Of a stretch of DNA of 62,020 nt, positions 1-62,020 are shown piece by piece. How positions within the stretch are numbered: the first letter of the stretch is position 1; every line of letters begins with the position of its first letter. The position numbers were made by a program, and so were the translations under genes. The stretch covers positions 1 through 62,020 of the forward strand of contig JBEQAF010000001.1 of the NCBI GenBank assembly GCA_041640455.1, in the 5' to 3' direction. The notes beneath the pieces were generated by a model that was not told the DNA's origin, made no database searches, and saw nothing but the letters and a program-made list of their open reading frames with translations. Source of the stretch: a bacterium (GTDB lineage Bacteria > CALINM01).

Positions 1-398
1 AGGATTTACCCCCAGAAAAGCTGGAAGGTAGAACCTTTGTAGCAATTGCAGTAAGAGTTGGTGTTCCTATATTTATTAAACCTGACATTATAAATATCAG
101 TGGAGCCATTGAAAAGGTTGAATTAGATAAAAATAAGATAACAATTGGTTTTAGAAACACAGGAAACAGTTACATAAAAATAGAAAGCATAAATGTTTAT
201 CTGCAAGATGAAAATTCTAATAGCTTTAAAACTCTTCAGGTATCCGGCTGGTATGTGTTCCCCGGTGTTTTTAGGAGATTCAGCACAGATATTACTAAAG
301 AAGACTGCGAGAAGGTAAAAAAGATAGCCCTTTCGGTTATTTCAGAAAACAGGGAGTTTAAAGAAACTGTTGATGCTGGTTCAAAGACTTGTGAATAG
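1..398 (+). CDS. chaperone-usher pilus periplasmic chaperone (PapD/CsuC-like), 3' part only; the 5' end is outside the window
   Basis: The frame is open from the window edge (codons from nt 3) to TAG 396-398. My translation ...AIAVRVGVPIFIKPDIINISGAIEKVELDKNKITIGFRNTGNSYIKIESINVYL... resembles the C-terminal Ig-like domain of fimbrial chaperones. It sits directly upstream of an usher and an SCPU pilin. Confidence 0.65.
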   Translation, partial: DLPPEKLEGRTFVAIAVRVGVPIFIKPDIINISGAIEKVELDKNKITIGFRNTGNSYIKIESINVYLQDENSNSFKTLQVSGWYVFPGVFRRFSTDITKEDCEKVKKIALSVISENREFKETVDAGSKTCE

Positions 399-2780
399 AG
401 TTCTTCTAATTATTACCGTTTTCCTATCTTTTTTTTTGCCATAGAGGGTTTTTGTTTAGAATCTGCTTATCTCTCGGTAATCACTCAGGAGGGTAAACAG
501 GGAGATTTTTTTGTTTATCTGGATGATAAAAATATCTATCTTAACAGGAGCGACCTTCAGAAGTTAGGCATACCTCAAGAAAATATCCCTTTTATAGAGC
601 TTGATGGTCAGCAGTTTGCAAATGTTTATGAGATAAAAGACTTTTTTAAGGTTGACTTCAATCCTGATAGAGCCGAGTTATATCTCGAATTAAATCCCAA
701 GCTATTAAGTAAAAGAACAATAGATTTTCACACACAGAGAAAAGACAGGATCTACTATCCAGAAGGAGAAAGCAGCCTGTTTTTAAATTACAGGGCTAAC
801 TATTTTCGCACAGACACCATAAATGAGTTTAACCTTTCTAAGGAGCTGGGGATAAATTTTAATAATTTTCTTATCTTAAACGAAACCAGTTACAGTAAAA
901 ATGATCTAAAATCAAAGTTTGTTAGATTAAACAGCTCGGTTTATAGAGATTTCAGAAAGGAAAAACAGAGATTAATTTTAGGCGACTTTTTCACTCCATC
1001 AGATCCGATTATGGGTAGCATTAACATGGGAGGTATAAGCTTTTCTAAAAACTTTAGATTGGATCCCTACTACATTTACAGACCTACCTTAAATATCGAA
1101 GGCACTGTAAAAAACAGGGCTACTATGGAGGTCTATCTGGACGGTGTACTTATAAGAACTGAAGAGATTCCTGCCGGGCAGTATGAGATTAGAGATTTGT
1201 ATTATTATCAGGGACAACGAGATGTGGAGATATTAATAAAAGATACTTACGGAAATATCGAAAGGCAGATATATCCCTTTTATTTCACCGAGAATATTTT
1301 AAGAAAAGGCGAATGGGATTATAGCTATAATCTGGGTTTTGTTAGGGAAAATTTTGGGATTGAGAGCAGCTCTTATGGGGATTCAGTTTTTAGCTTTTAC
1401 CATAAATACGGATATTCAAACTCACTAAACTTTGGAATATCTTCAGAATTCTGGAAAGATAGTATAACCATAGCACCTGAGATGGCATATTATCGCTCAA
1501 AACTTGGCACTCTAAGTTTTAAAAGCTATCTAAATGATAATAAAAATGCCGATGGGATAAATTATTCATTAATATTTAACTACAATTATCAATTGAGCAG
1601 GGTAAGTTATAATTTCTATTTTAAAAATTTATCAAAAGATTTTGCTACCTTTAACTTTGATAACAAAAAAAGTAATATTCGATACGAGATAAATGGAGGT
1701 ATCAGCTACTATTCTCAATCTCTGGGTTCTTTTAGCTTTAACCTGCTTCATAAAAACCTTTACGAAAACAGTTCAAAAAATGAGCTTTATTTTAACTATT
1801 CCAAATCATTATTAAAAAAAGTAAGTCTGTCGGTTAATACAAGAACTGTTTTATCGGGAGGTTCTCTTTTCGAGAGCTTTATAAACATCTCTTATCACTT
1901 TGACAAAGATAGATCAATGTTCTTAAGGCACCAGGATGCGGATCAGATAAAGAGCAACTCTCTTCAGATAAGCAAAAATGCACCTGTGGGTGAGGGCTAC
2001 GGCTACAGGTTAACCGCTGAGAACAGATCTCTCAACGGTGGAAACAGCTATAACGCTATAAACCCCTATTTTGAATATAGAACCAGATACAATATTTTCA
2101 CTGGCAATCTCAATCTTGAAAAGAATAATAATTTCATAGACCTGACCGCATCTGGTGCTATCATCTATATAGCCGATAATATCGGATTTTCACGACCAAT
2201 AAACGACAGTTTTTCACTCATAAAGGTTGATAGCATGAAAGATATTACTGTTATTGCAAATAATGAGAAGATTTCTAAAACAGACCAGAATGGTAAGGCA
2301 GTAATACCCAATCTTAGCTCCTACATTGATAATACCATTACTATACCTATAGAAAATCTTCCCCTTGAATACAGTTTCCCAAATAATAAACTGGTTCTTT
2401 CTCCTCCCTTCAGATATGGTGCCTGCATAAACCTTCCTTTGAAAAAGATTTATCGATATGAGGGTTTTATAAAAATAAAGCAAGCAGGTCAGGTAAGACC
2501 CCTTGATTTCAGAGAGATAAAATTTAGCCAGTTAAAAACAAAAAAGGCTGATAAAACGGCATCAAAGGGCTGCAAAACGCCTCTCGGAGAGTACAGAGAA
2601 ATCGCTGAAGGCAGCTTCTTCACCTCCCAGCAGGGGGATTTTTATCTTGAAAATGTTCTACCTGGCAGTTATGAGATTGAGTTTGTTTACAATAACAGGA
2701 TTATAAAATCTGTAATAGAGCTGGAGGATAAAAAAGATGTAATAATTGAGCTGGGAGAGATAATAATAAATGTTGATTAA
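391..2780 (+). CDS. fimbrial outer-membrane usher (CsuD-like), interrupted by a frameshift at a T9 tract
   Basis: The track ORF 1011..2780 is only the ATG-limited part. The same frame stays open back to nt 399 and encodes usher-like sequence (...YRDFRKEKQRLILGDFFTPSDPIMGS...) with no ATG, GTG or TTG in frame. GTG 391 in the +1 frame encodes a signal-peptide-like VNRVLLIITVFLSFFLP and stops at 442-444. The total span of about 796 codons fits a full-length usher. Confidence 0.75.
429..437 (+). repeat. homopolymeric T9 tract at the junction of the usher signal-peptide frame and the usher body frame
   Basis: Counted directly in the sequence (c-ttttttttt-g). T10 or T7 would fuse GTG 391 in frame to the usher body, giving ...FLSFFFAIEGF.... 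Confidence 0.9.
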
Positions 2781-2818
2781 ACTTTGTCATCTCTAAGGGA
2801 AGTTGATAAAATAAATAT

Positions 2819-3256
2819 ATGAGAATAGTGAAGGTCATAATAATTATTTTTCTGGTTTTCAGCTCTCGTGAGACATTTTCTCAGTGTACTATGACGGTTA
2901 CAAATATAAACTTCGGCGCATATGATGTACAATCTACTGCTAACCTTACTGCCACAGGAACCATTGCTGTTAACTGCGCAAGAAATGAAAATATAACCCT
3001 CTCAATAGGTCCCAGCGCTTACGGCGGGATAAATCCAAGGCTTATGAAGCATAGCTATTATAACGATTATCTAAACTATAACCTTTATCAGGACAATACC
3101 TATACCACCATCTGGGGAGATGGCTCTCAGGGGACAACGCCGGTTACAAGAAGGGTTAAAAACCGAACATTTACCGTTTATGGTGCGGTTTTCTTCGGGC
3201 AGGATGTTTCTGCCGGCAGTTATTCGGACACTCTAACCGTTACAGTTACTCCCTGA
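2819..3256 (+). CDS. spore coat protein U (SCPU) domain pilin subunit of a Csu/sigma-type pilus
   Basis: 145 aa with an N-terminal signal peptide. It has SCPU-like hallmarks (C..TV.NINFG.Y, TGTIAVNC, YNLYQD......IWGDG, tail ...DTLTVTVTP). It follows the chaperone and usher. Confidence 0.8.
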   Translation: MRIVKVIIIIFLVFSSRETFSQCTMTVTNINFGAYDVQSTANLTATGTIAVNCARNENITLSIGPSAYGGINPRLMKHSYYNDYLNYNLYQDNTYTTIWGDGSQGTTPVTRRVKNRTFTVYGAVFFGQDVSAGSYSDTLTVTVTP

Positions 3257-4013
3257 TGCGAAAGCCGTGTTCAAAATCCGCATCATAAAGCTTTGAATAA
3301 TCAAAATCTCTGGGATCCAGAAAGTCGCCAACATAGATTAACGCCTGTCTTTTAATGCCCGATTCCTTCACTTTTTCGGATATATCATCCAGTCTGCCTC
3401 TTATAATCCATTCATCGCTCCAGCTTGCTCTGTAAACCACAGCTACAGGCGTATCTTTTTCAAAGCCATTAAGTAGTGCTGATACTACTTCATCAATCAT
3501 TGATATGGATAGAAAAATAACCATACTTGCCCTATGTCTGGCAAGCTCAGACAGTCTTTCCTTCTCAGGAACTGGCGTTCTACCAGAAAATCTGGTAAAT
3601 ATAACTGTCTGGGAGATGCCTGGCACAGTAAACTCCCTCTTAAGCAATGCGGCTCCAGCAAAGGCTGAACTTACTCCAGGCACCACTTCGTAGGGGACGT
3701 TGTGTCTGTCCAGCTCAACCATCTGCTCAAATATGGCGCCATATAGAGATGGATCCCCCGTATGAAGCCTGACTACAGTTTTTCCTTCTTTGGCATAATC
3801 AACCATTAGATTCACAATCTCTGAAAGATTCATACTTGCCGAGTTATATTTAACTGCATCGCTTTTGCAGAAGCCAAGTAGCTCTTCATTTACAAGAGAG
3901 CCCGCATATATAACCAGATCCGCCACATTAAGAAGCTTTTCGCCCTTTAGCGTAATAAGTTCAGGATCACCAGGACCTGCGCCGATAAAAAAAACTTTTC
4001 CTTTCTTATCCAT
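3246..4013 (-). CDS. cbiF: precorrin-4 / cobalt-precorrin-4 C11-methyltransferase
   Basis: FFIGAGPGDPELITLKG, VVRLHTGDPSLYGA and VVPGVSSAFAGAA are typical of the tetrapyrrole methylase CbiF/CobM family. Confidence 0.85.
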   Translation of the reverse strand: MDKKGKVFFIGAGPGDPELITLKGEKLLNVADLVIYAGSLVNEELLGFCKSDAVKYNSASMNLSEIVNLMVDYAKEGKTVVRLHTGDPSLYGAIFEQMVELDRHNVPYEVVPGVSSAFAGAALLKREFTVPGISQTVIFTRFSGRTPVPEKERLSELARHRASMVIFLSISMIDEVVSALLNGFEKDTPVAVVYRASWSDEWIIRGRLDDISEKVKESGIKRQALIYVGDFLDPRDFDYSKLYDADFEHGFRIRE

Positions 4014-4716
4014 TTCTACTCCTTTTTTTGGCGATAATCACAGAAAAATAGGATATATCTTTCAGATCCTCATACACATTCTCTATCTCTCCCACCTTTT
4101 CTCCCCTGAGCCCTATCTTCTCACCCAGATAAAGTATGTGACTTTTTGAAAGGCTGCTTAAAAGCTCAAGATTGGATGGCTTTTTAAGAAAAACTACTGT
4201 ATCCATATCTTTAATTTTATCTAAAGATAGATTGTCGTCAGGTAGTATAATAATCTTTTCCTCTCCCTGTACAAGCGGCTCACCTATTAAAGATGCCAGC
4301 GCCTGAAAGGAGGTAATACCTGGTATATAGGCTGTCTCAAACCCCTCTTTTTTAATTAGTCTCTCAAGGTAAAAAAAGGTTCCATAAAAAAGCAGGTCTC
4401 CTATACCTGCAAAGGCAACATCCTCACCAGTTTTTAAAACATCAGAGATCTTCTCTTTTGCACTAATCCAGTAAGTTTCGAGCCCCTCTTTTTTCATGGG
4501 CATGTAAAGTTCAGAAACCATCTTTTCTTCAAGCCTTACAGGCATACTCTTTATTCTTTGAAGAGCTTGACTCTCCTTTTTTTTATCCGACTTAGGCACA
4601 AATAGGCAGGATACCTGATTTAATACCCTGAGCGCCATCACAGTCACATTAAGCGGACTTCCAACTCCCAGTGAAACTCCAAAAAACATCCCCTTTTTAC
4701 CTTTTTTCATAGCCAA
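4006..4716 (-). CDS. cbiL: precorrin-2 / cobalt-factor-II C20-methyltransferase-like tetrapyrrole methylase
   Basis: About 236 aa with tetrapyrrole-methylase architecture (GVSLGVGSP..., IPGITSFQALAS). It overlaps cbiF by 8 nt. Confidence 0.6.
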   Translation of the reverse strand: MAMKKGKKGMFFGVSLGVGSPLNVTVMALRVLNQVSCLFVPKSDKKKESQALQRIKSMPVRLEEKMVSELYMPMKKEGLETYWISAKEKISDVLKTGEDVAFAGIGDLLFYGTFFYLERLIKKEGFETAYIPGITSFQALASLIGEPLVQGEEKIIILPDDNLSLDKIKDMDTVVFLKKPSNLELLSSLSKSHILYLGEKIGLRGEKVGEIENVYEDLKDISYFSVIIAKKRSRNG

Positions 4717-4811
4717 TCCTTTTATCTATTTGAGATATGTGTATTTCAGTTTTTTTCAGTCGCTCCAAATGCTGCTATTTCTCCCGTCATAGTATTAAGA
4801 AAACTAAAAAC

Positions 4812-5858
4812 TTAGTTTTCATTTAACGCCTCTAAGGAGCTATTAAATATTTCATCAACTGTGATGGACTCCACACATCTGGGTGTCATCCTTTCTGTGG
4901 GCTCACATTCTTTAAAAAATTTCTGTTTACAGGGTGAACAGGGGAAAGCTTTATAAATCACTTTTGCCTTTTTGCTGTAAGGACCGAATTTTACCGGTGA
5001 CTGGGGACCAAATATGGCTACCAGAGGTATACCAAGAGCTGCTCCCAGATGCATTATGCCGCTATCATTGCAGATTAAAAGTCTGCAGTTTTTTAAAATC
5101 GCCATAGTCTGTCTGATATTTAGATCTCCGATTGCCAGAACCGAGTCAGAGCTTGCGGCTGCCTTTATCTGATCTATAAAAATCTTATCTCTATACCCGC
5201 CCAAAAAAATGGTTTTATAGCCCAGATCTCTCAATCTTTTTGATATTTCAATAAAATTATCAATATGCCATGCCCTTTTTGGATTTGCTGCAAAGGGGTG
5301 GATGGCTATAACCTTTTCACCCAGATTATGAATATTAAAATATTTCTCTGCAAAATCCAGCTCTTCATCGCTAAGCCAGGCTTCGAGATAATCATCTTTA
5401 ACAGGAATGTTATCAGCTCTTAAAACATCAAGAAAATTCTGCACTTCATGCTGATTATGTTTGTAGGGGACTTTTTTTGTCAGAAGAAATCCTCTCCCCT
5501 CTGTGTCAAAGCCTATCCTCTCTCTGGCGCCGGTCAGAAAAGCCATTATGGCGCTTGATAAAGACCTTTTAAGCACATATACTTTATCAAACCTTTTTTT
5601 TCTCAGCATTTTTATAAAATCTTTTTTTGATTTCAAAGTCTTATGAGTTCCAGTGCTATCAGCGTGAATGGTTACTGGATCCCAGTATATGAGCTCATCT
5701 ACATATGGGATCCCTTTCACCACATCAGAAGATATGGGTGCCACTACCCATGCAATATAGGCAGAAGGATAGGCATATCTTAAGTTCCTCAAAAAAGGTA
5801 CCGTAAGTATTGTATCGCCAATAAACCTGTATCGCAAAACCAGAATCTTTTGAGACAT
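4812..5858 (-). CDS. glycosyltransferase family 9 (ADP-heptose:LPS heptosyltransferase)
   Basis: ILVLRYRFIGDTILTVPFLRNLR at the N-terminus and CNDSGIMHLGAALGIP near the C-terminus are GT9 hallmarks. Confidence 0.85.
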   Translation of the reverse strand: MSQKILVLRYRFIGDTILTVPFLRNLRYAYPSAYIAWVVAPISSDVVKGIPYVDELIYWDPVTIHADSTGTHKTLKSKKDFIKMLRKKRFDKVYVLKRSLSSAIMAFLTGARERIGFDTEGRGFLLTKKVPYKHNQHEVQNFLDVLRADNIPVKDDYLEAWLSDEELDFAEKYFNIHNLGEKVIAIHPFAANPKRAWHIDNFIEISKRLRDLGYKTIFLGGYRDKIFIDQIKAAASSDSVLAIGDLNIRQTMAILKNCRLLICNDSGIMHLGAALGIPLVAIFGPQSPVKFGPYSKKAKVIYKAFPCSPCKQKFFKECEPTERMTPRCVESITVDEIFNSSLEALNEN

Positions 5859-5859
5859 T

Positions 5860-6042
5860 TCAATCTTCTAAGGCTTTTGCCTCTTCAACAAGCATTACGG
5901 GAATATCCTCCACAATGGGATATTTAAGCCTGCATTTTTCGCAGATAAGCCAGTTCTTATCTTCCGAAAGCTTAATATCCTGCTTGCATTTTGGACAGGC
6001 AAGTATCTCTAATAGTTCTTTTGACAGGCTCATAGAATACAC
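5860..6042 (-). CDS. Trm112/UPF0434 family zinc-ribbon protein
   Basis: 60 aa containing LLEILACPKCK...CEKCRLKYPIVEDIPVML. Confidence 0.8.
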   Translation of the reverse strand: MYSMSLSKELLEILACPKCKQDIKLSEDKNWLICEKCRLKYPIVEDIPVMLVEEAKALED

Positions 6043-6051
6043 TCCTTTTAT

Positions 6052-6948
6052 TTAACCAATTCTGCTTTTTGTTGGTTCTAAGGTAAAAACATTCTCTCCC
6101 TTAGTGTAGATGGTTATCTTGCCGGTGCTTTCAGATATAACAATGGCTATTGAGTCGGTCATTCTGGTCATTATCTTTGCCGAGTTATGTCTGGAACCGA
6201 ACCCTTTGTCATTTATAGCCTCTTCCGACTTGGCATCAAGATATCTGCCTGCCGAGATCACGTAACCATCATCATCGATAATAAAAGCACCGTCTATTTT
6301 AGAAAATTCCTTTATACTTTCAAGCACCTGAACATTAGATATATGTCTGGCGCTTTTTTTATACCCGTAAAAGGGGTTAAAGATAAGCTGATGGGAGTGT
6401 CTCATCACATTTCCCGAATCACCAATAATGAAGGTAGTACCTATTGCCTTCCCCTCTCTCCCTTCGTTGACCAGCTCAACTGCAATATCCAGTATATTCA
6501 TAGCAAGTTCAAAAGCTTTGTGTTTCATCAGTTTTTTGGGGAAAAAAGGGAATTCCTGAGGGAAAGATTTTTTTACATCCACCACAGTTATGGTATCCAG
6601 ATATGCCGATTTAGAAGCTCCGAGAACACAGATTACCCTATCAGATTTGTTTATGATATTTTTTTTTAATCCCATAAGTATCGCCTGCTTAACCCTTGAG
6701 AACCGGCTGAATGTAATAGCCTTATCTTCCAGAATGTCAAAACCGCTGAGGTCAAAACTATTTAACTCCTCTCTTTGCATCACCAGTACCAGCTTATCCT
6801 TATAATCAGCATTCTGTCTCAAAAATCTTAGATCCTTTTCAGTAATATTAAAAAGAAATACCTTTTTGACTTCTTTGCTCCCATACTCTTTAAAAAGCTC
6901 CAGCGCATATTTTATAAGAACCTTATTCATTGGATAAATTATAAACAA
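6052..6948 (-). CDS. diadenylate cyclase (DAC/DisA_N) domain protein, DacZ-like, with an uncharacterised N-terminal domain
   Basis: The C-terminal half has GKAIGTTFIIGD, DGAFIIDDDGYVISAGRYL, GSRHNSA and IAIVISESTGKITIY. These correspond to the DGA and RHR-type motifs of c-di-AMP synthases. Confidence 0.7.
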   Translation of the reverse strand: MFIIYPMNKVLIKYALELFKEYGSKEVKKVFLFNITEKDLRFLRQNADYKDKLVLVMQREELNSFDLSGFDILEDKAITFSRFSRVKQAILMGLKKNIINKSDRVICVLGASKSAYLDTITVVDVKKSFPQEFPFFPKKLMKHKAFELAMNILDIAVELVNEGREGKAIGTTFIIGDSGNVMRHSHQLIFNPFYGYKKSARHISNVQVLESIKEFSKIDGAFIIDDDGYVISAGRYLDAKSEEAINDKGFGSRHNSAKIMTRMTDSIAIVISESTGKITIYTKGENVFTLEPTKSRIG

Positions 6949-7058
6949 TTATTCTGAAATATGTAAACATATCTTTCGAAATTTAACTGCCCTTAAATAA
7001 TTATCTCAATTCAGTCTCCAGTTTTATTTTATAATTATTTCAAACATTTAAAAATGTG

Positions 7059-7086
7059 TTGATTTATTCAAAAAATTGAATATAAT
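7059..7086 (+). promoter_or_regulatory. sigma70-type promoter candidate (TTGATT-16 nt-TATAAT) for the FmdB-like gene
   Basis: -35 at 7059-7064 and -10 at 7081-7086, about 34 nt upstream of ATG 7120. Confidence 0.4.
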
Positions 7087-7119
7087 AATAAATGGAAGTA
7101 ACAATGTGAGGTGGTTTAT

Positions 7120-7317
7120 ATGCCTATCTTTGAATTTAGATGTAAAAAATGTGGTGAAGTTTTTGAAAGTTTCATTATGAAGGGCATAGAGAAAGTTAAC
7201 TGTCCAAGATGCAATAGCTCCGAAGTTGAAAAGCTAATATCAGCACCTAATATTTCAGGCAGTCAAGGCTCAGATCAGAGTCATTCATGCGGCGGCCACT
7301 CAAGTGGATTTTCTTGA
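7120..7317 (+). CDS. FmdB-family putative regulatory zinc-ribbon protein (CxxC_CxxC_SSSS)
   Basis: MPIFEFRCKKCGEVFE...CPRCNSSEVEKLISAP. I prefer ATG 7120 over the track's GTG 7111 because GAGGTGG lies 5 nt upstream. Confidence 0.8.
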   Translation: MPIFEFRCKKCGEVFESFIMKGIEKVNCPRCNSSEVEKLISAPNISGSQGSDQSHSCGGHSSGFS

Positions 7318-7366
7318 GCATAAAGACATGGCTTCGGGCAAGCCATTAAATAAAAAAGGAGGCAGT

Positions 7367-7456
7367 TTGAAAGAGTTTATAACAGTCCTTTTAATTTTTG
7401 TCATCTGGGCAGTTCTTACAAGATTTGTATTTCCAAAGCTCGGGATACCTACCTGA
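7367..7456 (+). CDS. possible 29-aa single-pass membrane peptide (TTG start)
   Basis: AGGAGG at 7357-7362 is followed by TTG. The translation MKEFITVLLIFVIWAVLTRFVFPKLGIPT is one hydrophobic helix. The ORF is too short for the supplied track. Confidence 0.3.
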   Translation: MKEFITVLLIFVIWAVLTRFVFPKLGIPT

Positions 7457-7516
7457 TCTTATAACCCGGACACTGGGTCTCAGTGTTCCATTGAAAAACC
7501 CAAAAAGGGTAATGAC

Positions 7517-8302
7517 TCAAGAAACTAATTTCCCGTAGATACAGATGAGCTTCCCCTCTTCTATCTGCCCTATTATGTTTCTGAAAATCCTCTCAGCATC
7601 TCTCTCTTTGAAAACAGGGTTCATAAAGGCTTTATTCTCATATATCTTTCTGTAAAAATTCAGGGAGCTTTCTGTATCATCTTTTACAAAAACCTTTTTT
7701 AAACCTGATGCCTCAGCCAGAGCTATAAAGTTTTCAAAGCTGGTTAGAAAGCTAAACTGCTCCGAATCTGACCACGGCAGAGGATAACAAAGCTCAACCT
7801 TCTCGTCTCTGACAAACCATTCATGAAAAATTAAGACACCCTCTTTTTTTAAAACTCGATTGATCTCTTTAAGTAGCCTGTCTTTATCCGAGATGTTCAT
7901 ATTAATATGTTGCATCCAGATTAGATCAAACTCTTCTTTTTGAAAAGGGATTGTTGTTGCGTCGGCACATACAAAATAAACCTCAGGTTTTTCTTCTGTC
8001 ATTTGAGTTAGCATATGCCCAGTAATAGAATATGTTAAAGAAAGGTCAAGGTTTACAATAAAGGATCCAAAGTTTTTTGCAAGAAATCTGGCTACCCCAC
8101 CTATACCCCCTCCCATCTCAAGCACTTTTGAGCGGGGAGTGATGTTTATAAGCTCTGATATCTTTTTTGTGGCTGTTAAACCACCTGCATGAATCTGGTC
8201 AAACCTTAAAAGCTGATCTATGGATAGTTGAGAAATATTTAGCTTTTTAAATAAGTTTAGATAGTCTTTTAGCAAATTTTTATTGCTGTCCCAAGCCTGC
8301 AA
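7517..8302 (-). CDS. class I SAM-dependent methyltransferase
   Basis: Contains the SAM-binding motif I VLEMGGGIGGVARFL and acidic motif II. Confidence 0.75.
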   Translation of the reverse strand: MQAWDSNKNLLKDYLNLFKKLNISQLSIDQLLRFDQIHAGGLTATKKISELINITPRSKVLEMGGGIGGVARFLAKNFGSFIVNLDLSLTYSITGHMLTQMTEEKPEVYFVCADATTIPFQKEEFDLIWMQHINMNISDKDRLLKEINRVLKKEGVLIFHEWFVRDEKVELCYPLPWSDSEQFSFLTSFENFIALAEASGLKKVFVKDDTESSLNFYRKIYENKAFMNPVFKERDAERIFRNIIGQIEEGKLICIYGKLVS

Positions 8303-8324
8303 CCGTTTCCCCCATCTATAAAAA

Positions 8325-10625
8325 TTATTTTATACATACCCTTCTCACCTCTTTTAGATCCGTAAGCCCCTGAAATACCTTGAGTATGCCATCCTGTTTT
8401 AGAGTAGTCATACCATCCTTTATAGCCTGTTTTCTTATCTCCTCTATATCTGCTTTTCTTTTTATCAGCGATTTTAGATCGTCGGTACATTCAAGAATCT
8501 CGTGGATACCGAGTCTACCTTTATATCCACTGTTATTACACTTTGCGCAGCCCACAGGTCTTGCCAGCGTGACCTCTGCCAGATCAATACTTGCCTGAGG
8601 AAAATACTCTCTGCCATACTCTTCAATAATCTCTTCCAGCTCCTTTTTATCAGGCTTGTAGAGCTCCTTGCAGTCAGAGCAGAGCCTTCTCGCAAGCCTC
8701 TGAGCAAGGATAACAAGTAGTGCATCAGAGAAGCTGAAAGGATCCATCCCCATATCAAGAAGCCTTGTAACAGTTTCAGGTGCAGAATTGGTATGAAGTG
8801 TAGAAAACACCAGATGACCTGTAAGCGAAGATTCTATGCCTATAGCAGCTGTCTCCTCATCTCTCATCTCGCCCACCATAATTACATCCGGATCGGCTCT
8901 AAGAAAAGATCTTAAAGCAGCAGCAAAGGTCAAACCTATCTTGGGATTCACCTGAACCTGTCTTAATCCCCTCTGGGTAATCTCAACTGGATCCTCTGCT
9001 GTCCATATTTTCACATCTTCAGTGTTTATCTTTGCAATGGCAGAATGCAGGGTGGTAGTTTTTCCAGAACCGGTAGGTCCCACTACCAGAATTAGCCCAT
9101 AAGGCTTGTTAATGGCATTCTCAAAGACCCTGTAGTTTCTTTCTGTTAACCCGAGCTTCTCAAAGGGAAGCGGCTCACCGGAGGCAAGAATTCTCATTAC
9201 CACATCTTCAAGCTGACCTGCTGTAGGAACTGTGGCAACTCTTAGCTCCACATCTATGGGACCATATTTTTTAAAGTCAATCTTTCCGTCCTGAGGTTTC
9301 CTTCTTTCTGCTATATCAAGCCCTGCCATTATTTTAATCCTTGATACTATGGCATGCTTGTACTTATAAGGTATCTTTTGATAAATAGAGCATCTCCCAT
9401 CTATTCTTATTCTTACAATAGTATCCTTTTTACCAGGATAGGGCTCAATATGGATATCAGAAGCCTTTTTGTGGTAAGCATCATAGATTATCTTGTTAAC
9501 AAGCTGAACTATAACGCTATCCTCTTCAGATACCTTTTTTGCCTCCTCTTCCACATCTGGCTCATCAGTTTTATCAAGCTTCTCTAAAATCTCCGCTATG
9601 GAGCTTTTATCTTCCGCATATTTACCCAGCTTATAAAAGTAATCAATATAGGTCTCAATATCATCTCTCAATGCAACAAGAAAATTAATCCTTTTATATT
9701 CAGGATAGATAAACTTAATATAATCCTGTTTCTGAAGATCAGAAGGTTCATCCATTGCAATGTTAAGGACACCGTTTTCAATCTTTACAGGAACCCAGAG
9801 CTCCTTCTTTAGCCTATCTGGTTTTACTCTATTTAGTAAGTCCGGTAAAGGAGGGAGATTCTGGTCAAACACTATGTAGTCGGTGCCATAAAAAAGGCTC
9901 AAAGATTTTAAAACATCCTCTCTCAAAATACTAAACTCTTTAACAAGAACAGCCTCAACCCCTACTTTTGCTGTCTCAGGATGCTCATAGGCTCGCTCGA
10001 GAGTCTTCTCATCTATAAGATTTTTTCCCAGCAGATACTGGAATTTCCCTTTAGCGCGTGCTACCTTTGAAGCCATTGTAAGACGATGCAGGTTAAAAAT
10101 AGCTATGGATAAAGAGGTTGCCAGCTCAACGGAAAAAGACACATCCATTTCAGAAAAATTGCCTCCACCTTTTTTGTTAATAATCTGAATTACACCTATG
10201 AGGACATTCTGAAACTTCATGGGCACGCATAATACCTGCCTTGTCCTGAAACCACTCTTTTTGTCCCAGCTGTCATCGAACTTAAGCCTGGTATTAATCA
10301 TCATAAGCTCTTCGGCGTTATAGGCATCCATAATATTTACAATATCTCCGGTGGTTGCCACATAGCCTGCTATGCTTTCAGGGCTTATTGGTACCACAAT
10401 CTCTTTCAGATCATCTCCAGATTTTATTCTCGAAAATAGGATATTTTTTTTGGCATCAGCCAGAAAAATGGTTATCCTTTCTGCATCAAAAAGCTCAGCA
10501 ATGCTATCTTTCAGCTGAACAAGAATGGCATTCAGATTGCTGGCAGAGTGGATCTCATTTATCTTCTCCATCAGCTTCTTGCGATATATAAGCTGCCTTT
10601 TCAAAGACTCATTTTCTGTAGTCAT
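8325..10625 (-). CDS. GspE/PilB-family secretion ATPase with N-terminal GAF and GspE_N-like domains
   Basis: 766 aa. Walker A is VVGPTGSGKTTT, followed by MVGEMRD and GHLVFSTLHTN and the C-terminal CxxC...CxxC tetracysteine. The N-terminal region of about 170 aa is GAF-like. Confidence 0.85.
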   Translation of the reverse strand: MTTENESLKRQLIYRKKLMEKINEIHSASNLNAILVQLKDSIAELFDAERITIFLADAKKNILFSRIKSGDDLKEIVVPISPESIAGYVATTGDIVNIMDAYNAEELMMINTRLKFDDSWDKKSGFRTRQVLCVPMKFQNVLIGVIQIINKKGGGNFSEMDVSFSVELATSLSIAIFNLHRLTMASKVARAKGKFQYLLGKNLIDEKTLERAYEHPETAKVGVEAVLVKEFSILREDVLKSLSLFYGTDYIVFDQNLPPLPDLLNRVKPDRLKKELWVPVKIENGVLNIAMDEPSDLQKQDYIKFIYPEYKRINFLVALRDDIETYIDYFYKLGKYAEDKSSIAEILEKLDKTDEPDVEEEAKKVSEEDSVIVQLVNKIIYDAYHKKASDIHIEPYPGKKDTIVRIRIDGRCSIYQKIPYKYKHAIVSRIKIMAGLDIAERRKPQDGKIDFKKYGPIDVELRVATVPTAGQLEDVVMRILASGEPLPFEKLGLTERNYRVFENAINKPYGLILVVGPTGSGKTTTLHSAIAKINTEDVKIWTAEDPVEITQRGLRQVQVNPKIGLTFAAALRSFLRADPDVIMVGEMRDEETAAIGIESSLTGHLVFSTLHTNSAPETVTRLLDMGMDPFSFSDALLVILAQRLARRLCSDCKELYKPDKKELEEIIEEYGREYFPQASIDLAEVTLARPVGCAKCNNSGYKGRLGIHEILECTDDLKSLIKRKADIEEIRKQAIKDGMTTLKQDGILKVFQGLTDLKEVRRVCIK

Positions 10626-10737
10626 ATCAATAAGAATATCAAAAGTTATTTTTAAAGCAAGCTTTATTTGGTAACTGATCCCCTGAATGAATTGATTTGT
10701 TTGAAAAAAATCAATATGGTGTTAAACTATTTAAAAA

Positions 10738-11526
10738 ATGATAAGGTTTTTTTTTGAGTATATTTTTAATCGCCTACTTGGCAAGTTCTATAATTACATA
10801 TCCTTTTTAACCATTGTCATTCTGTCATTTATCAGAAACTTCCCCAGCGGGATAGGATCTGTAAGAAAGGTAATTCTAAAACAGATATATTTTACCGGTA
10901 TGGAGGCTTTAAAGATTACTTTAACTATTGGCTTTCTTATGGGCATAGTGGTGATCACCCAGATAACCTCTTTTATAAAAGGGCTTGGCGGAATAAATCT
11001 GGTTAGCAAAATCATTATAGTCTCTCTCGTGAGGGAGATCTTTCCGCTTCTTATGGCAATTATTCTTATAGCAAGAAGCGGCACTGCCATCTCTTCAGAG
11101 CTTGCGCTTATGAAGATTAATAACGAGATAAAGTCTCTGTGGGCTCAAAATATTGATCCCATGTATTATCTAATATTCTCAAGGATGGCAGGATTTGTTA
11201 TATCTTTCACCACTATTACCATCATAGGTACCGCTACAGCCATCTTCTCCGGTGCTTTATCTATCTACTTTTTTCTTAAGGTAACACCTGCAGATTTTTA
11301 TGAGAACTTTTTTATGAACCTGAACGTTTTTGATATTCTACTATTTCTATCCAAGTGTCTGACATTCGGGCTTATGGTTCCAACTATCTGTTGCTTTTAC
11401 GGGCTTTCTGTTCAGAAAAGCACCACAGAGATACCTCAGGTCTCTACAAAGGCAGTTATGAATGCATTTTTTTATGTATTTTTATTTAATGTGCTTTTAG
11501 ATTTTATGGTGTTTATATGGCAGTAA
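10738..11526 (+). CDS. mlaE: MlaE-like ABC transporter permease
   Basis: Multi-pass membrane protein with the VREIFPLLMAIILIARSGTAISSELALMKINNEI core typical of MlaE/YrbE. Confidence 0.85.
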   Translation: MIRFFFEYIFNRLLGKFYNYISFLTIVILSFIRNFPSGIGSVRKVILKQIYFTGMEALKITLTIGFLMGIVVITQITSFIKGLGGINLVSKIIIVSLVREIFPLLMAIILIARSGTAISSELALMKINNEIKSLWAQNIDPMYYLIFSRMAGFVISFTTITIIGTATAIFSGALSIYFFLKVTPADFYENFFMNLNVFDILLFLSKCLTFGLMVPTICCFYGLSVQKSTTEIPQVSTKAVMNAFFYVFLFNVLLDFMVFIWQ

Positions 11527-12164
11527 TCGTTGATTTTAAAAATCTGATTATAAACTATGAGAGCGAATCTCTTCCAGAGATCAATCTAAAGGTTTTTGAG
11601 GGAGAGATAGTGGGGATTGAGTCTGGTAGAGACCTTTATGACCGAGCGCTTCTTGACTTCTTTTTATGTTTTTCCAATGATTTTCATGGTCAGGCAAGAT
11701 TATTTGATAGGGACATCAAAAACCTGACAGATGATGAGATTTTTTATATTCGTAAAAATATATCACCCTTAACACTAACTCTACCGTTAATATCAAATCT
11801 AAAGCTCATAGAAAATGTATATCTTCAGCAGTTTTTCTTCAGCAAAAAGAAGGAATCTGAGATATTTAAAGAGGCATATAAGCTTCTTGAATATCTGGGG
11901 ATTGAAAAAAGGTTTAACCTGAATCCCGCCTTTCTTACGGGCTTTGAAAAAAAGCTTGCCCTTTTTGCTCGGGCTCTGATTGGTGAATACAGGCTTTTTT
12001 ATCTTTCGAGGCTATTTAGTGATACGGATCAGGCAAAAAAAACCTTTCTTATTGAGAAAATCCTTGAGCAAAAGCGGATTAATGATAAAATTACTATTAT
12101 AGTAGTTGAAAGAAGTTTGGAAGACCTTGCACAGCTAAGCTTCAGCAAAATAATAAAGGTATAA
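11517..12164 (+). CDS. MlaF-like ABC nucleotide-binding-domain homologue with degenerate catalytic motifs (pseudo-ATPase)
   Basis: The length and order of ABC motifs are recognisable, but every catalytic motif is replaced. Walker A reads GIESGRDLYDR, the signature LTGFE, Walker B LFYLSRLF, and the H-loop position is R. Confidence 0.7.
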   Translation: MAVIVDFKNLIINYESESLPEINLKVFEGEIVGIESGRDLYDRALLDFFLCFSNDFHGQARLFDRDIKNLTDDEIFYIRKNISPLTLTLPLISNLKLIENVYLQQFFFSKKKESEIFKEAYKLLEYLGIEKRFNLNPAFLTGFEKKLALFARALIGEYRLFYLSRLFSDTDQAKKTFLIEKILEQKRINDKITIIVVERSLEDLAQLSFSKIIKV

Positions 12165-12165
12165 T

Positions 12166-13161
12166 ATGGAATCCATTCAGAATATAGATCCACGATTCAA
12201 ACACCTTGAAAAAAAGGTATTTATCTTTATCATTCTTGGCATCGGTATTTTGATAACAACCATATATTTTTTAGGAAAACAAAAAGATCTTTTTGCACCA
12301 AAAATAAATCTTCATTTTACCACCAATACTGCTTTCGGGTACTCAGAAGGTATGGCTGTTAAATTAGCTGGTTTTAGAATCGGAGAGGTTTCAAAGATTA
12401 CCCTTGACGAGCAGGCAAAGGTAATAATAGATCTGGAGATAAAAAAACGTTACCAGAAATGGATAAGAGAGGATTCTGTGGTGACCCTGAAAAAAGAGGG
12501 CTATATCGGCGAAAGCTTTATAGAGATCAGCTTTGGCTCTCTTGATAAACCTGAGCTTAAAGATGGTGATAAAATTACCTTCAAAAAGGCAAGAGGGTTA
12601 GAAGATATAGCTCAGGAGATTGTTGAAGAGCTAAAGCCTGTTGCTCTGGATGTTAAAAACTTTGTAATGTATATTACCGATCCTAAGGGAGATGTTACAA
12701 GAATACTAAGAAATACGAGTCAGCTAACAATGGAGCTAAACAAAACTACTCTACTTGTGCAGGATCTACTTAAAGACACAAAGCCCATCATCAAAAATAT
12801 TGAAGATATTACAAAAAACATTAAGACTGAATCAGAAAACCTTCCCAGAGTTACAGGTGAGATTAACAAATCCCTTGAAAATATGAGAACCCTTACTGAA
12901 AACCTGAAAAACGACATTCCAAAAATAATTGATGAATCCAACAAAACAATGGTTAACATAAACAGAATAACTAAAGACATATCAAAAGAAGTTCCCAAGA
13001 CAGGTGCAATTCTTGATAATGTGGATGATATTTCGGAGAATACAAAAGACATTACAGAGTCTATAAAAAGAAGCTGGTTTATAAGAAGAAATCTTCCGAG
13101 AGAGCCTTCGCCTTCCATAATGCTTCCTCCATCAGGGATTAATCAGGAACGGGCAAAATGA
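12166..13161 (+). CDS. mlaD: MlaD/MCE-domain substrate-binding protein with a long helical C-terminal extension
   Basis: N-terminal TM helix, then an MCE core (GMAVKLAGFRIGEVSKITLD...VIIDLEI), then a repetitive coiled-coil-like tail. Confidence 0.8.
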   Translation: MESIQNIDPRFKHLEKKVFIFIILGIGILITTIYFLGKQKDLFAPKINLHFTTNTAFGYSEGMAVKLAGFRIGEVSKITLDEQAKVIIDLEIKKRYQKWIREDSVVTLKKEGYIGESFIEISFGSLDKPELKDGDKITFKKARGLEDIAQEIVEELKPVALDVKNFVMYITDPKGDVTRILRNTSQLTMELNKTTLLVQDLLKDTKPIIKNIEDITKNIKTESENLPRVTGEINKSLENMRTLTENLKNDIPKIIDESNKTMVNINRITKDISKEVPKTGAILDNVDDISENTKDITESIKRSWFIRRNLPREPSPSIMLPPSGINQERAK

Positions 13162-13985
13162 AAAAAGTTATTTTTCTTCTGGCTTTAATGATTATATCTG
13201 CCTGCTCTTCTCACACAGAAAGATTTATCTCCTCTTACGAAAATACAGGTATGAGATATCTAAGCCGGGCTAAAAAGGAGTTTTCTCGGGGCAATATGGA
13301 AGAGGCTTTTAAAAATATTGATATTGCTTACTCCATATCTCAAAAATACAATCTCCCTTATTTAAAGGTTTACGTCCTGCTGGAAAAGGCAAATCTCTTT
13401 TCTTATCTTAAAGATTTAGCACAGGCAGAAAAATTTTTAACAGAGGCAGGCGAGATTATAAATAGAGATGCAAAGGAGCTTGAGCCCTATCTGCTTATTA
13501 ATCTGGCAGCCTTAAGCTTTTCTAAGGCTGATATTGAGACCTCCAAGCTTTTCCTGAACCAGATAAAAGAGCCACCATCAGACATGAGAAGCCAGTATGA
13601 GATAATGATATCCCTTCACAGTTTTAATGATAAGAACTATGAGCTATTCGAAAAAACCATTTCAAAAGCACTCGAAAGGGTGAAAAAGATTGAGGATTAT
13701 CAGCTGGAGGCTTATATTCACAGGCTTTATGCCGATTATTATATTGTAAAAAATCATATCCCTCAGGCTCTTGAGAGCTTAAATGCAGCGCTAAATATTG
13801 AAAGGTTTTTGAATAACAGGGAGGCTGTGATATACTGTCTTGAAAAAATTGCTGATTTATATGAAAATCAAGGCGGTAAAGAACAGGCATTTTATTACTA
13901 TTATCAGCTCTGGGAGATGACAAGCTCCGCAGGAGACTACCAGAGAAGCCAAAAGTATCTTAACAAGGCTTTAGAGGGGATGTAG
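13158..13985 (+). CDS. TPR-like repeat lipoprotein
   Basis: Signal peptide with lipobox LMIISAC followed by helical repeat-like sequence. An ATGA overlap couples it to mlaD. Confidence 0.55.
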   Translation: MKKVIFLLALMIISACSSHTERFISSYENTGMRYLSRAKKEFSRGNMEEAFKNIDIAYSISQKYNLPYLKVYVLLEKANLFSYLKDLAQAEKFLTEAGEIINRDAKELEPYLLINLAALSFSKADIETSKLFLNQIKEPPSDMRSQYEIMISLHSFNDKNYELFEKTISKALERVKKIEDYQLEAYIHRLYADYYIVKNHIPQALESLNAALNIERFLNNREAVIYCLEKIADLYENQGGKEQAFYYYYQLWEMTSSAGDYQRSQKYLNKALEGM

Positions 13986-14047
13986 CTCAGAGGGAGAGCA
14001 AAGCGTTCGCAACGCTTGGGTCGGGGGTTCAACTCCCCTCATCTCCA
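13976..14047 (+). tRNA. tRNA-Ala (anticodon CGC); no encoded CCA
   Basis: I folded the cloverleaf by hand. Acceptor GGGGATG pairs with CATCTCC and includes the G3:U70 alanine identity pair. D arm is GCTC/GAGC. Anticodon arm is AAGCG-TTCGCAA-CGCTT. T arm is GGGGG-TTCAACT-CCCCT. Discriminator is A. Confidence 0.9.
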
Positions 14048-14058
14048 TTGGTCATGGT

Positions 14059-14086
14059 CGGGCAGTTTTTTACTGCCCGCTTTTTT
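14059..14086 (+). terminator. rho-independent terminator after tRNA-Ala
   Basis: CGGGCAGT-TTTTT-ACTGCCCG (8-bp stem) followed by C and TTTTTT. Confidence 0.75.
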
Positions 14087-14093
14087 ATCAAAT

Positions 14094-15413
<1,320 letters not shown>

Positions 15414-15421
15414 TCAGTTTA

Positions 15422-16357
15422 TCATTTCATATATTCTGAAAAAAGCCATGTGGAAAGATATCTCTCGCCCGTATCAGGCAATACAACAACAATCATCTTC
15501 CCCTCAGACTCTTTTCTTTTTGCCACCTGTAAAGCTGCCCAGAGTGCAGCTCCCGATGAGATACCAGCAAGAATCCCCTCTTCTTTTGCCAGACACCTTG
15601 CCGTTTCTCCTGCATCCTCATTGGACACCTGAATTATCTCATCAATAATACCTCTATTTAAAATATCAGGGACAAAACCAGCGCCTATCCCCTGAATCTT
15701 ATGAGGTCCTGGTTTTCCTCCAGAAAGCACTGGTGAATCCTTTGGCTCAACCGCAATGGCTTTAAAAGAAGGCTTCATGGATTTAATAACTTCAGAAACG
15801 CCTGTTATGGTTCCTCCTGTACCGACCCCGGCAACAAGTATATCTACCTTACCATCTGTATCATTCCAGATCTCCCATGCAGTAGTTTTTCTATGAATCT
15901 CAGGGTTTGCAATATTTTTAAACTGCTGGGGGATAAAGCTTTTTGGATACTCTTTTGCAAGCTCTTCAGCCTTCTCAACAGCACCTCTCATGCCTTTAGC
16001 CCCTTCCGTCAACACCAGCTCGGCGCCAAAAATTCTCAAAAGTGCTCTTCTTTCGAGGCTCATTGTTTCGGGCATGGTAAGAATAAGTTTGTAGCCTCTG
16101 GCAGCACACACAAAGGCAAGGGCAATGCCTGTATTACCTGATGTGGGTTCAATAATTACCGTGTTTTTATCAATAAGCCCCATCTTTTCTGCGGCATCTA
16201 TCATGGCAACGCCGATTCTATCTTTTACACTGCATAGGGGATTAAAGCTTTCGACCTTGGCAAGCAGTTCACAGTTAAGACCTTTTGTTAGTTTATTGAT
16301 TCTTACAAGTGGTGTATTTCCTATAGTTTTAGTAATGTCATCAAAAATTTTTGCCAT
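15422..16357 (-). CDS. cysK: cysteine synthase A (O-acetylserine sulfhydrylase)
   Basis: [25 protein letters not shown] and GTGGTITG. Confidence 0.9.
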
Positions 16358-16390
16358 ATTAAACCTCCTAACTTTATTTATTTAGTAAAC

Positions 16391-16419
16391 AATATAATAA
16401 ATTTTTTACTACTTGTCAA
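16391..16419 (-). promoter_or_regulatory. sigma70-type promoter candidate for cysK-metY (TTGACA-17 nt-TATATT)
   Basis: The minus strand reads ttgaca-agtagtaaaaaatttat-tatatt. It lies about 35 nt upstream of the AGGAGG and ATG of cysK. Confidence 0.5.
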
Positions 16420-16496
16420 CTAATATTTAAAAACAAGCTTTTTTATTAATATTATCAGGAGATTTAAAAATGTCAAATGAGGAGCTGAAAGGAAAT

Positions 16497-16520
16497 AAAA
16501 AACCCCGCCCGAAGGCGGGG
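16497..16520 (-). terminator. rho-independent terminator after the 12-heme cytochrome gene
   Basis: Minus-strand CCCCGCC-TTCG-GGCGGGG followed by TTTTTT. Confidence 0.8.
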
Positions 16521-16548
16521 CTCAGGAAAATAAACATTATTACTGGAT

Positions 16549-18732
16549 TTAAGGTCTTGAGTTACCCAGGTAAGCCTTTGCAGCTACCTTCTTTTCATCA
16601 GTCAAGGAAAGGCTATCAATAAAAGCAGACATATTGATGTTTCCGAGTACACCATCTTCAATAAAATCGATGGAATCCCAGAGTAATCTCTTTACATAGA
16701 TTCTATTGTGGGCATATCCACCTGGGTCATGAGCAAGAAGATTTATATTGAATGCGGCACCCATTACATCTTTTGCCTTCGACTTACCAAAAACCATAGC
16801 CCAGTTTCTAAAAGATGTTGAGCGGTTGTATTCATACCAATAAGGAAAAGTCTCTTTAAAATATATGCCCTTTGTTTCCATCGCTATTTTTCCTGCCTCA
16901 ATTGCTGCCTTATAATGTTCTTCTTCCTCTGATAATTTTTCAGCTGTAAGTTCATAAGTTCCTGTATGACAGGATGAGCAGATTTTGCTTGTAATCTCTG
17001 TTATCTTACCCGTGTTGTCCTTTTTAACATTAGTAAACAGATGACTATTGTCAGACGTCATATGGCAACCAACGCAGGGACCATTTTGGGTTAAACTCAG
17101 TGTTTCAGTTATGCCAATTTTATCATGTTTAAAATATGCTGGATTTGTATAGTTCTTCCCTTCATACTCATAACCAGTTGTTCCAAAAAGCTGACCACCA
17201 GCTGCAAGATAATGAGAATTTATAAATTGTAGAGAGCTAAAATTGCCAAGAGAGTTCTTTATAGAATCGCCTGTTTCACGACCCGTATGACAGGCAATAC
17301 AAATATTAGAACCCTTCAAATCTGGATAAGATACTGTTGCATTGTTACTATATGTAAAATTAAGTGCGCCAGGATCTCTTAAATCTCCAGTCCCAGCATT
17401 TGAATGACAACCCCAGCAATATAGCAGCTCATTCTGCCTGGAACCGCTAAACGATGAATAATTTTCAAGGTGTGCAAAGTTATTGCTGGCAGCATTATAA
17501 CCAGCGGGATTGTTCAGGAAGTTTGATACACCAGTTGCCGTATGGCATCTCTGACAGCTCTGTCTCTGTGAATGATCCCAGTTGTAATATGCCCAACCAG
17601 CACCTGTAGTATTGGTAACTCCTGCCTGCATTACAAGATTAACCTTATCCTGATTTCTTTGTCTTTTACCATATGTGGTAGATGAATAGGCTGCGTATTT
17701 AGCTTCATAAATATGCCCTGCATGGGCTGATTTTGCCCAGTCTGTATAGATTGTAGAGGGTCTCGTAGTATCTGGTCTCGTATTTGTTGTAAAATTATGA
17801 CCGTGGCATTCCATACAGGGGTTAGGCTCATTTTTTCTTATTACATATCCCTGAATTACCGATTCATTGCTCATACCTCTTCCTGAATCGGGAATATCAT
17901 AATGAGTGGTGGCTATGATTCTAAACCACGCTGTTTCATGATAAAACTTGTCAGAATTTACAGTTACAGGCACGCCATCCCTATAAGCTGTTGTAGTAAA
18001 TGTTTTACCAGAAGCGATAAGTTTAGTTCCATTAAAGTTGTAAAGGTTATGACAGCTTGTGCACAGATCAAACTCATCTACCAGTCTGTTTTTGTTTGGA
18101 TCCCAGGCAACAACTTTACCTGTTGCGGGATCTGTAGCTTTAACTGTTCTTATCTTTCCACCATGCTCATGACAGGTTTCACAGTTAATCTCTTTCTTAA
18201 ACTGATCTCTGTTCATAGAAAGAACGGGTCTGTAAGCACTATTTAGCAACACATTATCCTTATCACCCGTATAACCAAGTATATTGGCAAGAACTGCTCC
18301 TTCTGAGGTATGGCAACGATAACAGGGATCATTTGTTGTCTCCTCATAGGGCTTTGCATGATTTGAGTTAGCCCATTTACTTGCGCTGGTTTTTTTTGCA
18401 ACTGTTCCGTTATGACAGGATTCACATCTTGCCAGATCTGGTTTTGGATAGGGGATTGGTCCAATTCCGTTATGCTGGGATCCAGCACCATGGCAGCCTT
18501 CACAGCCAGCATTATCATTGCCATAGTGAGCAGACTTTTGATACTGAGCCACTATAGATTCACCTGTAATTCTGTCTGCAGTTGCACTGTGACACTGGTT
18601 GCACTTTGTGTCACCAACCTTTGTTATCTCACCTGAAACGCCCACTCTATTTTCAGAACCACAACCTATGAGAGTGAGACAGAGAGAGAAGAGGGCAATC
18701 ACTAAAAGAGAACTGAAATACTTTTTGCTCAT
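16549..18732 (-). CDS. dodecaheme c-type cytochrome lipoprotein (OmcB-like outer-membrane cytochrome)
   Basis: I counted 12 CxxCH motifs. The signal peptide has lipobox LIGC. The start is moved to ATG 18732 (MSKKYF...) because AGGAGG lies upstream. The size of about 727 aa fits. Confidence 0.85.
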   Translation of the reverse strand: MSKKYFSSLLVIALFSLCLTLIGCGSENRVGVSGEITKVGDTKCNQCHSATADRITGESIVAQYQKSAHYGNDNAGCEGCHGAGSQHNGIGPIPYPKPDLARCESCHNGTVAKKTSASKWANSNHAKPYEETTNDPCYRCHTSEGAVLANILGYTGDKDNVLLNSAYRPVLSMNRDQFKKEINCETCHEHGGKIRTVKATDPATGKVVAWDPNKNRLVDEFDLCTSCHNLYNFNGTKLIASGKTFTTTAYRDGVPVTVNSDKFYHETAWFRIIATTHYDIPDSGRGMSNESVIQGYVIRKNEPNPCMECHGHNFTTNTRPDTTRPSTIYTDWAKSAHAGHIYEAKYAAYSSTTYGKRQRNQDKVNLVMQAGVTNTTGAGWAYYNWDHSQRQSCQRCHTATGVSNFLNNPAGYNAASNNFAHLENYSSFSGSRQNELLYCWGCHSNAGTGDLRDPGALNFTYSNNATVSYPDLKGSNICIACHTGRETGDSIKNSLGNFSSLQFINSHYLAAGGQLFGTTGYEYEGKNYTNPAYFKHDKIGITETLSLTQNGPCVGCHMTSDNSHLFTNVKKDNTGKITEITSKICSSCHTGTYELTAEKLSEEEEHYKAAIEAGKIAMETKGIYFKETFPYWYEYNRSTSFRNWAMVFGKSKAKDVMGAAFNINLLAHDPGGYAHNRIYVKRLLWDSIDFIEDGVLGNINMSAFIDSLSLTDEKKVAAKAYLGNSRP

Positions 18733-18755
18733 ACTATCCTCCTTTCTATAAATTT

Positions 18756-19430
18756 TTAAATATGACATTTCTTGCAATAGGCGGCTTTTGTTCTATCAAG
18801 AAGTCTTTCCTTAATATTTTTCCAATCTTTGGGATGAGGATTTGCTCCGCCACTTTTATGACAGGGCACGCACACCCCTGCATCGGGATGACAGCTCTGG
18901 CAGGATTGAAGATTTCTTCTTGCCTCGAGGGCATGTTCCTGATTCCAGATATATGACTGGGAAGAGCCTGCAGGCTTATGAGATTTTATCCTTAAAGTTC
19001 CCTTATTGCCAATTTTTGTATGGCAGTCTTCACAAAATCTTGACTCATGACATCTATAACAGTTTTGTGGATTATCCATTGCCTTTATGGAATGAATAGA
19101 GATAAAGTCAGATCGATGGGACTTTGGCATATAATTACCTTTATAAGATATGCTCTTTTTCAGATCCTGTGTAATGCCCCCGCCTGTATGACAGTCAAGG
19201 CAGAATGACTGTCCATGACATTCTTTACAGTTGCTGTCAGCCTTTTCTGCCAGAAGTCGATGAGTTTTTAGAAAGTCTTCATCATGATTGGGCGGCACAT
19301 TTGAAGACAAATGACAATCGGCACACTCGTTAAGATTCATAGCTCTAAACTCTCTGTGGCTTGTTCTACCGTATAGAACTGAGGAGACCATAATAACCGA
19401 AAGGAGAACTGCAAAAACTATCTTTCTCAT
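18756..19430 (-). CDS. periplasmic octaheme c-type cytochrome (OmaB-like)
   Basis: 224 aa with a Sec signal peptide and 8 CxxCH motifs. Confidence 0.85.
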   Translation of the reverse strand: MRKIVFAVLLSVIMVSSVLYGRTSHREFRAMNLNECADCHLSSNVPPNHDEDFLKTHRLLAEKADSNCKECHGQSFCLDCHTGGGITQDLKKSISYKGNYMPKSHRSDFISIHSIKAMDNPQNCYRCHESRFCEDCHTKIGNKGTLRIKSHKPAGSSQSYIWNQEHALEARRNLQSCQSCHPDAGVCVPCHKSGGANPHPKDWKNIKERLLDRTKAAYCKKCHI

Positions 19431-19447
19431 CTTCTCCCCCCTTTCCT

Positions 19448-20644
19448 TTAAAATTTTACGTTAAGGGCTATAAACCCTTTGTAGTTATTTTTATAATCAT
19501 AGCTCACATTATCTTCAAACTTTGCAGCCAGGGAGATATTCTTTCTGATATCATAGGTAAACCCCGCCCAGTATCTTTTTGCTATATCTTCACGTTCTGC
19601 CCTTTTAAAATCATCATAATCTACTCCCCCTGATATGGCCATATTCTTTACTTTATACTCTCCGTCAAGTCTTATTCCGCCAACCTTTCCTGCGTAGCCG
19701 TTTCTTTTCTCGTAGCTGGCATTAACTGTGAGATTTTTTAACGGCATAGCTCTTAAGCCTATCTCATAAAGATCTGCCTCTGCATCTCCATCAAAATCCT
19801 CTCTGGCATATCCGATAGTAACCCCATAGTTTTTATTAATGGCGTACTGACCTTTTAAAGCATACTCCCTGTATTTGTCCACTGCAAATACACTATAAAC
19901 TGAAGTATAGTCAAAGGAGGGGAAGCTCTGATAATATTCGGCTTTTATCACAAGATCCTTAACAGGTGTTGACTTGAGCCCCAGTAGAAACTGGTTGGTG
20001 GATTTAAAGACATAATCATATTTTGTATCCAGATAGAAACTTAAATTCTTAGCTATGGGACCATCGGCAGAAAAACCGATTATCTCCTTTGAACGGTCAT
20101 TTCGGTCATATCTAACCGCATAGCTTAACTGAAGATAATAGTTTTTAAAATTTGAAAAGGCACTGGCTGACCATAAGTAAGAATCTTTCGCTCCAAGCTC
20201 GCTTCTTTCTGAGAACCTAACCTCTCTCCCCCCAAAAAATCTAAAACCCACAGGTCCCAGATTTGTTAAAGTAAGCGAGCCGCCATCAATAATTCCCGAA
20301 AGGGCATTAGAATAGGCATACTGTCTTCCAAGCCATATATGGGCTTTACCGTTAAGCAGGTCTTCGTAGCTTAAGTAAAGATAATAAAGCCGCGCATCCA
20401 GATCATCGCTTGAGCTGAGCTGTTTATTAAGTCTACCATAGGCATGAATGGATAGCTTATCGTCTTTAGTTAGCCTGGATACATCTACCTTAAGATACTC
20501 TGCAATATCTTTTTCGTTATCTCTTGTAATAAAATTATTATACCAGAGGTACTGAGTGGAACTCTTAAAATTTATCTCTGCTGAAAAAACAACGGTTGCG
20601 ATAAAAACAAAGCTCAGAGAGATTAAAAATCTTAGTTTAGCCAT
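19448..20644 (-). CDS. outer-membrane beta-barrel protein (OmbB-like porin of a porin-cytochrome complex)
   Basis: Signal peptide, alternating aromatic/polar beta-strand pattern, and a C-terminal ...ALNVKF. It is the first gene of the three-gene cytochrome cluster. Confidence 0.7.
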   Translation of the reverse strand: MAKLRFLISLSFVFIATVVFSAEINFKSSTQYLWYNNFITRDNEKDIAEYLKVDVSRLTKDDKLSIHAYGRLNKQLSSSDDLDARLYYLYLSYEDLLNGKAHIWLGRQYAYSNALSGIIDGGSLTLTNLGPVGFRFFGGREVRFSERSELGAKDSYLWSASAFSNFKNYYLQLSYAVRYDRNDRSKEIIGFSADGPIAKNLSFYLDTKYDYVFKSTNQFLLGLKSTPVKDLVIKAEYYQSFPSFDYTSVYSVFAVDKYREYALKGQYAINKNYGVTIGYAREDFDGDAEADLYEIGLRAMPLKNLTVNASYEKRNGYAGKVGGIRLDGEYKVKNMAISGGVDYDDFKRAEREDIAKRYWAGFTYDIRKNISLAAKFEDNVSYDYKNNYKGFIALNVKF

Positions 20645-20820
20645 CTTCCCTCCTTATTTATATGAATTTTAATTTTTTTTAATATTTACCTTAAGTAAAC
20701 CACAGGGGGTGTTTTTTGTCAATCCAGAATCTCAAAAAAATTTAAATTTTAATTTTTTAATGTAACAAACGTTACGTTATTTGATAGGATTTTTTATCTA
20801 TTCTGTCAAAAATTTGTCAT

Positions 20821-23118
20821 CTAAAATCCAAGAGCGCACTGGCCAATACTAATGCAGGCGTCGTTTGGAGGGCTAAATCGGTTTATTAATGGTGTTAGTC
20901 CAAGCTCGTGGGATTTTTTGAAAAAATGATAGGTCAGATAGCTGTTCTGAAAGCTACCGCCAGAGAAGATTATTTTTTTGCAGCCCTTTTCCTTTGATAG
21001 CTTTTCCACTACTAACATAAAGGCATGTACAACTGTTGAATGAAATTTTATGGATATTACACTTCTGTCAGCATCACTTAGAAAATCTGAAAAAATATCA
21101 ATTAATATCTGATTTACATCAATCTCATAGGGGTTTGTTTCGTTAAAAGAGATGTCATAAGCGCCATACCAATCTTTTAGCTCAAATTTTTTGTATATGA
21201 GATTTTCCAGCTCCTGGGCGGGCTCACCTTCGTAACTCACCTTCTTTCTAAAGCCAAGAAGATAGGAAACACAGTCAAAAAGCCGACCAAGACTGGATGT
21301 TAAGACCTTTGATTGAGACACAGCTTTTGAAAAAGCACCAATATTGGCTCTACTTGGCTCTGAAAGCTGATTTAGCAGTCGTTCATCTTCAAATTTGGAG
21401 GAAAGAAGATAGCTCAAGAACATTTTTTCTGGATCTTTTATAGCACTATCACCAAAAGGAAAAGGCTTGTAGGAAAGCTTGCCAGCTCTATTAAAGCCTT
21501 CTTTTAAGCTTCCATAGAAGATCTCCCCGCCCCAGATCATGCCGTCCTCTCCGTATCCTGTGCCGTCCAAGGCAATTCCTACCACGGGCTCATCAAAAAT
21601 ATTGTTTTCCAGACAGACTGATGCGATATGGGCTTTGTGATGTTGAACCATTATGAGATCTTTATTAGCAGCTATCTCATGAGCATGACTGGTGCTTAGA
21701 AAATTAGGATGCAGATCACAGACATATAGATCTGGCTCAAACTCAAATATTTTTTTAAAGTCTTCAATGGTCTCCAGATAGGACTCATAGCTTTCGTAAT
21801 CTGCAAGGTCTCCTATGTACTGAGACTGAATGAGACTATCGTTTTTTAAAATACTTACGGTAGCCTTGAGGTCAGAGCCAAGCCCCATAATCTTTTTTGA
21901 AAAGCTTTTTGTTAGAAAAAGCGGTTTTGGTGCGTAGCCTCTGCTTTTTCGAAAAAGCAGTTCAATGGACTGTCTGTCAGGAAGGTCTATCTCTATCACT
22001 TTGACGACCGAGTCTTCCACATATCTTACAATCTCTCTGTTGTGGACCAAAAAGTAGTCTGCCAGGTCCTTTAGCCGTTCAATATCCATATCTTTATAAA
22101 CGATGGGCTCACCTGAGATATTAGCAGATGTGCAGATAAGAATCGGAATTTTTTCAAGCATAAGATAATGAAAGGGCGCATAGGGTAGCATTACTCCGTA
22201 GTATGGGCTACTACCTGCTATGGGATCAGGATCTGTGGCTATTATGTTTTTCTTTTTCTTTAGCAGTACAATGGGTTTTTCTTTGCTATTAAGTATTTGC
22301 TTCTCATGGTGGTTTATCTCCACATATTCTTTGAGAAGCTCCTCATCTCGAAAAAGCAGGGCAAAGGGCTTTCGGTCTCTCTTTTTTCTTTCTCTTAAGG
22401 TTAACACAGCTTCTAAATTTGTTGCATCCAGAATAAGATGATACCCGCCTACACCTTTTACAGCAATAATACTGCCTTTTTTTAAAAGCCCATTTACCTC
22501 GTCAAAGATGTTAGCTACCTTTATCTCCTTAAAATCTTTATTTAATAGTTTATACACAGGTCCACAGACTTCACAGGAGATGGGCTGGGCATGATACCTT
22601 CTTGATCTAATATTTTTATATTCAGCCTCACAGGCAGGACACATCTCAAAGACGCTCATGGTGGTATTTTTCCTGTCGTAGGGATGGTCTCTGATTATGG
22701 AAAAGCGAGGTCCACAGTTAGTGCAGTTAACAAAAGGATACTTATAAAACCTGCTTGAGGGTGAAAAGAAATCTTCCTTACAGTCTCTACATACTGCCAC
22801 GTCAGGAGAAAGATATATATTTGAGCTATCTCCTGAAAAAGAAGGGGCTATGCTAAAATCTTTAAAATCAAAAGAATCAATCTTTTGAATCTCAATCTGG
22901 TTTATAATAGCAAGGGGTGGTGGAGAGTTTTTCAGCTCTTCAAGATAGGAGCTGACAGCCCTTTTACTGCCTGTAACTACAATCTCCACTCCCTTTTTTG
23001 TGTTTCTTACGATGCCCTTAATATTATATTTTTCTGACAGGTTAAATAAGAAGGGTCTAAAACCAACCCCCTGAACAACACCCGAAACCTCTATCCTTAA
23101 ACTTTCTTTTTCTTCCAT
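20821..23118 (-). CDS. hypF: [NiFe]-hydrogenase maturation carbamoyltransferase HypF
   Basis: Acylphosphatase N-terminus (VSGVVQGVGFRPF), two CxxC..CxxC zinc fingers, and YrdC-like and Kae1-like domains. 765 aa. Confidence 0.95.
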   Translation of the reverse strand: MEEKESLRIEVSGVVQGVGFRPFLFNLSEKYNIKGIVRNTKKGVEIVVTGSKRAVSSYLEELKNSPPPLAIINQIEIQKIDSFDFKDFSIAPSFSGDSSNIYLSPDVAVCRDCKEDFFSPSSRFYKYPFVNCTNCGPRFSIIRDHPYDRKNTTMSVFEMCPACEAEYKNIRSRRYHAQPISCEVCGPVYKLLNKDFKEIKVANIFDEVNGLLKKGSIIAVKGVGGYHLILDATNLEAVLTLRERKKRDRKPFALLFRDEELLKEYVEINHHEKQILNSKEKPIVLLKKKKNIIATDPDPIAGSSPYYGVMLPYAPFHYLMLEKIPILICTSANISGEPIVYKDMDIERLKDLADYFLVHNREIVRYVEDSVVKVIEIDLPDRQSIELLFRKSRGYAPKPLFLTKSFSKKIMGLGSDLKATVSILKNDSLIQSQYIGDLADYESYESYLETIEDFKKIFEFEPDLYVCDLHPNFLSTSHAHEIAANKDLIMVQHHKAHIASVCLENNIFDEPVVGIALDGTGYGEDGMIWGGEIFYGSLKEGFNRAGKLSYKPFPFGDSAIKDPEKMFLSYLLSSKFEDERLLNQLSEPSRANIGAFSKAVSQSKVLTSSLGRLFDCVSYLLGFRKKVSYEGEPAQELENLIYKKFELKDWYGAYDISFNETNPYEIDVNQILIDIFSDFLSDADRSVISIKFHSTVVHAFMLVVEKLSKEKGCKKIIFSGGSFQNSYLTYHFFKKSHELGLTPLINRFSPPNDACISIGQCALGF

Positions 23119-23759
23119 CTAATTTTTTCTTCTAAGAATCTTACGAAGTCAAATAAAGTCTCTTCTTTTGTTGCCTGAATTTCAAATATTCTGACCTTAG
23201 GGTTTATGGAAAGAATGTCATTTTTTGCCTTTTCAAGTGAGAAGTTTGTATAGGGGATAAGATCAGTTTTGTTTATAAGCACGCAGTCTGCCTTAAAAAA
23301 TGTGCCAGGATATTTTTTTGGTTTATCATCTCCTTCTGTAACAGAGAGTATAACCAGCTTAAAATCCTCTCCCAGATAAAAATCACTGGGGCAGACAAGA
23401 TTACCCACATTTTCAATAATTAAAACGTCAAGCTTTGACAGGTCAAAAAATGAAAGCCCTTCTCTTATCATACCCGCATCGAGATGGCAGGCACCTTTCG
23501 TATTTAGCTGGACTGAAAGAACACCGGGCTTTGAAAGCCTTTCTGCGTCAACCGTATCTTCTATGTCGCCTACAATAACACCGATTCTGTAAAATCTTGA
23601 GAGATTTTTTATTAGATTTTCAAGAAAAGTGGTCTTTCCTGCACCGGGAGAGCTGATAAGATTAAATACCAGCACACCATGTTCATCAAACCTTTCTTTT
23701 AACTGCTTTGCAATCTCATCGTTACCCTTAAGAATAGGATAGACAACCTTAACCTTCAA
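23097..23759 (-). CDS. hypB: hydrogenase nickel-incorporation GTPase HypB
   Basis: SSPGAGKTT P-loop, ENVGNLVCP and NKTDL. Confidence 0.9.
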   Translation of the reverse strand: MKVKVVYPILKGNDEIAKQLKERFDEHGVLVFNLISSPGAGKTTFLENLIKNLSRFYRIGVIVGDIEDTVDAERLSKPGVLSVQLNTKGACHLDAGMIREGLSFFDLSKLDVLIIENVGNLVCPSDFYLGEDFKLVILSVTEGDDKPKKYPGTFFKADCVLINKTDLIPYTNFSLEKAKNDILSINPKVRIFEIQATKEETLFDFVRFLEEKIRWKKKKV

Positions 23760-24096
23760 CGCTCTCTCCTTCTATCTCTTTAATATTAAGCTCCATTCCT
23801 TCAGTTATATTCAGGGAGATATTTTTGCAAACAGGGCAGATGTAACTTAGATTAGTCAGTGTAATCTCTTTGTTACACTCAGAGCAAAAGGCGGTTATAT
23901 CTTTTTTAACAAATTCAAAAGATATATTTAGCCCCTCCTCCTTAATAATGCTACTTAAACAAAAGCTTAAGGCATCTATATTTACACCGCTACCCTCACC
24001 TACCTCGACAATAACCCGGCTGGCTTTTATTTTCTCTCTTTTTTCAATATCTTTTACGGCTTCAATAGTTGATAGGGCAACGGAGGCTTCATGCAT
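23749..24096 (-). CDS. hypA: hydrogenase nickel-insertion protein HypA
   Basis: MHE N-terminus and a CxxC...CxxC zinc site. 115 aa. Confidence 0.9.
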   Translation of the reverse strand: MHEASVALSTIEAVKDIEKREKIKASRVIVEVGEGSGVNIDALSFCLSSIIKEEGLNISFEFVKKDITAFCSECNKEITLTNLSYICPVCKNISLNITEGMELNIKEIEGESVEG

Positions 24097-24550
24097 TACT
24101 TAAACATTTTAATATTAAATCATTGACAATGGAAATGAATTTTTCTTTTCTATCCATGAGAGTTTTGGTGGGAGAGCCTATCTTATCAATACATTCAGGC
24201 ACTATAGCTACCACATGGCATCTGGCTTTGCTACCCATCATCTTTGCAAGCTTATAAACATCCTCAATGCCAATGTCATGAAAGGATGTAATCATTTTGT
24301 CCACATAGCTCACATCATCCATAGGGAATGAGTAGATAGAGCCAGGCTCATCATCAGCCCTTAACACATCGAGGAAAATTATATATTCATAATCAAAAAA
24401 AAGTGGAAGGAGCGTATGCCCTGATACGCTACCTTCCAGAAAGTCTATCTTTAACGAGGGAGAAGGTAGGCTTTTTAACTCTCTTACAATATGGATACCA
24501 AAACCTTCATCACTGAGAAGCTCGTTACCAAGCCCTACCACTGCTATCAT
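24089..24550 (-). CDS. [NiFe]-hydrogenase large-subunit C-terminal maturation endopeptidase (HyaD/HupD family)
   Basis: VVGLGNELLSDEGFG N-terminus, 153 aa, located in the hydrogenase operon. Confidence 0.85.
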   Translation of the reverse strand: MIAVVGLGNELLSDEGFGIHIVRELKSLPSPSLKIDFLEGSVSGHTLLPLFFDYEYIIFLDVLRADDEPGSIYSFPMDDVSYVDKMITSFHDIGIEDVYKLAKMMGSKARCHVVAIVPECIDKIGSPTKTLMDRKEKFISIVNDLILKCLSNA

Positions 24551-24553
24551 ATA

Positions 24554-25168
24554 TTAACTAACTTTTTTTGTCTCATAGCCTGTAATCATGGAAATGTAAT
24601 AATCCTTGACAGTTACACCAGTGCTACCCAGATAGATATGTGCCATCAGGGAAATTAGATAAAATATGGTCAGTATAAAATGCCAGAACCTCACGTATCC
24701 TAAACCGCTGAAAAAATCAACCACCACTCTGAATATCTCAGGCTCATAAAGGGCAAAGCCTGTTAAAAACTGGGGGATAAAAACCAGTGGCCAGATAGAA
24801 TATGCTATTTTTTGCCCAGGATTATATTTACCAAAATCAGGTTTGGGAGCCTTTGTAAAAATCCCCCAGAGATAATATTTTAAAAGCACAAAAAACTGAG
24901 GAATGTCAGATGGTCTTACAATAATATCAAAGGCTTTCCTTGTAACAAAAAAGTAATAATATGCCCTTGACACATAGCACCATACAATTAGCCATGCAAA
25001 TAAAAAATGTATGTATCTTGCCATAGAGATGGTGCCAAAAAGGTGAACATATCTTGGCATGGCAATCTGAAGCCCTGTAAGCACAAGCATGATCATAGAA
25101 AGAGCATGCACAGCATGGGTTATTCTAACATACAAAGGGTGTCTGTAATATCTTACATATTCAGCCAT
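24554..25168 (-). CDS. Ni/Fe-hydrogenase b-type cytochrome membrane subunit
   Basis: Four-helix membrane protein with conserved His residues (RITHAVHA...), directly downstream of the large subunit. Confidence 0.85.
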   Translation of the reverse strand: MAEYVRYYRHPLYVRITHAVHALSMIMLVLTGLQIAMPRYVHLFGTISMARYIHFLFAWLIVWCYVSRAYYYFFVTRKAFDIIVRPSDIPQFFVLLKYYLWGIFTKAPKPDFGKYNPGQKIAYSIWPLVFIPQFLTGFALYEPEIFRVVVDFFSGLGYVRFWHFILTIFYLISLMAHIYLGSTGVTVKDYYISMITGYETKKVS

Positions 25169-25176
25169 GTTACCCC

Positions 25177-26736
25177 CTATATAACCTTAAACTTTTTGAC
25201 CTGATTTGTCTCCGGATGAATTACATGGATTGCGCAGGCAAGACAGGGGTCAAAGGATCTTACAACTCTAACTATCTCAATGGGATTTTCTGGATCAGCT
25301 ATGGGTGTGCCGATTAAAGCCTGTTCAACAACGCCTTTCACACCTTTTTCATCAGCAGGACCGCAGTTCCATGTGGATGGGACCACACACTGATATCTTT
25401 CAATCTTGTGATTCTTAATCTTAATCCAGTGACCTAAGGCGCCTCTTTGAGCCTCAGTAAGCCCATATCCTTCGCTCTCTTTTGGCACTTCATATCTGTT
25501 TATTGTTGGTTTATCAGGATTGAGCTGGAGTAGCCATTCCTCTGTCTTATCGGCAATAATTTTTAGCTCTAAAGCCCTTGCAGCATGCCTTCCGAGCACC
25601 GAGAAAAGCACTGAAACATCAGCATTGAGAGATTTGAGGGTATTGTTAATAAGCGAGGATACCTCTGGTCTCTTTCCAGACAGATGGGTAACTGCCATTC
25701 TGGCAAGAGGTCCTACCTCCATAGCATGTCCGTCATATCTTGCTGCCTTTACCCATGTGTAGGCATTTGCCTTGTTCGGATCTGCCTGCGTCTCACCTTC
25801 ATAAGGATGCAGATTAGACTTTGAAGAGTACTTTGCGTAAAACACATCTTCTTTTATCTTTGCCTGATCAAGATTATCCAGCTTACCATTTACAAACGCG
25901 CCAGGAATGTGATAAAGCTCTGTCCCTTCGTTGTTAAGTTCAAAGATACCAAATGCCAGCAGATTTTTATGTCCGGCACCTATTTTAAAATACTGAGGGT
26001 ATGCCTTTGCAACGGCTAACACATCGGGAATATAACAGGTATCAATAAACTCCTTTATTCTTCTTAATCTGTAAAGATATGAGGCTATTCTTTCTGGATT
26101 AACCTGCTCAGCTGCGCCGCCGGGCACGATACCTGTAACATGGGGCATCTTTCCACCCCAGATAGCTATCATCTCCTGAGCTGTTCTTGCCATCTCAAAT
26201 GCCTTTACATAATGGGAGATGGCGGTAAGATTAAGCTCCTTATCTTTAATATAATCGCCCTTATATCTGGGCATAAAAGGAGCTGCGGCGGTTTTACTTC
26301 CTGAAGCGACCTCTCTTTTTACCCATTCCTTAATATTATTCATTGTTGGATCATTGCCTTTGTAATCCAGAATAGCAGTTATATCAACATAATCAAGAGC
26401 TGAAAGCTGATAAAAATGTAGTATGTGAGAGTGGAGCAGGTTTCCAGCTGCCATTAAATTTCTAATAATTCTTCCGTTGTCGGGAGGATTAACCTTAAAT
26501 GCTGCATCAAGGGTCTTTGCCGATGCCATAGCATGTCCAACCGGACAGACTCCGCATATTCTCTGGGTAACATTTATGGCATCCTGAGGATCTCTTTCCT
26601 GAAGAATAATTTCCCAGCCTCTAAACATATCACCCCTTGAACGGGCATCTTTAATCTTTCCACCTTCTATCTCAACTTCAATTGAGTAATGCCCCTCTAT
26701 TCTTGTTATAGGATCAACAACTATTTTTTTAGCCAT
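25177..26736 (-). CDS. [NiFe]-hydrogenase large subunit (membrane-bound uptake type)
   Basis: N-terminal RIEGH and RICGVCP. C-terminal DPCLACAIH followed by a 15-aa extension for protease cleavage. Confidence 0.95.
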   Translation of the reverse strand: MAKKIVVDPITRIEGHYSIEVEIEGGKIKDARSRGDMFRGWEIILQERDPQDAINVTQRICGVCPVGHAMASAKTLDAAFKVNPPDNGRIIRNLMAAGNLLHSHILHFYQLSALDYVDITAILDYKGNDPTMNNIKEWVKREVASGSKTAAAPFMPRYKGDYIKDKELNLTAISHYVKAFEMARTAQEMIAIWGGKMPHVTGIVPGGAAEQVNPERIASYLYRLRRIKEFIDTCYIPDVLAVAKAYPQYFKIGAGHKNLLAFGIFELNNEGTELYHIPGAFVNGKLDNLDQAKIKEDVFYAKYSSKSNLHPYEGETQADPNKANAYTWVKAARYDGHAMEVGPLARMAVTHLSGKRPEVSSLINNTLKSLNADVSVLFSVLGRHAARALELKIIADKTEEWLLQLNPDKPTINRYEVPKESEGYGLTEAQRGALGHWIKIKNHKIERYQCVVPSTWNCGPADEKGVKGVVEQALIGTPIADPENPIEIVRVVRSFDPCLACAIHVIHPETNQVKKFKVI

Positions 26737-27801
26737 TTATTTCTCCTCCTTTACTTTCTCAGTCTCTTCTTTCTTTTTTGAACTAAAAGCCCTTCCAAGA
26801 GCATGGGCTACAATACCACCTAAGGTTGCAGCGCCCACGATTGTTCCAAATTTGTCAGCCTTTACCTTAAGGCCGGGTATGCCAGGAACTTTTGCCTCAG
26901 GCAGTCTCATATATACACCATTCCCCTTTGAGCCGATAAAGCTCTCAGCTGCGCAGCCGATACAGGGAGAGCCACCCCTGATAGGCCAGTTAACGCCTGT
27001 ATTCCACTGATAGTTCGGGCAGTCTGCGTATGTAATTGGTCCCTTACATCCCAGCAGATACATACATTTTTTCTCACCAAAGGTTCTGGCAAAATCGCCT
27101 CTTTCAAAGAAAGGTCTCATCTCGCAATTGTCATGGATAAGTCTTCCAAAAAATACGAGAGGTCTTCTCTTTGAATCAAGCGCAGGAACTCCAAATAGCT
27201 TTAAATGAGCCAGGAGACCTACCAGATGATGGGGTCTTCCTGGACATCCTGGCAGATTAACAAGCTTTGATGTACCTATAACATCCATTACAGATTTTGC
27301 GCCGGTTGGGTTTGGTTCGCCTGCAGGTATACCGCCCCATGTGGCGCAGGTGCCGTAAGCAACCACATACTGGGCTTTTTCGCTAAGTCTTTTTGTCCAG
27401 TCAAGCATGGTAATGGGTTTTCCGTTCTCATCCTCACCAATTGTGCAGTACATACCATTATCCTTAACGGGAATAGCTCCCTCAATCACAAGAATAAACT
27501 TTTCATCAGATTTTAATACCTCATGAAGCACATTTATGCACTGATGACCCGATGCAGCCATCACAGTCTGATGAAACTTAAGGCTTATAATATCTGTAAC
27601 AATATCAGGAACAGTTGGCGCAACCGTATTAAGAAGAGACTCGGAACATCCCGCACAGTTTTGCCCCTGAATCCAGACAACAGGAATATTTTTTCCCTGT
27701 TTTTCAATGGCATGGGCTACCTTTGTAAGAAAGCTGTTTGACATGATAGCCGCACTGGCGCCACCAAGCACTTTAAGAAAATCTCGTCTTGAAAAATTCA
27801 T
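26737..27801 (-). CDS. [NiFe]-hydrogenase small subunit with Tat signal and C-terminal membrane anchor
   Basis: Twin-arginine signal MNFSRRDFLK, Fe-S cysteine patterns (CAGCSES...), and a hydrophobic C-terminal helix. Confidence 0.95.
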   Translation of the reverse strand: MNFSRRDFLKVLGGASAAIMSNSFLTKVAHAIEKQGKNIPVVWIQGQNCAGCSESLLNTVAPTVPDIVTDIISLKFHQTVMAASGHQCINVLHEVLKSDEKFILVIEGAIPVKDNGMYCTIGEDENGKPITMLDWTKRLSEKAQYVVAYGTCATWGGIPAGEPNPTGAKSVMDVIGTSKLVNLPGCPGRPHHLVGLLAHLKLFGVPALDSKRRPLVFFGRLIHDNCEMRPFFERGDFARTFGEKKCMYLLGCKGPITYADCPNYQWNTGVNWPIRGGSPCIGCAAESFIGSKGNGVYMRLPEAKVPGIPGLKVKADKFGTIVGAATLGGIVAHALGRAFSSKKKEETEKVKEEK

Positions 27802-27853
27802 CTACTCTCCTCCTTATATATTAATCTTTTGAGAAAACAAACCGATGTTAGTT

Positions 27854-27869
27854 ATCAACAAAAATGCCA
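27854..27869 (-). promoter_or_regulatory. weak sigma54-like -24/-12 candidate upstream of the [NiFe]-hydrogenase operon
   Basis: The minus strand reads TGGCAT-TTTTG-TTGAT. The -24 element is good. The -12 element reads TTGA instead of TTGC. It ends about 52 nt upstream of the ATG. Confidence 0.3.
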
Positions 27870-28007
27870 AATCACTCAGACTGACAATAACCGAAGAACA
27901 AAAAAAGTTTCTGGATTTTAAGTTATTGAAAAACAATATATTTTTTGATTAGAAAAGATCTGGATTATAATTTATGGGATTGTTAAATATAAAATGGAGA
28001 CTAAAAT

Positions 28008-28027
28008 GTGTAATCTATAGATTACAC
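28008..28027. promoter_or_regulatory. perfect 20-bp palindrome GTGTAAT-CTATAG-ATTACAC (candidate operator/UAS)
   Basis: Read directly from the sequence. It lies between the dut stop and the hydrogenase operon. The same 7-bp arms and 6-bp spacing recur at 38053-38072. Confidence 0.5.
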
Positions 28028-28050
28028 TGTTATGAGAAAATTACATTTTA

Positions 28051-28497
28051 TTAAACACCTGTATGACCAAAGCCTCCATCTTCTCGAGCGGTATTTCCAA
28101 GAGATTTAGCTTCTACAATCTTTGCCCTGACCACCTCTTTAATGACCATCTGGGCTATCCTGTCGCCCTTTTTTATTTTGAATGACTCCTGTCCGAGGTT
28201 TATCAGTATTACCTTTATCTCTCCCCTGTAATCGGCATCAATAGTACCAGGTGTATTGAGCAGCGTAATACCATACTTTATAGCCAGACCGCTTCTTGGT
28301 CTTATCTCTGCCTCATATCCCTCGGGTATTTCAACAGCTATTCCTGTGGGGATTAAAACCCGATCAAACGGCTTTATCTCCATCTCAGAATCTATATCTG
28401 CCATAAGATCAAAACCGCTTGCATGCTCTGTCATATAGGCAGGAAGGGGTAATGTGCTGTTATTGATTTTTTTTATTTTTAGAATAATCTCTTTCAT
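28051..28497 (-). CDS. dut: dUTP diphosphatase
   Basis: [27 protein letters not shown] and a GGFGHTG tail. Confidence 0.95.
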
Positions 28498-29738
28498 CTG
28501 GGAGAGATGGTAACTATCTTTGCCTTATCAAAATCAAGATACTTATTGGATACTTCCACAATATCATCAATAGTTACTTTGAATATCTTCTCTAACTCCT
28601 TCTCTACTGGCATGTACTTATTAAAATACATCTCCACCTTTGAATTATAGGAGAATCTCGCATCACTGCTATCCTGAAGAAGCAGCCTGCTCCCCTTTAT
28701 CTGCTCTTTTTTGTGATTTAGCTCATCCTCTGTAATATCTCCCTTCCTGAATTTATCAATAATTTCCTTGATTTTGTCGAGACAGGCATTATGTTTTTCT
28801 GGACTGGTTCCGTAATAAATCTCCATATAGCCTGTATCCTGGTAAGAGGATGAGAATGCATATACATTATAGGTATAACCTGTTTTTTCTCTTAGCTCCT
28901 GAAATAGATAGGAGCTCATCCCAAGCCCTAACATGGCGTTTATTACCTTTATGGGATAATAATCCTCATGATAAATCGATAGGGTCTTAAAACCTATGGC
29001 AGTATTGATCTGATAGAGATGATCCTTTGTAATGGCTATATTAGTACCTTCTGAGCTGTTTTTCCGATCTGGAAAAGGCAGATCTTTTCGCTTCCTGTTT
29101 CCGAAATAAGAATCTGCGAGACTATAAAACTCATCCCAGTTAAAATTACCAGCTGCAGCTACTATTATTCTGTCATTAAGGTAATAGTTGTCAATAAAAT
29201 TTACAATCTTTTCTCGGGAGAAATTTTTAACCGTTTCTTCAGTGCCAAGAATGGAAAAACCGAGTGATTCCCTGCCGAAGAGCGCCTCAAGCAGAAGGTC
29301 GTGAATCACATCATCGGGCGTATCATTAACACCTTTTATCTCCTGAATGACAACACCCTTTTCCTTTTCTATCTCTGTTTCATCAAGCCTTGAATTGAGA
29401 AATATGTCTGACAAAACATCAAGCGCTAACTCAAGCTTGTCATAAACCACCTTTGAATAGTAGCAGGTATATTCCTTATTTGTGTATGCGTTAATAATAC
29501 CGCCTACACCGTCAATCTCTTTTGTGATATCAAGGCTGGAACGCTTATATGTTCCTTTGAAAAGCATGTGTTCAGTAAAATGGGCTATACCTCTATCGGT
29601 AGAGGGTTCATCTCTGCTTCCACAGAAAACAAATATTCCAACAGTTACTGAATTATAACCTTTGATCTCTTCACCGATAACTCTAATGCCATTTGGGAGG
29701 AGCTTTTTATGATAGCCCTTACTCTTTATCATTACCAA
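28494..29738 (-). CDS. M16-family zinc peptidase (pitrilysin-like)
   Basis: [11 protein letters not shown] contains the HxxEH zinc motif. 414 aa. The position after pnp is conserved. Confidence 0.85.
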
Positions 29739-31809
29739 GCGCCTCTTTTCGGCTTAGCTTAATCTTACCCTGAGCGTCCACATCTATGACCTTTACAAGC
29801 ACCTCATCACCCTCTTTAAGCACATCAGAGACATTTCTAATTCTTTTATTTGATATCTGAGAAATATGAAGCAATCCATCCACGCCATGAGCAAGGGTTA
29901 CGAAGGCACCGAAATCAACAATCTTGCTAACCTTTCCCATATAAATCTCACCTACAACAGGCTCAAAGGTATACTGCTTAATCAGGCTGATTGCCTTCTC
30001 TGCTGCTTCCTTATTGGTTGAAAATACATGCACATTGCCGTCATCGTTTATATCAATATTTACACCAGTCTGATCTATTATGCCTCTAATATTTTTACCA
30101 CCAGGTCCAATAAGGTCTTTTATCCGCTCGGTTCTTATTTTCAGGTTGTAAACCCTTGGCGCATATTCGGAGAGCTGGGTCTTGGGCTGGCTGATAGTTG
30201 CATTCATTATAGAAAGAATATGAAGCCTGCCCTGCTTTGCCTGTTCAAGGGCTTTGATAAGTATATGCTGATCTACACCAGCAATCTTAATATCCATCTG
30301 AACTGCAGTTATGCCATCTTTCGTCCCACAAACCTTAAAATCCATATCTCCTATATGGTCTTCATCACCAAGAATATCGCTCAGGACAATAAACTGATCA
30401 CCTTCTTTCATAAGCCCCATAGCAATACCCGCCACATGCTCCTTTATAGGCACACCAGCATCCATAAGAGACAGGGAACCGCCACAAACCGATGCCATTG
30501 AAGATGAGCCGTTTGACTCAAGAATATCCGATACAATTCTGATGGTATATGGGAATTCTTTGTCTGAAGGAATGACTGGAGCCAGAGCCTTTTCTGCAAG
30601 AAAGCCATGTCCTATCTCTCTTCTGCCTGGAGATCTCAGGGGCTTAATCTCACCAGTACAGAAGGGGAAAAAATTATAATGAAGCATGAAAGATTTAAAA
30701 TGTTCGCCCATTAGCTCATCTATCTTCTGCTCATCTTCAGCAGTACCAAGAGTGGTAACTACCAGCGCCTGAGTCTCGCCTCTTGTAAAAACTGCCGAGC
30801 CATGAGTTCTTGGAAGTATACCTATCTCACAGGTAATCTTTCTTATCTCCTCAGGGGTTCTGCCGTCAATCCTTCTACCAGTTTCAAGAATATGTTTTCT
30901 TACAACATTTTTCTCAGCCTTTTCTATGGCAAAGTTTATCCAGAGATCCAGATTTGCATCCTCAAACTTTGAAGAAACATCTTCTTTAATCTTCTGGGCA
31001 AGCTCAGCCAGAGACTTTCTTCTCTCCTGCTTGGATGGGTTAAAGATCTTCTCCTTGTAAGCCGATTCATAGTTTTCAAGGACGTATTTTTCAATATCTG
31101 CAACTATCTGAGGCAGTGAGAACTCTCTTTTTGTGACACCCACCTCTTTTATAAACTCTTTCTGGAAGGCGCATATCTTTTTAATCTGTTCATGGGCAAG
31201 GCTCAGAGCTTTTACAAAATCCTCCTCAGCCACAAAGTTTGCCTTACCTTCAACCATAACTATTGCATCTTCAGTACCAGCCACCACTATATCCAGCAGG
31301 CTGTTTTCGAGCTCTGTTCTTGTGGGATTTATAAGTAACCTGCCGTCCGCATAGCCCACTCTGACTGCACCAACAGGTCCTTTAAAAGGCGCACCTGAAA
31401 GCTCAAGGGCAAAGGATGCACCGATCATTGAAAGGATATCTGGATCGTTCTCCTGGTCAATGGAAAGCACAGTAGCAATAATCTGAATCTCGTTGAAAAA
31501 ACCTTTTGGAAAAAGAGGTCTGATAGGTCTGTCAATAAGCCTTGATACCAGTATCTCTCTTTCGCTCTGCTTGCCTTCTCTTTTGAAAAAACCACCCGGG
31601 ATTTTACCGGCAGCATAGGTTTTTTCTATGTAATCACAGGTCAGAGGCAAAAAATCTACCCCCTCTCTTGGGGTATCTGAAATTACAGCCGAAACCAGCA
31701 CAACAGTCTCACCCATCTGAACCAGGCAGGAGCCAGAAGCCTGCTTTGCCAGATGACCTGTAGATAAAACTATTTCCTTGTTATCAATTAAAACACTTTT
31801 TTTATACAT
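29719..31809 (-). CDS. pnp: polyribonucleotide nucleotidyltransferase (PNPase)
   Basis: Two RNase PH domains plus KH (GPGGKNIR) and S1 (GKVSKIVDFGAFV) domains. 696 aa. Confidence 0.95.
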   Translation of the reverse strand: MYKKSVLIDNKEIVLSTGHLAKQASGSCLVQMGETVVLVSAVISDTPREGVDFLPLTCDYIEKTYAAGKIPGGFFKREGKQSEREILVSRLIDRPIRPLFPKGFFNEIQIIATVLSIDQENDPDILSMIGASFALELSGAPFKGPVGAVRVGYADGRLLINPTRTELENSLLDIVVAGTEDAIVMVEGKANFVAEEDFVKALSLAHEQIKKICAFQKEFIKEVGVTKREFSLPQIVADIEKYVLENYESAYKEKIFNPSKQERRKSLAELAQKIKEDVSSKFEDANLDLWINFAIEKAEKNVVRKHILETGRRIDGRTPEEIRKITCEIGILPRTHGSAVFTRGETQALVVTTLGTAEDEQKIDELMGEHFKSFMLHYNFFPFCTGEIKPLRSPGRREIGHGFLAEKALAPVIPSDKEFPYTIRIVSDILESNGSSSMASVCGGSLSLMDAGVPIKEHVAGIAMGLMKEGDQFIVLSDILGDEDHIGDMDFKVCGTKDGITAVQMDIKIAGVDQHILIKALEQAKQGRLHILSIMNATISQPKTQLSEYAPRVYNLKIRTERIKDLIGPGGKNIRGIIDQTGVNIDINDDGNVHVFSTNKEAAEKAISLIKQYTFEPVVGEIYMGKVSKIVDFGAFVTLAHGVDGLLHISQISNKRIRNVSDVLKEGDEVLVKVIDVDAQGKIKLSRKEALGNDKE

Positions 31810-31846
31810 TTTTTTCCCTTTTAAAGCTCTAATTAGATTAGTTATA

Positions 31847-31862
31847 CCGAAGCCAGCTTCGG
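31847..31862 (-). other. GC-rich hairpin in the rpsO-pnp intergenic region (possible rpsO attenuator or processing site)
   Basis: CCGAAGC-CA-GCTTCGG. The effective stem is 6 bp with a 4-nt loop. No strong U tract follows. Confidence 0.35.
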
Positions 31863-31868
31863 AAGAAA

Positions 31869-32138
31869 CTACTTACGAAGTCCCAGTTTACCGATTATTT
31901 CTTTATATCTTGCAAAGCTGTTTTCTTTAAGATAATCAAGCAGTTTTCTTCTTTGATTAACAAGTTTCAGAAGACCTCTTCGAGAGCTATAATCTTTTTT
32001 GTGTGTCTTAAAGTGCTCCGTTAGATAATTTATCCTCTCGGTGAGAATTGCAATCTGCACCTCCGGCGAGCCGGTATCGGTTTCAAATCTTTTAAACTTG
32101 TTAATAAGCTCGCTTTTTGTTTCTTTTGTTAAAGCCAT
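31869..32138 (-). CDS. rpsO: 30S ribosomal protein S15
   Basis: 89 aa containing [28 protein letters not shown]. Confidence 0.95.
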
Positions 32139-32292
32139 TTATAAACCTCCTCTTTCCTTTCAAATTAGGATATTTAATCTAACATATTTAAAAGCTATTG
32201 TAAATTATAAAAAATATTGACCGATTAAATCGGGCTATGCCTGATACCTGTTCAGCGGATATGGCTGGTTAAAAGTTTTACCCCTAATTGAC

Positions 32293-34548
32293 CTAAAGCA
32301 TTATATCTTCTCTTTTAATATTGTATTTTTTCATCAGATTGTGAAAGGTTGGTCTGGGAATACCTGCCAGCTCCGCCGCCTTTTTTACATTGCCCAGTGT
32401 CTGTTTGAGATATTTTTTTATCAGATTTTTTTCAAAAAAGGTGAGCTGCTCATCTCTCTGCTCCCAGAGATTTTTATTTGTCACAAGCACATCGATGGTG
32501 GGAGATATATTCTGAATATGGATTGGAAAATCCTTTAGTTTAAGCTCCTCTCCCTGTGAGAGTATAATGGCTCTCTCCACCACATTTGCCAGCTCTCTTA
32601 TATTTCCAGGCCAGTTGTAGGCTTTGAGGTATTTAATTATCTCCTTTTCGTAGGAGCTTATTTTTTTGCCGATCTTTTTTGAGTTGACCTCAATGAGATG
32701 GTGCAAAAAGTATGGGATATCATCCTTCCTCTCTCTTAAAGGTGGCAGATGAATGCTGAATACGTTAAGTCTATAGTAAAGGTCTTCTCTGAACTTCCCT
32801 TCATCAATAAGCTGTTCAAGATTTCTGTTGGTAGCTGCAATAACCCTAACATCAATCTTTTTTACCTCATTACTGCCGAGAGGTCTTATCTCCCCATTCT
32901 GTAAAACTCTCAGAAGCTTGGTCTGAAGATTGAGCGGCATATCACCTATCTCATCCAGAAAGATAGTGCCGTTATGAGCCACCTCCAGTAACCCCTTTTT
33001 ATTCTCCACTGCTCCCGTAAAAGCGCCCTTCACATGACCAAAAAGCTCGCTTTCAAGAAGATGCTCTGTTAATGTGGTGCAGTTTACGGTAATCATAGGT
33101 CTGTCTTTTCTCGTCGATTTCTGATGCAAAAGGGTGGCAACCATCTCCTTACCTGTTCCGCTTTCGCCTCTGATAAGTACTGTGGTATTGGTAGGAGCCA
33201 CTTTTTCCAGCTGTTCCCAGATCTCCCGCATCCGCTGGGTCTTCCCCAGAATAAAATTAAAATCCTTATCTTTGTATAGCTCCTTCTGAATTATCTTATA
33301 ATCATTTAGCAGATTAATATTGCTTACCGATATCTTGTTTAGTAAATAGGGGAGACACATCTCTATCTCTGCAAGCCCCATTATGACTGCCTTTGCCTTC
33401 TCATAGCAGTTGTCATATCCGCAGGCACCGCAGTTAAGATTTTCACCGCCATTGTAGGTTTTCATCTCATCAAGAATATTTTTTATCTCCTCTTCCTTTG
33501 GCTCCACAAATAATAACCTGTCTTTTTTAAAAATCTTTTTTTTCAGCCCTGACTGAGGCATTATCTTTTCCTCATACTCTCCCTGAAAGTAATAATCTTT
33601 AATGTATCTTCTGACCCTCTCAGCTCTTTCATAAATGGTTCCTTTATCCTTCATGATGGGTCCGTCTATACAGCCTTTACAGAAAAGTATGTCCACAAAT
33701 TTAGGAGACACATCGCCCTGTCTGAGTGAGTGAAGAAAGCTCATTACCTCATCTTTACCATCTATAACAAGTATATCGCTGTCAAGGATGTCTGTGCCTA
33801 TTGCGGCAGTTCTGATAAGCCCACCAGACAGGGAAAAAGACCTACCGATTCTTGGAAAATAGCCATCAAAATCGGAAAAGCTCTTTCTTTTTGGATTTAT
33901 ATCTCTTTTTTGAAACTCCTCATCCACCTCTTTGAAAGTATAGACCGAGTCAATAGCGCCTTTGTCATCTTTTATTTCACTTTTTTTTGCCACACAGGGA
34001 CCAATAAAAAACACCATGGAGTTATCTATCTTCTCTTTTATGAGCCTGCCCATAGCTATCATAGGAGATACAATGGGAACAAGATTTTCAATCAGTTCGG
34101 GATAAAATTTTGAGATAAGGTTTACAATAGCAGGGCAGGGAGAAGAGATATAGGTCTTTTTCTCAATGGTCTTTGCCTTAAGGATAAACTCCCTGTAACT
34201 ATCAATTATTATCTCCGCACCATATGCAACCTCATAGACATAGTTAAAACCCAGCTTTCTTAAGGCAGAAACTATCTGCAGCGGATGGCAGTCTTTGTAA
34301 TAGGACACAAAAGACGGGGCAAGAAGCGCCACAAGATTTTTATTTTTTCTAATTGCCAGATCAATAGAGAGCCCCCTCTCCACATCTTTGGCGTCCTGAG
34401 AGCAGAGCTTTATGCAGTTTCCACATACAATGCAGTTTTCCTGGATCACATAAGCCTGGTCGTTCTGAACCTTAATAGCCTTAACTGGACAGCCTCTAAT
34501 GCAGGAGTAGCATTTTTTGCACAGCCCCTCTTTAGTCTGAACAATCAT
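32293..34548 (-). CDS. sigma54-dependent transcriptional activator with an N-terminal 2x[4Fe-4S] ferredoxin, an [FeFe]-hydrogenase-like H-domain and an extra Cys4 FeS module
   Basis: [12 protein letters not shown] and [12 protein letters not shown] are followed by hydrogenase large-subunit-like motifs [14 protein letters not shown] and FCKGCIDGP, then [12 protein letters not shown]+ motifs are GESGTGKE and GAFTGA, with a C-terminal Fis-type HTH. There is no receiver domain. Confidence 0.85.
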
Positions 34549-35786
34549 ATAGCCACCTCAAAAGGAGATACTGACCTTTCAAGCAGATTAAAATAGCCCG
34601 ATATGAAAACCCCGTAGTTTATTATTGGGATACCCAGCTTTTTAAACTTTTCCATCCTTGCAAGCATATCTCTTCTTGTTAGCATACAGCCGCCACAATG
34701 AAAAACTGCCTTTATATCATCCTGCTCGGAAAAAAGAGGCACTATGCCAGAAAATAGTTTAAATTTTAGCTTCTTGCCTGTCTTTTTAGAGATCATATCT
34801 GGTAGTATATCTCTTGCCATATCGCCTTCCAGTCTGTGATGGGTGCAGGCTTCCACGATAGCCACCGTATCACCATCTTTAAGATTAGTAAGCCCATTGA
34901 AGCCGTCAATGAAACTTTTTAGATCACCTTTATGGTTTGCAAAAAGTATGGAAAAGGAGGTTATAGGGGTATTGTCAGGCAGCTTCCCTAAAATATCTTT
35001 AAACACCTGCGCATCAGCAATAATTAGATCGGGCGGATTTTTAAGATTTTTTAACGTATCTTCAAGCTCATCAGGCTGAACAACTATAAGTTTTACATGC
35101 TTTTCCAGCGCATCTCTCATCACCTGCACCTGAAGCGGTTTTAGACGCCCCTTTGGATAGGCTTTGTTTACCGGCACCACAAGAAGAAGGGTATCTCCCT
35201 GCTTAACAATATTATCCAGAATTCCTTTATCCTCATACTCTGCAAGGCTTTCTCCGATAAACCTTTTAATCTCATCAATTCCTTTATTTTCTAAGGCAGA
35301 GCAAGGAAAGGATAAGATCTTCTTTCCGCTTAGCTCGTAATAAAAACTGTCACATCTTTTACTAAAAAAATTTAGTATTGTTGCTTCCAGATCTATTTTG
35401 TTGAAGATAAAGGCATAGGGGATATTTTTCTTTTCAAGATAGCTCATATAGCTTAACTCTTTATGAGACAGAGAAAAATTTTCATAGGGAGGTTGAAATA
35501 CAAAAAACACGAGATCTGAACGAGCCAGTATCTCTTCGGTAACCTTAATCCTTTCTTCAGCAAGCGTAGAGCTATCATCAATACCTGGCGTATCGGTAAG
35601 AAGCACAGGTCCCGCAGGTAGAATCTCCATTGCCTTTTCTGTGCGGTCTGTGGTGGTGCCTGCAATGGGTGAAACAATGGATACCTTCTGATTGGTAAGA
35701 GAGTTGATAATACTGGACTTACCCGCATTGGTTCTCCCCACAAAGGCAACCCTCTTTCTTAAAGATTTTGGCGTATCCTCAAACAT
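34545..35786 (-). CDS. hydF: [FeFe]-hydrogenase H-cluster maturation GTPase HydF
   Basis: [10 protein letters not shown]-loop and C-terminal CTHH...HCGGC cluster ligands. The start is moved to ATG 35786 (MFEDTP...), which has GGAGG upstream and overlaps the hydE stop (ATGTTTGA). Confidence 0.9.
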
Positions 35787-36777
35787 AAAGCCTCCTTCTG
35801 TAACCATATGAATCGCTTATCCTGAACCCCTGCTCTGGCAGGATCTTTTTTACAAAATCAATCGAAACAGGTCTTTTGCCATCATATATGGAATATTTTT
35901 TTCTTTTCAACTCGGGCGTAAAGTTTGGCATAATCACATTACATCCAGAGTTTAAAGCATTAATCAGGGCTGAAAGATCACCGAGTGTGTACAGGGCTGT
36001 GGTAGCTGGTATATTTACATCCTGCAAAACTACCCTTGCAAGGGCAACCATGTTTATAACCAGATCAATATGAGGAGCACTGTAGCCAGAAAGAGGCGTT
36101 CCACCAGATGGAATAAACGGTCCCATTCCTGCCATATCACAGTCAAGCTCTTTCATCAGAAAGATATCGTTAATATAATCTTCGAGATCAGTAAAAGGCA
36201 GCCCGATAATATTTCCAAGTCCAACCTCATAGCCTATCTTTTTTAACTGATCATAAATTTTTAATCGGTCTGATAATTTTTCACCAGGATGAAGCCTTTC
36301 ATATACCTTCTCGTTTGATGTCTCATGTTTGATTAAAAATCTTTTTGCCCCCGCATCAAAAAAGGCTTTATAATCATCAGGCGCTCTCTCTCCTATACAG
36401 AGCGTTATGGTAAGATGGGTCTCTTTTTTAATCTCTTTTATAATCTCGCAGAGGTAGTCTCTTGTGTATAAAAGATCTTCTCCTGACTGCAGAACCACTG
36501 TCTTAATACCGCTCTTTTCAATAATCTTTGCTTTATAAACAATCTCATCCTTAAAAAGCCTGTATCTTTCAATGGGGCTTGATTTTCTTATACCGCAATA
36601 AAGGCAGTTTTTTCTGCAGTAGTTGGAAAACTCAATGATACCTCGCAAAAAAATCTCATCGCCGTAGACCTTTTTCCTGATCTTTCCTGCTTCAAGCTTA
36701 AGCATCTCTGGATTTTTTAAAAGCTCTTTAGCGTCACATTTTTTAAACATAGAGATCGCTTCTTCCCGAAAAGACAT
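35779..36777 (-). CDS. hydE: [FeFe]-hydrogenase maturation radical-SAM protein HydE
   Basis: BioB-like radical SAM protein with CRKNCLYCG. It lies between hydG and hydF. The start could be ATG 36777 or ATG 36750. Confidence 0.9.
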   Translation of the reverse strand: MSFREEAISMFKKCDAKELLKNPEMLKLEAGKIRKKVYGDEIFLRGIIEFSNYCRKNCLYCGIRKSSPIERYRLFKDEIVYKAKIIEKSGIKTVVLQSGEDLLYTRDYLCEIIKEIKKETHLTITLCIGERAPDDYKAFFDAGAKRFLIKHETSNEKVYERLHPGEKLSDRLKIYDQLKKIGYEVGLGNIIGLPFTDLEDYINDIFLMKELDCDMAGMGPFIPSGGTPLSGYSAPHIDLVINMVALARVVLQDVNIPATTALYTLGDLSALINALNSGCNVIMPNFTPELKRKKYSIYDGKRPVSIDFVKKILPEQGFRISDSYGYRRRLYV

Positions 36778-38029
36778 GATCTATCTTTTTTTTAAACCCC
36801 TCTTTTAACCCCAGCTCTGACGCTTTTTCATAAATAAAAGCCATCAGCTCCTTAGCCCTGTAAGGGGGGAAAAAATCTCTTACATACTCGGTAAGGCTAA
36901 GCAGGGCATTTATATTACAGTAGTTTTTAATCTTTCCTGTTTCAGCAAGCTCCATAAAGTCTTCTCCAACTCTTCCCTTCCTGTAGCAGGCTGTACAGAA
37001 GCTGGGGATAAGATCTTCACTAATTAGCTTTTCCACCACCTCTTTAAGAGTTCTCTCATCGGAGATGGAGAACTGGTCTGACCTTTCCTTGCAGCTGTAG
37101 CCACCGGGCGATGTGGCAGAGCCAGCGCTGATCTGTGAGACACCGAGCTTAAATAGCCTGTCTCTAAGCTCCTCAGGCTCTCTGGTAGAAAGAATAATCC
37201 CCGTATAAGGCACGGCTATTCTAAGCACCGCTATGATATAGGCAAAATAATCATCGCTTATATGATGAACAGGAAAATTAAAGCTTAACCCCTCTACCTC
37301 TTTTAATCGTGGCACAGAGATGGTATGGGGACCCACATTAAAATTTTTTTTAAGCTCTTCAACATGTTTCAAAAGACCATAAATATCTTCAGCAGGATCA
37401 CTGAGACCAAAAAGCACCCCCATGCCGATATCCTTTATGCCTGCCTCCATTGCCCTCATGGGCGCATAATATCTGTAATCAAAATCTGACTTGGGACCTT
37501 CTGGATGAAAAAAGCTGTAGAGATTTCTGTTATAGGTCTCCTGAAATAGCTGGTATGTGCCTATATTTGCACCTTTAAGCCTTTTAAATCCATCAAGATC
37601 AAGCGGGGCGATATTTATGTTAATCCTTCTTATGGAGCCTTTTGTGTCATGTATGGAATACACAAATTTTATAGCCTCCAGGATATAATCCAGATCACTG
37701 GACTCACCGGATACCAGAAGGACTCTTTTAACCCCCTGATTTAAAAGAAATCTTACCTCTTTCTCAAGCTCGGCTCTGTCAAGGCGCTTTCTCGTGATGA
37801 GACGGTTTTTTTTGTTAAATCCGCAATAGCGGCAGCTATTCTGACAGAAATTTGATACATAAAGGGGAGAAAAAAGGACAATCCTTTTTCCGTAAATCCT
37901 TTCCTTAATCTTTGAGGCAAGAGAAAGCACCTCTTTCCGTGTAATCTCATCTTTACACAAAAGTAGCTCATAAGCCTCTTCTGGACTTAGACCTTTAAGT
38001 TTTTCCGCTTTTGAAAGCAATTTTTGCAT
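36743..38029 (-). CDS. hydG: [FeFe]-hydrogenase maturation radical-SAM tyrosine lyase HydG
   Basis: ThiH-like with CQNSCRYCG plus the HydG-specific C-terminal CTAC-x22-C motif. Confidence 0.9.
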   Translation of the reverse strand: MQKLLSKAEKLKGLSPEEAYELLLCKDEITRKEVLSLASKIKERIYGKRIVLFSPLYVSNFCQNSCRYCGFNKKNRLITRKRLDRAELEKEVRFLLNQGVKRVLLVSGESSDLDYILEAIKFVYSIHDTKGSIRRININIAPLDLDGFKRLKGANIGTYQLFQETYNRNLYSFFHPEGPKSDFDYRYYAPMRAMEAGIKDIGMGVLFGLSDPAEDIYGLLKHVEELKKNFNVGPHTISVPRLKEVEGLSFNFPVHHISDDYFAYIIAVLRIAVPYTGIILSTREPEELRDRLFKLGVSQISAGSATSPGGYSCKERSDQFSISDERTLKEVVEKLISEDLIPSFCTACYRKGRVGEDFMELAETGKIKNYCNINALLSLTEYVRDFFPPYRAKELMAFIYEKASELGLKEGFKKKIDHVFSGRSDLYV

Positions 38030-38052
38030 AGTTTTGTGAACCCTGAAACAAA

Positions 38053-38072
38053 GTGTAATTTTAATATTACAC
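38053..38072. promoter_or_regulatory. palindrome GTGTAAT-TTTAAT-ATTACAC, 24 nt upstream of the hydG ATG
   Basis: Read directly from the sequence. The arms and spacing are identical to the palindrome at 28008-28027. Confidence 0.5.
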
Positions 38073-38151
38073 TAAGGGGAAAAACAAGACAAGTCAAATA
38101 ATAAAAATTTAACTCATTTTTCAACAATTTTATTAAATTTGAGGGATTTTT

Positions 38152-38192
38152 AAAAAAATTTCGGGAAGGGGCTTTATATAACCCGCTTCCCG
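38152..38192 (-). terminator. intrinsic-terminator-like hairpin plus U7 in the hydG upstream region
   Basis: Minus-strand RNA reads CGGGAAGCGGG-UUAUAUAAAG-CCCCUUCCCG (10 bp, one bulge), followed by AAA and UUUUUUU. It could terminate the HMA gene or attenuate hydG transcription. Confidence 0.5.
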
Positions 38193-38226
38193 TGTAGTAG
38201 GGAGGGAAAGTATGTACTCTTTTAAT

Positions 38227-38242
38227 AGCAATCACCATGCCA
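38227..38242 (-). promoter_or_regulatory. sigma54 -24/-12 promoter candidate upstream of hydGEF-regulator
   Basis: The minus strand reads TGGCAT-GGTGA-TTGCT, matching TGGCAC-N5-TTGCW at every key position (GG-N10-GC). It lies about 200 nt upstream of the hydG ATG. Confidence 0.55.
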
Positions 38243-38372
38243 AAAAACAAGGCGGATAAAATTTTATAAGCTGGGAAAGTAAGATATCAAGTCTATGTAT
38301 GTTGTGATAATAGGGATAGTGCTAAAAATAAGGGCAGGGAGGAAGATAGGGTTGTAAAAATGATTATGGCTA

Positions 38373-38657
38373 TTATTTTATCTCATAGGGATCGTAGCCA
38401 ATTTTTTTTAAGGCATCTATAATCTCTTTAGCCGATATCTTGTTTTCGTCGAACTGGACAGTCACTGTCTCATAGTCCAGATTGAGCTCATACTTATTTA
38501 TACCCTTTAACTTTCTTAAAGACTGCTCCACATTAAATGAACACATTTTACAGTTTAGCTCGGGGACTTTTAATTTTAATGTTTTTTTCTCATTCTGAGC
38601 GAGAGACAGCCCTGTGAGTGTAACAAAAATCATCAGAGATAACAAAATTTTTTTCAT
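38373..38657 (-). CDS. secreted heavy-metal-associated (HMA) domain protein, MerP/CopZ-like
   Basis: Signal peptide followed by LKVPELNCKMCSFNVE (CxxC metal site) in a ferredoxin-like fold pattern. ATG 38657 is preferred because GAAGGGG lies upstream. Confidence 0.6.
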   Translation of the reverse strand: MKKILLSLMIFVTLTGLSLAQNEKKTLKLKVPELNCKMCSFNVEQSLRKLKGINKYELNLDYETVTVQFDENKISAKEIIDALKKIGYDPYEIK

Positions 38658-38729
38658 AAAAAACCCCTTCAATAATTCTTATACTATTATCATCTCAGCT
38701 ATTTGAAGATCAGTCAATAGAAATAAAAT

Positions 38730-38758
38730 AAAAAAACCCCGAGCTAAAAAGCTCGGGG
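38730..38758 (-). terminator. rho-independent terminator after the porin gene
   Basis: Minus-strand CCCCGAGC-TTTTTA-GCTCGGGG followed by T7. Confidence 0.8.
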
Positions 38759-38783
38759 TTTAAAGGACTTTTACAAATTAGAT

Positions 38784-40139
38784 TTAGAAAGTATAGGTAA
38801 GCCTTGCAAGGAGCTTATAGACATCTGATGGGTCTTTCCCTGAATCTGATTTATCATAAGCATCGCCTAACATAAGATAGCCTGCAGCTAAAGTAAGAGC
38901 CAGGTTCTTCTCAAGCTTATATCTTGCCTGAAGATTTATCTCTGTACCTAAACCTTTTTTCTCTGTTGCAGTTTTCTTTTCATTAAACCTTGCATTTGCT
39001 ATGGTTGCCTGAATGTTTGTTTTATCATTCAGATTCTGGTCATAGCTAAGATATGCAAGTGTTATACCTCTACCATAACCTGTAGCATCCTGAAGCACTG
39101 CTGCCGAATGGTTTATTGATTCTTCAAGGGCTCTAACAAGGAACATAAGATCATTGCAGCAAAGAGGTATTGAAGATGTTACGTCATTATAAGTCTGGGT
39201 AACAAGTCCATCATAATCTTTATCAGTGGCATCATCATCTCCAGAGGTGTAGAGAAGTCTTGCTCTAAGTTTGCCAGGACCAACTTTTACATCAGCCTGT
39301 GCCTGAAGGGCATAGCCGCTAATATCACCACCAATTTTATACTCACCAAAGTTATAAAGGGCAGATACACCGTAATCAACTGAACCTGCTTTACCAAAAT
39401 AGGTGGCACCTAAATAGTTAACCGAATAATCGTCTACATTCTGTTTAGCCATCTCATTTATGGGCTTAGCCGCTTCGTTATCAACTATTCTGTAGTATGA
39501 AACGGAAAGCTTGCCATTACCAAGATTCTGCTTATAGGTAATGGGGATAAAATAAATGGCATCCTGCTGTCCACCGGCAGTTGCATCTGCATCAGCATTT
39601 GGATCTCTTAATAGATAATATCCTACAAGAAGGCTGCTATCCTTTGATATTGTGTAGTCAGCTCTTACGCCTGCCATATCGGCGCCAAAAAAGAGAATAC
39701 CATTAAACTCATCGGAAAAGCCCTGAAGACCTAAAGTAAGCTTCAGATTATCAGAAGGTTTGTACCAGAAGAAGGTGTTTTTTGTTTCAATATTAATTGA
39801 GTCGGCACCAATAGCACCACCCTGGTTCCTTGCGACAGTAGCTGAATTATCGCCCCATCTTGTATCTATCTCGAATGCAACGGTACCACCGAGATTCTCA
39901 CCGCTCTTCAGATTAAAAAACATTCTTGTTCTCTGATCAACAAAAGATGATAACTTATCATCTTTTTTCAAGGGACGATCTAATGATGTTGCTTTTGCGT
40001 TTAATCCAAATGCGCCATATCCAAAATTATTTAACTCGCCCTGAACCCTGATAAAGCCTTTCAGATCTAAGGTCGTCTGGGCAGATGCTATGCCCGCTAA
40101 TATAAATACTGCTAAAACTGCTAATACTAATCTTTTCAT
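38784..40139 (-). CDS. outer-membrane beta-barrel porin
   Basis: Signal peptide ending ASA-Q, beta-strand periodicity, and a C-terminal ...RLTYTF. Confidence 0.65.
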   Translation of the reverse strand: MKRLVLAVLAVFILAGIASAQTTLDLKGFIRVQGELNNFGYGAFGLNAKATSLDRPLKKDDKLSSFVDQRTRMFFNLKSGENLGGTVAFEIDTRWGDNSATVARNQGGAIGADSINIETKNTFFWYKPSDNLKLTLGLQGFSDEFNGILFFGADMAGVRADYTISKDSSLLVGYYLLRDPNADADATAGGQQDAIYFIPITYKQNLGNGKLSVSYYRIVDNEAAKPINEMAKQNVDDYSVNYLGATYFGKAGSVDYGVSALYNFGEYKIGGDISGYALQAQADVKVGPGKLRARLLYTSGDDDATDKDYDGLVTQTYNDVTSSIPLCCNDLMFLVRALEESINHSAAVLQDATGYGRGITLAYLSYDQNLNDKTNIQATIANARFNEKKTATEKKGLGTEINLQARYKLEKNLALTLAAGYLMLGDAYDKSDSGKDPSDVYKLLARLTYTF

Positions 40140-40245
40140 CTAATACCCTCCTTTTTGGATTTTTTAAATTTAAAAATAAATAAAGCCAAAATTTTTAACC
40201 CTTCCTATCACCCCCTTTTTTTAAAATACTGTTTTACTCCTGCCA

Positions 40246-40276
40246 ATTATATACCAATTAAAATAAAACGTGTCAA
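40246..40276 (-). promoter_or_regulatory. sigma70-type promoter candidate for the porin gene
   Basis: The minus strand reads TTGACA-cgttttattttaattgg-TATATAAT. This gives TATATA at 17-nt spacing or TATAAT at 19-nt spacing. Confidence 0.4.
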
Positions 40277-40287
40277 GAAAAAAAGTT

Positions 40288-41652
40288 TTACTTTAACCTT
40301 ACCACGATCCCCTTTTTGTCTTCGGTTACTATAGATATATAAGCATAATTTTTAGTTTTGTCAAAGGCTAAATCAGAAAGATAGCCGCTGAAAACCTCTG
40401 ATTCCCTGACTTCCTTTAATCCAAGCTCATCAGGAGATATTTTTACAAGCTTGCCTTTGCTGAAGCTTTTTGACCTTAAAAAGAGTCTGCTACCTTCATT
40501 TTTTAGTGTAAAAATATCTTCTCCTTCTGTTATCACCCTTGATGGAAGGGATATAAATTTGGCACCTGTATCAAAGCTAACCCCCTTCTCCACGCCCTTC
40601 TGTGATCCGCCGTATCGGTCATTTAGCTTTCCAAGCAGATTACCTTTCTCATCAAGTATTCGGTATACATCATGCTCATCTATGTAGATGTAAGCCCTTT
40701 TGTCTTTATATTTTACAGGCGCAATCTGATAGATATTCAGATTTTCCCTGATAAAAATATTTAGCCTTTCTCCCTTAACAAAATCCTTACCATCAAAAAA
40801 GATTTCAAAGATCTTTTCATCAAAGGGGCTGTTAAAACCAGAGCTCTGAGCTATAAGCTTAGGTTTTCCATCCTCAAAGATCACATTTACATAAACTGGC
40901 ATTTCAAAGAGCTTTGAGTAGCCTTTGCCATCAAACTCAAGACAGATTGTATGGGGCTCCTCCTTTTGAATGAGAGTAATATATATCTCTTCTTTTAAGT
41001 TTAGGTTAAGATCTGCTGAATTTAGTGTTAAAACTGAAGCGCTAAACTTCTGCTCAAATAGCTTTGCTTTTAGCTCCTCGTCGTATATAAATACCTCGTT
41101 TCTCGAAGCAAGGACAATCTCTTTTTTCCCATCTCCATCTGTATCGACAAGAACCATTGAGTAAACTGGATGGTTAAGATTAAACACTTTGTCTCTTATA
41201 AATCTATCCTGAGATTTTTCAATAGGCTTAGCCTCTTTTACTTCTTTTCCTTGTGTTAGCTGACTAACCAGCTCATCTATGGCTTCTATGAGTTTTGAGT
41301 CGCTATCCTTTGATGAAAAGAAGGTCTTTAGATTGCCATCTTTATCCTCAAGTCTTGTGTCAAGAGATATGGCGTTGCCAATCTTTGTAAAACTACCATA
41401 AAGGGCATAGCCAAAGCCGCTTTTAAAGGCATCCTCTGGCTTGTCAGATTTTATAATCTTTTTTTCCGATATATTAAGTCTTGAGTGGATCATATCTGGT
41501 ATGGCATCTTTAAGATAGGCATAGCTTTCAGGGGCATTAATCCTAAAGTTTAGTATGGCTACTTTATCAAGAGCCCAGGAAGGAGCTGCCATAAAAATCA
41601 AAATCAGAGCAAGTGCTGCTATCTTTTTTCCAACAGATTTAATTTTTTCCAT
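40288..41652 (-). CDS. secreted protein of unknown function with an FG-GAP/VCBS-like segment
   Basis: Signal peptide (…AAPSWA). The N-terminal VAILNF... module resembles TolB-N/CsgG-like folds. TDGDGKKEIVLAS is FG-GAP-like. I recognise no family confidently. Confidence 0.4.
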   Translation of the reverse strand: MEKIKSVGKKIAALALILIFMAAPSWALDKVAILNFRINAPESYAYLKDAIPDMIHSRLNISEKKIIKSDKPEDAFKSGFGYALYGSFTKIGNAISLDTRLEDKDGNLKTFFSSKDSDSKLIEAIDELVSQLTQGKEVKEAKPIEKSQDRFIRDKVFNLNHPVYSMVLVDTDGDGKKEIVLASRNEVFIYDEELKAKLFEQKFSASVLTLNSADLNLNLKEEIYITLIQKEEPHTICLEFDGKGYSKLFEMPVYVNVIFEDGKPKLIAQSSGFNSPFDEKIFEIFFDGKDFVKGERLNIFIRENLNIYQIAPVKYKDKRAYIYIDEHDVYRILDEKGNLLGKLNDRYGGSQKGVEKGVSFDTGAKFISLPSRVITEGEDIFTLKNEGSRLFLRSKSFSKGKLVKISPDELGLKEVRESEVFSGYLSDLAFDKTKNYAYISIVTEDKKGIVVRLK

Positions 41653-42377
41653 TTTTTTTCATCTCCTTTTATAATTTTTACCTGCTCCAATTTTAAATAG
41701 TTTTTTAGCAAAAAAGCAACTATATAGGTATCAACACTGTTTTCTGGATAGAGATATATGGTCTTTCCATGAAAGGAATGCGGCGAAGTTTTCAGCTGAT
41801 CTTGCTGAAAAAAATCATCAACGCTAAGCGGGATTGCCTTTTTTATCTTAAAGCCTTCCAGAGGCTGGCATTCAAATATGAGAGTATTTTTCTGCTTAAT
41901 TATATGCTGGGAGGGCTCAATGAAAAAGCTTGCAAAATCAGTCTTAGCAGGGGCTTTTAGATTTGATAGCTCAAGCCTTCTACCCATAGTTACAGAAGGA
42001 ACACCTCTTTTTTTTAGCTCCTCAAAGGATGCTGCAAAGTATATCTCTTTTATGCCCAGCATATTCATAAAAAAGCCAATGAAGGCTGATTTTTTTGCCT
42101 CATCTTTGTTGTTTATGATAAAAAAGACCCTGCTATCTTCCTTGACACCAGAAATTTTGAGAAAATTAACAAAATCTTCGTAGCTTTTCTGCATAAGCTG
42201 AGGCTCAAAGTAATGGTAATCTAAATGGATGGAGTTTTTTATCCGCTCCTTTTTAAACTCCTCAAGGGGTCTGAGATCAAAAACTACTGTGCTTTTATCG
42301 GATATATCCATATCCCTGCCAGTAAGCCCGAGTGTAGCCACTGCAATAAGAGCAAAAATTATAAGCTTTTTTAGCAT
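41619..42377 (-). CDS. secreted tandem rhodanese-like protein lacking active-site cysteines
   Basis: Signal peptide followed by two segments with a rhodanese-like pattern (VVFDLRPLEEFKKERIKNSIHL...). No Cys sits in the expected active-site loops. This assignment is weak. Confidence 0.35.
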   Translation of the reverse strand: MLKKLIIFALIAVATLGLTGRDMDISDKSTVVFDLRPLEEFKKERIKNSIHLDYHYFEPQLMQKSYEDFVNFLKISGVKEDSRVFFIINNKDEAKKSAFIGFFMNMLGIKEIYFAASFEELKKRGVPSVTMGRRLELSNLKAPAKTDFASFFIEPSQHIIKQKNTLIFECQPLEGFKIKKAIPLSVDDFFQQDQLKTSPHSFHGKTIYLYPENSVDTYIVAFLLKNYLKLEQVKIIKGDEKKWKKLNLLEKR

Positions 42378-42490
42378 TTATTACCCTTTGACCTGCTTTT
42401 TCATTTTCAGGTACACTATTTTAACAGCTACCTATCTGCTTGTTAGTTGCAAGGCTTTTTTAAGCAGCAAAAATTTGTAATTAGTGATAT

Positions 42491-43948
42491 TCATCCTTTT
42501 ACAACACCTAAAGGTTTTAGCCTTGCTACCTTTTTTGATATGCCTGCACTATGAACCACATCCACCACCTCTGAGATATCCTTATAAGCCTCAGACATCT
42601 CTTCTGCCAGAGTCTCCCTTCCAGCAGATTTTACCAGTATGCCCTTTGCGCTCATCTCGTCACGGATTGATCTTCCCTTTGCCCTCTTTATAGCCTGATG
42701 CCTTGAAAGCACCCTGCCTGCGCCATGACATGTGGAGCCAAAGGTATTCTCCATAGCAAGCTGAGAGCCCAGAAGAATGTAAGATGCCCTTCCCATATCG
42801 CCAGGAATGATGACAGGCTGTCCGAGAGACTTGTATATATCAGGTAGCTCAGGGTGGTTTGGCGGAAAAGCTCGGGTTGCTCCCTTTCGGTGAACCATTA
42901 GCCTTTTCTTTTTTCCATCAACTATGTGTTCTTCTACCTTCGCTATGTTATGAGCCACATCGTATATGAGTTTTAGCCCGAGCTCTTTTGGAGACATGCC
43001 AAGCACACTCAGAAAGGCTTCTCTTGTCCAGTGGGTAATGCACTGCCTGTTTGCCCACGCATAGTTTGCTGCCGCTTTCATTGCTGATAGGTAGTCTTTT
43101 GCCTCAGGGCTTTCTATGGGTGCGCAGGCAAGCTCCATATCAGGTAGATGAATGTTATATTTTTTTATAGCCCTATGCATTATCTCGATAAAGTCAGTGC
43201 AGACCTGATGTCCAAACCCACGTGAGCCCGTATGAATCATTACGGTAATCTGATCTTTAAAAAGCCCCATCTTATATGCCGCATCTTCATCATATATCTC
43301 ATCCACATACTGGATCTCAAGAAAATGATTGCCCGATCCGAGAGTACCCTGCTGACCTCTTCCTCTCTCATATGCCTTATTACTTATAATCTCCGGGTCT
43401 GCCCCCTCAAGACATCCGCCCGATTCTATGTGAGCCAGGTCTTCCCTATCGCCAAAACCTTCTTCCACTGCCCATACTGCACCTTTTGTGATGACAGCCT
43501 TCTCATCTCTGGCAGATAGTTTGAGTTTACCTTTAGAGCCCACACCAGATGGGACGTTATAATATATGTTTTCTACCAGATTGCTCATATGTTTTTTAAT
43601 GTCATCTTTTGTTAGGTTGCTTCTTAATATTCTTACGCCGCAGTTTATGTCATAACCTACACCGCCTGGAGATACTACGCCTTCTTCCATATCAAAGGCT
43701 GCCACACCGCCTATGGCAAATCCATATCCTGTATGAATATCTGGCATGGCAATGGATGCCTTTACTATACCTGGCAGAGTGGCTACATTGGCAACCTGTC
43801 TTAAAGCTTCTTCTTCAAGATATCTCTCAAGAGCTTCGTCTATGTATATCACTCCATCCACTTTCATATGGGGGATCGAGCCCTTAGGTATCTTAAGAGT
43901 GTAGGGGTTTATTCTTACTGCAGAGATACTATATTTTTTCTCCTCCAT
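42491..43948 (-). CDS. rtcB: RNA 3'-phosphate ligase RtcB
   Basis: GYDINCGVR, GSGNHF, HTGSRGFGHQ and CHGAGR motifs. 485 aa. Confidence 0.95.
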   Translation of the reverse strand: MEEKKYSISAVRINPYTLKIPKGSIPHMKVDGVIYIDEALERYLEEEALRQVANVATLPGIVKASIAMPDIHTGYGFAIGGVAAFDMEEGVVSPGGVGYDINCGVRILRSNLTKDDIKKHMSNLVENIYYNVPSGVGSKGKLKLSARDEKAVITKGAVWAVEEGFGDREDLAHIESGGCLEGADPEIISNKAYERGRGQQGTLGSGNHFLEIQYVDEIYDEDAAYKMGLFKDQITVMIHTGSRGFGHQVCTDFIEIMHRAIKKYNIHLPDMELACAPIESPEAKDYLSAMKAAANYAWANRQCITHWTREAFLSVLGMSPKELGLKLIYDVAHNIAKVEEHIVDGKKKRLMVHRKGATRAFPPNHPELPDIYKSLGQPVIIPGDMGRASYILLGSQLAMENTFGSTCHGAGRVLSRHQAIKRAKGRSIRDEMSAKGILVKSAGRETLAEEMSEAYKDISEVVDVVHSAGISKKVARLKPLGVVKG

Positions 43949-43960
43949 AACGCCCCCCCT

Positions 43961-44389
43961 CTAAATATCAAATAAAACTTTTGTCTCAAAGCCCTCAGCA
44001 TTCTCTTTTAGATAAAATCCGTGATAGGTAGCGGCTTTGATAAGAAGTTTTTTTTCATCCCTTTCTTCATCAAAGTAGTAGCCCATAAGCTTAGCATCTA
44101 AGCTAAAAATTTCGTTTTTCTGACTGACATTAACATTAATTTTACGGGCGACAAAGCCCTCAGCATCAAAGAGAAATATTAGCTCATTTAGCCAGTTTAT
44201 AAAAAGTCTTTCTAAGCTGTCGCACTTAAGCTCCACGTCCTTTTCAATCTCAATAATTTCTTTTACATCAGTTATTATGTCAAAAAGCCCCAGTCCACCA
44301 TTCTGAAAGAGTTCGTTTAAACTTCTGCCATAAACCAGAATCCCCACATCGCCAGTGGTTTCAAAGAAATCATATCTTTTTGGCAGCAT
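43961..44389 (-). CDS. archease (RtcB activator)
   Basis: 142 aa containing YDFFETTGDVGI near the N-terminus and KAATYHG near the C-terminus. It is adjacent to rtcB. Confidence 0.85.
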   Translation of the reverse strand: MLPKRYDFFETTGDVGILVYGRSLNELFQNGGLGLFDIITDVKEIIEIEKDVELKCDSLERLFINWLNELIFLFDAEGFVARKINVNVSQKNEIFSLDAKLMGYYFDEERDEKKLLIKAATYHGFYLKENAEGFETKVLFDI

Positions 44390-45127
44390 TTAGTAATACC
44401 TTCTTGCTCCAAGATAGTGCTTTTTAAAATAGCCGCTCTCTATAGAACTAATTCTAATCTCGTCATTTCTTTTGGGTGCATGGACCATTTTGCCATCACC
44501 AGTATAGATCCCCACATGGGTTGCCCTGCCTCCCGTGCCAAAAAATACCAGATCACCTTCAGAAAGCTCATCTATATCCACTGGATAGCCTTCTCTAAAC
44601 TGACTATCTGCGGTTCTTGGAATTGACAGCCCGCAGAGATTATAAACCGCTTTAGTAAAGCCACTACAGTCCATACCATCTGTAACTGTATTTCCGCCCC
44701 ATTTATAAGGTATACCTACAAATCTTTTTGCAGTCTCAGCTATGATAAAACCAAGATCATCTCTTTTTGCTCTGTCTTCTCTTTTTGTGTATGAAATTTT
44801 CTTAACATCCATAGGCTCGGCTATAAAAAAATCCTCAAAAATCCCTTTTCTTCTTAGCCTTTCTGCATAGGCTCTTGCTTGATCATAATCTTTGAAATCA
44901 CCAAACCTGACCACAAATAGCCCATCGTCTCTTTTGAAATAAAAGGTGTCAATCCCCTGATCTTCTAGTTTTTTGTATAGCCTGTAAGCATTATCCAGAT
45001 TTTTAAAGGCACCCACCTGAATGGCATAGCCAGCAAACTCAGGGGTTTTTCTATTTTTAACCTTTTCTTTCCCAGCGCAGCCAGAAAGCATAAATATAAA
45101 CAATAAAACCCATATTACCTTCCTCAT
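44390..45127 (-). CDS. lipoprotein with SPOR and NlpC/P60 peptidoglycan endopeptidase domains
   Basis: Lipobox LSGC, SPOR-like YAIQVGAFKNLDNA, and P60 catalytic region YKWGGNTVTDGMDCSGF...HVGIY. Confidence 0.85.
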   Translation of the reverse strand: MRKVIWVLLFIFMLSGCAGKEKVKNRKTPEFAGYAIQVGAFKNLDNAYRLYKKLEDQGIDTFYFKRDDGLFVVRFGDFKDYDQARAYAERLRRKGIFEDFFIAEPMDVKKISYTKREDRAKRDDLGFIIAETAKRFVGIPYKWGGNTVTDGMDCSGFTKAVYNLCGLSIPRTADSQFREGYPVDIDELSEGDLVFFGTGGRATHVGIYTGDGKMVHAPKRNDEIRISSIESGYFKKHYLGARRYY

Positions 45128-45133
45128 AAGAAA

Positions 45134-45142
45134 ATTATATCA
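45134..45142 (-). promoter_or_regulatory. extended -10 (TGATATAAT) 6 nt upstream of the NlpC/P60 ATG; candidate leaderless promoter
   Basis: The minus strand reads ctcTGATATAATtttcttATG. No SD is present. Confidence 0.4.
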
Positions 45143-45167
45143 GAGTTTTCTCAAAAGTAGAGAATTT

Positions 45168-45176
45168 TGATATAAT
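45168..45176 (+). promoter_or_regulatory. extended -10 (TGATATAAT) 6 nt upstream of the GAF-HD-GYP ATG; candidate leaderless promoter
   Basis: The plus strand reads tttTGATATAATaataaaATG. No SD is present. Confidence 0.4.
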
Positions 45177-45182
45177 AATAAA

Positions 45183-46418
45183 ATGCTGAGAGAGAAAGAG
45201 CGGCTTGATTATATTATCAACCTGAGCAACGAGGTCTTACGAGTAAAGGACATTGATATCCTTTTAGAAAAGATTCTACTTACGGCAAGAATGGTTACCA
45301 ATGCTGATGCAGGCTCAATCTATATCAGGGAGGGGAATAAGCTCAGATTTAAATACACTCAGAACGATACCTTTCAGAAGAAGCTGGAAAAGGGGAAAAA
45401 GCTAATCTATTCCACCTTCAGCATACCTATTAATAACCAGTCAATAGCAGGCTATGTTGCCTTGACTGGAACGTTACTTAATATTGCCGATGTTTATGAG
45501 ATTCCACCATTAGCAGCATACAGCTTTGACAGAAAATATGATCTGATATCTGGCTACCGTACTAAATCTATGCTTACCATACCGCTTAAAGACAATCGAG
45601 ATAATGTGGTTGGCGTATTACAGCTAATAAACGCAAAAAACGAAAAGGGCGAGATTGTTCCTTTTCTTAAAGAAGATGAGCCTTTTATCCTGAACTTTGC
45701 TAATAACGCAGCCATTGCCATCGAAAGGGCTGAGATGACAAGGACGATTATTCTTAGAATGATCAAAATGGCAGAGTTAAGAGATCCCAAAGAGACAGGA
45801 GGACATGTAAACAGAGTGGCATCTTACGCAGTGGAGATATACCACACATGGGCAGAGAGAAAGGGTATTCAGCCAGAGATAATTGAAAAGAATAAAGATA
45901 TTTTACGAATAGCAGCCATGCTTCACGACGTGGGAAAGGTTGCCATATCTGACACCATATTAAAAAAACCAGCCAGGCTTACTCCTGAGGAGTATGAGAT
46001 TATGAAAGGGCATACCTATCTGGGGGCAAGACTTTTTTCCGATAGTCACTCAGATTTTGACGAGGCAGCTTACCATGTGGCGCTTAACCATCATGAATGG
46101 TGGGACGGAAGCGGATATCCAGGCTATATAGATATCAACACAGGTATGGCTCTTCCTGGCTATGAGAAACCAGACGGCAGACCAAGAGGAAAGAAGGGGG
46201 AGGAGATCCACCCTTTCGGAAGAGTGGTTGCCATCGCAGATGTTTACGACGCCCTTTCATCAAAAAGGGTATATAAAGAGGCATGGAGCGAGGAAGATGT
46301 GTTAAATGAGATAAAAAAGGGATCAGGAATACAGTTTGACCCAGAAATGGTTGAAGCCTTTTTGTTTAATATTGACCTGATAAAATCAATATACGATAGA
46401 TATCCCGACGAGCATTAA
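45183..46418 (+). CDS. GAF domain plus HD-GYP domain protein (c-di-GMP phosphodiesterase family)
   Basis: N-terminal GAF-like region, then AAMLHDVGKVAI and HHEWWDGSGYPG. Confidence 0.85.
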   Translation: MLREKERLDYIINLSNEVLRVKDIDILLEKILLTARMVTNADAGSIYIREGNKLRFKYTQNDTFQKKLEKGKKLIYSTFSIPINNQSIAGYVALTGTLLNIADVYEIPPLAAYSFDRKYDLISGYRTKSMLTIPLKDNRDNVVGVLQLINAKNEKGEIVPFLKEDEPFILNFANNAAIAIERAEMTRTIILRMIKMAELRDPKETGGHVNRVASYAVEIYHTWAERKGIQPEIIEKNKDILRIAAMLHDVGKVAISDTILKKPARLTPEEYEIMKGHTYLGARLFSDSHSDFDEAAYHVALNHHEWWDGSGYPGYIDINTGMALPGYEKPDGRPRGKKGEEIHPFGRVVAIADVYDALSSKRVYKEAWSEEDVLNEIKKGSGIQFDPEMVEAFLFNIDLIKSIYDRYPDEH

Positions 46419-46687
46419 TGTTTTTGCCACTCGGCTAAAAAATACTTATCATAAAGCACTTTGAAAGCTGATGTGCCTTCTTCTGGCGCATTGCTCATAG
46501 ATCTTATTTTTTGTAGAACCATTTTTGATATATCTTCGTTTAATCTATAAAATTTTATATAGGCTTTTTTAACCTCAGATTTTATCTGATAGGACTTTGC
46601 GGTCTTTGAGATAAGGTTACGCTTTAAAAGCTCCTGATATATGGTTTCAGCAATGCAATCAACTCTCTCATCGGAAAATATATTCAT
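46415..46687 (-). CDS. DUF507-like small protein
   Basis: 90 aa. The helical charged pattern and the ...VLYDKYFLAEW tail resemble DUF507 as I remember it. It is a paralogue of its upstream neighbour. Confidence 0.5.
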   Translation of the reverse strand: MNIFSDERVDCIAETIYQELLKRNLISKTAKSYQIKSEVKKAYIKFYRLNEDISKMVLQKIRSMSNAPEEGTSAFKVLYDKYFLAEWQKH

Positions 46688-46962
46688 AGCTTAAACCCCT
46701 TCTTCTTTGCCAGCTCATATTTTACCCTTTTAAATACCATTTCAAAATCTACCTCATCGGTATGGAGCTCCTTTGAATGCTTTCTTATTAGCATCTCCGC
46801 CTCTTTTTCAAGCTCTACCTCTTTTTTAAGATCAGCTGTAATAATCTTTTCAACTATCTCTTTTATGATCGGTTCATTTTTTATATCTGCAATAGCCGAT
46901 GAGATAAGCTGATCTGTTATAAGTTTTGCCAGTCTGTTTATCTGAAAAGGATTAAGCCTCAT
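46684..46962 (-). CDS. DUF507-like small protein
   Basis: 92 aa with N-terminus MRLNPFQINRLAKLITDQL. A 4-nt overlap joins it to each neighbour. Confidence 0.5.
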   Translation of the reverse strand: MRLNPFQINRLAKLITDQLISSAIADIKNEPIIKEIVEKIITADLKKEVELEKEAEMLIRKHSKELHTDEVDFEMVFKRVKYELAKKKGFKL

Positions 46963-47804
46963 TTTATCCAGTCCTCAAAGTTTTCACCTATTTTACCCAA
47001 TTTTTTATATCTAAGCATAGATTTTTTGCAAAGGCAATTGCTATTATCAGGATTTTTAATAAAATACTTAACAACTTCTGTCAGGACAGAAAGGGCTTTG
47101 TCCACATGTTTTTTTCTATCTTCTGGCAGAGTACCTTCAAATAGCTCTCCTGCCTTATATTCTATATCCTCCCGCTCCGCATAGTTGGTAATGTAACAGA
47201 TTGAGCCGTAACATATCTCAAGCTCCCTTGCCAGAAAAGCCTCAGGTGAAAGGGTCATGCCAACCATTTCAGCGCCTATGGCTGAAAAAAATCTTATCTC
47301 TGCAGGTGTTTCAAGCCTTGGTCCTTCTGTGCAGATATACACACCCTTTTTATGAAAGGGATGAGAAAGCTTTTCTAAAATTTTTATAAGCTCTTCTCTG
47401 ATAGAATGACAGAAAGGAGGGCTTACCCTTATAAACCCCAGTCTGCCGTTATCAAAAAATGTATAATCCCTTTTTTTTGTAAAATCAATGATATCAGTGG
47501 GGACTACAAGATCTCCTATCTCAAATTTCGGGGTAATTGCGCCTGGACCTGTCCAGGAAAGAATCCTTTTTACCCCGAGTTTTTTTGCCGCATATATGTT
47601 TGCACGGTAGTTCACAAAGGGCGCTGTAATCTCATATCCCCTAACACCATGTCTGAATAAAAAGAAAAACTCATAATTATCAGATACATATCTTCTTATC
47701 ACGTGAGAGTTTCCAAAAGGCGTTTCTATACGAAACTCTTCTTTATGATCACCGAAGGCATCTTTTAAAAGATGAGCATTGCTTCCGCCTAATATCAAAA
47801 CCAT
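46959..47804 (-). CDS. S-methyl-5'-thioadenosine / purine nucleoside phosphorylase family protein
   Basis: ICTEGPRLETPAEIRFF...GAEMVGMTL.PEA.LARE is typical of the MTAP/PNP family. Confidence 0.8.
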   Translation of the reverse strand: MVLILGGSNAHLLKDAFGDHKEEFRIETPFGNSHVIRRYVSDNYEFFFLFRHGVRGYEITAPFVNYRANIYAAKKLGVKRILSWTGPGAITPKFEIGDLVVPTDIIDFTKKRDYTFFDNGRLGFIRVSPPFCHSIREELIKILEKLSHPFHKKGVYICTEGPRLETPAEIRFFSAIGAEMVGMTLSPEAFLARELEICYGSICYITNYAEREDIEYKAGELFEGTLPEDRKKHVDKALSVLTEVVKYFIKNPDNSNCLCKKSMLRYKKLGKIGENFEDWIK

Positions 47805-47849
47805 ATATTATTTTGCTTTTAAAAATCTATTTGTTAAAATCTCATTATA

Positions 47850-50396
47850 ATGAAAATATTCCAAAACTTAAATTTAAAAAAGACAGGCTTTCTGTTACTG
47901 CTCTTTTCGTTCTTTATCGGTACTACCATACAGTGGGTTGACTATTATCACGAGTTTGTAAATGAGCTAAAACATCAGGAGACGCTTCATCTTGAAAACC
48001 TTGAGATGAACCATCTGGATCATAAGCTTGAGTCTGTTAACATTCTTCTTAACTCTCTAATGCTGAACCCGGCTTTAAGAGAAAAAAAACTATCCGAGAT
48101 AAAAGACATATTTGAAAAAATAATTCTAAAGTTCCCCTTTATTCATCATCTCACCTTACTGGATGTGCAGGGAGAGTTGTTACTTACCTCGCCAGATTTT
48201 AAAGGAAGAATTAATCTTAAAGAAGCAGAGTTTTTTAAAAAGGCTATTGTAAAAGATGGTATCTCCTTTGATCAGACAACTCCATGCCCCTTCACAGGAA
48301 CTGCTGCTATTCATTTTTCTGTTCCTATCAAGCGAGATCATAAAATTATTGCAGTTTTAGCCCTTGCTATTGATGAGAAACTATTTACCTCAGAAGAAAA
48401 GTACAAAGACAAGAGAATACTTACTGATTATAAAGGAAATGTGTTTATTTCTTTTGATCCTCAGTATCAAAAAGCCTCTTTCTACCCCCATTTTGATAAA
48501 TTAAAGACATCTCCAGAGCCTCAAATTATCAATTATAAGGATGTAAAAATATTTTACAAAACAATCAAATTTAACAACGATATTTTTGGCTATCTGATTC
48601 ATGAGGTAGATATAAATAAAATACGAAAGCCCCTGCTGATGAGAGCAATAAATCGGATTGGATTTGCATCTTTTATTTATCTTTTAATGTTTCTCATTCT
48701 TCTTTACTCCTTTCAAAAGATGCTTTACTCACCCATTCTTGAAATAGAACAAGCCATGAGAAAGCTGGATGTAAATAGCTCAGGTATAACTATTGATAAA
48801 AAATATCAGGGTGAGCTAAAAAGGCTGGCTGAGCATTTTAACAGACTCTCTGAGATAATTAAAAGAGATACGGAAAAGCTCCTGCAGGAAAAGCAGTTCT
48901 GGGAAATCACCTTTAACGCCTCTCCGGATATTATCTTTGTAGTAGATAGGGACTTTAATATCATAAGGGCTAATAAAAGCTTTCTGGATTCCTTTAATAT
49001 AAATACTGATAATCTGGGAGAGATAAAATGCTATCAGATTGCCCACAACCTGGATTATCCAATTGATTTCTGCCCACAAAAAGATGTTATTGAAAAGAGG
49101 GAAAGTTATGTTCGGGAGCATTTCTTCTCAAATTTGAAAAAATGGTTTTTAGTATCCATCTCTCCTATTTTTATGGATAATGAGTTTTTAGGAGCATTAC
49201 ACATATTTAAAGACATTACCTTTGTTAAAGAGGCTGAAGAGGAGCGAAGAAGGATTGAGATACAGCTTCTGCACACCCAGCGTCTCGAAAGTCTTGGTAT
49301 TCTTGCTGGCGGAGTAGCCCATGACTTTAATAACCTTCTTATGGGTATCTTAGGAAATACTGAGCTCGCACTTATGAAGCGGGACATGCTTTCAAAAGAG
49401 GTGGTCGATAACCTTGAAACCATAAAGCTTATTACTGAAAAAGCCTCCCATCTAACCAGACAGATGTTAGCCTACTCTGGTAAAGGAAAGTTTGTGCTGA
49501 AGGAGATTGATGTAAATAGATTTATAAAAGAGATCTATGACCTGATCAAGGTATCGCTATCAAAAAAGGTTACTCTGCATTTAAATCTTGATGAGTCTCA
49601 GCCTTTAATAATAAAAGGGGATCCAGGACAGATTGAACAGGTGTTGATAAATCTTGTAATAAATGCCAACGAAGCCATTGAAGATAAAGAGGGGCTTATT
49701 ACCATAACCACAGGCAGACAATGGTGCGACAGAAAATATTTTGATAGCTGTGTAGATGGTTTTAATATTAATTATTTAGAGGGCTATTATGTTTATATTG
49801 AGGTAACCGATAACGGCTGTGGGATGGATAGGGAGACCATGTCAAAGATCTTTGAGCCCTTTTTTACCACCAAATTTACCGGCAGAGGGCTCGGGCTTTC
49901 TGCCGTTCTTGGTATTATCAGAGGTCACAGAGGGGCATTAAAGGTTTATAGCGAAAAAGGAAAAGGAAGTAGTTTTAAAATTATCTTTCCGGAAGAAAAA
50001 CCATCCGTAGAGATTGAGCAAAATAAACCTTATATTAAAAATCTTAATAAAACTGTGCTGATTATAGATGATGAAGATGTGGTCAGGAATGTAACCAGAC
50101 AGATTATAGAAGCTATAGGTGGCAAGGTAATAACTGCCTGTGATGGCAGAGAAGGGCTGGAGATATTTAAAAATCAGAGCCATATTATTGATCTGGTGCT
50201 TTTAGACCTTACCATGCCAGGACTGAACGGTGAAGAGGTTTTTAGAGAGCTTAAAAAGATTAAAGGTAATGTATCAGTAGTTTTAATGAGCGGATATAAT
50301 GATCAGGATATATCCCAGAAGCTTGTGGGAAAAGGATTTGCCGGATTTATTCAGAAGCCCTTTAACATAGATACACTTTTAAAGATTCTTAGCTAA
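47850..50396 (+). CDS. hybrid sensor histidine kinase (periplasmic sensor, PAS, HisKA, HATPase, receiver)
   Basis: Two TM helices flank a periplasmic region of about 240 aa. PAS-like segment, H-box GVAHDFNNLL, N/G boxes (NLVINANEA, DNGCGM, GRGLGLS), and a C-terminal REC domain (LLDLTMPGLNG). Confidence 0.85.
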   Translation: MKIFQNLNLKKTGFLLLLFSFFIGTTIQWVDYYHEFVNELKHQETLHLENLEMNHLDHKLESVNILLNSLMLNPALREKKLSEIKDIFEKIILKFPFIHHLTLLDVQGELLLTSPDFKGRINLKEAEFFKKAIVKDGISFDQTTPCPFTGTAAIHFSVPIKRDHKIIAVLALAIDEKLFTSEEKYKDKRILTDYKGNVFISFDPQYQKASFYPHFDKLKTSPEPQIINYKDVKIFYKTIKFNNDIFGYLIHEVDINKIRKPLLMRAINRIGFASFIYLLMFLILLYSFQKMLYSPILEIEQAMRKLDVNSSGITIDKKYQGELKRLAEHFNRLSEIIKRDTEKLLQEKQFWEITFNASPDIIFVVDRDFNIIRANKSFLDSFNINTDNLGEIKCYQIAHNLDYPIDFCPQKDVIEKRESYVREHFFSNLKKWFLVSISPIFMDNEFLGALHIFKDITFVKEAEEERRRIEIQLLHTQRLESLGILAGGVAHDFNNLLMGILGNTELALMKRDMLSKEVVDNLETIKLITEKASHLTRQMLAYSGKGKFVLKEIDVNRFIKEIYDLIKVSLSKKVTLHLNLDESQPLIIKGDPGQIEQVLINLVINANEAIEDKEGLITITTGRQWCDRKYFDSCVDGFNINYLEGYYVYIEVTDNGCGMDRETMSKIFEPFFTTKFTGRGLGLSAVLGIIRGHRGALKVYSEKGKGSSFKIIFPEEKPSVEIEQNKPYIKNLNKTVLIIDDEDVVRNVTRQIIEAIGGKVITACDGREGLEIFKNQSHIIDLVLLDLTMPGLNGEEVFRELKKIKGNVSVVLMSGYNDQDISQKLVGKGFAGFIQKPFNIDTLLKILS

Positions 50397-50403
50397 AAAT
50401 AGG

Positions 50404-51282
50404 TCAGTCTCTGAAATTTATCAGATAGGTGGCAAAGACAGATACCGCTCCGCCTAAAACTGTAGATGACTCTGGCTTCTCTCCTAAAAAAATTATACTT
50501 AAAATAATACTGCTTGCTGGCACAATAAAAGCAAAGCTGCTGGTCTGATAGGAGTTTAGTTTCTGGGTAGAGTAAAAATATACAGTAGTTGCCAGAACAC
50601 TTGAGATTACTGATAGATAAAAGATATTAAGCCAAAAAACCTGATCGCCTTTAAATATGGCTGACATGTTCCTATCCAATGATAAAACTAGAAAAAGCAA
50701 AGAACAGAAAAGATAGCTGTAAAAGCTGAATGTAATCGGAGACATATACCGACATGTCTTTTCGCTTGATATGGTAACAACCGCCCATAAAATTGGGCAA
50801 ATTATAAAGAACATATTACCACTCATCATCAGGTTCTCATAGGATATATCCCAGAGTTTTATAATTATGACTCCGCCTGAAAATCCAAGCAAGATACCAA
50901 GATAATCAATCAGCCTGAAGCTTTTTTTGAAAAATATGCGTGATATAAGCAGAGTAAAAATAGGCATTAATGAGGTGACAAACACTCCGCCTACGCTTGC
51001 CAATCCCTTTTCTAACCCCTTAAAAAAGAAGAAAAAATAAGCTCCGATTGAAATAATACCTGGAATCAGATAGTTTAATGACCTCCTATCAACAACAAGA
51101 CTGGCTTTCATTAAAAAGATTATAGGAATCAGGGCTATAGTGCTTACAAAAAACCTTAAAAATGTTAGCAGATAGGCATCATATCTTCCTGCTATTGCCT
51201 TTGCTGAAACCCAGCTTCCTCCCCATATAATCATGGAGATTATGATAAGAATTTTAAAAATAGCAGAAGTTTTTGGCGACAT
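50404..51282 (-). CDS. EamA/DMT-family transporter
   Basis: About 10 TM helices in two EamA-like halves. Confidence 0.8.
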   Translation of the reverse strand: MSPKTSAIFKILIIISMIIWGGSWVSAKAIAGRYDAYLLTFLRFFVSTIALIPIIFLMKASLVVDRRSLNYLIPGIISIGAYFFFFFKGLEKGLASVGGVFVTSLMPIFTLLISRIFFKKSFRLIDYLGILLGFSGGVIIIKLWDISYENLMMSGNMFFIICPILWAVVTISSEKTCRYMSPITFSFYSYLFCSLLFLVLSLDRNMSAIFKGDQVFWLNIFYLSVISSVLATTVYFYSTQKLNSYQTSSFAFIVPASSIILSIIFLGEKPESSTVLGGAVSVFATYLINFRD

Positions 51283-51285
51283 ATG

Positions 51286-52098
51286 TTAGATAGAATCTTT
51301 TAAAAGCTTGTTCATACTGCCTGTCCTGTAGCCTTCAAGGTCAAGACAGACAAATTTAAAGCCCAATGCAGTGAGAAAACTAACTATCTCTTCTTTTCTT
51401 TCAATGATTTTATTAAAATCATCAGGCTTTACTTCTAATCTTGCTACCTCACCATGTGCCCTGACTCTCACTATATCAAATCCAAGCTTTTCGAGAAAAT
51501 TTTCTGCCCTATCTATTTTTGATAATAATGATATCTCTATTTTGTTCCCATAGGGGATTCGAGAAGCAAGACAGGCTTTTGATGGCTTATTATGGGTAGG
51601 TAGATTATAAAATCGGGATAGCTCCCTTACCTCATTTTTACTTAACCCCGCTAAAAGAAGAGGGCTTACAACACCATATTCCGAAACAGCCCTCCTGCCA
51701 GGTCTGTAGTCTGAAAGGTCGTCAGCATTGGAACCTTCAAAAATAACTTCGTAGTCAAGTTTATCTTTTATAGCCACCATCTCCTCAAAAAGATGGGATT
51801 TACAATAGTAGCAACGGTTTTTATCATTTCTTTCAAACCTTTCATCAGAAAGCTCTGCTGTATGGATTACCTGATATTTTATACCTTCCCTTTCACAGAA
51901 GGAGATGGCAGATTTCTTTTCCCTTTCAGGGTAGGTTTCTGAATCGGCTATAACAGCCAGTACCTTATCTTTTCCCAAACAATTAATGGTCACATAAAGA
52001 AGAAGACTGCTATCAACTCCACCCGAATAGGCAACTAAAGCAGATCTGTATGAGCTTATTATGTCTGTTAGCTTTTTCTCTTTTTCCCTCAGGGTCAT
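51286..52098 (-). CDS. larE: LarE-type PP-loop ATP-dependent sulfur transferase
   Basis: YSGGVDSS PP-loop, CYYC, and ACLASRIPYG with the conserved Cys. 270 aa. Confidence 0.7.
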   Translation of the reverse strand: MTLREKEKKLTDIISSYRSALVAYSGGVDSSLLLYVTINCLGKDKVLAVIADSETYPEREKKSAISFCEREGIKYQVIHTAELSDERFERNDKNRCYYCKSHLFEEMVAIKDKLDYEVIFEGSNADDLSDYRPGRRAVSEYGVVSPLLLAGLSKNEVRELSRFYNLPTHNKPSKACLASRIPYGNKIEISLLSKIDRAENFLEKLGFDIVRVRAHGEVARLEVKPDDFNKIIERKEEIVSFLTALGFKFVCLDLEGYRTGSMNKLLKDSI

Positions 52099-53081
52099 AG
52101 AATCAACTTTTTAAGATAATCATCATCAACTGACTGATTGACACATATCTCTTTGTTAATAACACCTTCAAGCTTAAGTTCAAGCTCTTCATCTTTTGCA
52201 TCAGAATAACGATAGATAATTCTAAACACAAGATCATCGGGATAATCGGTCAGATCTTTTATTAAAGCTATCGGACCTTTGGGTTTTATACAGCTTATCA
52301 GGAGGTCATTCTGGGGAGTAAAGGAGTTTAATAGTTTTTTCCCTTCCTGTTCGTCTCTTGCAATAATGAGTTTGAGTCTTTCAGATATTCTTATATGTCT
52401 GCCTGTTTTTATCAGCCTTATATCATCCAGTGTGTAGTCTTTTTTAAATCTAAAAAGATCTCTCACCCTGTTGGCAATAAATTTGTCAGTTAAGAGACAT
52501 CCGCCTGCAGGACATGGGTAATCTATATTTCCTTCCTTTGCCATCTCCATCTGCTCTTTTCTGCCTCTACCACTGATTCCCAGAAGCTTTTCTCTGTCCA
52601 CCCAGCCCATCCTCTCAGGGAGAGTGGGGGGTAAAATTTTGGCAGAGAGCGGTCTTACGAGGATATCCTCTACCCCTGCCTCTTTTTCAATAAGCCTGAG
52701 GATGTTTTTCTTCTGGGACATGGGTCTCTGACCCACTACTTCTCCTGAAATCAAAAAAGAAGCCCCTTCTGCAATCATGAGCTCCTTCGCCTTTTTAAAA
52801 ATATAAATCCTGCAGTCAATGCATGGATTCATATTGGAACCATAGCCAAATTTGGGGTTCTCAACAATCTTAAAATAGTCCATCCCCTTAGCCACAACCT
52901 TTAATGGCACTCCGAGATCTCTGGCAGATTTTGCTGCAGCAGAACAGCCAGAATCCTTTGATGTGCAGGTGCAAAAAGGAGAAGTAAAGTTAAGGGCAAT
53001 TACCTCTATCCCCTGATCTTTAATAAGCTTTATGGCAAGGGTACTGTCAAGCCCGCCAGATAACAATGCTATTGCTTTCAT
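52095..53081 (-). CDS. PP-loop (adenine nucleotide alpha-hydrolase) ATPase, ThiI/MnmA-like sulfurtransferase candidate, Cys-rich
   Basis: LLSGGLDS PP-loop with Cys clusters FCTCTSKDSGC, CIDC and CPAGGC. An ATGA overlap couples it to larE. Confidence 0.55.
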   Translation of the reverse strand: MKAIALLSGGLDSTLAIKLIKDQGIEVIALNFTSPFCTCTSKDSGCSAAAKSARDLGVPLKVVAKGMDYFKIVENPKFGYGSNMNPCIDCRIYIFKKAKELMIAEGASFLISGEVVGQRPMSQKKNILRLIEKEAGVEDILVRPLSAKILPPTLPERMGWVDREKLLGISGRGRKEQMEMAKEGNIDYPCPAGGCLLTDKFIANRVRDLFRFKKDYTLDDIRLIKTGRHIRISERLKLIIARDEQEGKKLLNSFTPQNDLLISCIKPKGPIALIKDLTDYPDDLVFRIIYRYSDAKDEELELKLEGVINKEICVNQSVDDDYLKKLIL

Positions 53082-53132
53082 AATCTTTTTATTATAACCT
53101 TTTTTGAATTTTATTTGGCTATTTTTTTAATA

Positions 53133-53621
53133 TTAGATATCTATCGGAGCTGATCGGGGTATCCTTATCAGCATAAACAGATATTTTGAATATCTGCCTG
53201 TTAGTATGGCGTTTATTCTTTCCACGTATGCATTGTATTTTTCTACCTGATCGTGTATATCTTGAGTAACTTTTTCTATTTTTTTCAAAATTTCTGGTTT
53301 TTCATCCTTCAAAAAAAGTTGTGTTAGCTTTTCGGATAGCTGATGCTCTTTCAGAAGTCTCAAATGAATGTCCTTTTTGGCTTCTTTTATCTCTATCAGA
53401 ACTGCCCTTAGCTCTGTTAATATAGCTTTAATCTCCTCACCACCAAAGTTAAATCTTAAAAGCTCATCAACCAGGTCACCCCGATGGTTCAACAAAGATA
53501 AAACCATAGCAAAACTACGCTCTGCTCTGCTTTTTACCCTGTAAAGCTCATACCCCCAATAAATGAACAGCATGAATAGTGCTACTGAAATGATCGTTAT
53601 AAAAAAAGAAATATAAAAAAT
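53133..53621 (-). CDS. membrane-anchored protein, weakly LemA-like; probable non-canonical ATT start
   Basis: The track starts the ORF at ATG 53573, in the middle of a hydrophobic helix. The frame is open upstream (..GFIFYISFFITIISVALFMLFIYWGY). An in-frame ATT at 53621-53619 lies 6 nt after a perfect AGGAGG. Confidence 0.4.
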   Translation of the reverse strand: MFYISFFITIISVALFMLFIYWGYELYRVKSRAERSFAMVLSLLNHRGDLVDELLRFNFGGEEIKAILTELRAVLIEIKEAKKDIHLRLLKEHQLSEKLTQLFLKDEKPEILKKIEKVTQDIHDQVEKYNAYVERINAILTGRYSKYLFMLIRIPRSAPIDI

Positions 53622-53631
53622 AAAGCCCCTC

Positions 53632-54234
53632 CTACCAGAGATTTTCTTTTTTATTATTTAGCCCTGAAAACATATCTTTGTAAAGTGATATTTTCAGCGA
53701 ATGTTCAAGAGTGGATGTGTAAGATAATGCCTCTTCCAGAAGCATACCTATGGCAAAGCTCCCATGTCCTTTCAACATTACTAATTTAAAATCTTTAAGA
53801 TAAGCTGGCAGAATCTCAGCCACTTCCTTTGCCCCCACCGTAAGCCTGGTCTCCACAACAGGCACCTTTTTTAAAATATAGCTCCCTTCCGAATCATCCA
53901 GCGTGATCTCCTGAGCAGCCATTGACCTTGCCACTGCAAGGGGCGGATGGGCATGAAATATGGCAAGCGCCTCAGTATGCTTGTAGATAGCCCTGTGAAC
54001 AATAATCTCTGTGGATGCAAGGGTAATGAATGCATCATTTGATTCCAGTGATGTCTCAACTATATCTTCATCAGTAAGGGCTCCGAGCATGGAACCTCTC
54101 CTCGTAATTAGGATTCTGTCCCCCACTCTTATACTCATATTTCCGCCATGGACAGAGAAAAGCCCCTGCTCCCAGCCTAATCTTCCAATCTTAATAAAAT
54201 CCGAAAAATCTTTGATAATTTTAGTTTTTGCCAT
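53632..54234 (-). CDS. class II aldolase/adducin-domain protein
   Basis: GGNMS, HRAIY and FHAHPP motifs. The start is moved to ATG 54234 (MAKTKII...), just after the AOR stop. Confidence 0.75.
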   Translation of the reverse strand: MAKTKIIKDFSDFIKIGRLGWEQGLFSVHGGNMSIRVGDRILITRRGSMLGALTDEDIVETSLESNDAFITLASTEIIVHRAIYKHTEALAIFHAHPPLAVARSMAAQEITLDDSEGSYILKKVPVVETRLTVGAKEVAEILPAYLKDFKLVMLKGHGSFAIGMLLEEALSYTSTLEHSLKISLYKDMFSGLNNKKENLW

Positions 54235-54235
54235 A

Positions 54236-55906
54236 TCACTCGAGAATTTTAGAAAGATTAAGATCCTTTCCCTCTTCTCCCCAGCCTCTACCACGGTAAT
54301 ATTCATTTAGCATATCTTCGTATCCTTCAAAATCAAGTCTTGCAGGAAGAAGATCATCTTTTCTGTCAAAGCCGTTCTGCACATTTATATACCTTTCCAG
54401 ATTATATATCCTTTCTCCTATTTTTAAAAAGTCCTGAGTTTTTAAATCCATCCCTGTATAGGCAGAGATTAACCTTGCCAGATAGTCATCTGTTACGGCA
54501 AGGGATAAAAATCTGCAGAAGATGGCACTGTCTGCGGCAGCATGGGCATTTTGAAGGTATATTACAAGACCTGCCTTGCCTCTTTTTATCCTTCTATCCA
54601 GAAGTTTTGGAATTCCCAGCACCTCTACAGCAAGCATATAGGCTCTCAAATGACATCCGCCTCTGTTTGATGTGCCAAATGCAAGAGCCATACCTGAAAG
54701 CCCGAGCGGATGATAGGCAGGAAGCTCCAGCCCCTTTACAGTCATGGAAACCTCTGGCTTTTTTAACTCCTTTGATAACCTTAGACTTCCTTTCGCAATA
54801 AGTGCTCCCTCAGCCTTGCAGTTCAGGGTTTTTTCAACAAGATCTTCTATTATTTTTTCATCACCAAAAGGAATATTGTTTGCCTCCAGATAAGCAGATA
54901 TAGACCCTCCGAAAGATATGGTATCAACCCCATGCTCTGCACACAGCTTATTAATCTCCATAATAAATTTTAAATTATCAATAGAAAGGTTTGCTCCAAG
55001 AGCCCAGAGCGTTTCAAATTCAGGACCTTCACCTATCTCGGTAACTCTTCCACATGCCACAGGACAGGAAAGACAGGCTCTCTTTGATTTAACCTGTTTT
55101 TTCAGTGCCTCGCCTGAGATATTGTCTGCTTTTGAGAAATAGGACTCTGAAAAATTTTTATGGGGTAGAATTTTTAGTTCATTTAAAAGATTCATAAGGA
55201 GAGATGTGCCAAACTCAGGGAGCCCCTGAGAGGTAATGGGGTTACCATGAATCCATTTTCTAACCTCATTTACAACAAAATCAAAGCGAGCTTTATCATA
55301 TGGCTCCACGTTTCTCAGAGATCTTTCAATCACAATTGCAGAAACATTTTTTGTTGCAAGCAGATATCCCAACCCGCCTCTGCCAAAAAATCTCTTATCT
55401 GAGCAGACATTGGCATAAAGCAGTCCCCGCTCAGCAGCTGGTCCAACAATTATTGTGGAGATATTACTGCCAAATCTTTTTTGTAAAGTATCTTCTTTTT
55501 CTGAAATTTTAAGCCCCCTTAAACTGCTATCTAAAAGGCTAACTTTACCATCTTTTAGGTGAATAATTTTTTCATTCTCTGATCTGCCCAGCAAGGCTAT
55601 GACATCTATGGACTGGGTTTTTAGATAATATCCCGCTTTTCCTCCACAGGAGCTATCAAATATGGTATTTGTGAGTGGTGATTTAAAAAGGGCATGAAAT
55701 CTACCCGACAGTGGTGCTTTTGAAAGCGTCATTGGTCCTGTGAGAAAAAAAACTGGCGCATCAATTGGATTAATCTCAGGGCTGGCATAGTCTATGAACA
55801 ACCTTACACCAAGCCCCCTACCGCCAAGAAATTTTGTAAGATATTCTTTTTCTATCTCTTTGATTTTAAAGCTTTCAGATGTAAGGTCTATCTCAAGAAG
55901 CCTCAT
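54236..55906 (-). CDS. aldehyde:ferredoxin oxidoreductase family (tungstopterin) enzyme
   Basis: N-terminus MRLLEIDLT....KEI......FLGGRGLG and a CxxC..C cluster region (CLSCPVACGR). Confidence 0.9.
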   Translation of the reverse strand: MRLLEIDLTSESFKIKEIEKEYLTKFLGGRGLGVRLFIDYASPEINPIDAPVFFLTGPMTLSKAPLSGRFHALFKSPLTNTIFDSSCGGKAGYYLKTQSIDVIALLGRSENEKIIHLKDGKVSLLDSSLRGLKISEKEDTLQKRFGSNISTIIVGPAAERGLLYANVCSDKRFFGRGGLGYLLATKNVSAIVIERSLRNVEPYDKARFDFVVNEVRKWIHGNPITSQGLPEFGTSLLMNLLNELKILPHKNFSESYFSKADNISGEALKKQVKSKRACLSCPVACGRVTEIGEGPEFETLWALGANLSIDNLKFIMEINKLCAEHGVDTISFGGSISAYLEANNIPFGDEKIIEDLVEKTLNCKAEGALIAKGSLRLSKELKKPEVSMTVKGLELPAYHPLGLSGMALAFGTSNRGGCHLRAYMLAVEVLGIPKLLDRRIKRGKAGLVIYLQNAHAAADSAIFCRFLSLAVTDDYLARLISAYTGMDLKTQDFLKIGERIYNLERYINVQNGFDRKDDLLPARLDFEGYEDMLNEYYRGRGWGEEGKDLNLSKILE

Positions 55907-56412
55907 TAAAGCTCCGCCCTTTTTATATCCAGATCTTCTTTAAGCTCATCTTTTAAAGCTTTAAGAGATTTACGAAAGAGGGGATGGACGAAATCTTTAT
56001 CAATATCACACAAAGGATATAACACAAAGGACCTCTCCTGCATCTTTGGATGGGGTATAGTAATAACCGCATCCTGATAAACAAGGGCATCAAAAAAAAT
56101 AATATCCAGATCAATAACTCTTGGACCATATCTGAGCCTCTGAACTCTTCCCATTACTTTTTCAATATTTTTCAATACAAGAAAAAGCTCCTTTGCAGAT
56201 AAAGAGGTTTTGACAAGAACTGCTGAGTTAATAAAATCAGCCTGTTCTTTAAAGCCATAGGGTCTGGTCTTATAGTAATGAGATTCACCAATAATCTCTA
56301 ACCCTTCCTGTTTTAGCAGATGCAGAGCCCTTTTTATATTTTTTTCTGGTGCTCCCAAATTTGACCCGAGAGCTATAAAAACCCTGTGAGTCTTATTATT
56401 AGAATTTGACAT
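55906..56412 (-). CDS. folK: 2-amino-4-hydroxy-6-hydroxymethyldihydropteridine diphosphokinase
   Basis: VFIALGSNLG, RYGPRVIDLDII and IPHP. Confidence 0.9.
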   Translation of the reverse strand: MSNSNNKTHRVFIALGSNLGAPEKNIKRALHLLKQEGLEIIGESHYYKTRPYGFKEQADFINSAVLVKTSLSAKELFLVLKNIEKVMGRVQRLRYGPRVIDLDIIFFDALVYQDAVITIPHPKMQERSFVLYPLCDIDKDFVHPLFRKSLKALKDELKEDLDIKRAEL

Positions 56413-57562
56413 TTTTAATTCTGCTAAGAGCCTCTGTTAGCCTTTCTTTGTTTACGGTAAGGGCTATTCTGAAATAACCTTCTCCATGGGCTCCAAAACC
56501 AACACCAGGAGTAACAACCACACCGGTCTCTTCCAGCACTTTGCCACAAAATGTTCTTGAATCAACATTATCTGGCGTTTTTACCCAGACATAAAAGGTG
56601 GCTTTTGGGTAAAAAACCTCGTATCCCATCTTTTCAAGCTCACTTACCACAAGATCTCTTCTATCTTTGTAGATTTTTCTGTACTCTTCAACACAGCTCT
56701 GATCTCCTGAAAGCGCTTCTATTGCAGCTTCCTGAACTGCCTGAAATATACCTGAGTCCACATTGGTTTTAATCTTCCCCAGCCCTTCAATAATTGATGG
56801 ATTCCCCACCGCAAAGCCGATTCTCCAGCCTGTCATGCTGTAAGTTTTTGATAGCGAGTGCATCTCAATGGCAACCTCTTTTGCGCCATCCACATTGAAT
56901 ATACTGATCGGTGGCTCCTCATAAAAAAGCTCAGAATAAGCCATATCATGGCAGACTATAAATTTATACTTCATAGCAAGCTTAATTACCTCTTCAAAAA
57001 ACACTTTGTCTGCCGTTGCCGATGTGGGGTTATTGGGATAGTTTATATGAATAATCTTTGTCTTTTTCAGCACATCTTCTGGAATGGCTTTTAAATCAGG
57101 CAAAAAGCCGTTCTCTTTTTTTAAAGGCATTATGTAGCTGATGCCGCCTGCAAAAAGGGTTCCTATGTTATACACTGGATAGGCAGGATCAGGAACAAGC
57201 ACATAATCCCCGGGATTAACAAAGGCAAGCGGTATGTGGGCTATACCTTCTTTTGAGCCTATAAGTGATACCACCTCTTTATTAGGATCAAACTTGACAT
57301 TGAATCTCTTTTCCGCCCATTGGGAAGCAGCAGATCTAAATTCATAGAGCCCCTCATAGTCAGGATATTTATGATTTTTTGGATCCTCTGAAGCTTTTTT
57401 AAGCCTGTCAACTATATGCTTTGGCGTGGGTAGATCCGGGTCTCCTATTCCAAGACTTATAATGTCAACTCCTCTCTGAGCAACCTCTTTCTTTTTCCTG
57501 TCTATCTCAGCAAAAAGATAGGGTGGCAACTTGCTAAGTCTTTCTGCCTTTTCAAATACCAT
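56399..57562 (-). CDS. class I aminotransferase, LL-diaminopimelate aminotransferase-like
   Basis: LPPYLFAEID, GIGDPDLPTP and the SLSKTYSMTGWRIG PLP-lysine region. Confidence 0.8.
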   Translation of the reverse strand: MVFEKAERLSKLPPYLFAEIDRKKKEVAQRGVDIISLGIGDPDLPTPKHIVDRLKKASEDPKNHKYPDYEGLYEFRSAASQWAEKRFNVKFDPNKEVVSLIGSKEGIAHIPLAFVNPGDYVLVPDPAYPVYNIGTLFAGGISYIMPLKKENGFLPDLKAIPEDVLKKTKIIHINYPNNPTSATADKVFFEEVIKLAMKYKFIVCHDMAYSELFYEEPPISIFNVDGAKEVAIEMHSLSKTYSMTGWRIGFAVGNPSIIEGLGKIKTNVDSGIFQAVQEAAIEALSGDQSCVEEYRKIYKDRRDLVVSELEKMGYEVFYPKATFYVWVKTPDNVDSRTFCGKVLEETGVVVTPGVGFGAHGEGYFRIALTVNKERLTEALSRIKNVKF

Positions 57563-57655
57563 TACAGACTCCTTAAGTTTTTTTTGAGCTTTTTATTATA
57601 CAAAAAGATTTTTTACTGAGTAAATAATAAATGATATGCAATTTAATATGAAATG

Positions 57656-57686
57656 AAAAAGCCAGGGAAAACGCCCCTGGCTTTTT
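57656..57686 (-). terminator. rho-independent terminator after groEL (symmetric, flanked by A5 and T5)
   Basis: GCCAGGG-aaaacgc-CCCTGGC with a U run on the minus-strand transcript. Confidence 0.8.
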
Positions 57687-57717
57687 CGAAAAAAGTTTAA
57701 AATTATTAAAGTCTATC

Positions 57718-59334
<1,617 letters not shown>

Positions 59335-59366
59335 CTATAATTCCTCCTTTTTAAATTTTTTATTTT

Positions 59367-59660
59367 TTATTTTTCTATAATGCCCAGAATATCTTCTTCT
59401 CTCATAATAAGGTACTCTTCGCCTTCAATCTTGATCTCTGTGCCTGCATATTTACCGAAGATAACTTTGTCACCCACCTTTACTTCCATGGGGATCTTCT
59501 GCCCATTTTCAAGAATTCTTCCGTTTCCAACCGCAATAACCTCTCCTTCCTGTGGTTTTTCCTTAGCAGTATCAGGTATTATGATACCGCTTTTGGTCTT
59601 CTCTTCTTCTGGCAGTCTTTTGACAATAATTCTGTCGTGTAGTGGTCTTACCTTGCTCAT
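59367..59660 (-). CDS. groES: co-chaperonin GroES
   Basis: [15 protein letters not shown]... The start is moved to ATG 59660, which has AGGAGG upstream. Confidence 0.95.
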
Positions 59661-59686
59661 AGAACCTCCTATCTTATTTTTTTTGA

Positions 59687-59713
59687 TTAGCACTTTATGC
59701 TTTTAAGTGCTAA
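59687..59713. promoter_or_regulatory. CIRCE element (HrcA operator)
   Basis: TTAGCACTT-N9-AAGTGCTAA compares with the consensus TTAGCACTC-N9-GAGTGCTAA. It lies between the promoter candidate and groES. Confidence 0.85.
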
Positions 59714-59714
59714 T

Positions 59715-59743
59715 AAGATAATTACTAAAGTTTTTTTTGTCAA
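59715..59743 (-). promoter_or_regulatory. sigma70-type promoter candidate for groESL (TTGACA-17 nt-TATCTT)
   Basis: Read on the minus strand. CIRCE begins immediately downstream of the -10. Confidence 0.5.
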
Positions 59744-59791
59744 GGGCTGGAAAAAAATTTTTTTGAAAATTTCATTATTTTTTAAGAAATG

Positions 59792-61123
59792 TTATTCTGC
59801 GATATGTTCATGCACCTCTATATCCTGCCATGTGGAACTAACGGTGTTTGTAATGGTTATTCTCTGATTTTTTTCATCTACTGGTTTTTGAGATAGATCA
59901 TAGAATTTAGGAGTTTCAGGCTTATTACCGAAAATATCCGATAATACTTTTACCACCGGCTCATCCGGAGAAGAGGGGTTGGGGCTTGTGACTATGCAGG
60001 TCTCGCCAGTGCTTAGCTTTACCAGCGTACCCTGAGGATAGATGCCAAGCATCTTAATAAAGGCTTTAAGATAGTTTGGCTCAAAGCTTATTCCCGCCAT
60101 CTTGGTCATAAACTCAAGGGCTTCTCTCGGCTCATGACATCTCTGATAAACCCTGTGGGTTGTCATTGCATCATAGCAGTCACAGATAGACAGTATCATG
60201 CTTGCAGGATGAGGCTTGTATTCTTTACCAACCTCTGGATAACCTGTAAGATTATATTTCATATGATGCTCAAGGGCAACTCTTAATACAACATCAGATA
60301 ATCCTTCCATCTTTTTTAACGTTTCATAGCCTGTAATGGGATGTTTTTTCATCTGTTCCCATTCCTCATCACTTAGCTTATCTGGTTTAAGCACTATTTT
60401 CGGATCTATGGAAACCTTACCTATATCGTGCAACATCGCCGCCGTCCCCATCTCTTTTAAAAGATCTCCCCTCAGATTTAGCGCCTCACCAAGAGCAAGA
60501 GAAAGAATTGTCACATTTACTGAATGATAAAAAAGATAGTCATCGTAGCTTTTTATAAGACTCAGCCCTAACATGGTCTGTTTATCTTTCAAGACCATGT
60601 CAACCATATTACCAACCACTGCCTTTACTTCATCAGCTTTTGGGATTCTCCCCATTCTTACTTCTGAAATAACATGTTTTACAATATCTACAGCCTGAAA
60701 ATATACCTTCTGGGCTTTCTGCTTTAAATCTTCCTCATCAATGGAGTGAAAGAGTATATGGTCTGAAAAACGATCCTCGAGAGCCTCTTCCTTTAAAAGC
60801 GCCATCCTGGTGATAAACTCTTCCCAATCTTTAAAGCTTATACCTTTATAGATCTTCAGATTATCTTTTTTCTTGAGCTTAAAAATGTTTATAATAAAAT
60901 CCCACATGGTCTCGGAAGGGATCGGTATATTCTGAACCCAGATTAATCCATCAACCGATGAGATGTTTATCTCAGGGCTTTCTTTAAAAAAAAGCTCCAG
61001 CATCTCAAAGGATCTTTTTATGGGCTGGGCAACATATGGATGTCCTTTTGGATAAAAGGAAAAATTTTTTAAGGATGTATTAAACTGCTGAATAAAAGCT
61101 TCACAATCTTTTAAGGTTGGCAT
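59792..61123 (-). CDS. HD-GYP domain protein with an uncharacterised N-terminal domain
   Basis: AAMLHDIGKVSI and EHHMKYNLTGYPE. 443 aa. Confidence 0.8.
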   Translation of the reverse strand: MPTLKDCEAFIQQFNTSLKNFSFYPKGHPYVAQPIKRSFEMLELFFKESPEINISSVDGLIWVQNIPIPSETMWDFIINIFKLKKKDNLKIYKGISFKDWEEFITRMALLKEEALEDRFSDHILFHSIDEEDLKQKAQKVYFQAVDIVKHVISEVRMGRIPKADEVKAVVGNMVDMVLKDKQTMLGLSLIKSYDDYLFYHSVNVTILSLALGEALNLRGDLLKEMGTAAMLHDIGKVSIDPKIVLKPDKLSDEEWEQMKKHPITGYETLKKMEGLSDVVLRVALEHHMKYNLTGYPEVGKEYKPHPASMILSICDCYDAMTTHRVYQRCHEPREALEFMTKMAGISFEPNYLKAFIKMLGIYPQGTLVKLSTGETCIVTSPNPSSPDEPVVKVLSDIFGNKPETPKFYDLSQKPVDEKNQRITITNTVSSTWQDIEVHEHIAE

Positions 61124-61125
61124 GG

Positions 61126-62020
61126 TTAAATCCTTATTTTTTGTAATGAATCAAAGGCTTTTTCCCTTATCTCTATATCTGAATCTTTTATCAAACTTTC
61201 CAGAATCTTTTCTGATTCGGCATTTTTTATCTCTGCCAGCCCCTCTATGGCACTTAGCCTCAGTATCTTATTGTTTGCCTTATTAAAAAAGGTTTTCTTT
61301 AAAGCATATTCTTTCAGGTTTTGGAGCGCCCGGTTATTGCCTATTCTTCCCAGTGCAAGTAAAGCCTCCTTCTTTATAAACACATTTTCATTGTTTTTTA
61401 GCTCTGAGATAATATCATCAACCGCCTCCTGATCCTTCAATATACCAAGTGAAAATATTACCAGCTGCTTTATCTCATCTATCTCCTTTTTAAGCATCTC
61501 TCTCAAATGTTTTAGAGACTGTTTGCCAGGTATACGGGAAAGCGTTTTGACAAGCTCTTTTCTGACTCTTACGTCGGGATAATCAATTAGCTTGTAAATA
61601 AAGGGGAGATATTTTTCTTCTCTCGCAAAACCGAGTATGGTCAGCATGTTTCTTATAACAAACCAGCGATCATCTTCAAGATAATAGATTACTCTTTCAA
61701 AAGCTGGTGTCCCCAGATTAATTATCTCATTTATTATGTATCTTCTTTCCTTTATGTTGTTGGATGAAGAAAGCTTATCAATCATGCCATCAACAGCCCT
61801 ATCTCCCAGAACCTCATAAATCTTATGAACCTTATTGCCTATCTCAGGTTTATCATAGTTTAAAATAGAGTAATCAATAAGCTTCTTAATACGATCATTA
61901 CCAAAAGAATTTCTTAAAAAAGACTGAGCTTCTTTTCTAATATCATCTATCAGCTTTTCATTCAGGGCATCAAGAGAAAAATAATAAAAAACATCAATTA
62001 TAAAATTATCAATTTCAACT
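61126..62020 (-). CDS. HEAT-repeat (PBS-lyase-like) protein; 5' end outside the window
   Basis: The track starts this ORF at ATG 61785, but I translated the same frame upstream and it stays open to the window edge (...NDRIKKLIDYSILNYDKPEIGNKVHKIYEVLGDRAVDGMIDKL...). Repeated helical DxxVR-type HEAT-like units are present. Confidence 0.6.
   Translation of the reverse strand, partial: VEIDNFIIDVFYYFSLDALNEKLIDDIRKEAQSFLRNSFGNDRIKKLIDYSILNYDKPEIGNKVHKIYEVLGDRAVDGMIDKLSSSNNIKERRYIINEIINLGTPAFERVIYYLEDDRWFVIRNMLTILGFAREEKYLPFIYKLIDYPDVRVRKELVKTLSRIPGKQSLKHLREMLKKEIDEIKQLVIFSLGILKDQEAVDDIISELKNNENVFIKKEALLALGRIGNNRALQNLKEYALKKTFFNKANNKILRLSAIEGLAEIKNAESEKILESLIKDSDIEIREKAFDSLQKIRI

Follow-up and report, generated by a model that had tools for sequence, protein, structure and literature searches.

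Three minus-strand genes at positions 16549 to 20644 of a 62,020-nucleotide stretch of bacterial DNA (the window) raise the question of whether they encode a porin-cytochrome (Pcc) conduit of the kind through which electrons cross the outer membrane in Geobacter sulfurreducens. An earlier note, made from the sequence alone, had matched them in composition and order to the ombB-omaB-omcB genes of that organism.

Organisation of the three-gene unit

The ORF list and motif counts placed three adjacent genes on the minus strand in the order barrel, octahaem cytochrome, dodecahaem cytochrome, and agreed with the earlier note in every feature that it had described. The first gene (19448-20644) encodes an OmbB-like outer-membrane β-barrel of 398 aa, which is Cys-free, carries the N-terminal signal sequence MAKLRFLISLSFVFIATVVFSA ahead of EIN, and ends in F (...ALNVKF) as had been claimed. 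It is separated by the expected 17 nt (19431-19447) from a gene (18756-19430) for an OmaB-like periplasmic octahaem c-type cytochrome, whose 224 aa include 8 CxxCH motifs, again as described, and a Sec signal peptide. A motif check found no lipobox Cys in this signal peptide, indicating that the protein is not a lipoprotein; its 16 His residues are sufficient for bis-His ligation of eight haems. After a second gap of 23 nt (18733-18755), also as noted earlier, follows the gene for an OmcB-like outer-membrane dodecahaem lipoprotein cytochrome (16549-18732). The mechanical ORF for this protein (16549-18777) gives 742 aa from a TTG codon. Translation actually begins at the ATG at 18732, which has an AGGAGG ribosome-binding site and gives an N-terminus that aligns with OmcB. 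The resulting protein has 727 aa, 12 CxxCH motifs and the lipobox LIG-C24, in agreement with the cytochrome of about 727 aa with a LIGC lipobox reported before.

Shine-Dalgarno sites were strong at all three starts. The unit is closed by an intrinsic terminator (16500-16523, minus strand) that begins 26 nt past the stop codon of the dodecahaem gene. Ten base pairs, 7 of them GC, make up its stem, which carries a TTCG loop and precedes a T-rich tail; the strong terminator of the earlier note was thus recovered as a hairpin and T run. When the whole 62 kb was scanned in six frames, the octahaem and dodecahaem genes were the only two ORFs with at least two CxxCH motifs, and the CxxCH pattern is therefore not due to chance.

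Homology to OmbB, OmaB and OmcB

The earlier note had proposed comparison with OmbB, OmaB and OmcB. Pairwise BLASTP against the G. sulfurreducens locus aligned all three proteins end to end, in the same gene order, which bears out the proposed match. The barrel was 38% identical to OmbB over 396 aa (E 6e-89), the octahaem cytochrome 48% identical to OmaB over 231 aa (E 5e-77) with 8 of 8 CxxCH motifs aligned, and the dodecahaem cytochrome 50% identical to OmcB over its full length (E 0). The match of this last protein to OmcB and OmcC covered 100% of its length at 50% identity (E 2e-228). Relative to the Geobacter counterparts, the lipobox Cys and every one of the 20 haem motifs were conserved. 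Among 44 homologues of the dodecahaem cytochrome, the 12 CxxCH motifs, Cys24 and nine further His residues were invariant, and five additional His residues almost so; the best named homologues carry the NCBI name 'C-type polyheme cytochrome OmcB/OmcC'. Jimenez Otero et al. (2018) required at least 40% identity over at least 75% of the length for each component (PMC6148476). The matches to OmaB and OmcB lie above this identity cutoff and that to OmbB just below it, the cutoff having been set for searches within the Desulfuromonadales.

The barrel was also modelled with AlphaFold2 (pLDDT 88.1, pTM 0.77), and DSSP assigned 22 strands to the model. This strand count, which the earlier note had suggested obtaining, falls inside the published range of 18-22 strands for Pcc porins, among which OmbB was predicted to have 20 (PMC4245776, PMC4282303), and below MtrB.

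Database models were less specific. The sole Pfam match of the barrel was the general Porin_4 family, just below the cutoff (26.5 bits against 27), and Foldseek searches with the barrel model returned generic outer-membrane barrels only, with TM-scores of at most 0.52. For the 727-aa model (pLDDT 71.8), the top fold match was the nitrite reductase NrfA, which was not significant (E 0.06). None of the three proteins matched an NCBIfam model at its cutoff. The Pfam and fold matches would suit an ordinary porin that forms no Pcc conduit with the neighbouring cytochromes. Against this stand the full-length OmbB alignment and the constant company of barrel and octahaem cytochrome in related loci (74 of 75, see below). 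The lipobox context of the 727-aa protein, G-C-G-S-E-N with Gly at +2, is moreover identical in OmcC and in OmcB, an outer-membrane cytochrome (PMC4282303), and motif counts found no CxxCK or similar catalytic-site signature in the cytochromes. The alignments to the three Geobacter proteins and the co-occurrence effectively refute the ordinary-porin explanation, which we regard as extremely improbable. A barrel unrelated to OmbB, the possibility raised in the earlier note, is likewise ruled out because the proteins align end to end with OmbB, OmaB and OmcB and conserve the haem motifs and the lipobox.

The barrel family comprised 302 word-indexed homologues and 774 clusters at 50% identity. 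We surveyed 79 loci with an OmbB-type barrel in genomes of GTDB species, 75 of which had enough downstream DNA. An OmaB-like gene was encoded in 74 of these 75, directly downstream of the barrel gene in 72, and the gap between the two was typically 15-18 nt. The next gene in most loci encoded a cytochrome with 7-12 haems, often bearing a lipobox, and 17 of 64 loci had a full-length outer cytochrome of the OmcB type. Thus the outer cytochrome is interchangeable, whereas the barrel and the OmaB-type octahaem cytochrome are nearly always adjacent, and an OmbB-type barrel next to an OmaB-type octahaem cytochrome provides a robust annotation rule. One relative with 71-75% identity has kept both the three genes and their flanks.

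The identity of the cluster therefore rests on the homology of all three proteins, the conserved haem and lipobox residues, the gene order, the barrel fold and the co-occurrence of barrel and octahaem genes. Very probably, the three genes are the orthologue set of the Geobacter OmbB-OmaB-OmcB complex and encode a trans-outer-membrane electron conduit.

The upstream region and the hydrogenase genes

The TetR-family genes orfR and orfS were absent directly 5′ of the cluster, and hypF was found there instead; such a regulator is typical of the G. sulfurreducens clusters, but published surveys do not demand it. Just 16 of the fetched loci, counting the G. sulfurreducens reference, had an OrfR homologue, and all of these were labelled as Geobacter, related Geobacterales or Desulfuromonadales, or unclassified Deltaproteobacteria. 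The gap of 176 nt between hypF and the barrel gene holds a good -35/-10 pair, TTGACA-17 nt-TTTACT (20694-20722, minus strand), located 50 nt 5′ of the barrel ATG. Read from the sequence, this pair is a candidate sigma-70 promoter of the cluster. It was not reported by an automatic promoter scan, because the scan demands an A at the second position of the -10 hexamer. In an alignment with relatives, the -35 hexamer read TTGACA, TTGACA and TTAACA. Also 5′ of the barrel gene is a palindromic block, ACGTAAC-GTTT-GTTACAT, then AAAAAATTA (20760-20777, minus strand). In the alignment this block is conserved as CGTAAC-N4-GTT[AT]CAT...AAAAAATTA in two relatives, L002 and L004, the latter of which has different upstream genes. 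The block may be the operator of some regulator.

The minus strand from 27801 to 16549 encodes, in order, a hydrogenase small subunit, a large subunit, a cytochrome b, a maturation protease, hypA, hypB and hypF, followed by the pcc genes. The hydrogenase is of the periplasmic [NiFe] uptake type, and its small subunit has the Tat signal RRDFLK. This arrangement on one strand would fit a single H2-to-outside module in which the hydrogenase, hyp and pcc genes are co-transcribed or co-regulated. Terminator prediction found nothing between hypF and the barrel gene, one relative keeps hypB/hypF immediately 5′ of its barrel gene, and some OmcBC-homologue clusters of Desulfuromonadales also encode Hox hydrogenases (PMC6148476). 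However, hyp genes are absent upstream of the barrel gene in L004, the relative with the highest barrel identity (78%), which has an ABC transporter there and still keeps the promoter and palindrome region, and HypF was encoded within 6 kb in none of the other GTDB-species loci. The 176-nt gap with its promoter-like pair also argues against such a module, and, judging from its cytochrome b subunit, the hydrogenase feeds the quinone pool, not periplasmic cytochromes directly. A joint module is accordingly improbable. Most likely the pcc unit has its own promoter and does not belong invariably to the hydrogenase operon upstream.

H2-responsive control might come from a sigma-54 activator encoded nearby, which has HydEFG maturases of its own and a sensor domain resembling [FeFe]-hydrogenase. 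We consider it quite improbable that, in this deep-branching lineage, an OmcB-type conduit was recruited beside the [NiFe] uptake hydrogenase to form with it a compact module of the 'H2 in, electrons out' type. If it were, about 22 kb would hold the genes for lithotrophic extracellular metal reduction driven by H2, in a clade without cultured relatives.

Proposed function and relation to known conduits

Electron transfer by the Geobacter complex has been demonstrated experimentally: the heterotrimer of about 20 haems, its transfer of electrons across a lipid bilayer and the need for it in extracellular Fe(III) reduction have been established in G. sulfurreducens only (PMC4282303, PMC4589669, PMC6148476), with conduit deletion and complementation phenotypes in the last two studies. 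By analogy, the 22-strand barrel would form an insulating sheath within the outer membrane. The secreted OmaB-like octahaem cytochrome would insert into it from the periplasmic side, and the lipid-anchored OmcB-like dodecahaem cytochrome would cap it on the outer face. Electrons from periplasmic carriers could then run along the chain of about 20 haems and reach external acceptors, for instance Fe(III) or Mn(IV) forms, humics, electrodes or partner cells. Assembly and surface exposure of the complex are presumed from the Geobacter system, as are its physiological acceptor and the direction in which electrons flow. The cluster marks its host as a candidate for extracellular electron transfer. 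The six-frame CxxCH scan of the 62-kb window revealed no inner-membrane or periplasmic partner cytochromes; since the window contains no other multihaem gene, metal reduction by the host is an inference only.

The same conduit could have a main use other than outward reduction of metal oxides. Candidates are electron uptake (Fe(II) oxidation, a cathode, direct interspecies electron transfer) and soluble or colloidal acceptors (humics, sulfur species, metalloid oxyanions). Many close barrel homologues come from MAGs of Syntrophales, Smithella and Syntrophus, and from Nitrospirota, for which metal-oxide respiration is not the obvious way of life, and pcc clusters have also been noted in bacteria that reduce neither Fe(III) nor Mn(IV) in solid oxides (Shi et al. 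2014, PMC4245776). In liposomes the complex isolated from Geobacter is, in addition, bidirectional: dithionite outside reduces an enclosed dye, and Fe(III) then re-oxidises it (PMC4282303). On the other hand, the protein with 12 haems is truly orthologous to OmcB (50% identity), and G. sulfurreducens reaches Fe(III) citrate and Fe(III) oxide mainly through OmcB-based clusters (PMC6148476). The cluster also adjoins a periplasmic H2-uptake hydrogenase here and in one relative, an adjacency that fits outward electron flow from H2. We think such another main use rather unlikely; it concerns physiology, not gene identity, and overlaps with the conduit explanation.

Taken as an OmbB-OmaB-OmcB conduit, the cluster is an ordinary further member of the well-known Pcc system in an uncultured, poorly classified bacterium, whose housekeeping PNPase shares no more than 60% identity with any sequence from beyond the host's own small clade. 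It adds one more case of a complete OmcB-type conduit outside the Geobacterales. Understanding of the Pcc system is unchanged, and automated pipelines already give such proteins the OmcB name.

The Shewanella MtrCAB complex (PDB 6R2Q) is alike in principle, with a barrel sheath, a periplasmic multihaem cytochrome, a surface lipoprotein cytochrome and about 20 haems. The MtrB barrel is larger than the 22 strands modelled here, having 26 strands in the solved structure (PDB 6R2Q). Its predicted number was 28 (PMC4245776). The barrel had no MtrB_PioB Pfam match at E <= 1, MtrB was not among the top 50 Foldseek matches of its model, and PDB sequence searches and fold searches recovered none of MtrA, MtrB and MtrC. 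With the DmsE/MtrA-type decahaem model, whose cutoff is 192 bits, the 224-aa protein reached a score of 13.8. Membership of the MtrCAB/MtoAB/PioAB group was rejected on the missing MtrB_PioB match, the strand number and this score. The 727-aa protein matched Pfam MtrC/MtrF domains II/IV with 63.8 bits, at the domain level only; with 12 haem motifs instead of 10, it was not assigned to the MtrC/OmcA decahaem family, which is defined by a four-domain MtrC fold. A PDB sequence search with this protein returned nothing, and Foldseek with its model gave neither MtrC nor OmcA. Geobacter Pcc and MtrCAB are treated as convergent in the literature (PMC4282303).

The Geobacter conduits ExtABCD, ExtEFG and ExtHIJKL (PMC6148476) also combine a periplasmic cytochrome, a barrel and lipoprotein redox proteins, and ExtEFG likewise lies within a hydrogenase-related transcription unit (PMC6148476). 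The proteins of the window match OmcB/OmcC best and are set apart from the Ext conduits on this basis and on curated-model matches, among which ExtS was the only one of the Ext family (18.9 bits, cutoff 100). By description, the three-gene OmcB-type cluster of Deferribacter thermophilus (PMC13186404) resembles the one here, with an OmcB homologue next to a smaller cytochrome and a porin outside Geobacter. The OmcBC-homologue clusters of other Desulfuromonadales (PMC6148476) are also alike by description, and some adjoin hydrogenase genes. The hydrogenase here is not of the Hox type but periplasmic, Tat-exported and cytochrome-b-linked, and its adjacency to the pcc genes varies even among the nearest relatives.

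The closest known systems are OmbB-OmaB-OmcB and OmbC-OmaC-OmcC of G. sulfurreducens (Liu et al. 2014, PMC4282303), Group I of Shi et al. (2014, PMC4245776). The cluster differs from them in the absence of OrfR/OrfS and of a tandem duplication, in its different upstream region with its own conserved palindrome, and in a 727-aa protein without two short Geobacter insertions. Its 22 modelled strands compare with 20 for OmbB from an older HMM prediction, a gap that reflects methods and is not a proven structural difference. The host belongs to a low-GC (about 39%) uncultured lineage, not to Geobacter. Shared with the G. sulfurreducens Pcc are the order of barrel, octahaem cytochrome and dodecahaem lipoprotein, the 8 + 12 haem motifs, the GCGSEN lipobox, the short gap between barrel and octahaem genes, and similar protein sizes (403, 236 and 742 aa, against 398, 224 and 727 aa here).

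The three-gene cluster and its Geobacter counterparts

The earlier note had claimed, from sequence alone, a Geobacter-type porin-cytochrome (Pcc) cluster at 16549-20644. Three minus-strand open reading frames (the pcc genes) were found there as it described, with the same sizes, 8 and 12 CxxCH motifs, lipobox, gaps and terminator hairpin. The barrel gene (19448..20644, minus strand) encodes 398 aa with a typical signal peptide, no cysteine and a C-terminal Phe. The octahaem cytochrome gene (18756..19430, minus strand; 224 aa) specifies a Sec-type signal peptide and exactly 8 CxxCH motifs. The dodecahaem cytochrome, with exactly 12 CxxCH motifs and the lipobox LIG-C24, begins at ATG 18732 on the same strand and is 727 aa long; its frame is listed from TTG 18777 (742 aa), but this start was rejected, because an AGGAGG ribosome-binding site precedes ATG 18732 and the N-terminus read from there can be aligned with that of OmcB. 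The genes are spaced by 17 and 23 nt, and a 10-bp GC-rich hairpin with a T tail lies 3′ of the last stop codon. Six-frame scanning of all 62 kb of the window revealed no further open reading frame with two or more CxxCH motifs, so chance and composition do not account for the haem-motif pattern.

Among the homologues of the 727-aa protein are two from Geobacter sulfurreducens that NCBI names 'C-type polyheme cytochrome OmcB' and 'OmcC' (50% identity, 100% query coverage, E ~1e-228). The Geobacter locus encoding this OmcB was fetched and each window protein was compared pairwise with its counterpart. The barrel was 38% identical to OmbB over 396 aa (E 6e-89), the octahaem cytochrome 48% identical to OmaB over 231 aa (E 5e-77) with 8/8 haem motifs in register, and the dodecahaem cytochrome 50% identical to OmcB over its entire length. 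The match to ombB-omaB-omcB that the note had proposed is thus borne out for each protein (38%, 48% and 50%). Published surveys recognise Pcc clusters by BLAST E < 0.01 to OmbB, OmaB and OmcB, together with trans-membrane motifs, CX2CH motifs and gene clustering (PMC4245776), and the window cluster lies within this definition by a wide margin. None of the three proteins reaches the cutoff of any NCBIfam model.

All 12 CxxCH motifs of the dodecahaem protein are invariant in a four-sequence alignment, as is G-C-G-S-E-N around the lipidated Cys. In a 44-sequence alignment the 12 CxxCH motifs, Cys24 and nine further His are invariant, and five more His nearly so; there are thus enough conserved His for bis-His ligation of the 12 haems to be possible. 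Two of these His sit in the C-terminal domain, which has no haem motifs and is among the best conserved regions of the protein.

A confident AlphaFold2 model of the barrel, built from 48 homologues (pLDDT 88.1, pTM 0.77), has 22 beta strands following the signal helix. The strand number, which the note had left to structure modelling, falls inside the published predictions for Pcc porins (18-22; OmbB 20, MtrB 28; PMC4245776, PMC4282303). Against the PDB, Foldseek matched the model to generic outer-membrane barrels only (ushers, OmpU and Occ porins; TM-score at most 0.52, identity at most 14%); MtrB was not among the top matches and no solved close relative was found. PDB sequence searches with both cytochromes gave no significant match, and it appears that Pcc components have no solved relative detectable by sequence search. 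What the analysis shows for the pcc set is homology, synteny, the modelled fold, the lipobox and conservation of the cofactor sites.

Gene architecture across the barrel family

An exhaustive profile search with the barrel, among 1.84 billion representatives, recovered 774 clusters (50% identity) at E <= 1e-3 and 51 at E <= 1e-30. By this sequence measure the family is specialised, not huge. Scanning one genome per GTDB species yielded 143 encoded relatives, from which 79 distinct loci were retained; the window's own genome is absent from the species representatives matched. The hosts are Geobacterales/Desulfuromonadales, Syntrophales (Smithella, Syntrophus), Nitrospirota, Anaeromyxobacter and unclassified 'Deltaproteobacteria'.

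Enough DNA follows the barrel gene in 75 of these loci, and 74 of them encode an OmaB-like cytochrome. In 72 its gene is directly downstream of the barrel gene; the gap is typically 15-18 nt and the number of CxxCH motifs 8. Next comes a full-length OmcB-like protein in 17/64 loci; the remainder encode different cytochromes of 7-10 haems, often with a lipobox. The survey reproduces the published conclusion that porin and periplasmic cytochrome co-evolve and that the outer cytochrome is exchangeable (PMC4245776), and the window's cluster falls in the complete, OmcB-type subset.

Some loci have OmbB/OmaB-type pairs with no large outer cytochrome after them. In four (L013, L014, L073, L078) a 6-7-haem OmaB-like protein is followed by a one-haem protein of ~260-270 aa, and in L011 an 8-haem OmaB-like protein is followed by a one-haem protein of 262 aa. 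At another locus (L005) the barrel is just 46% identical to that of the window, yet the cytochromes are 66-71% identical, a mismatch that may point to conduit parts having been exchanged in mosaic fashion.

Flanking genes, regulation and host lineage

Upstream of the pcc genes, the same strand carries a complete operon for a periplasmic [NiFe] uptake hydrogenase (27801..24089, minus strand), which encodes a small subunit with the Tat signal RRDFLK, a large subunit, a cytochrome b and a maturation protease. The large subunit (519 aa) scores above the cutoff of NCBIfam NF033181 and has a DPCLAC C-terminus with Cys, not Sec. After these genes come hypA, hypB and hypF (24096..20821, minus strand), which end directly upstream of the pcc genes; 3′ of the pcc genes lie cysK and a gene for an O-acetylhomoserine sulfhydrylase-type enzyme. 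A perfect palindrome, TGTAATC-TATA-GATTACA (28009..28026), is located between dut and the hydrogenase genes, and a weak sigma-54-like site, TGGCAT-N5-TTGAT (27854..27869), near the hydrogenase operon.

One relative with 71-75% identical Pcc proteins keeps these flanks (hypB-hypF upstream, cysK-metY downstream). The locus with the most similar barrel (L004, 78%) has an ABC transporter upstream in place of the hyp genes. A conserved hyp-pcc operon was rejected as a general feature, being shared by only one relative and absent in the closest by barrel identity. Adjacency to hydrogenase genes, noted earlier for OmcBC-homologue clusters in Desulfuromonadales (PMC6148476), is suggestive and not a fixed coupling.

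The window and two relatives, L004 included, have in common an upstream spacer block, CGTAAC-N4-GTT[AT]CAT...AAAAAATTA, and a TTGACA -35 element. Because both are kept in all three, despite the different upstream genes of L004, we take the pcc genes to form a transcription unit of their own, with a candidate operator. OrfR, the TetR-family regulator of the Geobacter cluster, is absent at the window's cluster and among the fetched loci occurs only in Geobacter-type ones. No sigma-54 promoter was found 5′ of the pcc genes (20645-20820), so direct control of these genes by the neighbouring sigma-54 activator is unlikely.

This activator (751 aa) is an enhancer-binding protein with N-terminal ferredoxin-like clusters and an [FeFe]-hydrogenase H-cluster domain (PF02906, 159 bits) with altered motifs, one of them FCKGCIDGP. 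Its gene is directly preceded, on the same strand, by hydF and by radical-SAM genes of HydG and HydE type; activator and hyd genes together span 32293..38029 (minus strand), and a near-consensus sigma-54 promoter, TGGCAT-N5-TTGCT (38227..38242, minus strand), lies upstream of them. The protein may activate transcription in response to H2 and have H-cluster maturases of its own; the window contains no catalytic [FeFe] hydrogenase.

The window, an NCBI contig of 62,020 nt, has ~39% GC. Recent horizontal transfer of the pcc genes was considered; at 0.38-0.41 their GC matches the rest of the window and gives no compositional sign of it. Proteins of one small clade, one of them labelled 'Proteobacteria bacterium', share 70-83% identity with the window's PNPase, and all others at most 60%; the nearest genomes with the cluster bear the label 'Proteobacteria/Pseudomonadota bacterium'. 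The interest of the cluster rests on this unclassified host lineage and on the nearby hydrogenase and H2-sensor-like regulator genes.

Elsewhere in the window, RtcB RNA ligase paired with archease (42491..44389, minus strand) and a tungsten-type aldehyde:ferredoxin oxidoreductase (54236..55906, minus strand) are consistent with a strict anaerobe; neither narrows the taxonomy. A 766-aa type II/IV secretion ATPase (T2SSE; 8325..10625, minus strand) has N-terminal GAF and MshEN domains, an unusual sensory end for a pilus or secretion ATPase. An outer-membrane usher, its 5′ end possibly cut by the choice of ORF start, and a pilin-like protein with an SCPU (spore coat protein U) domain (1011..3256, plus strand) appear to belong to a chaperone-usher fibre system.

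Proposed electron path and comparison with known conduits

By homology with the characterised Geobacter complex, for which deletion and complementation phenotypes are published (PMC4282303, PMC4589669, PMC6148476), the barrel would sheathe the octahaem cytochrome. Electrons that this cytochrome takes up in the periplasm would then pass to the dodecahaem cytochrome, lipid-anchored at the cell surface. Assembly of the complex, its surface exposure, the direction of flow and the natural acceptor we infer; not every bacterium with pcc genes reduces solid Fe(III) or Mn(IV) oxides (PMC4245776). As the window encodes no other multihaem protein, the remaining legs of any pathway are not visible in it.

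Two large probable outer-membrane proteins are encoded at 38784..42377 (minus strand), 3′ of a gene in the same orientation for a rhodanese-domain protein. One (451 aa) partially matches the DESULF_POR1 homotrimeric porin and Alginate_exp families, and the other (454 aa) has no family match. The Geobacter conduit cluster ExtHIJKL also has a rhodanese-like lipoprotein, but this region is without a cytochrome and the resemblance may mean nothing.

The 727-aa protein matches Pfam PF22113, the MtrC/MtrF II/IV domain, which raised the idea that it is MtrC-like. Foldseek with its model (pLDDT 71.8, the N-terminal 195 residues poorly modelled) gave no significant match, and this reading was therefore dropped. 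The barrel has no MtrB family match in Pfam, the MtrA/DmsE-type NCBIfam model scores far under its cutoff, and PDB sequence and fold searches with the pcc proteins did not recover MtrA, MtrB or MtrC. Although it would work in the same way as MtrCAB, the window's system is not a member of that family. OmcB-type three-gene clusters outside Geobacter are already routinely picked up, for example in Deferribacter thermophilus (PMC13186404), and homologues of the 727-aa protein from MAGs already carry the NCBI name OmcB. What the earlier note observed and identified is correct, and the cluster is a further member of this well-known system.

Follow-up and report, generated by a model that had tools for sequence, protein, structure and literature searches.

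The window, by which we mean the entire 62,020-nucleotide stretch of bacterial DNA analyzed here, carries a single minus-strand operon composed of hydG, hydE, hydF and a gene for a 751-amino-acid sigma54 activator, with overlapping starts and stops. Because this activator contains a hydrogenase-like sensor, is co-transcribed with maturases, and has at its locus an operator shared with a [NiFe] enzyme, we conclude that it is probably an H2 sensor that turns on H2 consumption. Specifically, we assign a probability of roughly 55% to the hypothesis that the protein is a one-component sensor of H2 and activates uptake of the gas by means of an H-cluster, a GTGTAAT operator and sigma54 promoters. 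The operon, operator and promoters are kept in four to five related metagenomic genomes. The initial annotation had proposed that the regulator is the client of the maturases and an H2- or redox-sensing sigma54 activator, and this proposal now draws support from operon conservation, an invariant active site and the shared operator.

A maturase operon that includes a sigma54 activator

The gene hydG (36743 to 38029, minus strand) codes for a radical-SAM tyrosine lyase that makes the Fe(CO)2CN synthon, hydE (35779 to 36777, minus strand) for a radical-SAM maturase, and hydF (34545 to 35807, minus strand) for a GTPase scaffold. These identities, as first annotated, are borne out by scores above the NCBIfam equivalog cutoffs (TIGR03955, 478 bits versus 312; TIGR03956, 294 versus 255; TIGR03918, 421 versus 326, respectively). 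Likewise, the overlapping reading frames and junctions agree with the earlier description, and every motif it listed was found: CX3CX2C (CQNSCRYC) at residue 62 and CX2CX22C at residue 345 of HydG; CRKNCLYC in HydE; the P-loop, CTH and HCGGC motifs in HydF, which also has HydF_dimer and HydF_tetramer domains; and two CxxCxxCxxxC motifs, CGACGYDNC...C, GESGTGKE and GAFTGA in the regulator. When the junctions are read with starts proximal to ribosome binding sites, the probable hydE start, at 36750, gives an 8-nt overlap with the hydG stop (ATGTTTAA), and hydF probably begins at 35786 after a GGAGG ribosome binding site, overlapping the hydE stop (ATGTTTGA). An independent gene caller applied to an identical Logan contig gave the same starts, including that of a 323-amino-acid HydE. 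The regulator gene (32293 to 34548, minus strand), assigned by its Pfam architecture, has an ATG that overlaps the hydF TGA (ATGA), and a terminator-like hairpin (32221 to 32233, minus strand) about 60 nt past its stop codon ends the operon before rpsO.

Pfam models recognize Fer4, Fe_hyd_lg_C (2e-46), FeS (PF04060), Sigma54_activat (8e-73), AAA_lid_14 and HTH_8 in the regulator, and no receiver or PAS domain; the check suggested earlier with Fe_hyd_lg_C, Sigma54_activat and HTH_8 thus gives a match for all three, with the receiver domain absent. From the amino terminus, the protein is composed of two CxxCxxCxxxC motifs for a relay of two [4Fe-4S] clusters (residues 7-49; 34402 to 34530), an H-domain defined by the Fe_hyd_lg_C match and residue-level alignment (residues 70-297; 33658 to 34341), a Cx2Cx4Cx16C [4Fe-4S] motif with exact spacing that falls in PF04060 (residues 370-400; 33349 to 33441), a linker of about 30 residues, a sigma54-interaction AAA+ domain with GAFTGA (residues 433-600; 32749 to 33252), and a Fis-type HTH (residues 702-742; 32323 to 32445), all on the minus strand. 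The Cx2Cx4Cx16C motif is a marker of the M2e and M2f sensory hydrogenases (PMC8163306), which bind an H-cluster in vitro.

The H-domain was aligned residue by residue with HDCR HydA2, T. maritima HydA and CpI, was also compared with M2e-type and group A proteins, and is described here in CpI numbering. Its L1 loop (SSPCPA) retains C300 and has proline at C299, L2 (GPCVAKKSE) retains C355, K358 and E361 and has glycine at M353, and L3 (LFCKGC) retains C499 and C503 with Cx2C spacing and has leucine at M497. Among 125 sensor modules, the H-cluster ligands C300, C355, C499 and C503 are invariant, as are the CN-contacting residues K358, E361, S323-P324 and A230-P231-S232. The M353 to Gly and M497 to Leu replacements also occur in all 125, and the proton-relay residue C299 is proline in 111. 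With the ligands and CN contacts kept but Cys299 and Met353 replaced, this site has the residue pattern of a sensory enzyme and not of a catalytic one.

The regulator is the only EBP/HTH_8 protein and the sole Fe_hyd_lg_C gene in the window, and a six-frame search of the 62 kb with three catalytic HydA sequences revealed no other such region, in agreement with the earlier report that no catalytic hydA-like gene occurs there. The same four-gene order, with overlaps of 4-8 nt, is kept in loci L089, L090, L091 and L092, even though the regulators of these four further genomes have diverged to 74% identity and HydF to 48%. L091 and L092 have the [NiFe] operon immediately after the regulator gene. 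As to how often the fusion co-occurs with hydEFG, a check that had been suggested earlier, the association holds in these four related genomes; the Clostridiales and Moorella fusions are unlinked to hydEFG. The closest sensor homologue is the HydS-kinase of L094, which occurs with hydGEF and is partnered by a sigma54 response regulator, with a [NiFe] hydrogenase next to it.

Operators and promoters at the two hydrogenase loci

A complete [NiFe] uptake-hydrogenase/hyp operon (20821 to 27801, minus strand) begins 4.5 kb downstream of the regulator operon. Its genes, identified with Pfam, abut or overlap, and code for a Tat-signal small subunit with an RRDFLK motif (26737-27801), the large subunit (25177-26736), cytochrome b (24554-25168), a protease (24089-24550), and HypA (23749-24096), HypB (23097-23759) and HypF (20821-23118). 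The initial annotation had overlooked this operon, the likely target, and all of the cis-elements.

In the 62 kb, the 20-bp palindrome GTGTAAT-N6-ATTACAC has just two perfect occurrences, one ahead of hydG and the other ahead of the [NiFe] small-subunit gene, compared to an expectation of 0.00, and none of 300 shuffled sequences produced a perfect site. Allowing up to one mismatch yields four sites (0.007 expected), all at hydrogenase loci. The sharing of this predicted operator by the regulator locus and the H2-uptake hydrogenase operon is thus statistically unambiguous. The perfect site O1 (38053 to 38072) lies 24-43 nt upstream of the hydG ATG, and its position is kept in L089 (no mismatches), L091 (one), L090 and L092 (two each). 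Operator-like sites with one mismatch are located within hydG, 114 bp from O1 (O2, 37939 to 37958), and within hypA, about 100 nt upstream of hypB (23859 to 23878); L089 has a site with two mismatches at the O1-O2 spacing. The recognition helix of the regulator HTH is near-invariant across five orthologues, and is conserved along with the operator.

At the [NiFe] operon, a perfect site (GTGTAATCTATAGATTACAC) abuts a weaker copy with three mismatches (28008 to 28046), and this tandem arrangement is kept in L091, L092 and L093. A sigma54-like element, TGGCATTTTTGTTGAT (27854 to 27869, minus strand), is positioned 53 nt before the small-subunit ATG, and TGGCAY-N5-TTG(A/T)T is found 37-53 nt before the [NiFe] ATG in all four available promoters, with the tandem sites 50-140 nt farther upstream. 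Together the sites and the element stand out as islands of identity, the rest of the DNA there being 56% identical. However, the -12 element (TTGAT or TTGTT, rather than TTGCW) does not carry the near-invariant GC, and so the sigma54 dependence of this promoter is uncertain.

Upstream of hydG, an exact match to the sigma54 -24/-12 consensus, TGGCATGGTGATTGCT (38227 to 38242, minus strand), lies 198 nt before the ATG and is kept in L089, L090, L091 and L092; two exact matches were observed in total, compared to 0.2 expected. A near-invariant block begins at the predicted transcription start site and would yield a leader RNA of about 68 nt (38147 to 38216, minus strand), composed of a CU-rich single-stranded 5' part (ACAUACUUUCCCUCCCUAC), a GC-rich hairpin and a U7 run. 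Its predicted fold is stable (MFE -20.9 kcal/mol, z -3.8), the stem is retained despite changed sequence in L091 and L092, each locus has one copy, and no Rfam family matched it. This predicted sigma54-driven RNA would act as an sRNA or else as an attenuator. Because the hydG operator resides downstream of the sigma54 promoter (overlapping the start codon in L091 and L092) rather than at the usual UAS position, it could mean repression.

Proposed mechanism and competing explanations

We envision that the signal-input domain would comprise the two relay [4Fe-4S] clusters, an H-cluster site devoid of the proton relay, and the C-terminal [4Fe-4S] cluster, with HydG, HydE and HydF made from the regulator's own mRNA to install the 2Fe subcluster. 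A catalytic HydA encoded beyond the 62 kb may draw on the same maturases. H2 would react at a slow H-cluster and reduce the cluster chain, and this change could pass through the short linker beyond the C-terminal cluster to relieve repression of the AAA+ domain. The regulator would then assemble on tandem GTGTAAT-N6-ATTACAC sites and, at the expense of ATP, open sigma54 promoter complexes. Its main target would be the hydrogenase/hyp operon for the Tat-exported, cytochrome-b-linked [NiFe] uptake enzyme, such that H2 would induce its own consumption, and the operator between the leader promoter and the hydG start may provide autoregulation of the sensor/maturase operon or of the short RNA.

If the regulator instead held only [4Fe-4S] clusters, it might report cellular redox or iron-sulfur status, as hydrogenase-like proteins of the Nar1/NARF type do, and hydGEF would serve a catalytic [FeFe] hydrogenase elsewhere. 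The analysis covered 62 kb of the genome, hydGEF in L095 accompany catalytic HydABC as well as a HydS-kinase, many Firmicutes fusions reside in genomes with catalytic HydA, and the L3 loop lacks one residue relative to catalytic enzymes. We nevertheless consider this arrangement unlikely: residues that serve only the 2Fe subcluster (K358, S232/P231, P324 and the bridging C503) are invariant in the 125 homologues, no HydA lies within 10 kb on either side of the coupled genes in five genomes (nor in L094), and the Cx2C spacing is common to M2e-type proteins, whose class binds an H-cluster in vitro.

It is also conceivable, but quite doubtful, that the regulator senses H2 while another protein, such as a repressor of a sigma70 promoter, binds the palindrome. 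The [NiFe] operon would then be no direct sigma54 target, and the regulator would act directly only on its own sigma54 promoter and leader RNA, like the Geobacter hgtR case. The tandem 20-bp palindromes, placed 50-140 nt ahead of a conserved TGGCA-N6-TTG element, show classic EBP geometry, operator and regulator HTH are conserved together, and neither another transcription factor at these loci nor an alternative palindrome upstream of the leader promoter is conserved. These observations must be set against the facts that the sole canonical sigma54 promoter of the system drives the leader RNA, that the [NiFe] -12 element is non-canonical, that the hydG palindrome is placed like a promoter-proximal repressor operator with a spacer resembling a -10 box (TAATAT/TATAAT), and that no regulator gene lies within 9 kb of the operator in L093. 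Finally, the module could sense CO, O2 or the H2/H+ poise in the opposite direction, turning hydrogenase genes off, or on when H2 is absent. CO and O2 do react with H-clusters, sequence does not reveal the sign of regulation, and the hydG operator position is compatible with repression. However, a GAFTGA-bearing AAA+ domain acts obligately as an activator module, the linked genes are for H2 uptake, and uptake hydrogenases in HoxA/HupR systems are typically induced by H2, making this possibility very improbable. As an H2-responsive activator of H2 uptake, the regulator would offer a simple system to test whether "sensory" [FeFe] hydrogenases truly sense H2.

Relationship to known sensors and activators

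The initial annotation knew of no characterized example of this architecture. The fusion family is indeed uncharacterized, but its novelty was overstated, given that Ueki and Lovley (NAR 2010) proposed as an H2 sensor a G. sulfurreducens EBP with an iron-only-hydrogenase large-subunit domain, that Nie et al. (2019) listed the domain combination among Clostridiales EBPs, and that sigma54 fusions make up 21 of the 120 top-ranking database homologues of the sensor. The fusion is common in databases and is missing from hydrogenase classifications; HydDB subtypes are kinase-, MCP- and phosphatase-linked only. The Geobacter EBP gene lies upstream of hgtR and was proposed to activate the adjacent H2-induced RpoN promoter, whose hgtR transcript is short, monocistronic and terminated (Ueki and Lovley, 2010), in a note marked 'data not shown' that was never followed up. 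Judged from that description, both systems have a sigma54 promoter that gives a short terminated transcript beside the regulator, but the transcript encodes the repressor HgtR in Geobacter and is a non-coding RNA of about 68 nt here, and that paper ties the EBP to neither hydEFG nor a hydrogenase operator.

The Clostridiales and Moorella Fe_hyd_lg_C EBPs (Nie et al., 2019; P0013, P0021, P0039) have the same domain order, lengths of 736-748 amino acids and sensors with 43-45% identity, but adjoin operons for HydABC-type [FeFe] hydrogenase or NAD-formate dehydrogenase rather than hydEFG, and the GTGTAAT operator is absent at their loci. Five of seven Firmicutes sigma54 fusions lie beside HydABC operons, with adjoining sigma54 promoters, which favors the proposed mechanism at the level of the family. 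In an unsupported NJ tree, the Clostridiales/Moorella sensors form a clade separate from the window lineage, which is nearest to kinase-fused sensors. The regulator resembles the putative sensory hydrogenases of group C (M2f, Thermotoga maritima HydS) and group D (M2e, Thermoanaerobacter mathranii HydS) in its N-terminal 2x[4Fe-4S] module, in an H-domain that keeps the four Cys ligands but has lost the proton-relay Cys299 and carries other residues at Met353 and Met497, and in its C-terminal Cx2Cx4Cx16C cluster. It differs from group C in having no PAS domain, from group D in not being free-standing, and from both in that an AAA+ sigma54 activator and HTH output are fused about 30 residues past the C-terminal cluster. 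The M2e-like protein of L085 is only 28% identical, with SQACPA, TPCPGK and LECQACLGG in place of the regulator-family signature S[ST]PCPA, GPCxAKKxE and LFCxGCxxGP.

The best whole-protein NCBIfam matches of the C-terminal half are PrdR, NorR and NifA, all under cutoff, and Moorella members of the fusion family are mis-named 'NorR' in database records. As in NorR (non-haem iron, NO) and NifA, an N-terminal metal sensor is fused to AAA+/HTH and presumably keeps the AAA+ domain repressed in the absence of the signal, but their sensor is an unrelated GAF domain. The logic is also that of the HupUV/HoxBC - HupT/HoxJ - HupR/HoxA cascades of Rhodobacter and Ralstonia, in which a slow sensor hydrogenase and an NtrC-family activator control a membrane-bound [NiFe] uptake hydrogenase and hyp genes, but the sensor here is of the [FeFe] type rather than a group 2b [NiFe] enzyme and needs HydEFG rather than Hyp proteins. 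With neither a kinase nor a receiver domain, the regulator appears to collapse the three proteins of that cascade into one, a resemblance that is functional only and implies no homology.

An [FeFe]-hydrogenase-like activator and its maturase operon

The initial annotation described four consecutive minus-strand open reading frames, encoding HydG, HydE, HydF and a sigma54 activator, and all four lie where it placed them. HydG (478 bits, cutoff 312), HydE (294 bits, cutoff 255) and HydF (421 bits, cutoff 326) each score above the threshold of their NCBIfam equivalog models, and every motif quoted for the four products is present, including the radical-SAM, CX2CX22C, P-loop and CxH/HCxxC motifs of the maturases. 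The overlaps of stop and start codons are equally evident, wherein the junctions ATGTTTAA, ATGTTTGA and ATGA correspond to overlaps of 8, 8 and 4 nt with RBS-proximal starts that were also picked by an independent gene caller on an identical 8.9-kb public contig. A terminator-like hairpin is located 3' of the regulator gene.

The regulator (751 aa; 32293-34548, minus strand) is composed, from N to C terminus, of Fer4, Fe_hyd_lg_C (2e-46), PF04060 FeS, Sigma54_activat, AAA lid and HTH_8 domains, and the suggested check by HMM search for Fe_hyd_lg_C, Sigma54_activat and HTH_8 found all three. Its Pfam architecture lacks a receiver domain, as had been claimed, and no PAS domain was matched at E<0.01. 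A linker of only about 30-32 residues connects the FeS motif to the AAA+ domain.

Residue-level alignment of the H-domain with three solved [FeFe] hydrogenases (HDCR HydA2, T. maritima HydA and CpI, whose numbering we use) reveals that the equivalents of the H-cluster cysteines C300, C355, C499 and C503 are retained, together with K358 and E361. In the same alignment, Pro stands in for the proton-relay residue C299, Gly for M353, Leu for M497 and Met for Q325. Exact motifs for two [4Fe-4S] clusters and a C-terminal cluster occur at aa 10, 39 and 373, and the last of these, CGACGYDNC-x16-C, is exactly Cx2Cx4Cx16C. Loss of Cys299 with substitution of Met353 and Met497 is among the criteria for the sensory class, and the Cx2Cx4Cx16C spacing defines the putative sensory classes M2e and M2f (PMC8163306).

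We aligned 125 sensor modules, comprising those of the window, four orthologues and the best 120 of at least 7,730 database homologues of the sensor half (E<=1e-10). All 125 have the four cysteines, K358, E361, S323-P324 and A230-P231-S232 without exception, and for several of these residues the only contact is with the CN ligands of the 2Fe subcluster. The Gly and Leu that replace M353 and M497 are likewise invariant (125/125), and Pro replaces C299 in 111 of the 125. A genuine H-cluster site that is held back kinetically would be expected to show this pattern, and we infer that the cofactor occupies the regulator.

The active-site signature S[ST]PCPA / GPCxAKKxE / LFCxGCxxGP is unlike those of both M2e-like and group A proteins. 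Its last two cysteines are spaced Cx2C, compared to Cx3C in catalytic enzymes. We considered this spacing in L3 as an argument against H-cluster binding and then dropped it, because the M2e-type protein of comparison locus L085 shares it, and so it is not a defect. Taken together, the HMM and residue-level evidence is decisive for the predicted sensor fold.

The activator half covers the full Sigma54_activat model (PF00158, 8e-73) and carries the Walker motifs GESGTGKE and DEIG, a GAFTGA loop at aa 508, which is the contact to sigma54, and a Fis-type HTH_8 at aa 702-742. The recognition helix of this HTH is nearly invariant among five regulators. Overall, the AAA+/HTH half is 45-53% similar to generic enhancer-binding proteins (EBPs), to Firmicutes sigma54 fusions and to the partner response regulator of the kinase-fused locus L094 alike, and was thus uninformative as a clue to the origin of the fusion. 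No rpoN gene is present among the annotated ORFs of the 62-kb window. The nearest named relatives of its PNPase and [NiFe] large subunit are 58-70% identical and belong to Proteobacteria/Deltaproteobacteria, Deferrisomatales and Zixibacteria MAGs.

Candidate operators, sigma54 promoters and a leader RNA

Whole-contig annotation revealed a seven-gene [NiFe] hydrogenase operon (20821-27801) on the same strand, 4.5 kb downstream of the regulator operon and past rpsO-pnp-M16-dut. The genes encode, in order, a small subunit with a Tat signal, the large subunit (NiFeSe_Hases, 4e-158), a cytochrome b, a maturation protease, HypA, HypB and HypF; this is the only [NiFe] enzyme in the window, and is Tat-exported, cytochrome-b-linked and uptake-type. 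The initial reading of the locus is borne out, but it had missed this likely target operon, its operator and the leader RNA.

A 20-bp palindrome, GTGTAAT-N6-ATTACAC, is found upstream of both hydG and the [NiFe] small-subunit gene. The window holds two perfect copies, one at 38053-38072, 24-43 nt before the hydG ATG, and the other 207 nt before the small-subunit ATG, plus two one-mismatch copies, at the 5' end of hydG (37939-37958) and in hypA (23859-23878). Among 300 dinucleotide-preserving shuffles there were no perfect sites, and one-mismatch sites averaged 0.007; the palindrome was not found in any unrelated locus fetched. At the [NiFe] operon, the perfect site adjoins a weaker copy, the two together spanning 28008-28046, and lies 139 nt upstream of TGGCATTTTTGTTGAT (27854-27869), a sigma54-like element 53 nt before the small-subunit ATG. 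We predict that the regulator binds these tandem palindromes.

Other operator-like sequences were also noted. The copies with one or two mismatches that lie within coding sequence include, besides those in hypA and at the hydG 5' end, a site at 37644-37663 in the 5' part of hydG; the hydG-internal copies recur at equal spacing in the related locus L089, and are either functional or shaped by coding constraint. Directly downstream of hypF is a cluster for a porin and multihaem cytochromes (MtrC-like, c7-like; 16549-20644, minus strand), suggesting H2-driven extracellular electron transfer. The porin ORF contains a two-mismatch operator copy near its 5' end (20524-20543), and upstream of it (~20765-20782) is a distinct inverted repeat, ACGTAACGTTTGTTACAT.

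When metagenomes were scanned with the sensor half alone, we recovered three related loci (L089, L090 and L091) whose regulators are 91, 84 and 74% identical to that of the window, and L092 (an NCBI MAG, GCA_053493295.1) and L093 were added through look-ups of [NiFe] large-subunit relatives; L091 belongs to the Ga0197142 bin. The full-length regulator as query was uninformative on the sensor: all 80 loci obtained (L002-L081) matched only aa ~400-748, since the Walker-B peptide pattern caused the scan to be swamped by generic EBPs. The order hydG-hydE-hydF-regulator is kept in all four further genomes that carry the regulator, and in L091 and L092 the [NiFe] small subunit begins about 160 nt past the regulator stop codon.

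Every hydG upstream region in this group carries a consensus sigma54 promoter and a palindrome adjoining the start codon. In each of the four available [NiFe] promoters, two abutting palindromes precede by 50-140 nt a -24/-12-like element, TGGCAY-N5-TTG(A/T)T (27854-27869 in the window, 12369-12384 in L091, 8875-8890 in L092 and 8884-8899 in L093), whose distance to the ATG is 37-53 nt. No other stretch of this DNA, which is otherwise 56% identical, stands out as conserved. Whereas TGGCAY is conserved, the -12 sequence is TTGAT or TTGTT rather than TTGC(A/T).

The sigma54 promoter upstream of hydG, at 38227-38242, is canonical and conserved, and at its predicted transcription start begins a block of ~68 nt that hardly varies between the window, L089 and L090 and can still be recognised in L091 and L092. 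This leader RNA (38147-38216, minus strand, in the window; 1726-1801 in L089; 157-236 in L090; 6373-6444 in L091; 2872-2947 in L092) is present in one copy per locus. Its 5' part is a single-stranded, CU-rich stretch, ACAUACUUUCCCUCCCUAC, complementary to Shine-Dalgarno sequences, and its 3' part is a GC-rich hairpin (-20.9 kcal/mol, z = -3.8) followed by U6-8, with the stem retained despite a different sequence in L091 and L092. The hairpin was found through alignment only; a simple sigma70/terminator scan did not flag it because of its bulged stem and the 3-nt spacer before the U-run. No Rfam family was matched (the best matches are on the wrong strand, E>0.6), and the only seed-complementary target within the window is the RNA's own gene. 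The block may encode a small RNA made from the sigma54 promoter or, alternatively, serve as an attenuator ahead of hydGEF-regulator. Because of this leader, the hydG operator lies downstream of the sigma54 promoter, and in L091 and L092 it overlaps the start codon, and so it may serve in enhancement from downstream, in autorepression, or in both.

A second exact sigma54 site, TGGCATTCAGATTGCT (10526-10541, plus strand), was considered as part of the system and rejected. It falls within the 5' end of the gene for a GAF-MshEN-T2SSE ATPase, and an MlaE/MlaD-like operon (10738-13985) begins about 197 nt further downstream. There is no GTGTAAT palindrome nearby, indicating that a different activator would act there if the site is real. 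The window also holds an RtcB RNA ligase and archease gene pair (42491-44389, minus strand), which in other bacteria is classically regulated by sigma54 and RtcR; an RtcR gene is absent from the window.

A proposed mechanism and its rivals

We propose, with a probability of roughly 0.55, that the regulator is a HydEFG-matured H2 sensor that activates the [NiFe] uptake/hyp operon. HydG, HydE and HydF would mature the H-cluster of the sensor, and H2 would reduce this slow H-cluster together with the chain of clusters. The ~30-residue linker beyond the C-terminal cluster could then transmit a conformational change that de-represses the AAA+ domain, whereupon the regulator would oligomerise on the tandem operator, activate the [NiFe] operon and also regulate its own operon, the short RNA, or both. 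H2 as the signal and activation as the sign of regulation are what this locus leads us to infer. Exposure to H2 does not reduce the C-terminal cluster of TamHydS, a published result that argues against the simplest electron-relay picture.

The same module could instead serve as a redox sensor that binds only [4Fe-4S] clusters, with hydGEF acting on a HydA outside the window, although we consider this unlikely. Another kinase-fused sensor (L095) does reside with hydGEF together with catalytic HydABC. A tblastn search of the 62-kb window, in which one M2e-type HydS and three catalytic HydA proteins served as queries, matched only the sensor of the regulator itself, consistent with the original claim that no catalytic hydA-like gene occurs here, and the residues that would hold a 2Fe subcluster are the invariant ones. 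Somewhat less probable again is an H2 sensor whose sole direct target is the leader promoter, with another factor occupying the palindrome. The deviant [NiFe] -12 element lends this reading some substance: since the canonical GC is missing from it in every case, this promoter is at best probably sigma54-dependent, and the conserved deviation may mark an unusual promoter class or a different sigma factor. A sensor of CO or O2, or one of inverse sign, seems very improbable; the hydG operator does lie where autorepression might occur, and the other operator precedes the genes of an uptake hydrogenase.

A more far-reaching extension of the HydEFG-matured H2 sensor can be offered only tentatively. 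In this uncultured deltaproteobacteria-like lineage, there may be no catalytic [FeFe] hydrogenase, such that HydE, HydF and HydG exist solely to build an H-cluster in a transcription factor, whose [FeFe]-type sensor both controls a [NiFe] uptake hydrogenase and drives a sigma54-dependent ~68-nt RNA with an anti-Shine-Dalgarno seed as a global H2-response output. Such an RNA would be the counterpart of the HgtR repressor of Geobacter.

The locus suggests that cells can keep the H-cluster pathway for signalling alone, and that control of a [NiFe] uptake enzyme can lie with an [FeFe]-type sensor. If true, hydEFG genes in metagenomes need not mean fermentative H2 production, and a compact, genetically encodable H2 biosensor would be on offer. 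Moreover, input and output are combined in a single polypeptide, the cofactor-assembly genes reside in the same operon, and a candidate operator and target promoters are defined. As a result, whether sensory [FeFe] hydrogenases are H2 sensors, and how they signal, becomes directly testable by a few assays of ATPase activity in response to H2, of DNA binding and of open-complex formation with sigma54.

Relatives and known systems

Most of the best 120 of at least 7,730 sensor homologues are fused to HisKA/HATPase_c, and others bear GGDEF or MCP domains or stand alone. Sigma54/HTH_8 fusions, including those of Moorella species, account for 21 of these 120, and so the architecture is not rare. 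The Moorella proteins P0013 and P0039 are labelled 'Anaerobic nitric oxide reductase transcription regulator NorR', 'ZraR' or 'Iron hydrogenase', names that were probably transferred in error on the strength of either the AAA+ half or the sensor half by itself.

Co-occurrence of the fusion with hydEFG holds in the four related genomes but in none of the seven Firmicutes sigma54 fusions examined. Five of these seven instead lie by HydABC-type bifurcating hydrogenase operons, one by an NAD-formate dehydrogenase operon and one near FixABCX. Strong sigma54 promoters adjoin several of the Firmicutes regulator genes (L082, 12401-12762; L084, 12404-12765; L086, 5500-6017, minus strand; L088, 9680-9695, minus strand), with one directed into a HydCBA operon. 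They drive a 61-aa ORF in Moorella-type loci, or a 38-aa ORF and hairpin ahead of HydCBA, an arrangement that recalls hgtR beside the Geobacter EBP.

The closest sensor homologue overall, P0001, is kinase-fused and encoded in L094 (JGI 3300010938 contig, 1-14000), in the order [NiFe] small subunit, large subunit, protease, hydG, hydE, hydF, HydS-kinase and, further on, a REC/sigma54/HTH response regulator. Its [NiFe] hydrogenase is of a cytoplasmic type (FlpD, small subunit, large subunit, protease), and no catalytic HydA is in view at 1-14000. This locus amounts to a two-component version of the circuit in the window, also with its own maturases and adjoining a [NiFe] enzyme. In an NJ tree, which is unsupported, the window lineage falls next to kinase-fused sensors and apart from the Firmicutes sigma54 fusions.

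The sensory role of group C and D [FeFe] hydrogenases is still called 'putative' after about 15 years. In the examples studied, a PAS domain or a distinct kinase or phosphatase serves as the output, the HydDB subtypes are kinase-, MCP- and phosphatase-linked only, and reviews and primary papers on these proteins up to 2026 make no mention of sigma54 fusions. The sensor-fused activator is real and conserved, and its interpretation holds up, but it is less unprecedented than first thought. Fer4/Fe_hyd_lg_C/FeS appears in the list of EBP regulatory domains that Nie et al. (2019) give for Clostridiales, and Ueki and Lovley (2010) noted that the gene upstream of Geobacter hgtR codes for an EBP with an iron-only-hydrogenase domain ('data not shown'), proposing it as a possible H2 sensor that would activate the RpoN promoter from which H2 induces hgtR; we found no follow-up of this proposal in the literature. 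Three elements are new here: a dedicated operon for the maturases, a connection at the level of the operator between an [FeFe]-type sensor and a [NiFe] uptake hydrogenase, and an RNA driven by sigma54.

The module of the regulator shows the structural features of sensory [FeFe] hydrogenases (groups C/D, M2f/M2e). Group C (M2f) proteins, however, have a PAS domain past the C-terminal cluster, which the regulator lacks, and those of group D (M2e) are free-standing, whereas this sensor is fused to AAA+ and HTH domains; the M2e-like protein of L085 is 28% identical to it, with a different active-site signature. The HupUV-HupT-HupR and HoxBC-HoxJ-HoxA cascades, each pairing a group 2b regulatory [NiFe] hydrogenase with a histidine kinase and a receiver-domain activator, are alike in function without homology, and the regulator has no receiver. 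Its architecture fits the published description of the hgtR-associated EBP of Geobacter, which resides beside an H2-induced RpoN promoter; the operon in the window adjoins a sigma54 promoter and a predicted short terminated transcript.

Follow-up and report, generated by a model that had tools for sequence, protein, structure and literature searches.

A putative [FeFe]-hydrogenase H2 sensor fused to a sigma-54 activator, encoded with HydG, HydE and HydF and linked to a [NiFe] uptake hydrogenase operon

The locus described here raises the question of what a [FeFe]-hydrogenase domain does when it is fused to a transcription activator and encoded with its own set of H-cluster maturases. More broadly, it bears on whether group C/D [FeFe] hydrogenases sense H2 and on how such a signal is passed on. 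To our knowledge, only two sensory hydrogenases of these groups, TmHydS and TamHydS, have been characterised so far. Comparison of the whole stretch of DNA analysed here (62,020 nucleotides, hereafter the window) with related loci suggests, with a probability of roughly 0.6, that the regulator is a one-component H2 sensor and transcription activator of a [NiFe] uptake hydrogenase.

The regulator gene (32293..34548, minus strand; 751 aa) was identified from the ORF list, Pfam and the NCBIfam sigma-54 activator models, and ORF coordinates place it in one operon of overlapping genes in the order hydG-hydE-hydF-regulator. The product of hydG (36743..38029, minus strand), a radical-SAM maturase that makes the CO/CN ligands of the H-cluster, was recognised by TIGR03955 (478.5 bits; cut-off 312.2), and the gene overlaps hydE by 35 bp. 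This cut-off, like those for HydE and HydF, is an NCBIfam equivalog cut-off. The second radical-SAM H-cluster maturase gene, hydE (35779..36777, minus strand; TIGR03956, 294.3 bits against 254.6), overlaps hydF by 29 bp. The hydF gene for the H-cluster scaffold GTPase (34545..35807, minus strand; Pfam HydF_dimer and HydF_tetramer; TIGR03918, 420.9 bits against 325.6) has a stop codon that overlaps the regulator start codon (ATGA). No second H-domain was found within the 62 kb window, the regulator carrying the sole one. The same operon is kept in loci L002-L005, L086 and L087, which are all of the close orthologues with upstream flank; the sequence of L088 ends inside hydF, and that of L001 just upstream of the regulator.

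From the N to the C terminus, the regulator is composed of a ferredoxin domain for two [4Fe-4S] clusters, an H-domain, a Cx2Cx4Cx16C cluster domain, a linker helix, a sigma-54 AAA+ domain, a lid and a Fis-type helix-turn-helix (HTH), with residues 1-398 encoded by 33355..34548 (minus strand). The ferredoxin-like domain (residues 7-53; 34390..34530, minus strand; Pfam Fer4_10 and Fer4_7) contains two CxxCxxCxxxC(P) motifs, C10/13/16/20 and C39/42/45/49, whose cysteines are (nearly) invariant in the homologue alignment. Behind the H-domain, the additional cysteine module that the earlier note had likened to an RnfB/CODH-type domain (CGACGYDNC...C, residues 373-398; 33355..33432, minus strand) has exactly the spacing Cx2Cx4Cx16C, its ligands C373, C376, C381 and C398 are invariant in homologues, and the label holds at the Pfam level, where the model 'FeS' (PF04060) covers residues 370-400 with E = 1.7e-9. 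An N-terminal two-[4Fe-4S] domain together with a C-terminal Cx2Cx4Cx16C cluster defines the layout of the sensory group (PMC8163306, PMC13104023), and the regulator has both around its H-domain. No Pfam match for a PAS domain, as it occurs behind this cluster in group C (M2f), was found after the C-terminal cluster; a helix follows, and then Sigma54_activat. This long predicted linker helix (residues 399-426; 33271..33354, minus strand; DSSP on AF2 models) begins right behind C398, the last cluster cysteine, and runs into the AAA+ domain, with low linker pLDDT in the full-length monomer AF2 model and an orientation that the model leaves free. With a pTM of 0.51, the full-length model is not usable for the contact between sensor and AAA+ domain.

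The output half carries the hallmarks of a sigma-54 activator, namely Walker A and B, the GAFTGA sigma-54 contact loop and the HTH. The sigma-54 interaction domain (residues 433-600; 32749..33252, minus strand) matched PF00158 with E = 8e-73 (244 bits), and a motif search placed Walker A (GESGTGKE) at 461, GAFTGA at 508 and Walker B (IFLDE) at 529. The HTH (residues 702-742; 32323..32445, minus strand) was found with PF02954 (HTH_8). Across AAA+ domain and HTH, the NCBIfam NorR and NifA models scored high, below their equivalog cut-offs. A search of the window ORFs scanned did not find rpoN.

The proposed target is a membrane-bound [NiFe] uptake hydrogenase operon (24089..27801, minus strand; Pfam and NCBIfam NF033181, the latter with 703.6 bits against a cut-off of 600). 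Pfam and motif search identified a small subunit with the Tat signal SRRDFLK (26737..27801), and Pfam a large subunit (25177..26736), a cytochrome b (24554..25168) and a maturation protease (24089..24550), all on the minus strand; the motifs RICGVCPVGH and DPCLACAIH are also present. Downstream of the structural genes sit the [NiFe] maturation genes hypA, hypB and hypF (23749..24096, 23097..23759 and 20821..23118, together 20821..24096, minus strand; Pfam and the hypA ORF).

In the window this operon lies 4.5 kb downstream of the regulator, with the housekeeping genes rpsO, pnp, an M16 peptidase gene and dut in between. In L002, L086, L087 and L088, the operon of small subunit, large subunit, cytochrome b and protease follows the regulator directly, and the same arrangement occurs in L036, a distant Firmicute (Peptococcaceae) whose regulator is 40% identical. 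No [NiFe] hydrogenase was found within 10 kb in L003-L005, where the neighbour is a formate dehydrogenase. Other sigma-54-fused relatives likewise adjoin HydABC or formate dehydrogenase and not [NiFe] genes, and thus the targets differ between lineages.

Upstream of the [NiFe] small-subunit gene, two palindromes 19 bp apart, TGTAATTTTCTCATAACA and TGTAATCTATAGATTACA (28009..28045), form candidate upstream activator sites, and a sigma-54-like -24/-12 element, TGGCATTTTTGTTGAT (27854..27869, minus strand), ends 52 bp before the ATG. The -12 half of this element, TTGAT (TTGTT in some orthologues), is non-canonical and lacks the canonical GC. In four orthologous loci, the distance from the end of TGGCA(C/T)-N5-TTG(T/A)T to the small-subunit ATG is 41-42 bp, and the palindrome pair recurs at equal spacing in L002, L086, L087 and L088. 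Tandem palindromes and a sigma-54-type promoter were thus found upstream of this gene in all five close loci, where they keep their position and spacing while the flanks diverge. L036 has a canonical element, TGGTATGCTTTTTGCA, and a palindrome of its own. At the level of pattern, -24/-12 promoters with upstream palindromes are present at the proposed targets.

The same palindrome appears at the operon of the regulator itself. A perfect copy, GTGTAAT-N6-ATTACAC (38053..38072), precedes the hydG ATG by 24 bp, is found at the equivalent place in orthologous loci, and suggests that the operon is probably autoregulated. Both perfect copies are upstream copies, one at hydG and the other at the [NiFe] operon, and TGTAAT-N6-ATTACA matched six times in the window against 0.16 expected. 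The copies within coding regions, in hydG (37939..37958 and 37644..37663), hypA (23859..23878) and a porin gene (20524..20543), may reflect chance or coding constraint and were for this reason not counted as sites; a copy within hydG is shared by L002, L086 and L003, and not by L087. Further upstream of hydG, pattern match and conservation identified a -24/-12 element, TGGCATGGTGATTGCT (38227..38242, minus strand), which is a canonical TGGCAT-N5-TTGCT and is kept in L002, L086, L087 and L003. The exact pattern TGGCAY-N5-TTGCW occurred twice in the window against 0.18 expected. The loose pattern with up to two mismatches was not enriched (36 against 26 expected), and consequently only exact matches and comparative conservation were given weight. 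Downstream of the hydG element come a conserved CU-rich stretch and a hairpin with a U-run (38152..38214), and the Rfam search of this leader returned no family at the gathering threshold or at E <= 1. Relative to the sigma-54 element at hydG, the palindromes there are on the downstream side, away from the classical enhancer position.

These observations allow another reading, in which the [NiFe] link is mere neighbourhood, the regulator controls its own hydGEF genes, other unlinked genes or a small RNA from the region upstream of hydG, and another factor occupies the palindromes. It would account for the location of the region's best sigma-54 promoter upstream of hydG and not of the [NiFe] genes, for the non-canonical -12 element of the latter, for the four intervening housekeeping genes in the window and for the missing [NiFe] neighbour in L003-L005. 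We nevertheless consider it unlikely, given that the adjacency is repeated in four close loci and a distant Firmicute, that promoter and tandem palindromes are fixed in position and spacing in five close loci with diverging flanks, that an identical palindrome marks both hydG and the [NiFe] operon, and that no other DNA-binding protein was found conserved in the gene cluster across the loci compared.

The nature of the signal can be questioned separately. A true H-cluster in the regulator might report how reduced the ferredoxin pool is, by way of the N-terminal clusters, or respond to CO or O2, and so tune anaerobic energy metabolism in general. H-clusters do bind CO and react with O2, the CO/O2 reactivity of TamHydS is unusual (PMC8163306), and the formate dehydrogenase and HydABC neighbours of related sigma-54-fused sensors, with formate dehydrogenase in L003-L005, would suit such a role. 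An H2-uptake hydrogenase is nonetheless the most consistently linked target in the clade, in five loci of two lineages, and for redox sensing an H-cluster with three maturases would be costly where the existing [4Fe-4S] clusters would suffice; a signal other than H2 therefore seems improbable to us.

The H-domain of the regulator (residues 70-297; 33658..34341, minus strand) matched the [FeFe]-hydrogenase large-subunit model Fe_hyd_lg_C (PF02906) with E = 2e-46 (159.1 bits against a cut-off of 22.1). A confident AF2 model (pLDDT 87.9, pTM 0.85), a kind of check that the earlier note had proposed, agrees with [FeFe] hydrogenases at the level of the fold, as every top Foldseek match was a [FeFe] hydrogenase of known structure in the PDB (probability 1.00, TM-score 0.60-0.67). 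The three classic motifs had been read by eye as altered with their ligands in place, and alignments and homologues bore this out, with each quoted string at the stated residues. The L1 variant SSPCPAI (residues 135-141; 34126..34146, minus strand) keeps the ligand C138 and has Pro137 at the proton-relay Cys (CpI C299). The L2 variant GPCVAKKSE (residues 183-191; 33976..34002, minus strand) keeps C185, K188 and E191 and has Gly183 at M353, and the L3 variant DILFCKGC (residues 286-293; 33670..33693, minus strand) has Leu288 at M497. The group A motifs TSCCPxW, MPCxxKxxE and ExMxCxxxC are absent in their canonical form. The CxxC spacing of L3 is genuine, since two independent alignments put a one-residue gap between the L3 cysteines: that of HMMER with HDCR HydA2 (7qv7_D), where the segment was aligned to FVEVMTCPEGCISG, and that of MAFFT with 42 catalytic HydA sequences, where it was aligned to E(V/I)M(A/T)CPGGC. 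C290-x2-C293 is accordingly a one-residue deletion relative to CPGGC, and C138, C185, C290 and C293 align to CpI C300, C355, C499 and C503, with the C499-C503 spacing shorter by one residue. We know of no characterised [FeFe] hydrogenase with CxxC in L3.

The altered L1, L2 and L3 motifs are common to all of the 120 best homologues, and C138, C185, C290, C293, K188 and E191 are invariant across them. Judged from these alignments, the motif changes run through the whole family, which has thousands of members, and are its hallmarks, not peculiarities of this regulator. When 86 sensors were compared with 42 adjacent catalytic HydA, the deletion to CxxC marked a near-monophyletic clade of 80 of the 86 sensors, and CPGGC was present in the 42 catalytic enzymes, whose motifs read TSC(C/S)PGW, MPCTAKKFE and EVMxCPGGC. 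HydS-like sequences (about 580 aa, GPC with CxxxC) form a separate clade, and the regulator sits within the CxxC clade, in which the C299 position is never Cys. The proton pathway C299-E279-S319-E282-R286 is not present in the regulator, which has P137, S117, V157, E120 and K124 at these positions; E279, S319, E282 and R286 are conserved in 41 of the 42 catalytic HydA and show no conservation across the 86 sensors. An equivalence of CpI E279 with the invariant Tyr118 was ruled out by the alignment of the 42 HydA, in which a one-residue gap gives E279 = S117, E282 = E120 and R286 = K124. The 2Fe-contact residues APS (77-79), SP (161-162), K188 (the K358 equivalent) and G243 are kept in 84-86 of the 86 sensors and, like F238, are conserved in sensors and catalytic HydA alike. 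G242 is present in only 57 of the 86 sensors and is Arg in 25.

Nar1, NARF and CIAO3-like proteins, H-domain homologues without a 2Fe subcluster, are not known to come with maturases or to conserve the 2Fe-contacting residues; the regulator locus departs from them in both respects. A Nar1/NARF-like H-domain, raised in the earlier note and holding only [4Fe-4S] clusters as an Fe-S, oxygen or redox switch, would explain the altered L3 spacing and lost methionines as loss of the 2Fe site and would suit three motifs off consensus, a CxxC unprecedented among characterised hydrogenases, the P1-P3 motifs that a survey could 'hardly find' in group C1 (PMC11406978) and the members L081, L075, L032 and L059 with a lost L3 cysteine or APS changed to GCS, but it is disfavoured and the least likely of the readings, because the lone H-domain of the window is conserved together with hydG, hydE and hydF and coupled to them in translation, APS, SP, K188 and G243 are nearly constant among the sensors, and TmHydS and TamHydS still bind a functional H-cluster despite comparable substitutions (PMC8163306, PMC10055695).

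Under the H2-sensor reading, residues 1-398 would act as a non-catalytic 'sensory' [FeFe]-hydrogenase. A bound H-cluster and a slow reaction with H2 are indirectly suggested by the co-operonic hydGEF genes and the conserved 2Fe-pocket residues. HydG, HydE and HydF would build the 2Fe subcluster, HydF would hand it to the regulator, and C138, C185, C290 and C293 would hold the [4Fe-4S] part. Since it lacks the proton relay and has other residues in place of the methionines near the 2Fe site, the sensor would bind and split H2 slowly, and the outcome would be a shift in the redox state of the clusters and not sustained turnover. This change may pass via the C-terminal cluster and then the linker helix from C398 to the AAA+ domain, where it would release oligomerisation and ATPase activity from an intramolecular inhibition; a 2026 study doubts the role proposed for the C-terminal cluster (PMC13104023), which weakens this route. 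The HTH would bind the tandem TGTAAT-N6-ATTACA sites, and the activated hexamer would remodel sigma-54 RNA polymerase at the [NiFe] promoter TGGCAT-N5-TTGAT, so that the uptake hydrogenase would be produced when H2 is present. The fullest form of this proposal, in which the whole HydG/HydE/HydF machinery of this lineage would only arm a transcription factor that combines a single-polypeptide H2 receptor, a CxxC-ligated cubane and a direct [NiFe] switch, is held tentatively, at slightly less than even odds.

On sequence grounds, the sensor module matches the putative sensory [FeFe] hydrogenases of groups C/D, and the lost proton pathway, the Gly, Pro and Leu variants and the shared C-terminal cluster support the suggestion in the earlier note that the site is built for sensing and not for turnover. 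Pro137 and Gly183 provide the combination of a lost relay Cys and a small residue at M353 that marks this group. In group C, Gly is found at M353 in ~51% and Pro at C299 in ~10% of sequences (PMC10055695), and Leu at M497 is shared with TamHydS (PMC8163306). The earlier note had listed relay-Cys loss and Met changes as reported sensory features. TmHydS and TamHydS have the N- and C-terminal clusters in common, have lost C299, bind a real H-cluster and turn over slowly (PMC8163306, PMC10055695), and Cx2Cx4Cx16C is the C-terminal cluster they share (PMC8163306). TmHydS resembles the regulator in its N-terminal 2x[4Fe-4S] domain, H-domain and C-terminal Cx2Cx4Cx16C (PMC8163306, PMC10055695), as well as in the lost proton-relay Cys, Gly at M353 and retained cluster-ligand cysteines and 2Fe-contact residues. 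It has Ala at C299 and Ser at M497 where the regulator has Pro and Leu, and it ends in a PAS domain and works with separate signalling partners, whereas the regulator is fused to a sigma-54 AAA+ domain and HTH. TamHydS shares with the regulator the three-cluster layout without PAS, Leu at M497, the missing proton pathway and a gene that adjoins hydrogenase genes (PMC8163306), but has Ser at M353 and no fused output domain.

Beyond the orthologue group, the closest relatives (42-47% identity) carry the same sensor module fused to HisKA/HATPase_c, which resembles HydDB [FeFe] group C1, 'histidine kinase-linked (putative)', and we infer that the sensor may belong to this group. Group C1 has been reported without recognisable P1-P3 motifs, in keeping with the PCP, GPC and CxxC variants, and C1 sequences have been reported in Hydrogenedentota (PMC11406978). 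The regulator differs from C1 in that its output is a sigma-54 enhancer-binding protein, making it a one-component system.

In the HoxBC-HoxJ-HoxA cascade of Cupriavidus necator and the HupUV-HupT-HupR cascade of Rhodobacter capsulatus, a low-activity hydrogenase that senses H2 acts through an NtrC-family activator on a membrane-bound [NiFe] uptake hydrogenase. The function proposed for the regulator is similar, a hydrogenase-type H2 sensor ending in an activator of [NiFe] uptake. The Hox and Hup sensors are, however, [NiFe] enzymes (group 2b) with a separate histidine kinase and response regulator, three or four proteins in all, whereas here a [FeFe]-type sensor is fused to the activator and has its own HydGEF, and the sensor parts have no sequence relationship. 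NifA and NorR, the latter an NO sensor whose GAF domain holds non-haem iron, likewise combine an N-terminal cofactor sensor with a sigma-54 AAA+ domain and a Fis-type HTH; their sensors are unrelated to that of the regulator, where a hydrogenase fold with as many as four Fe-S clusters and a predicted 2Fe subcluster takes the place of GAF.

A literature search for a sigma-54-fused [FeFe] sensor, or for a [FeFe] sensor controlling a [NiFe] hydrogenase, turned up no more than a domain architecture listed in Fig. 2 of PMC6615313; most subscription journals lay outside the search, and an earlier description is possible. What is new here is the genomic context of the regulator, that is, the hydGEF operon, the downstream [NiFe] genes and the conserved DNA motifs. 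The locus offers a sensor, an ATPase motor and a DNA-binding domain in a single protein, three maturases in its operon, and a candidate promoter and operator ahead of a plausible target. It would represent cross-talk of two hydrogenase classes, in which, if the proposal is true, [FeFe] serves purely as the sensor for the [NiFe] uptake enzyme, and it would be the first case in which the output of a sensory [FeFe] hydrogenase is defined and can readily be assayed, as transcription from a known sigma-54 promoter. How cubane ligation tunes the H-cluster could be studied with the L3 deletion to CxxC, a natural variant found throughout the clade, and a regulator of this kind would serve as a compact genetic H2 biosensor.

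Among the matches listed in the contig search for relatives, identity was at most 46%, and Hydrogenedentota are represented by the family members L031 and L044. The orthologue sequences are labelled as MAGs of 'Proteobacteria/Pseudomonadota bacterium'.

The sequence at 33355..34548 (-), in which the earlier note had seen a modified hydrogenase domain, covers residues 1-398 of a protein of 751 aa, the product of an ORF at 32293..34548 (-). Pfam searches placed two ferredoxin-type 4Fe-4S motifs at residues 7-53 (Fer4 families), Fe_hyd_lg_C at 70-297 (E = 2e-46), 'FeS' PF04060 at 370-400 (E = 1.7e-9), Sigma54_activat at 433-600 (E = 8e-73), an AAA lid at 605-682 (E = 1e-23) and a Fis-type HTH_8 at 702-742 (E = 4.9e-9). 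Judged by its motifs, this regulator is a bona fide sigma-54 EBP. The variants previously read by eye were all found in it, namely SSPCPAI for L1 (residues 135-141), GPCVAKKSE for L2 (183-191), DILFCKGC for L3 (286-293) and the additional cysteine module CGACGYDNC-x16-C (373-398), which lies within the PF04060 match. In HMMER alignments, solved hydrogenases matched L1, L2 and L3 of the regulator in register, with L3 paired to FVEVMTCPEGCISG of HDCR HydA2, and a one-residue gap between the two L3 cysteines appeared both there and in a MAFFT alignment with 42 catalytic HydA. Because both programs placed the same gap, the CxxC spacing that had been proposed for L3 reflects a true deletion rather than an error of alignment.

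A search of 5.8 billion proteins returned more than 7,700 relatives at E <= 1e-10, in which Fer4, H-domain and FeS modules are fused to sigma-54 AAA+ domains, HisKA/HATPase_c histidine kinases or GGDEF. Among the best 120 of these, (S/T)(T/S)PCPA, FIGPCxAKKxE, DxLFCxGCxxGP and NCGxCGYxxC...MC were near-invariant; at the level of sequence, the motif changes are thus a signature of the family and not peculiar to the window protein. Eighty-six sensors, drawn from 80 further loci of a species-representative genome collection (among the matches listed) and from the other loci compared here, were aligned, and the 42 catalytic HydA, which are encoded beside many of these sensors, served as the comparison set. 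CxxC was present in 80 of the 86 sensors versus CPGGC in 42/42 catalytic neighbours. A neighbour-joining tree grouped the CxxC sequences in one clade of 84 tips. A separate clade contained eight sensors that combine GPC with CxxxC and are about 580 aa long, their size and type being as expected for TmHydS-like proteins.

With the 42 catalytic neighbours as internal reference, the altered proton relay described in the earlier note extended beyond the position of C299 (CpI numbering), occupied by P137 in the window protein. The pathway residues E279, S319, E282 and R286, conserved in 41/42 catalytic neighbours, were not conserved in the 86 sensors (S117, V157, E120 and K124 in the window protein), and the C299 position in the CxxC clade held P 27, T 15, A 12, S 12, D 8, N 5 and Y 1 times, and Cys never. 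The methionines framing the 2Fe site are replaced by Gly183 and Leu288. By alignment, the sensors have kept the elements by which CpI holds its 2Fe subcluster: A77-P78-S79 in 84-85/86, S161-P162 in 85/86, F/Y238 in 83/86, G243 in 86/86, and C185 and K188 in essentially all 86 (invariant in the 120 best homologues), with the exception of two divergent sensors. These two, sigma-54-fused proteins within the CxxC clade (L032 2427..4769 and L059 9908..12238), have reverted or diverged, with CNGGC or CNGAC at L3, SSC or SAC at L2 and GCS instead of APS, and may have lost the 2Fe site.

Loss of the proton-relay cysteine and changes of the methionines had been named in the earlier note as features of putative sensory enzymes, and the same pattern is reported for TmHydS, TamHydS and group C (PMC8163306, PMC10055695), so that what the note saw in L1 and L2 is already known as typical of this group. 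TmHydS has Gly at M353, as in the window protein (Gly183), but Ala instead of Pro at C299 and Ser instead of Leu at M497; TamHydS shares Leu at M497 (Leu288) but has Ser instead of Gly at M353 (PMC8163306, PMC10055695). Both contain a Cx2Cx4Cx16C cluster and a functional H-cluster (PMC8163306, PMC10055695), and in HydDB group C Pro occurs at C299 in about 10% of sequences and Gly at M353 in about 51% (PMC10055695). The regulator, a member of the H-domain superfamily by its Fe_hyd_lg_C match, shows the sequence features that define putative sensory [FeFe] hydrogenases except a PAS domain, does not show the defining features of catalytic group A, and probably corresponds to HydDB group C1. A genomic survey reported that sequences of group C1 'hardly' show P1-P3 (PMC11406978).

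An AlphaFold2 model of residues 1-433, computed from a 63-sequence alignment, had a pLDDT of 87.9 and a pTM of 0.85, with confidence of 88-96 across the three motif regions. The top Foldseek matches in the PDB were only genuine [FeFe] hydrogenases (CbA5H, HydABC HydA, DdHydAB, HDCR HydA2 and CpI; probability 1.00, TM-score 0.60-0.67). In the full-length model (pTM 0.51), a long helix at residues 399-424, predicted with low confidence, leads directly from C398 to the AAA+ domain.

The regulator is the last gene of an operon with hydG (36743..38029), hydE (35779..36777) and hydF (34545..35807), all on the minus strand and all scoring above their NCBIfam equivalog cut-offs. Each gene overlaps the next, and the stop codon of hydF lies over the start codon of the regulator. 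A second H-domain was not detected in the 62-kb window by tblastn with catalytic HydA queries or by Pfam scans of other large ORFs. On the same strand, some 4.5 kb downstream and beyond rpsO, pnp, an M16 peptidase gene and dut, is the operon of a membrane-bound [NiFe] uptake hydrogenase, with hypA, hypB and hypF after it. The hydrogenase operon encodes a small subunit with the Tat signal SRRDFLK, a large subunit with RICGVCPVGH and DPCLACAIH motifs, a cytochrome b and a maturation protease. Three further proteins are encoded directly downstream of hypF, at 16549..20644 (-): a multihaem cytochrome of 742 aa that resembles MtrC/MtrF, a c7-type cytochrome of 224 aa and a 398-aa porin-like protein. 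Together they look like an outer-membrane electron conduit, a hint that extracellular electron transfer may be supplied by H2 oxidation.

The linkage recurred in related loci. In L002, L086, L087 and L088 (69-71% identity to the window sensor), hydG-hydE-hydF-regulator is immediately followed by the [NiFe] SSU-LSU-cyt b-protease genes, the available L088 sequence ending within hydF so that its hydG and hydE fall outside the comparison. The Firmicute Peptococcaceae bacterium CEB3 (L036, 40% identity) has the order hydF-hydG-regulator-[NiFe] SSU-LSU-cyt b-protease. In L003-L005 (about 70% identity), hydGEF-regulator is kept and the neighbour is a selenocysteine formate dehydrogenase; a Clostridia MAG (L006, 46%) has a two-component version with hydGEF, a sensor-histidine kinase and then a separate NtrC-type response regulator; and in L089, L091 and L090, which include Moorella (43-47%), the sigma-54-fused sensor stands beside HydABC-type [FeFe] hydrogenases or an NAD-linked formate dehydrogenase. 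Overall, hydG was located within 10 kb in about 29% of 85 loci. The formate dehydrogenase cluster of L003 (12335..17616; also in L004 and L005, likewise with no adjacent [NiFe] operon) is convergent with the regulator and includes FdhE, NrfD and 4Fe-4S subunit genes; gene calling split its catalytic subunit into two ORFs (186 + 812 aa), the pattern that an in-frame selenocysteine UGA would produce.

The palindrome GTGTAAT-N6-ATTACAC occurred six times in the window at <=2 mismatches versus 0.16 expected, and its perfect copies are both intergenic, at 28008..28027 upstream of the [NiFe] small-subunit gene and at 38053..38072 upstream of hydG. In 5/5 close loci, the [NiFe] upstream region contains two palindromes 19 bp apart and then TGGCA(C/T)-N5-TTG(T/A)T, which ends 41-52 bp before the ATG and has a -12 element without the canonical GC; the flanking sequence differs among the five. 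Upstream of the [NiFe] genes in L036 stand a canonical TGGTATGCTTTTTGCA and a palindrome of another sequence, TGTCTAA-N3-TTAGACA. A canonical TGGCAT-N5-TTGCT lies upstream of hydG at 38227..38242 (-), one of only two exact sigma-54 consensus matches in the window (0.18 expected), and in all close loci examined the palindrome lies in the interval from this element to the ATG of hydG. One-mismatch TGTAAT-N6-ATTACA copies also occur in coding sequence, about 70 bp into hydG (37939..37958; recurring in L002, L086 and L003, not in L087) and in hypA (23859..23878), and could be functional sites or chance.

Beside the architecture, conserved residues, operon structure, linkage and DNA motifs, which were observed directly, we infer a mechanism for the regulator. 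HydGEF would add a 2Fe subcluster to a cubane with C138, C185, C290 and C293 as its ligands, and H2, bound and split slowly for lack of a proton relay, would shift the clusters to another redox state. This change would pass through the C-terminal cluster and the helix from C398 to the AAA+ domain, a relay likened to other negatively controlled one-component EBPs. The regulator, bound to the tandem palindromes, would then activate sigma-54 RNA polymerase at the [NiFe] promoter, and may regulate its own operon through the hydG-proximal site. The functional analogue is the HoxBC-HoxJ-HoxA or HupUV-HupT-HupR cascade; those are [NiFe]-based, whereas here the functions would reside in one polypeptide with a sensor from the other hydrogenase class. 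Whether the C-terminal cluster takes part is called into question by data on TamHydS (PMC13104023). The fused architecture has one earlier mention, as an entry in a list of EBP domain types of Clostridiales where it was not analysed further (PMC6615313). Literature searches, in which subscription journals were thinly covered, returned no description of the hydGEF-regulator operon or of the conserved association of this operon with a [NiFe] uptake hydrogenase, and no discussion of the L3 CxxC deletion. The earlier note had therefore correctly recognised motifs of a known kind, and what looks new is the system, a variation on that kind; it is of interest mainly because the H2-sensor hypothesis becomes directly testable.

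Several further observations were made in these loci. Just upstream of hydG, at 38152..38242 (-), the canonical TGGCATGGTGATTGCT is followed by a single-stranded CU-rich, anti-Shine-Dalgarno-like stretch (CATACTTTCCCTCCC), a stable hairpin and a U-run, with counterparts in L002 (6353..6440), L086, L087 and L003 (from 6323). The promoter and CU stretch are conserved in sequence and the hairpin (-15 to -20 kcal/mol, z -2.8 to -6.2) in structure only, its sequences differing by locus. Rfam gave no match for this region, which is possibly a sigma-54-dependent small RNA or leader; the predicted transcript would span 38152..38226 and be roughly 60 nt long. Just upstream of this control region, 38373..38657 (-) encodes a small secreted protein (94 aa) with a heavy-metal-associated-type CxxC (NCKMCS), and a strong, terminator-like hairpin at about 38735..38760 precedes its gene. 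The second exact sigma-54 consensus, TGGCATTCAGATTGCT at 10526..10541 (+), precedes an mlaE/mlaD-like operon (10738..13161) by about 200 bp and lies within the 5' end of a divergent GAF-MshEN-T2SSE ATPase gene. Among L008-L085, HydA-type genes lie directly upstream of sensor-kinase genes (e.g., L044 8217..9965 and L063 8147..9910). In about 30 of the 42 catalytic-type HydA neighbours, L1 is TSCSPGW instead of TSCCPxW, with Ser at the cluster-ligand position (C300), the preceding Cys kept and L2 and L3 canonical; these seem to form a HydA subtype of their own, one that regularly occurs together with sensor kinases of the CxxC type.
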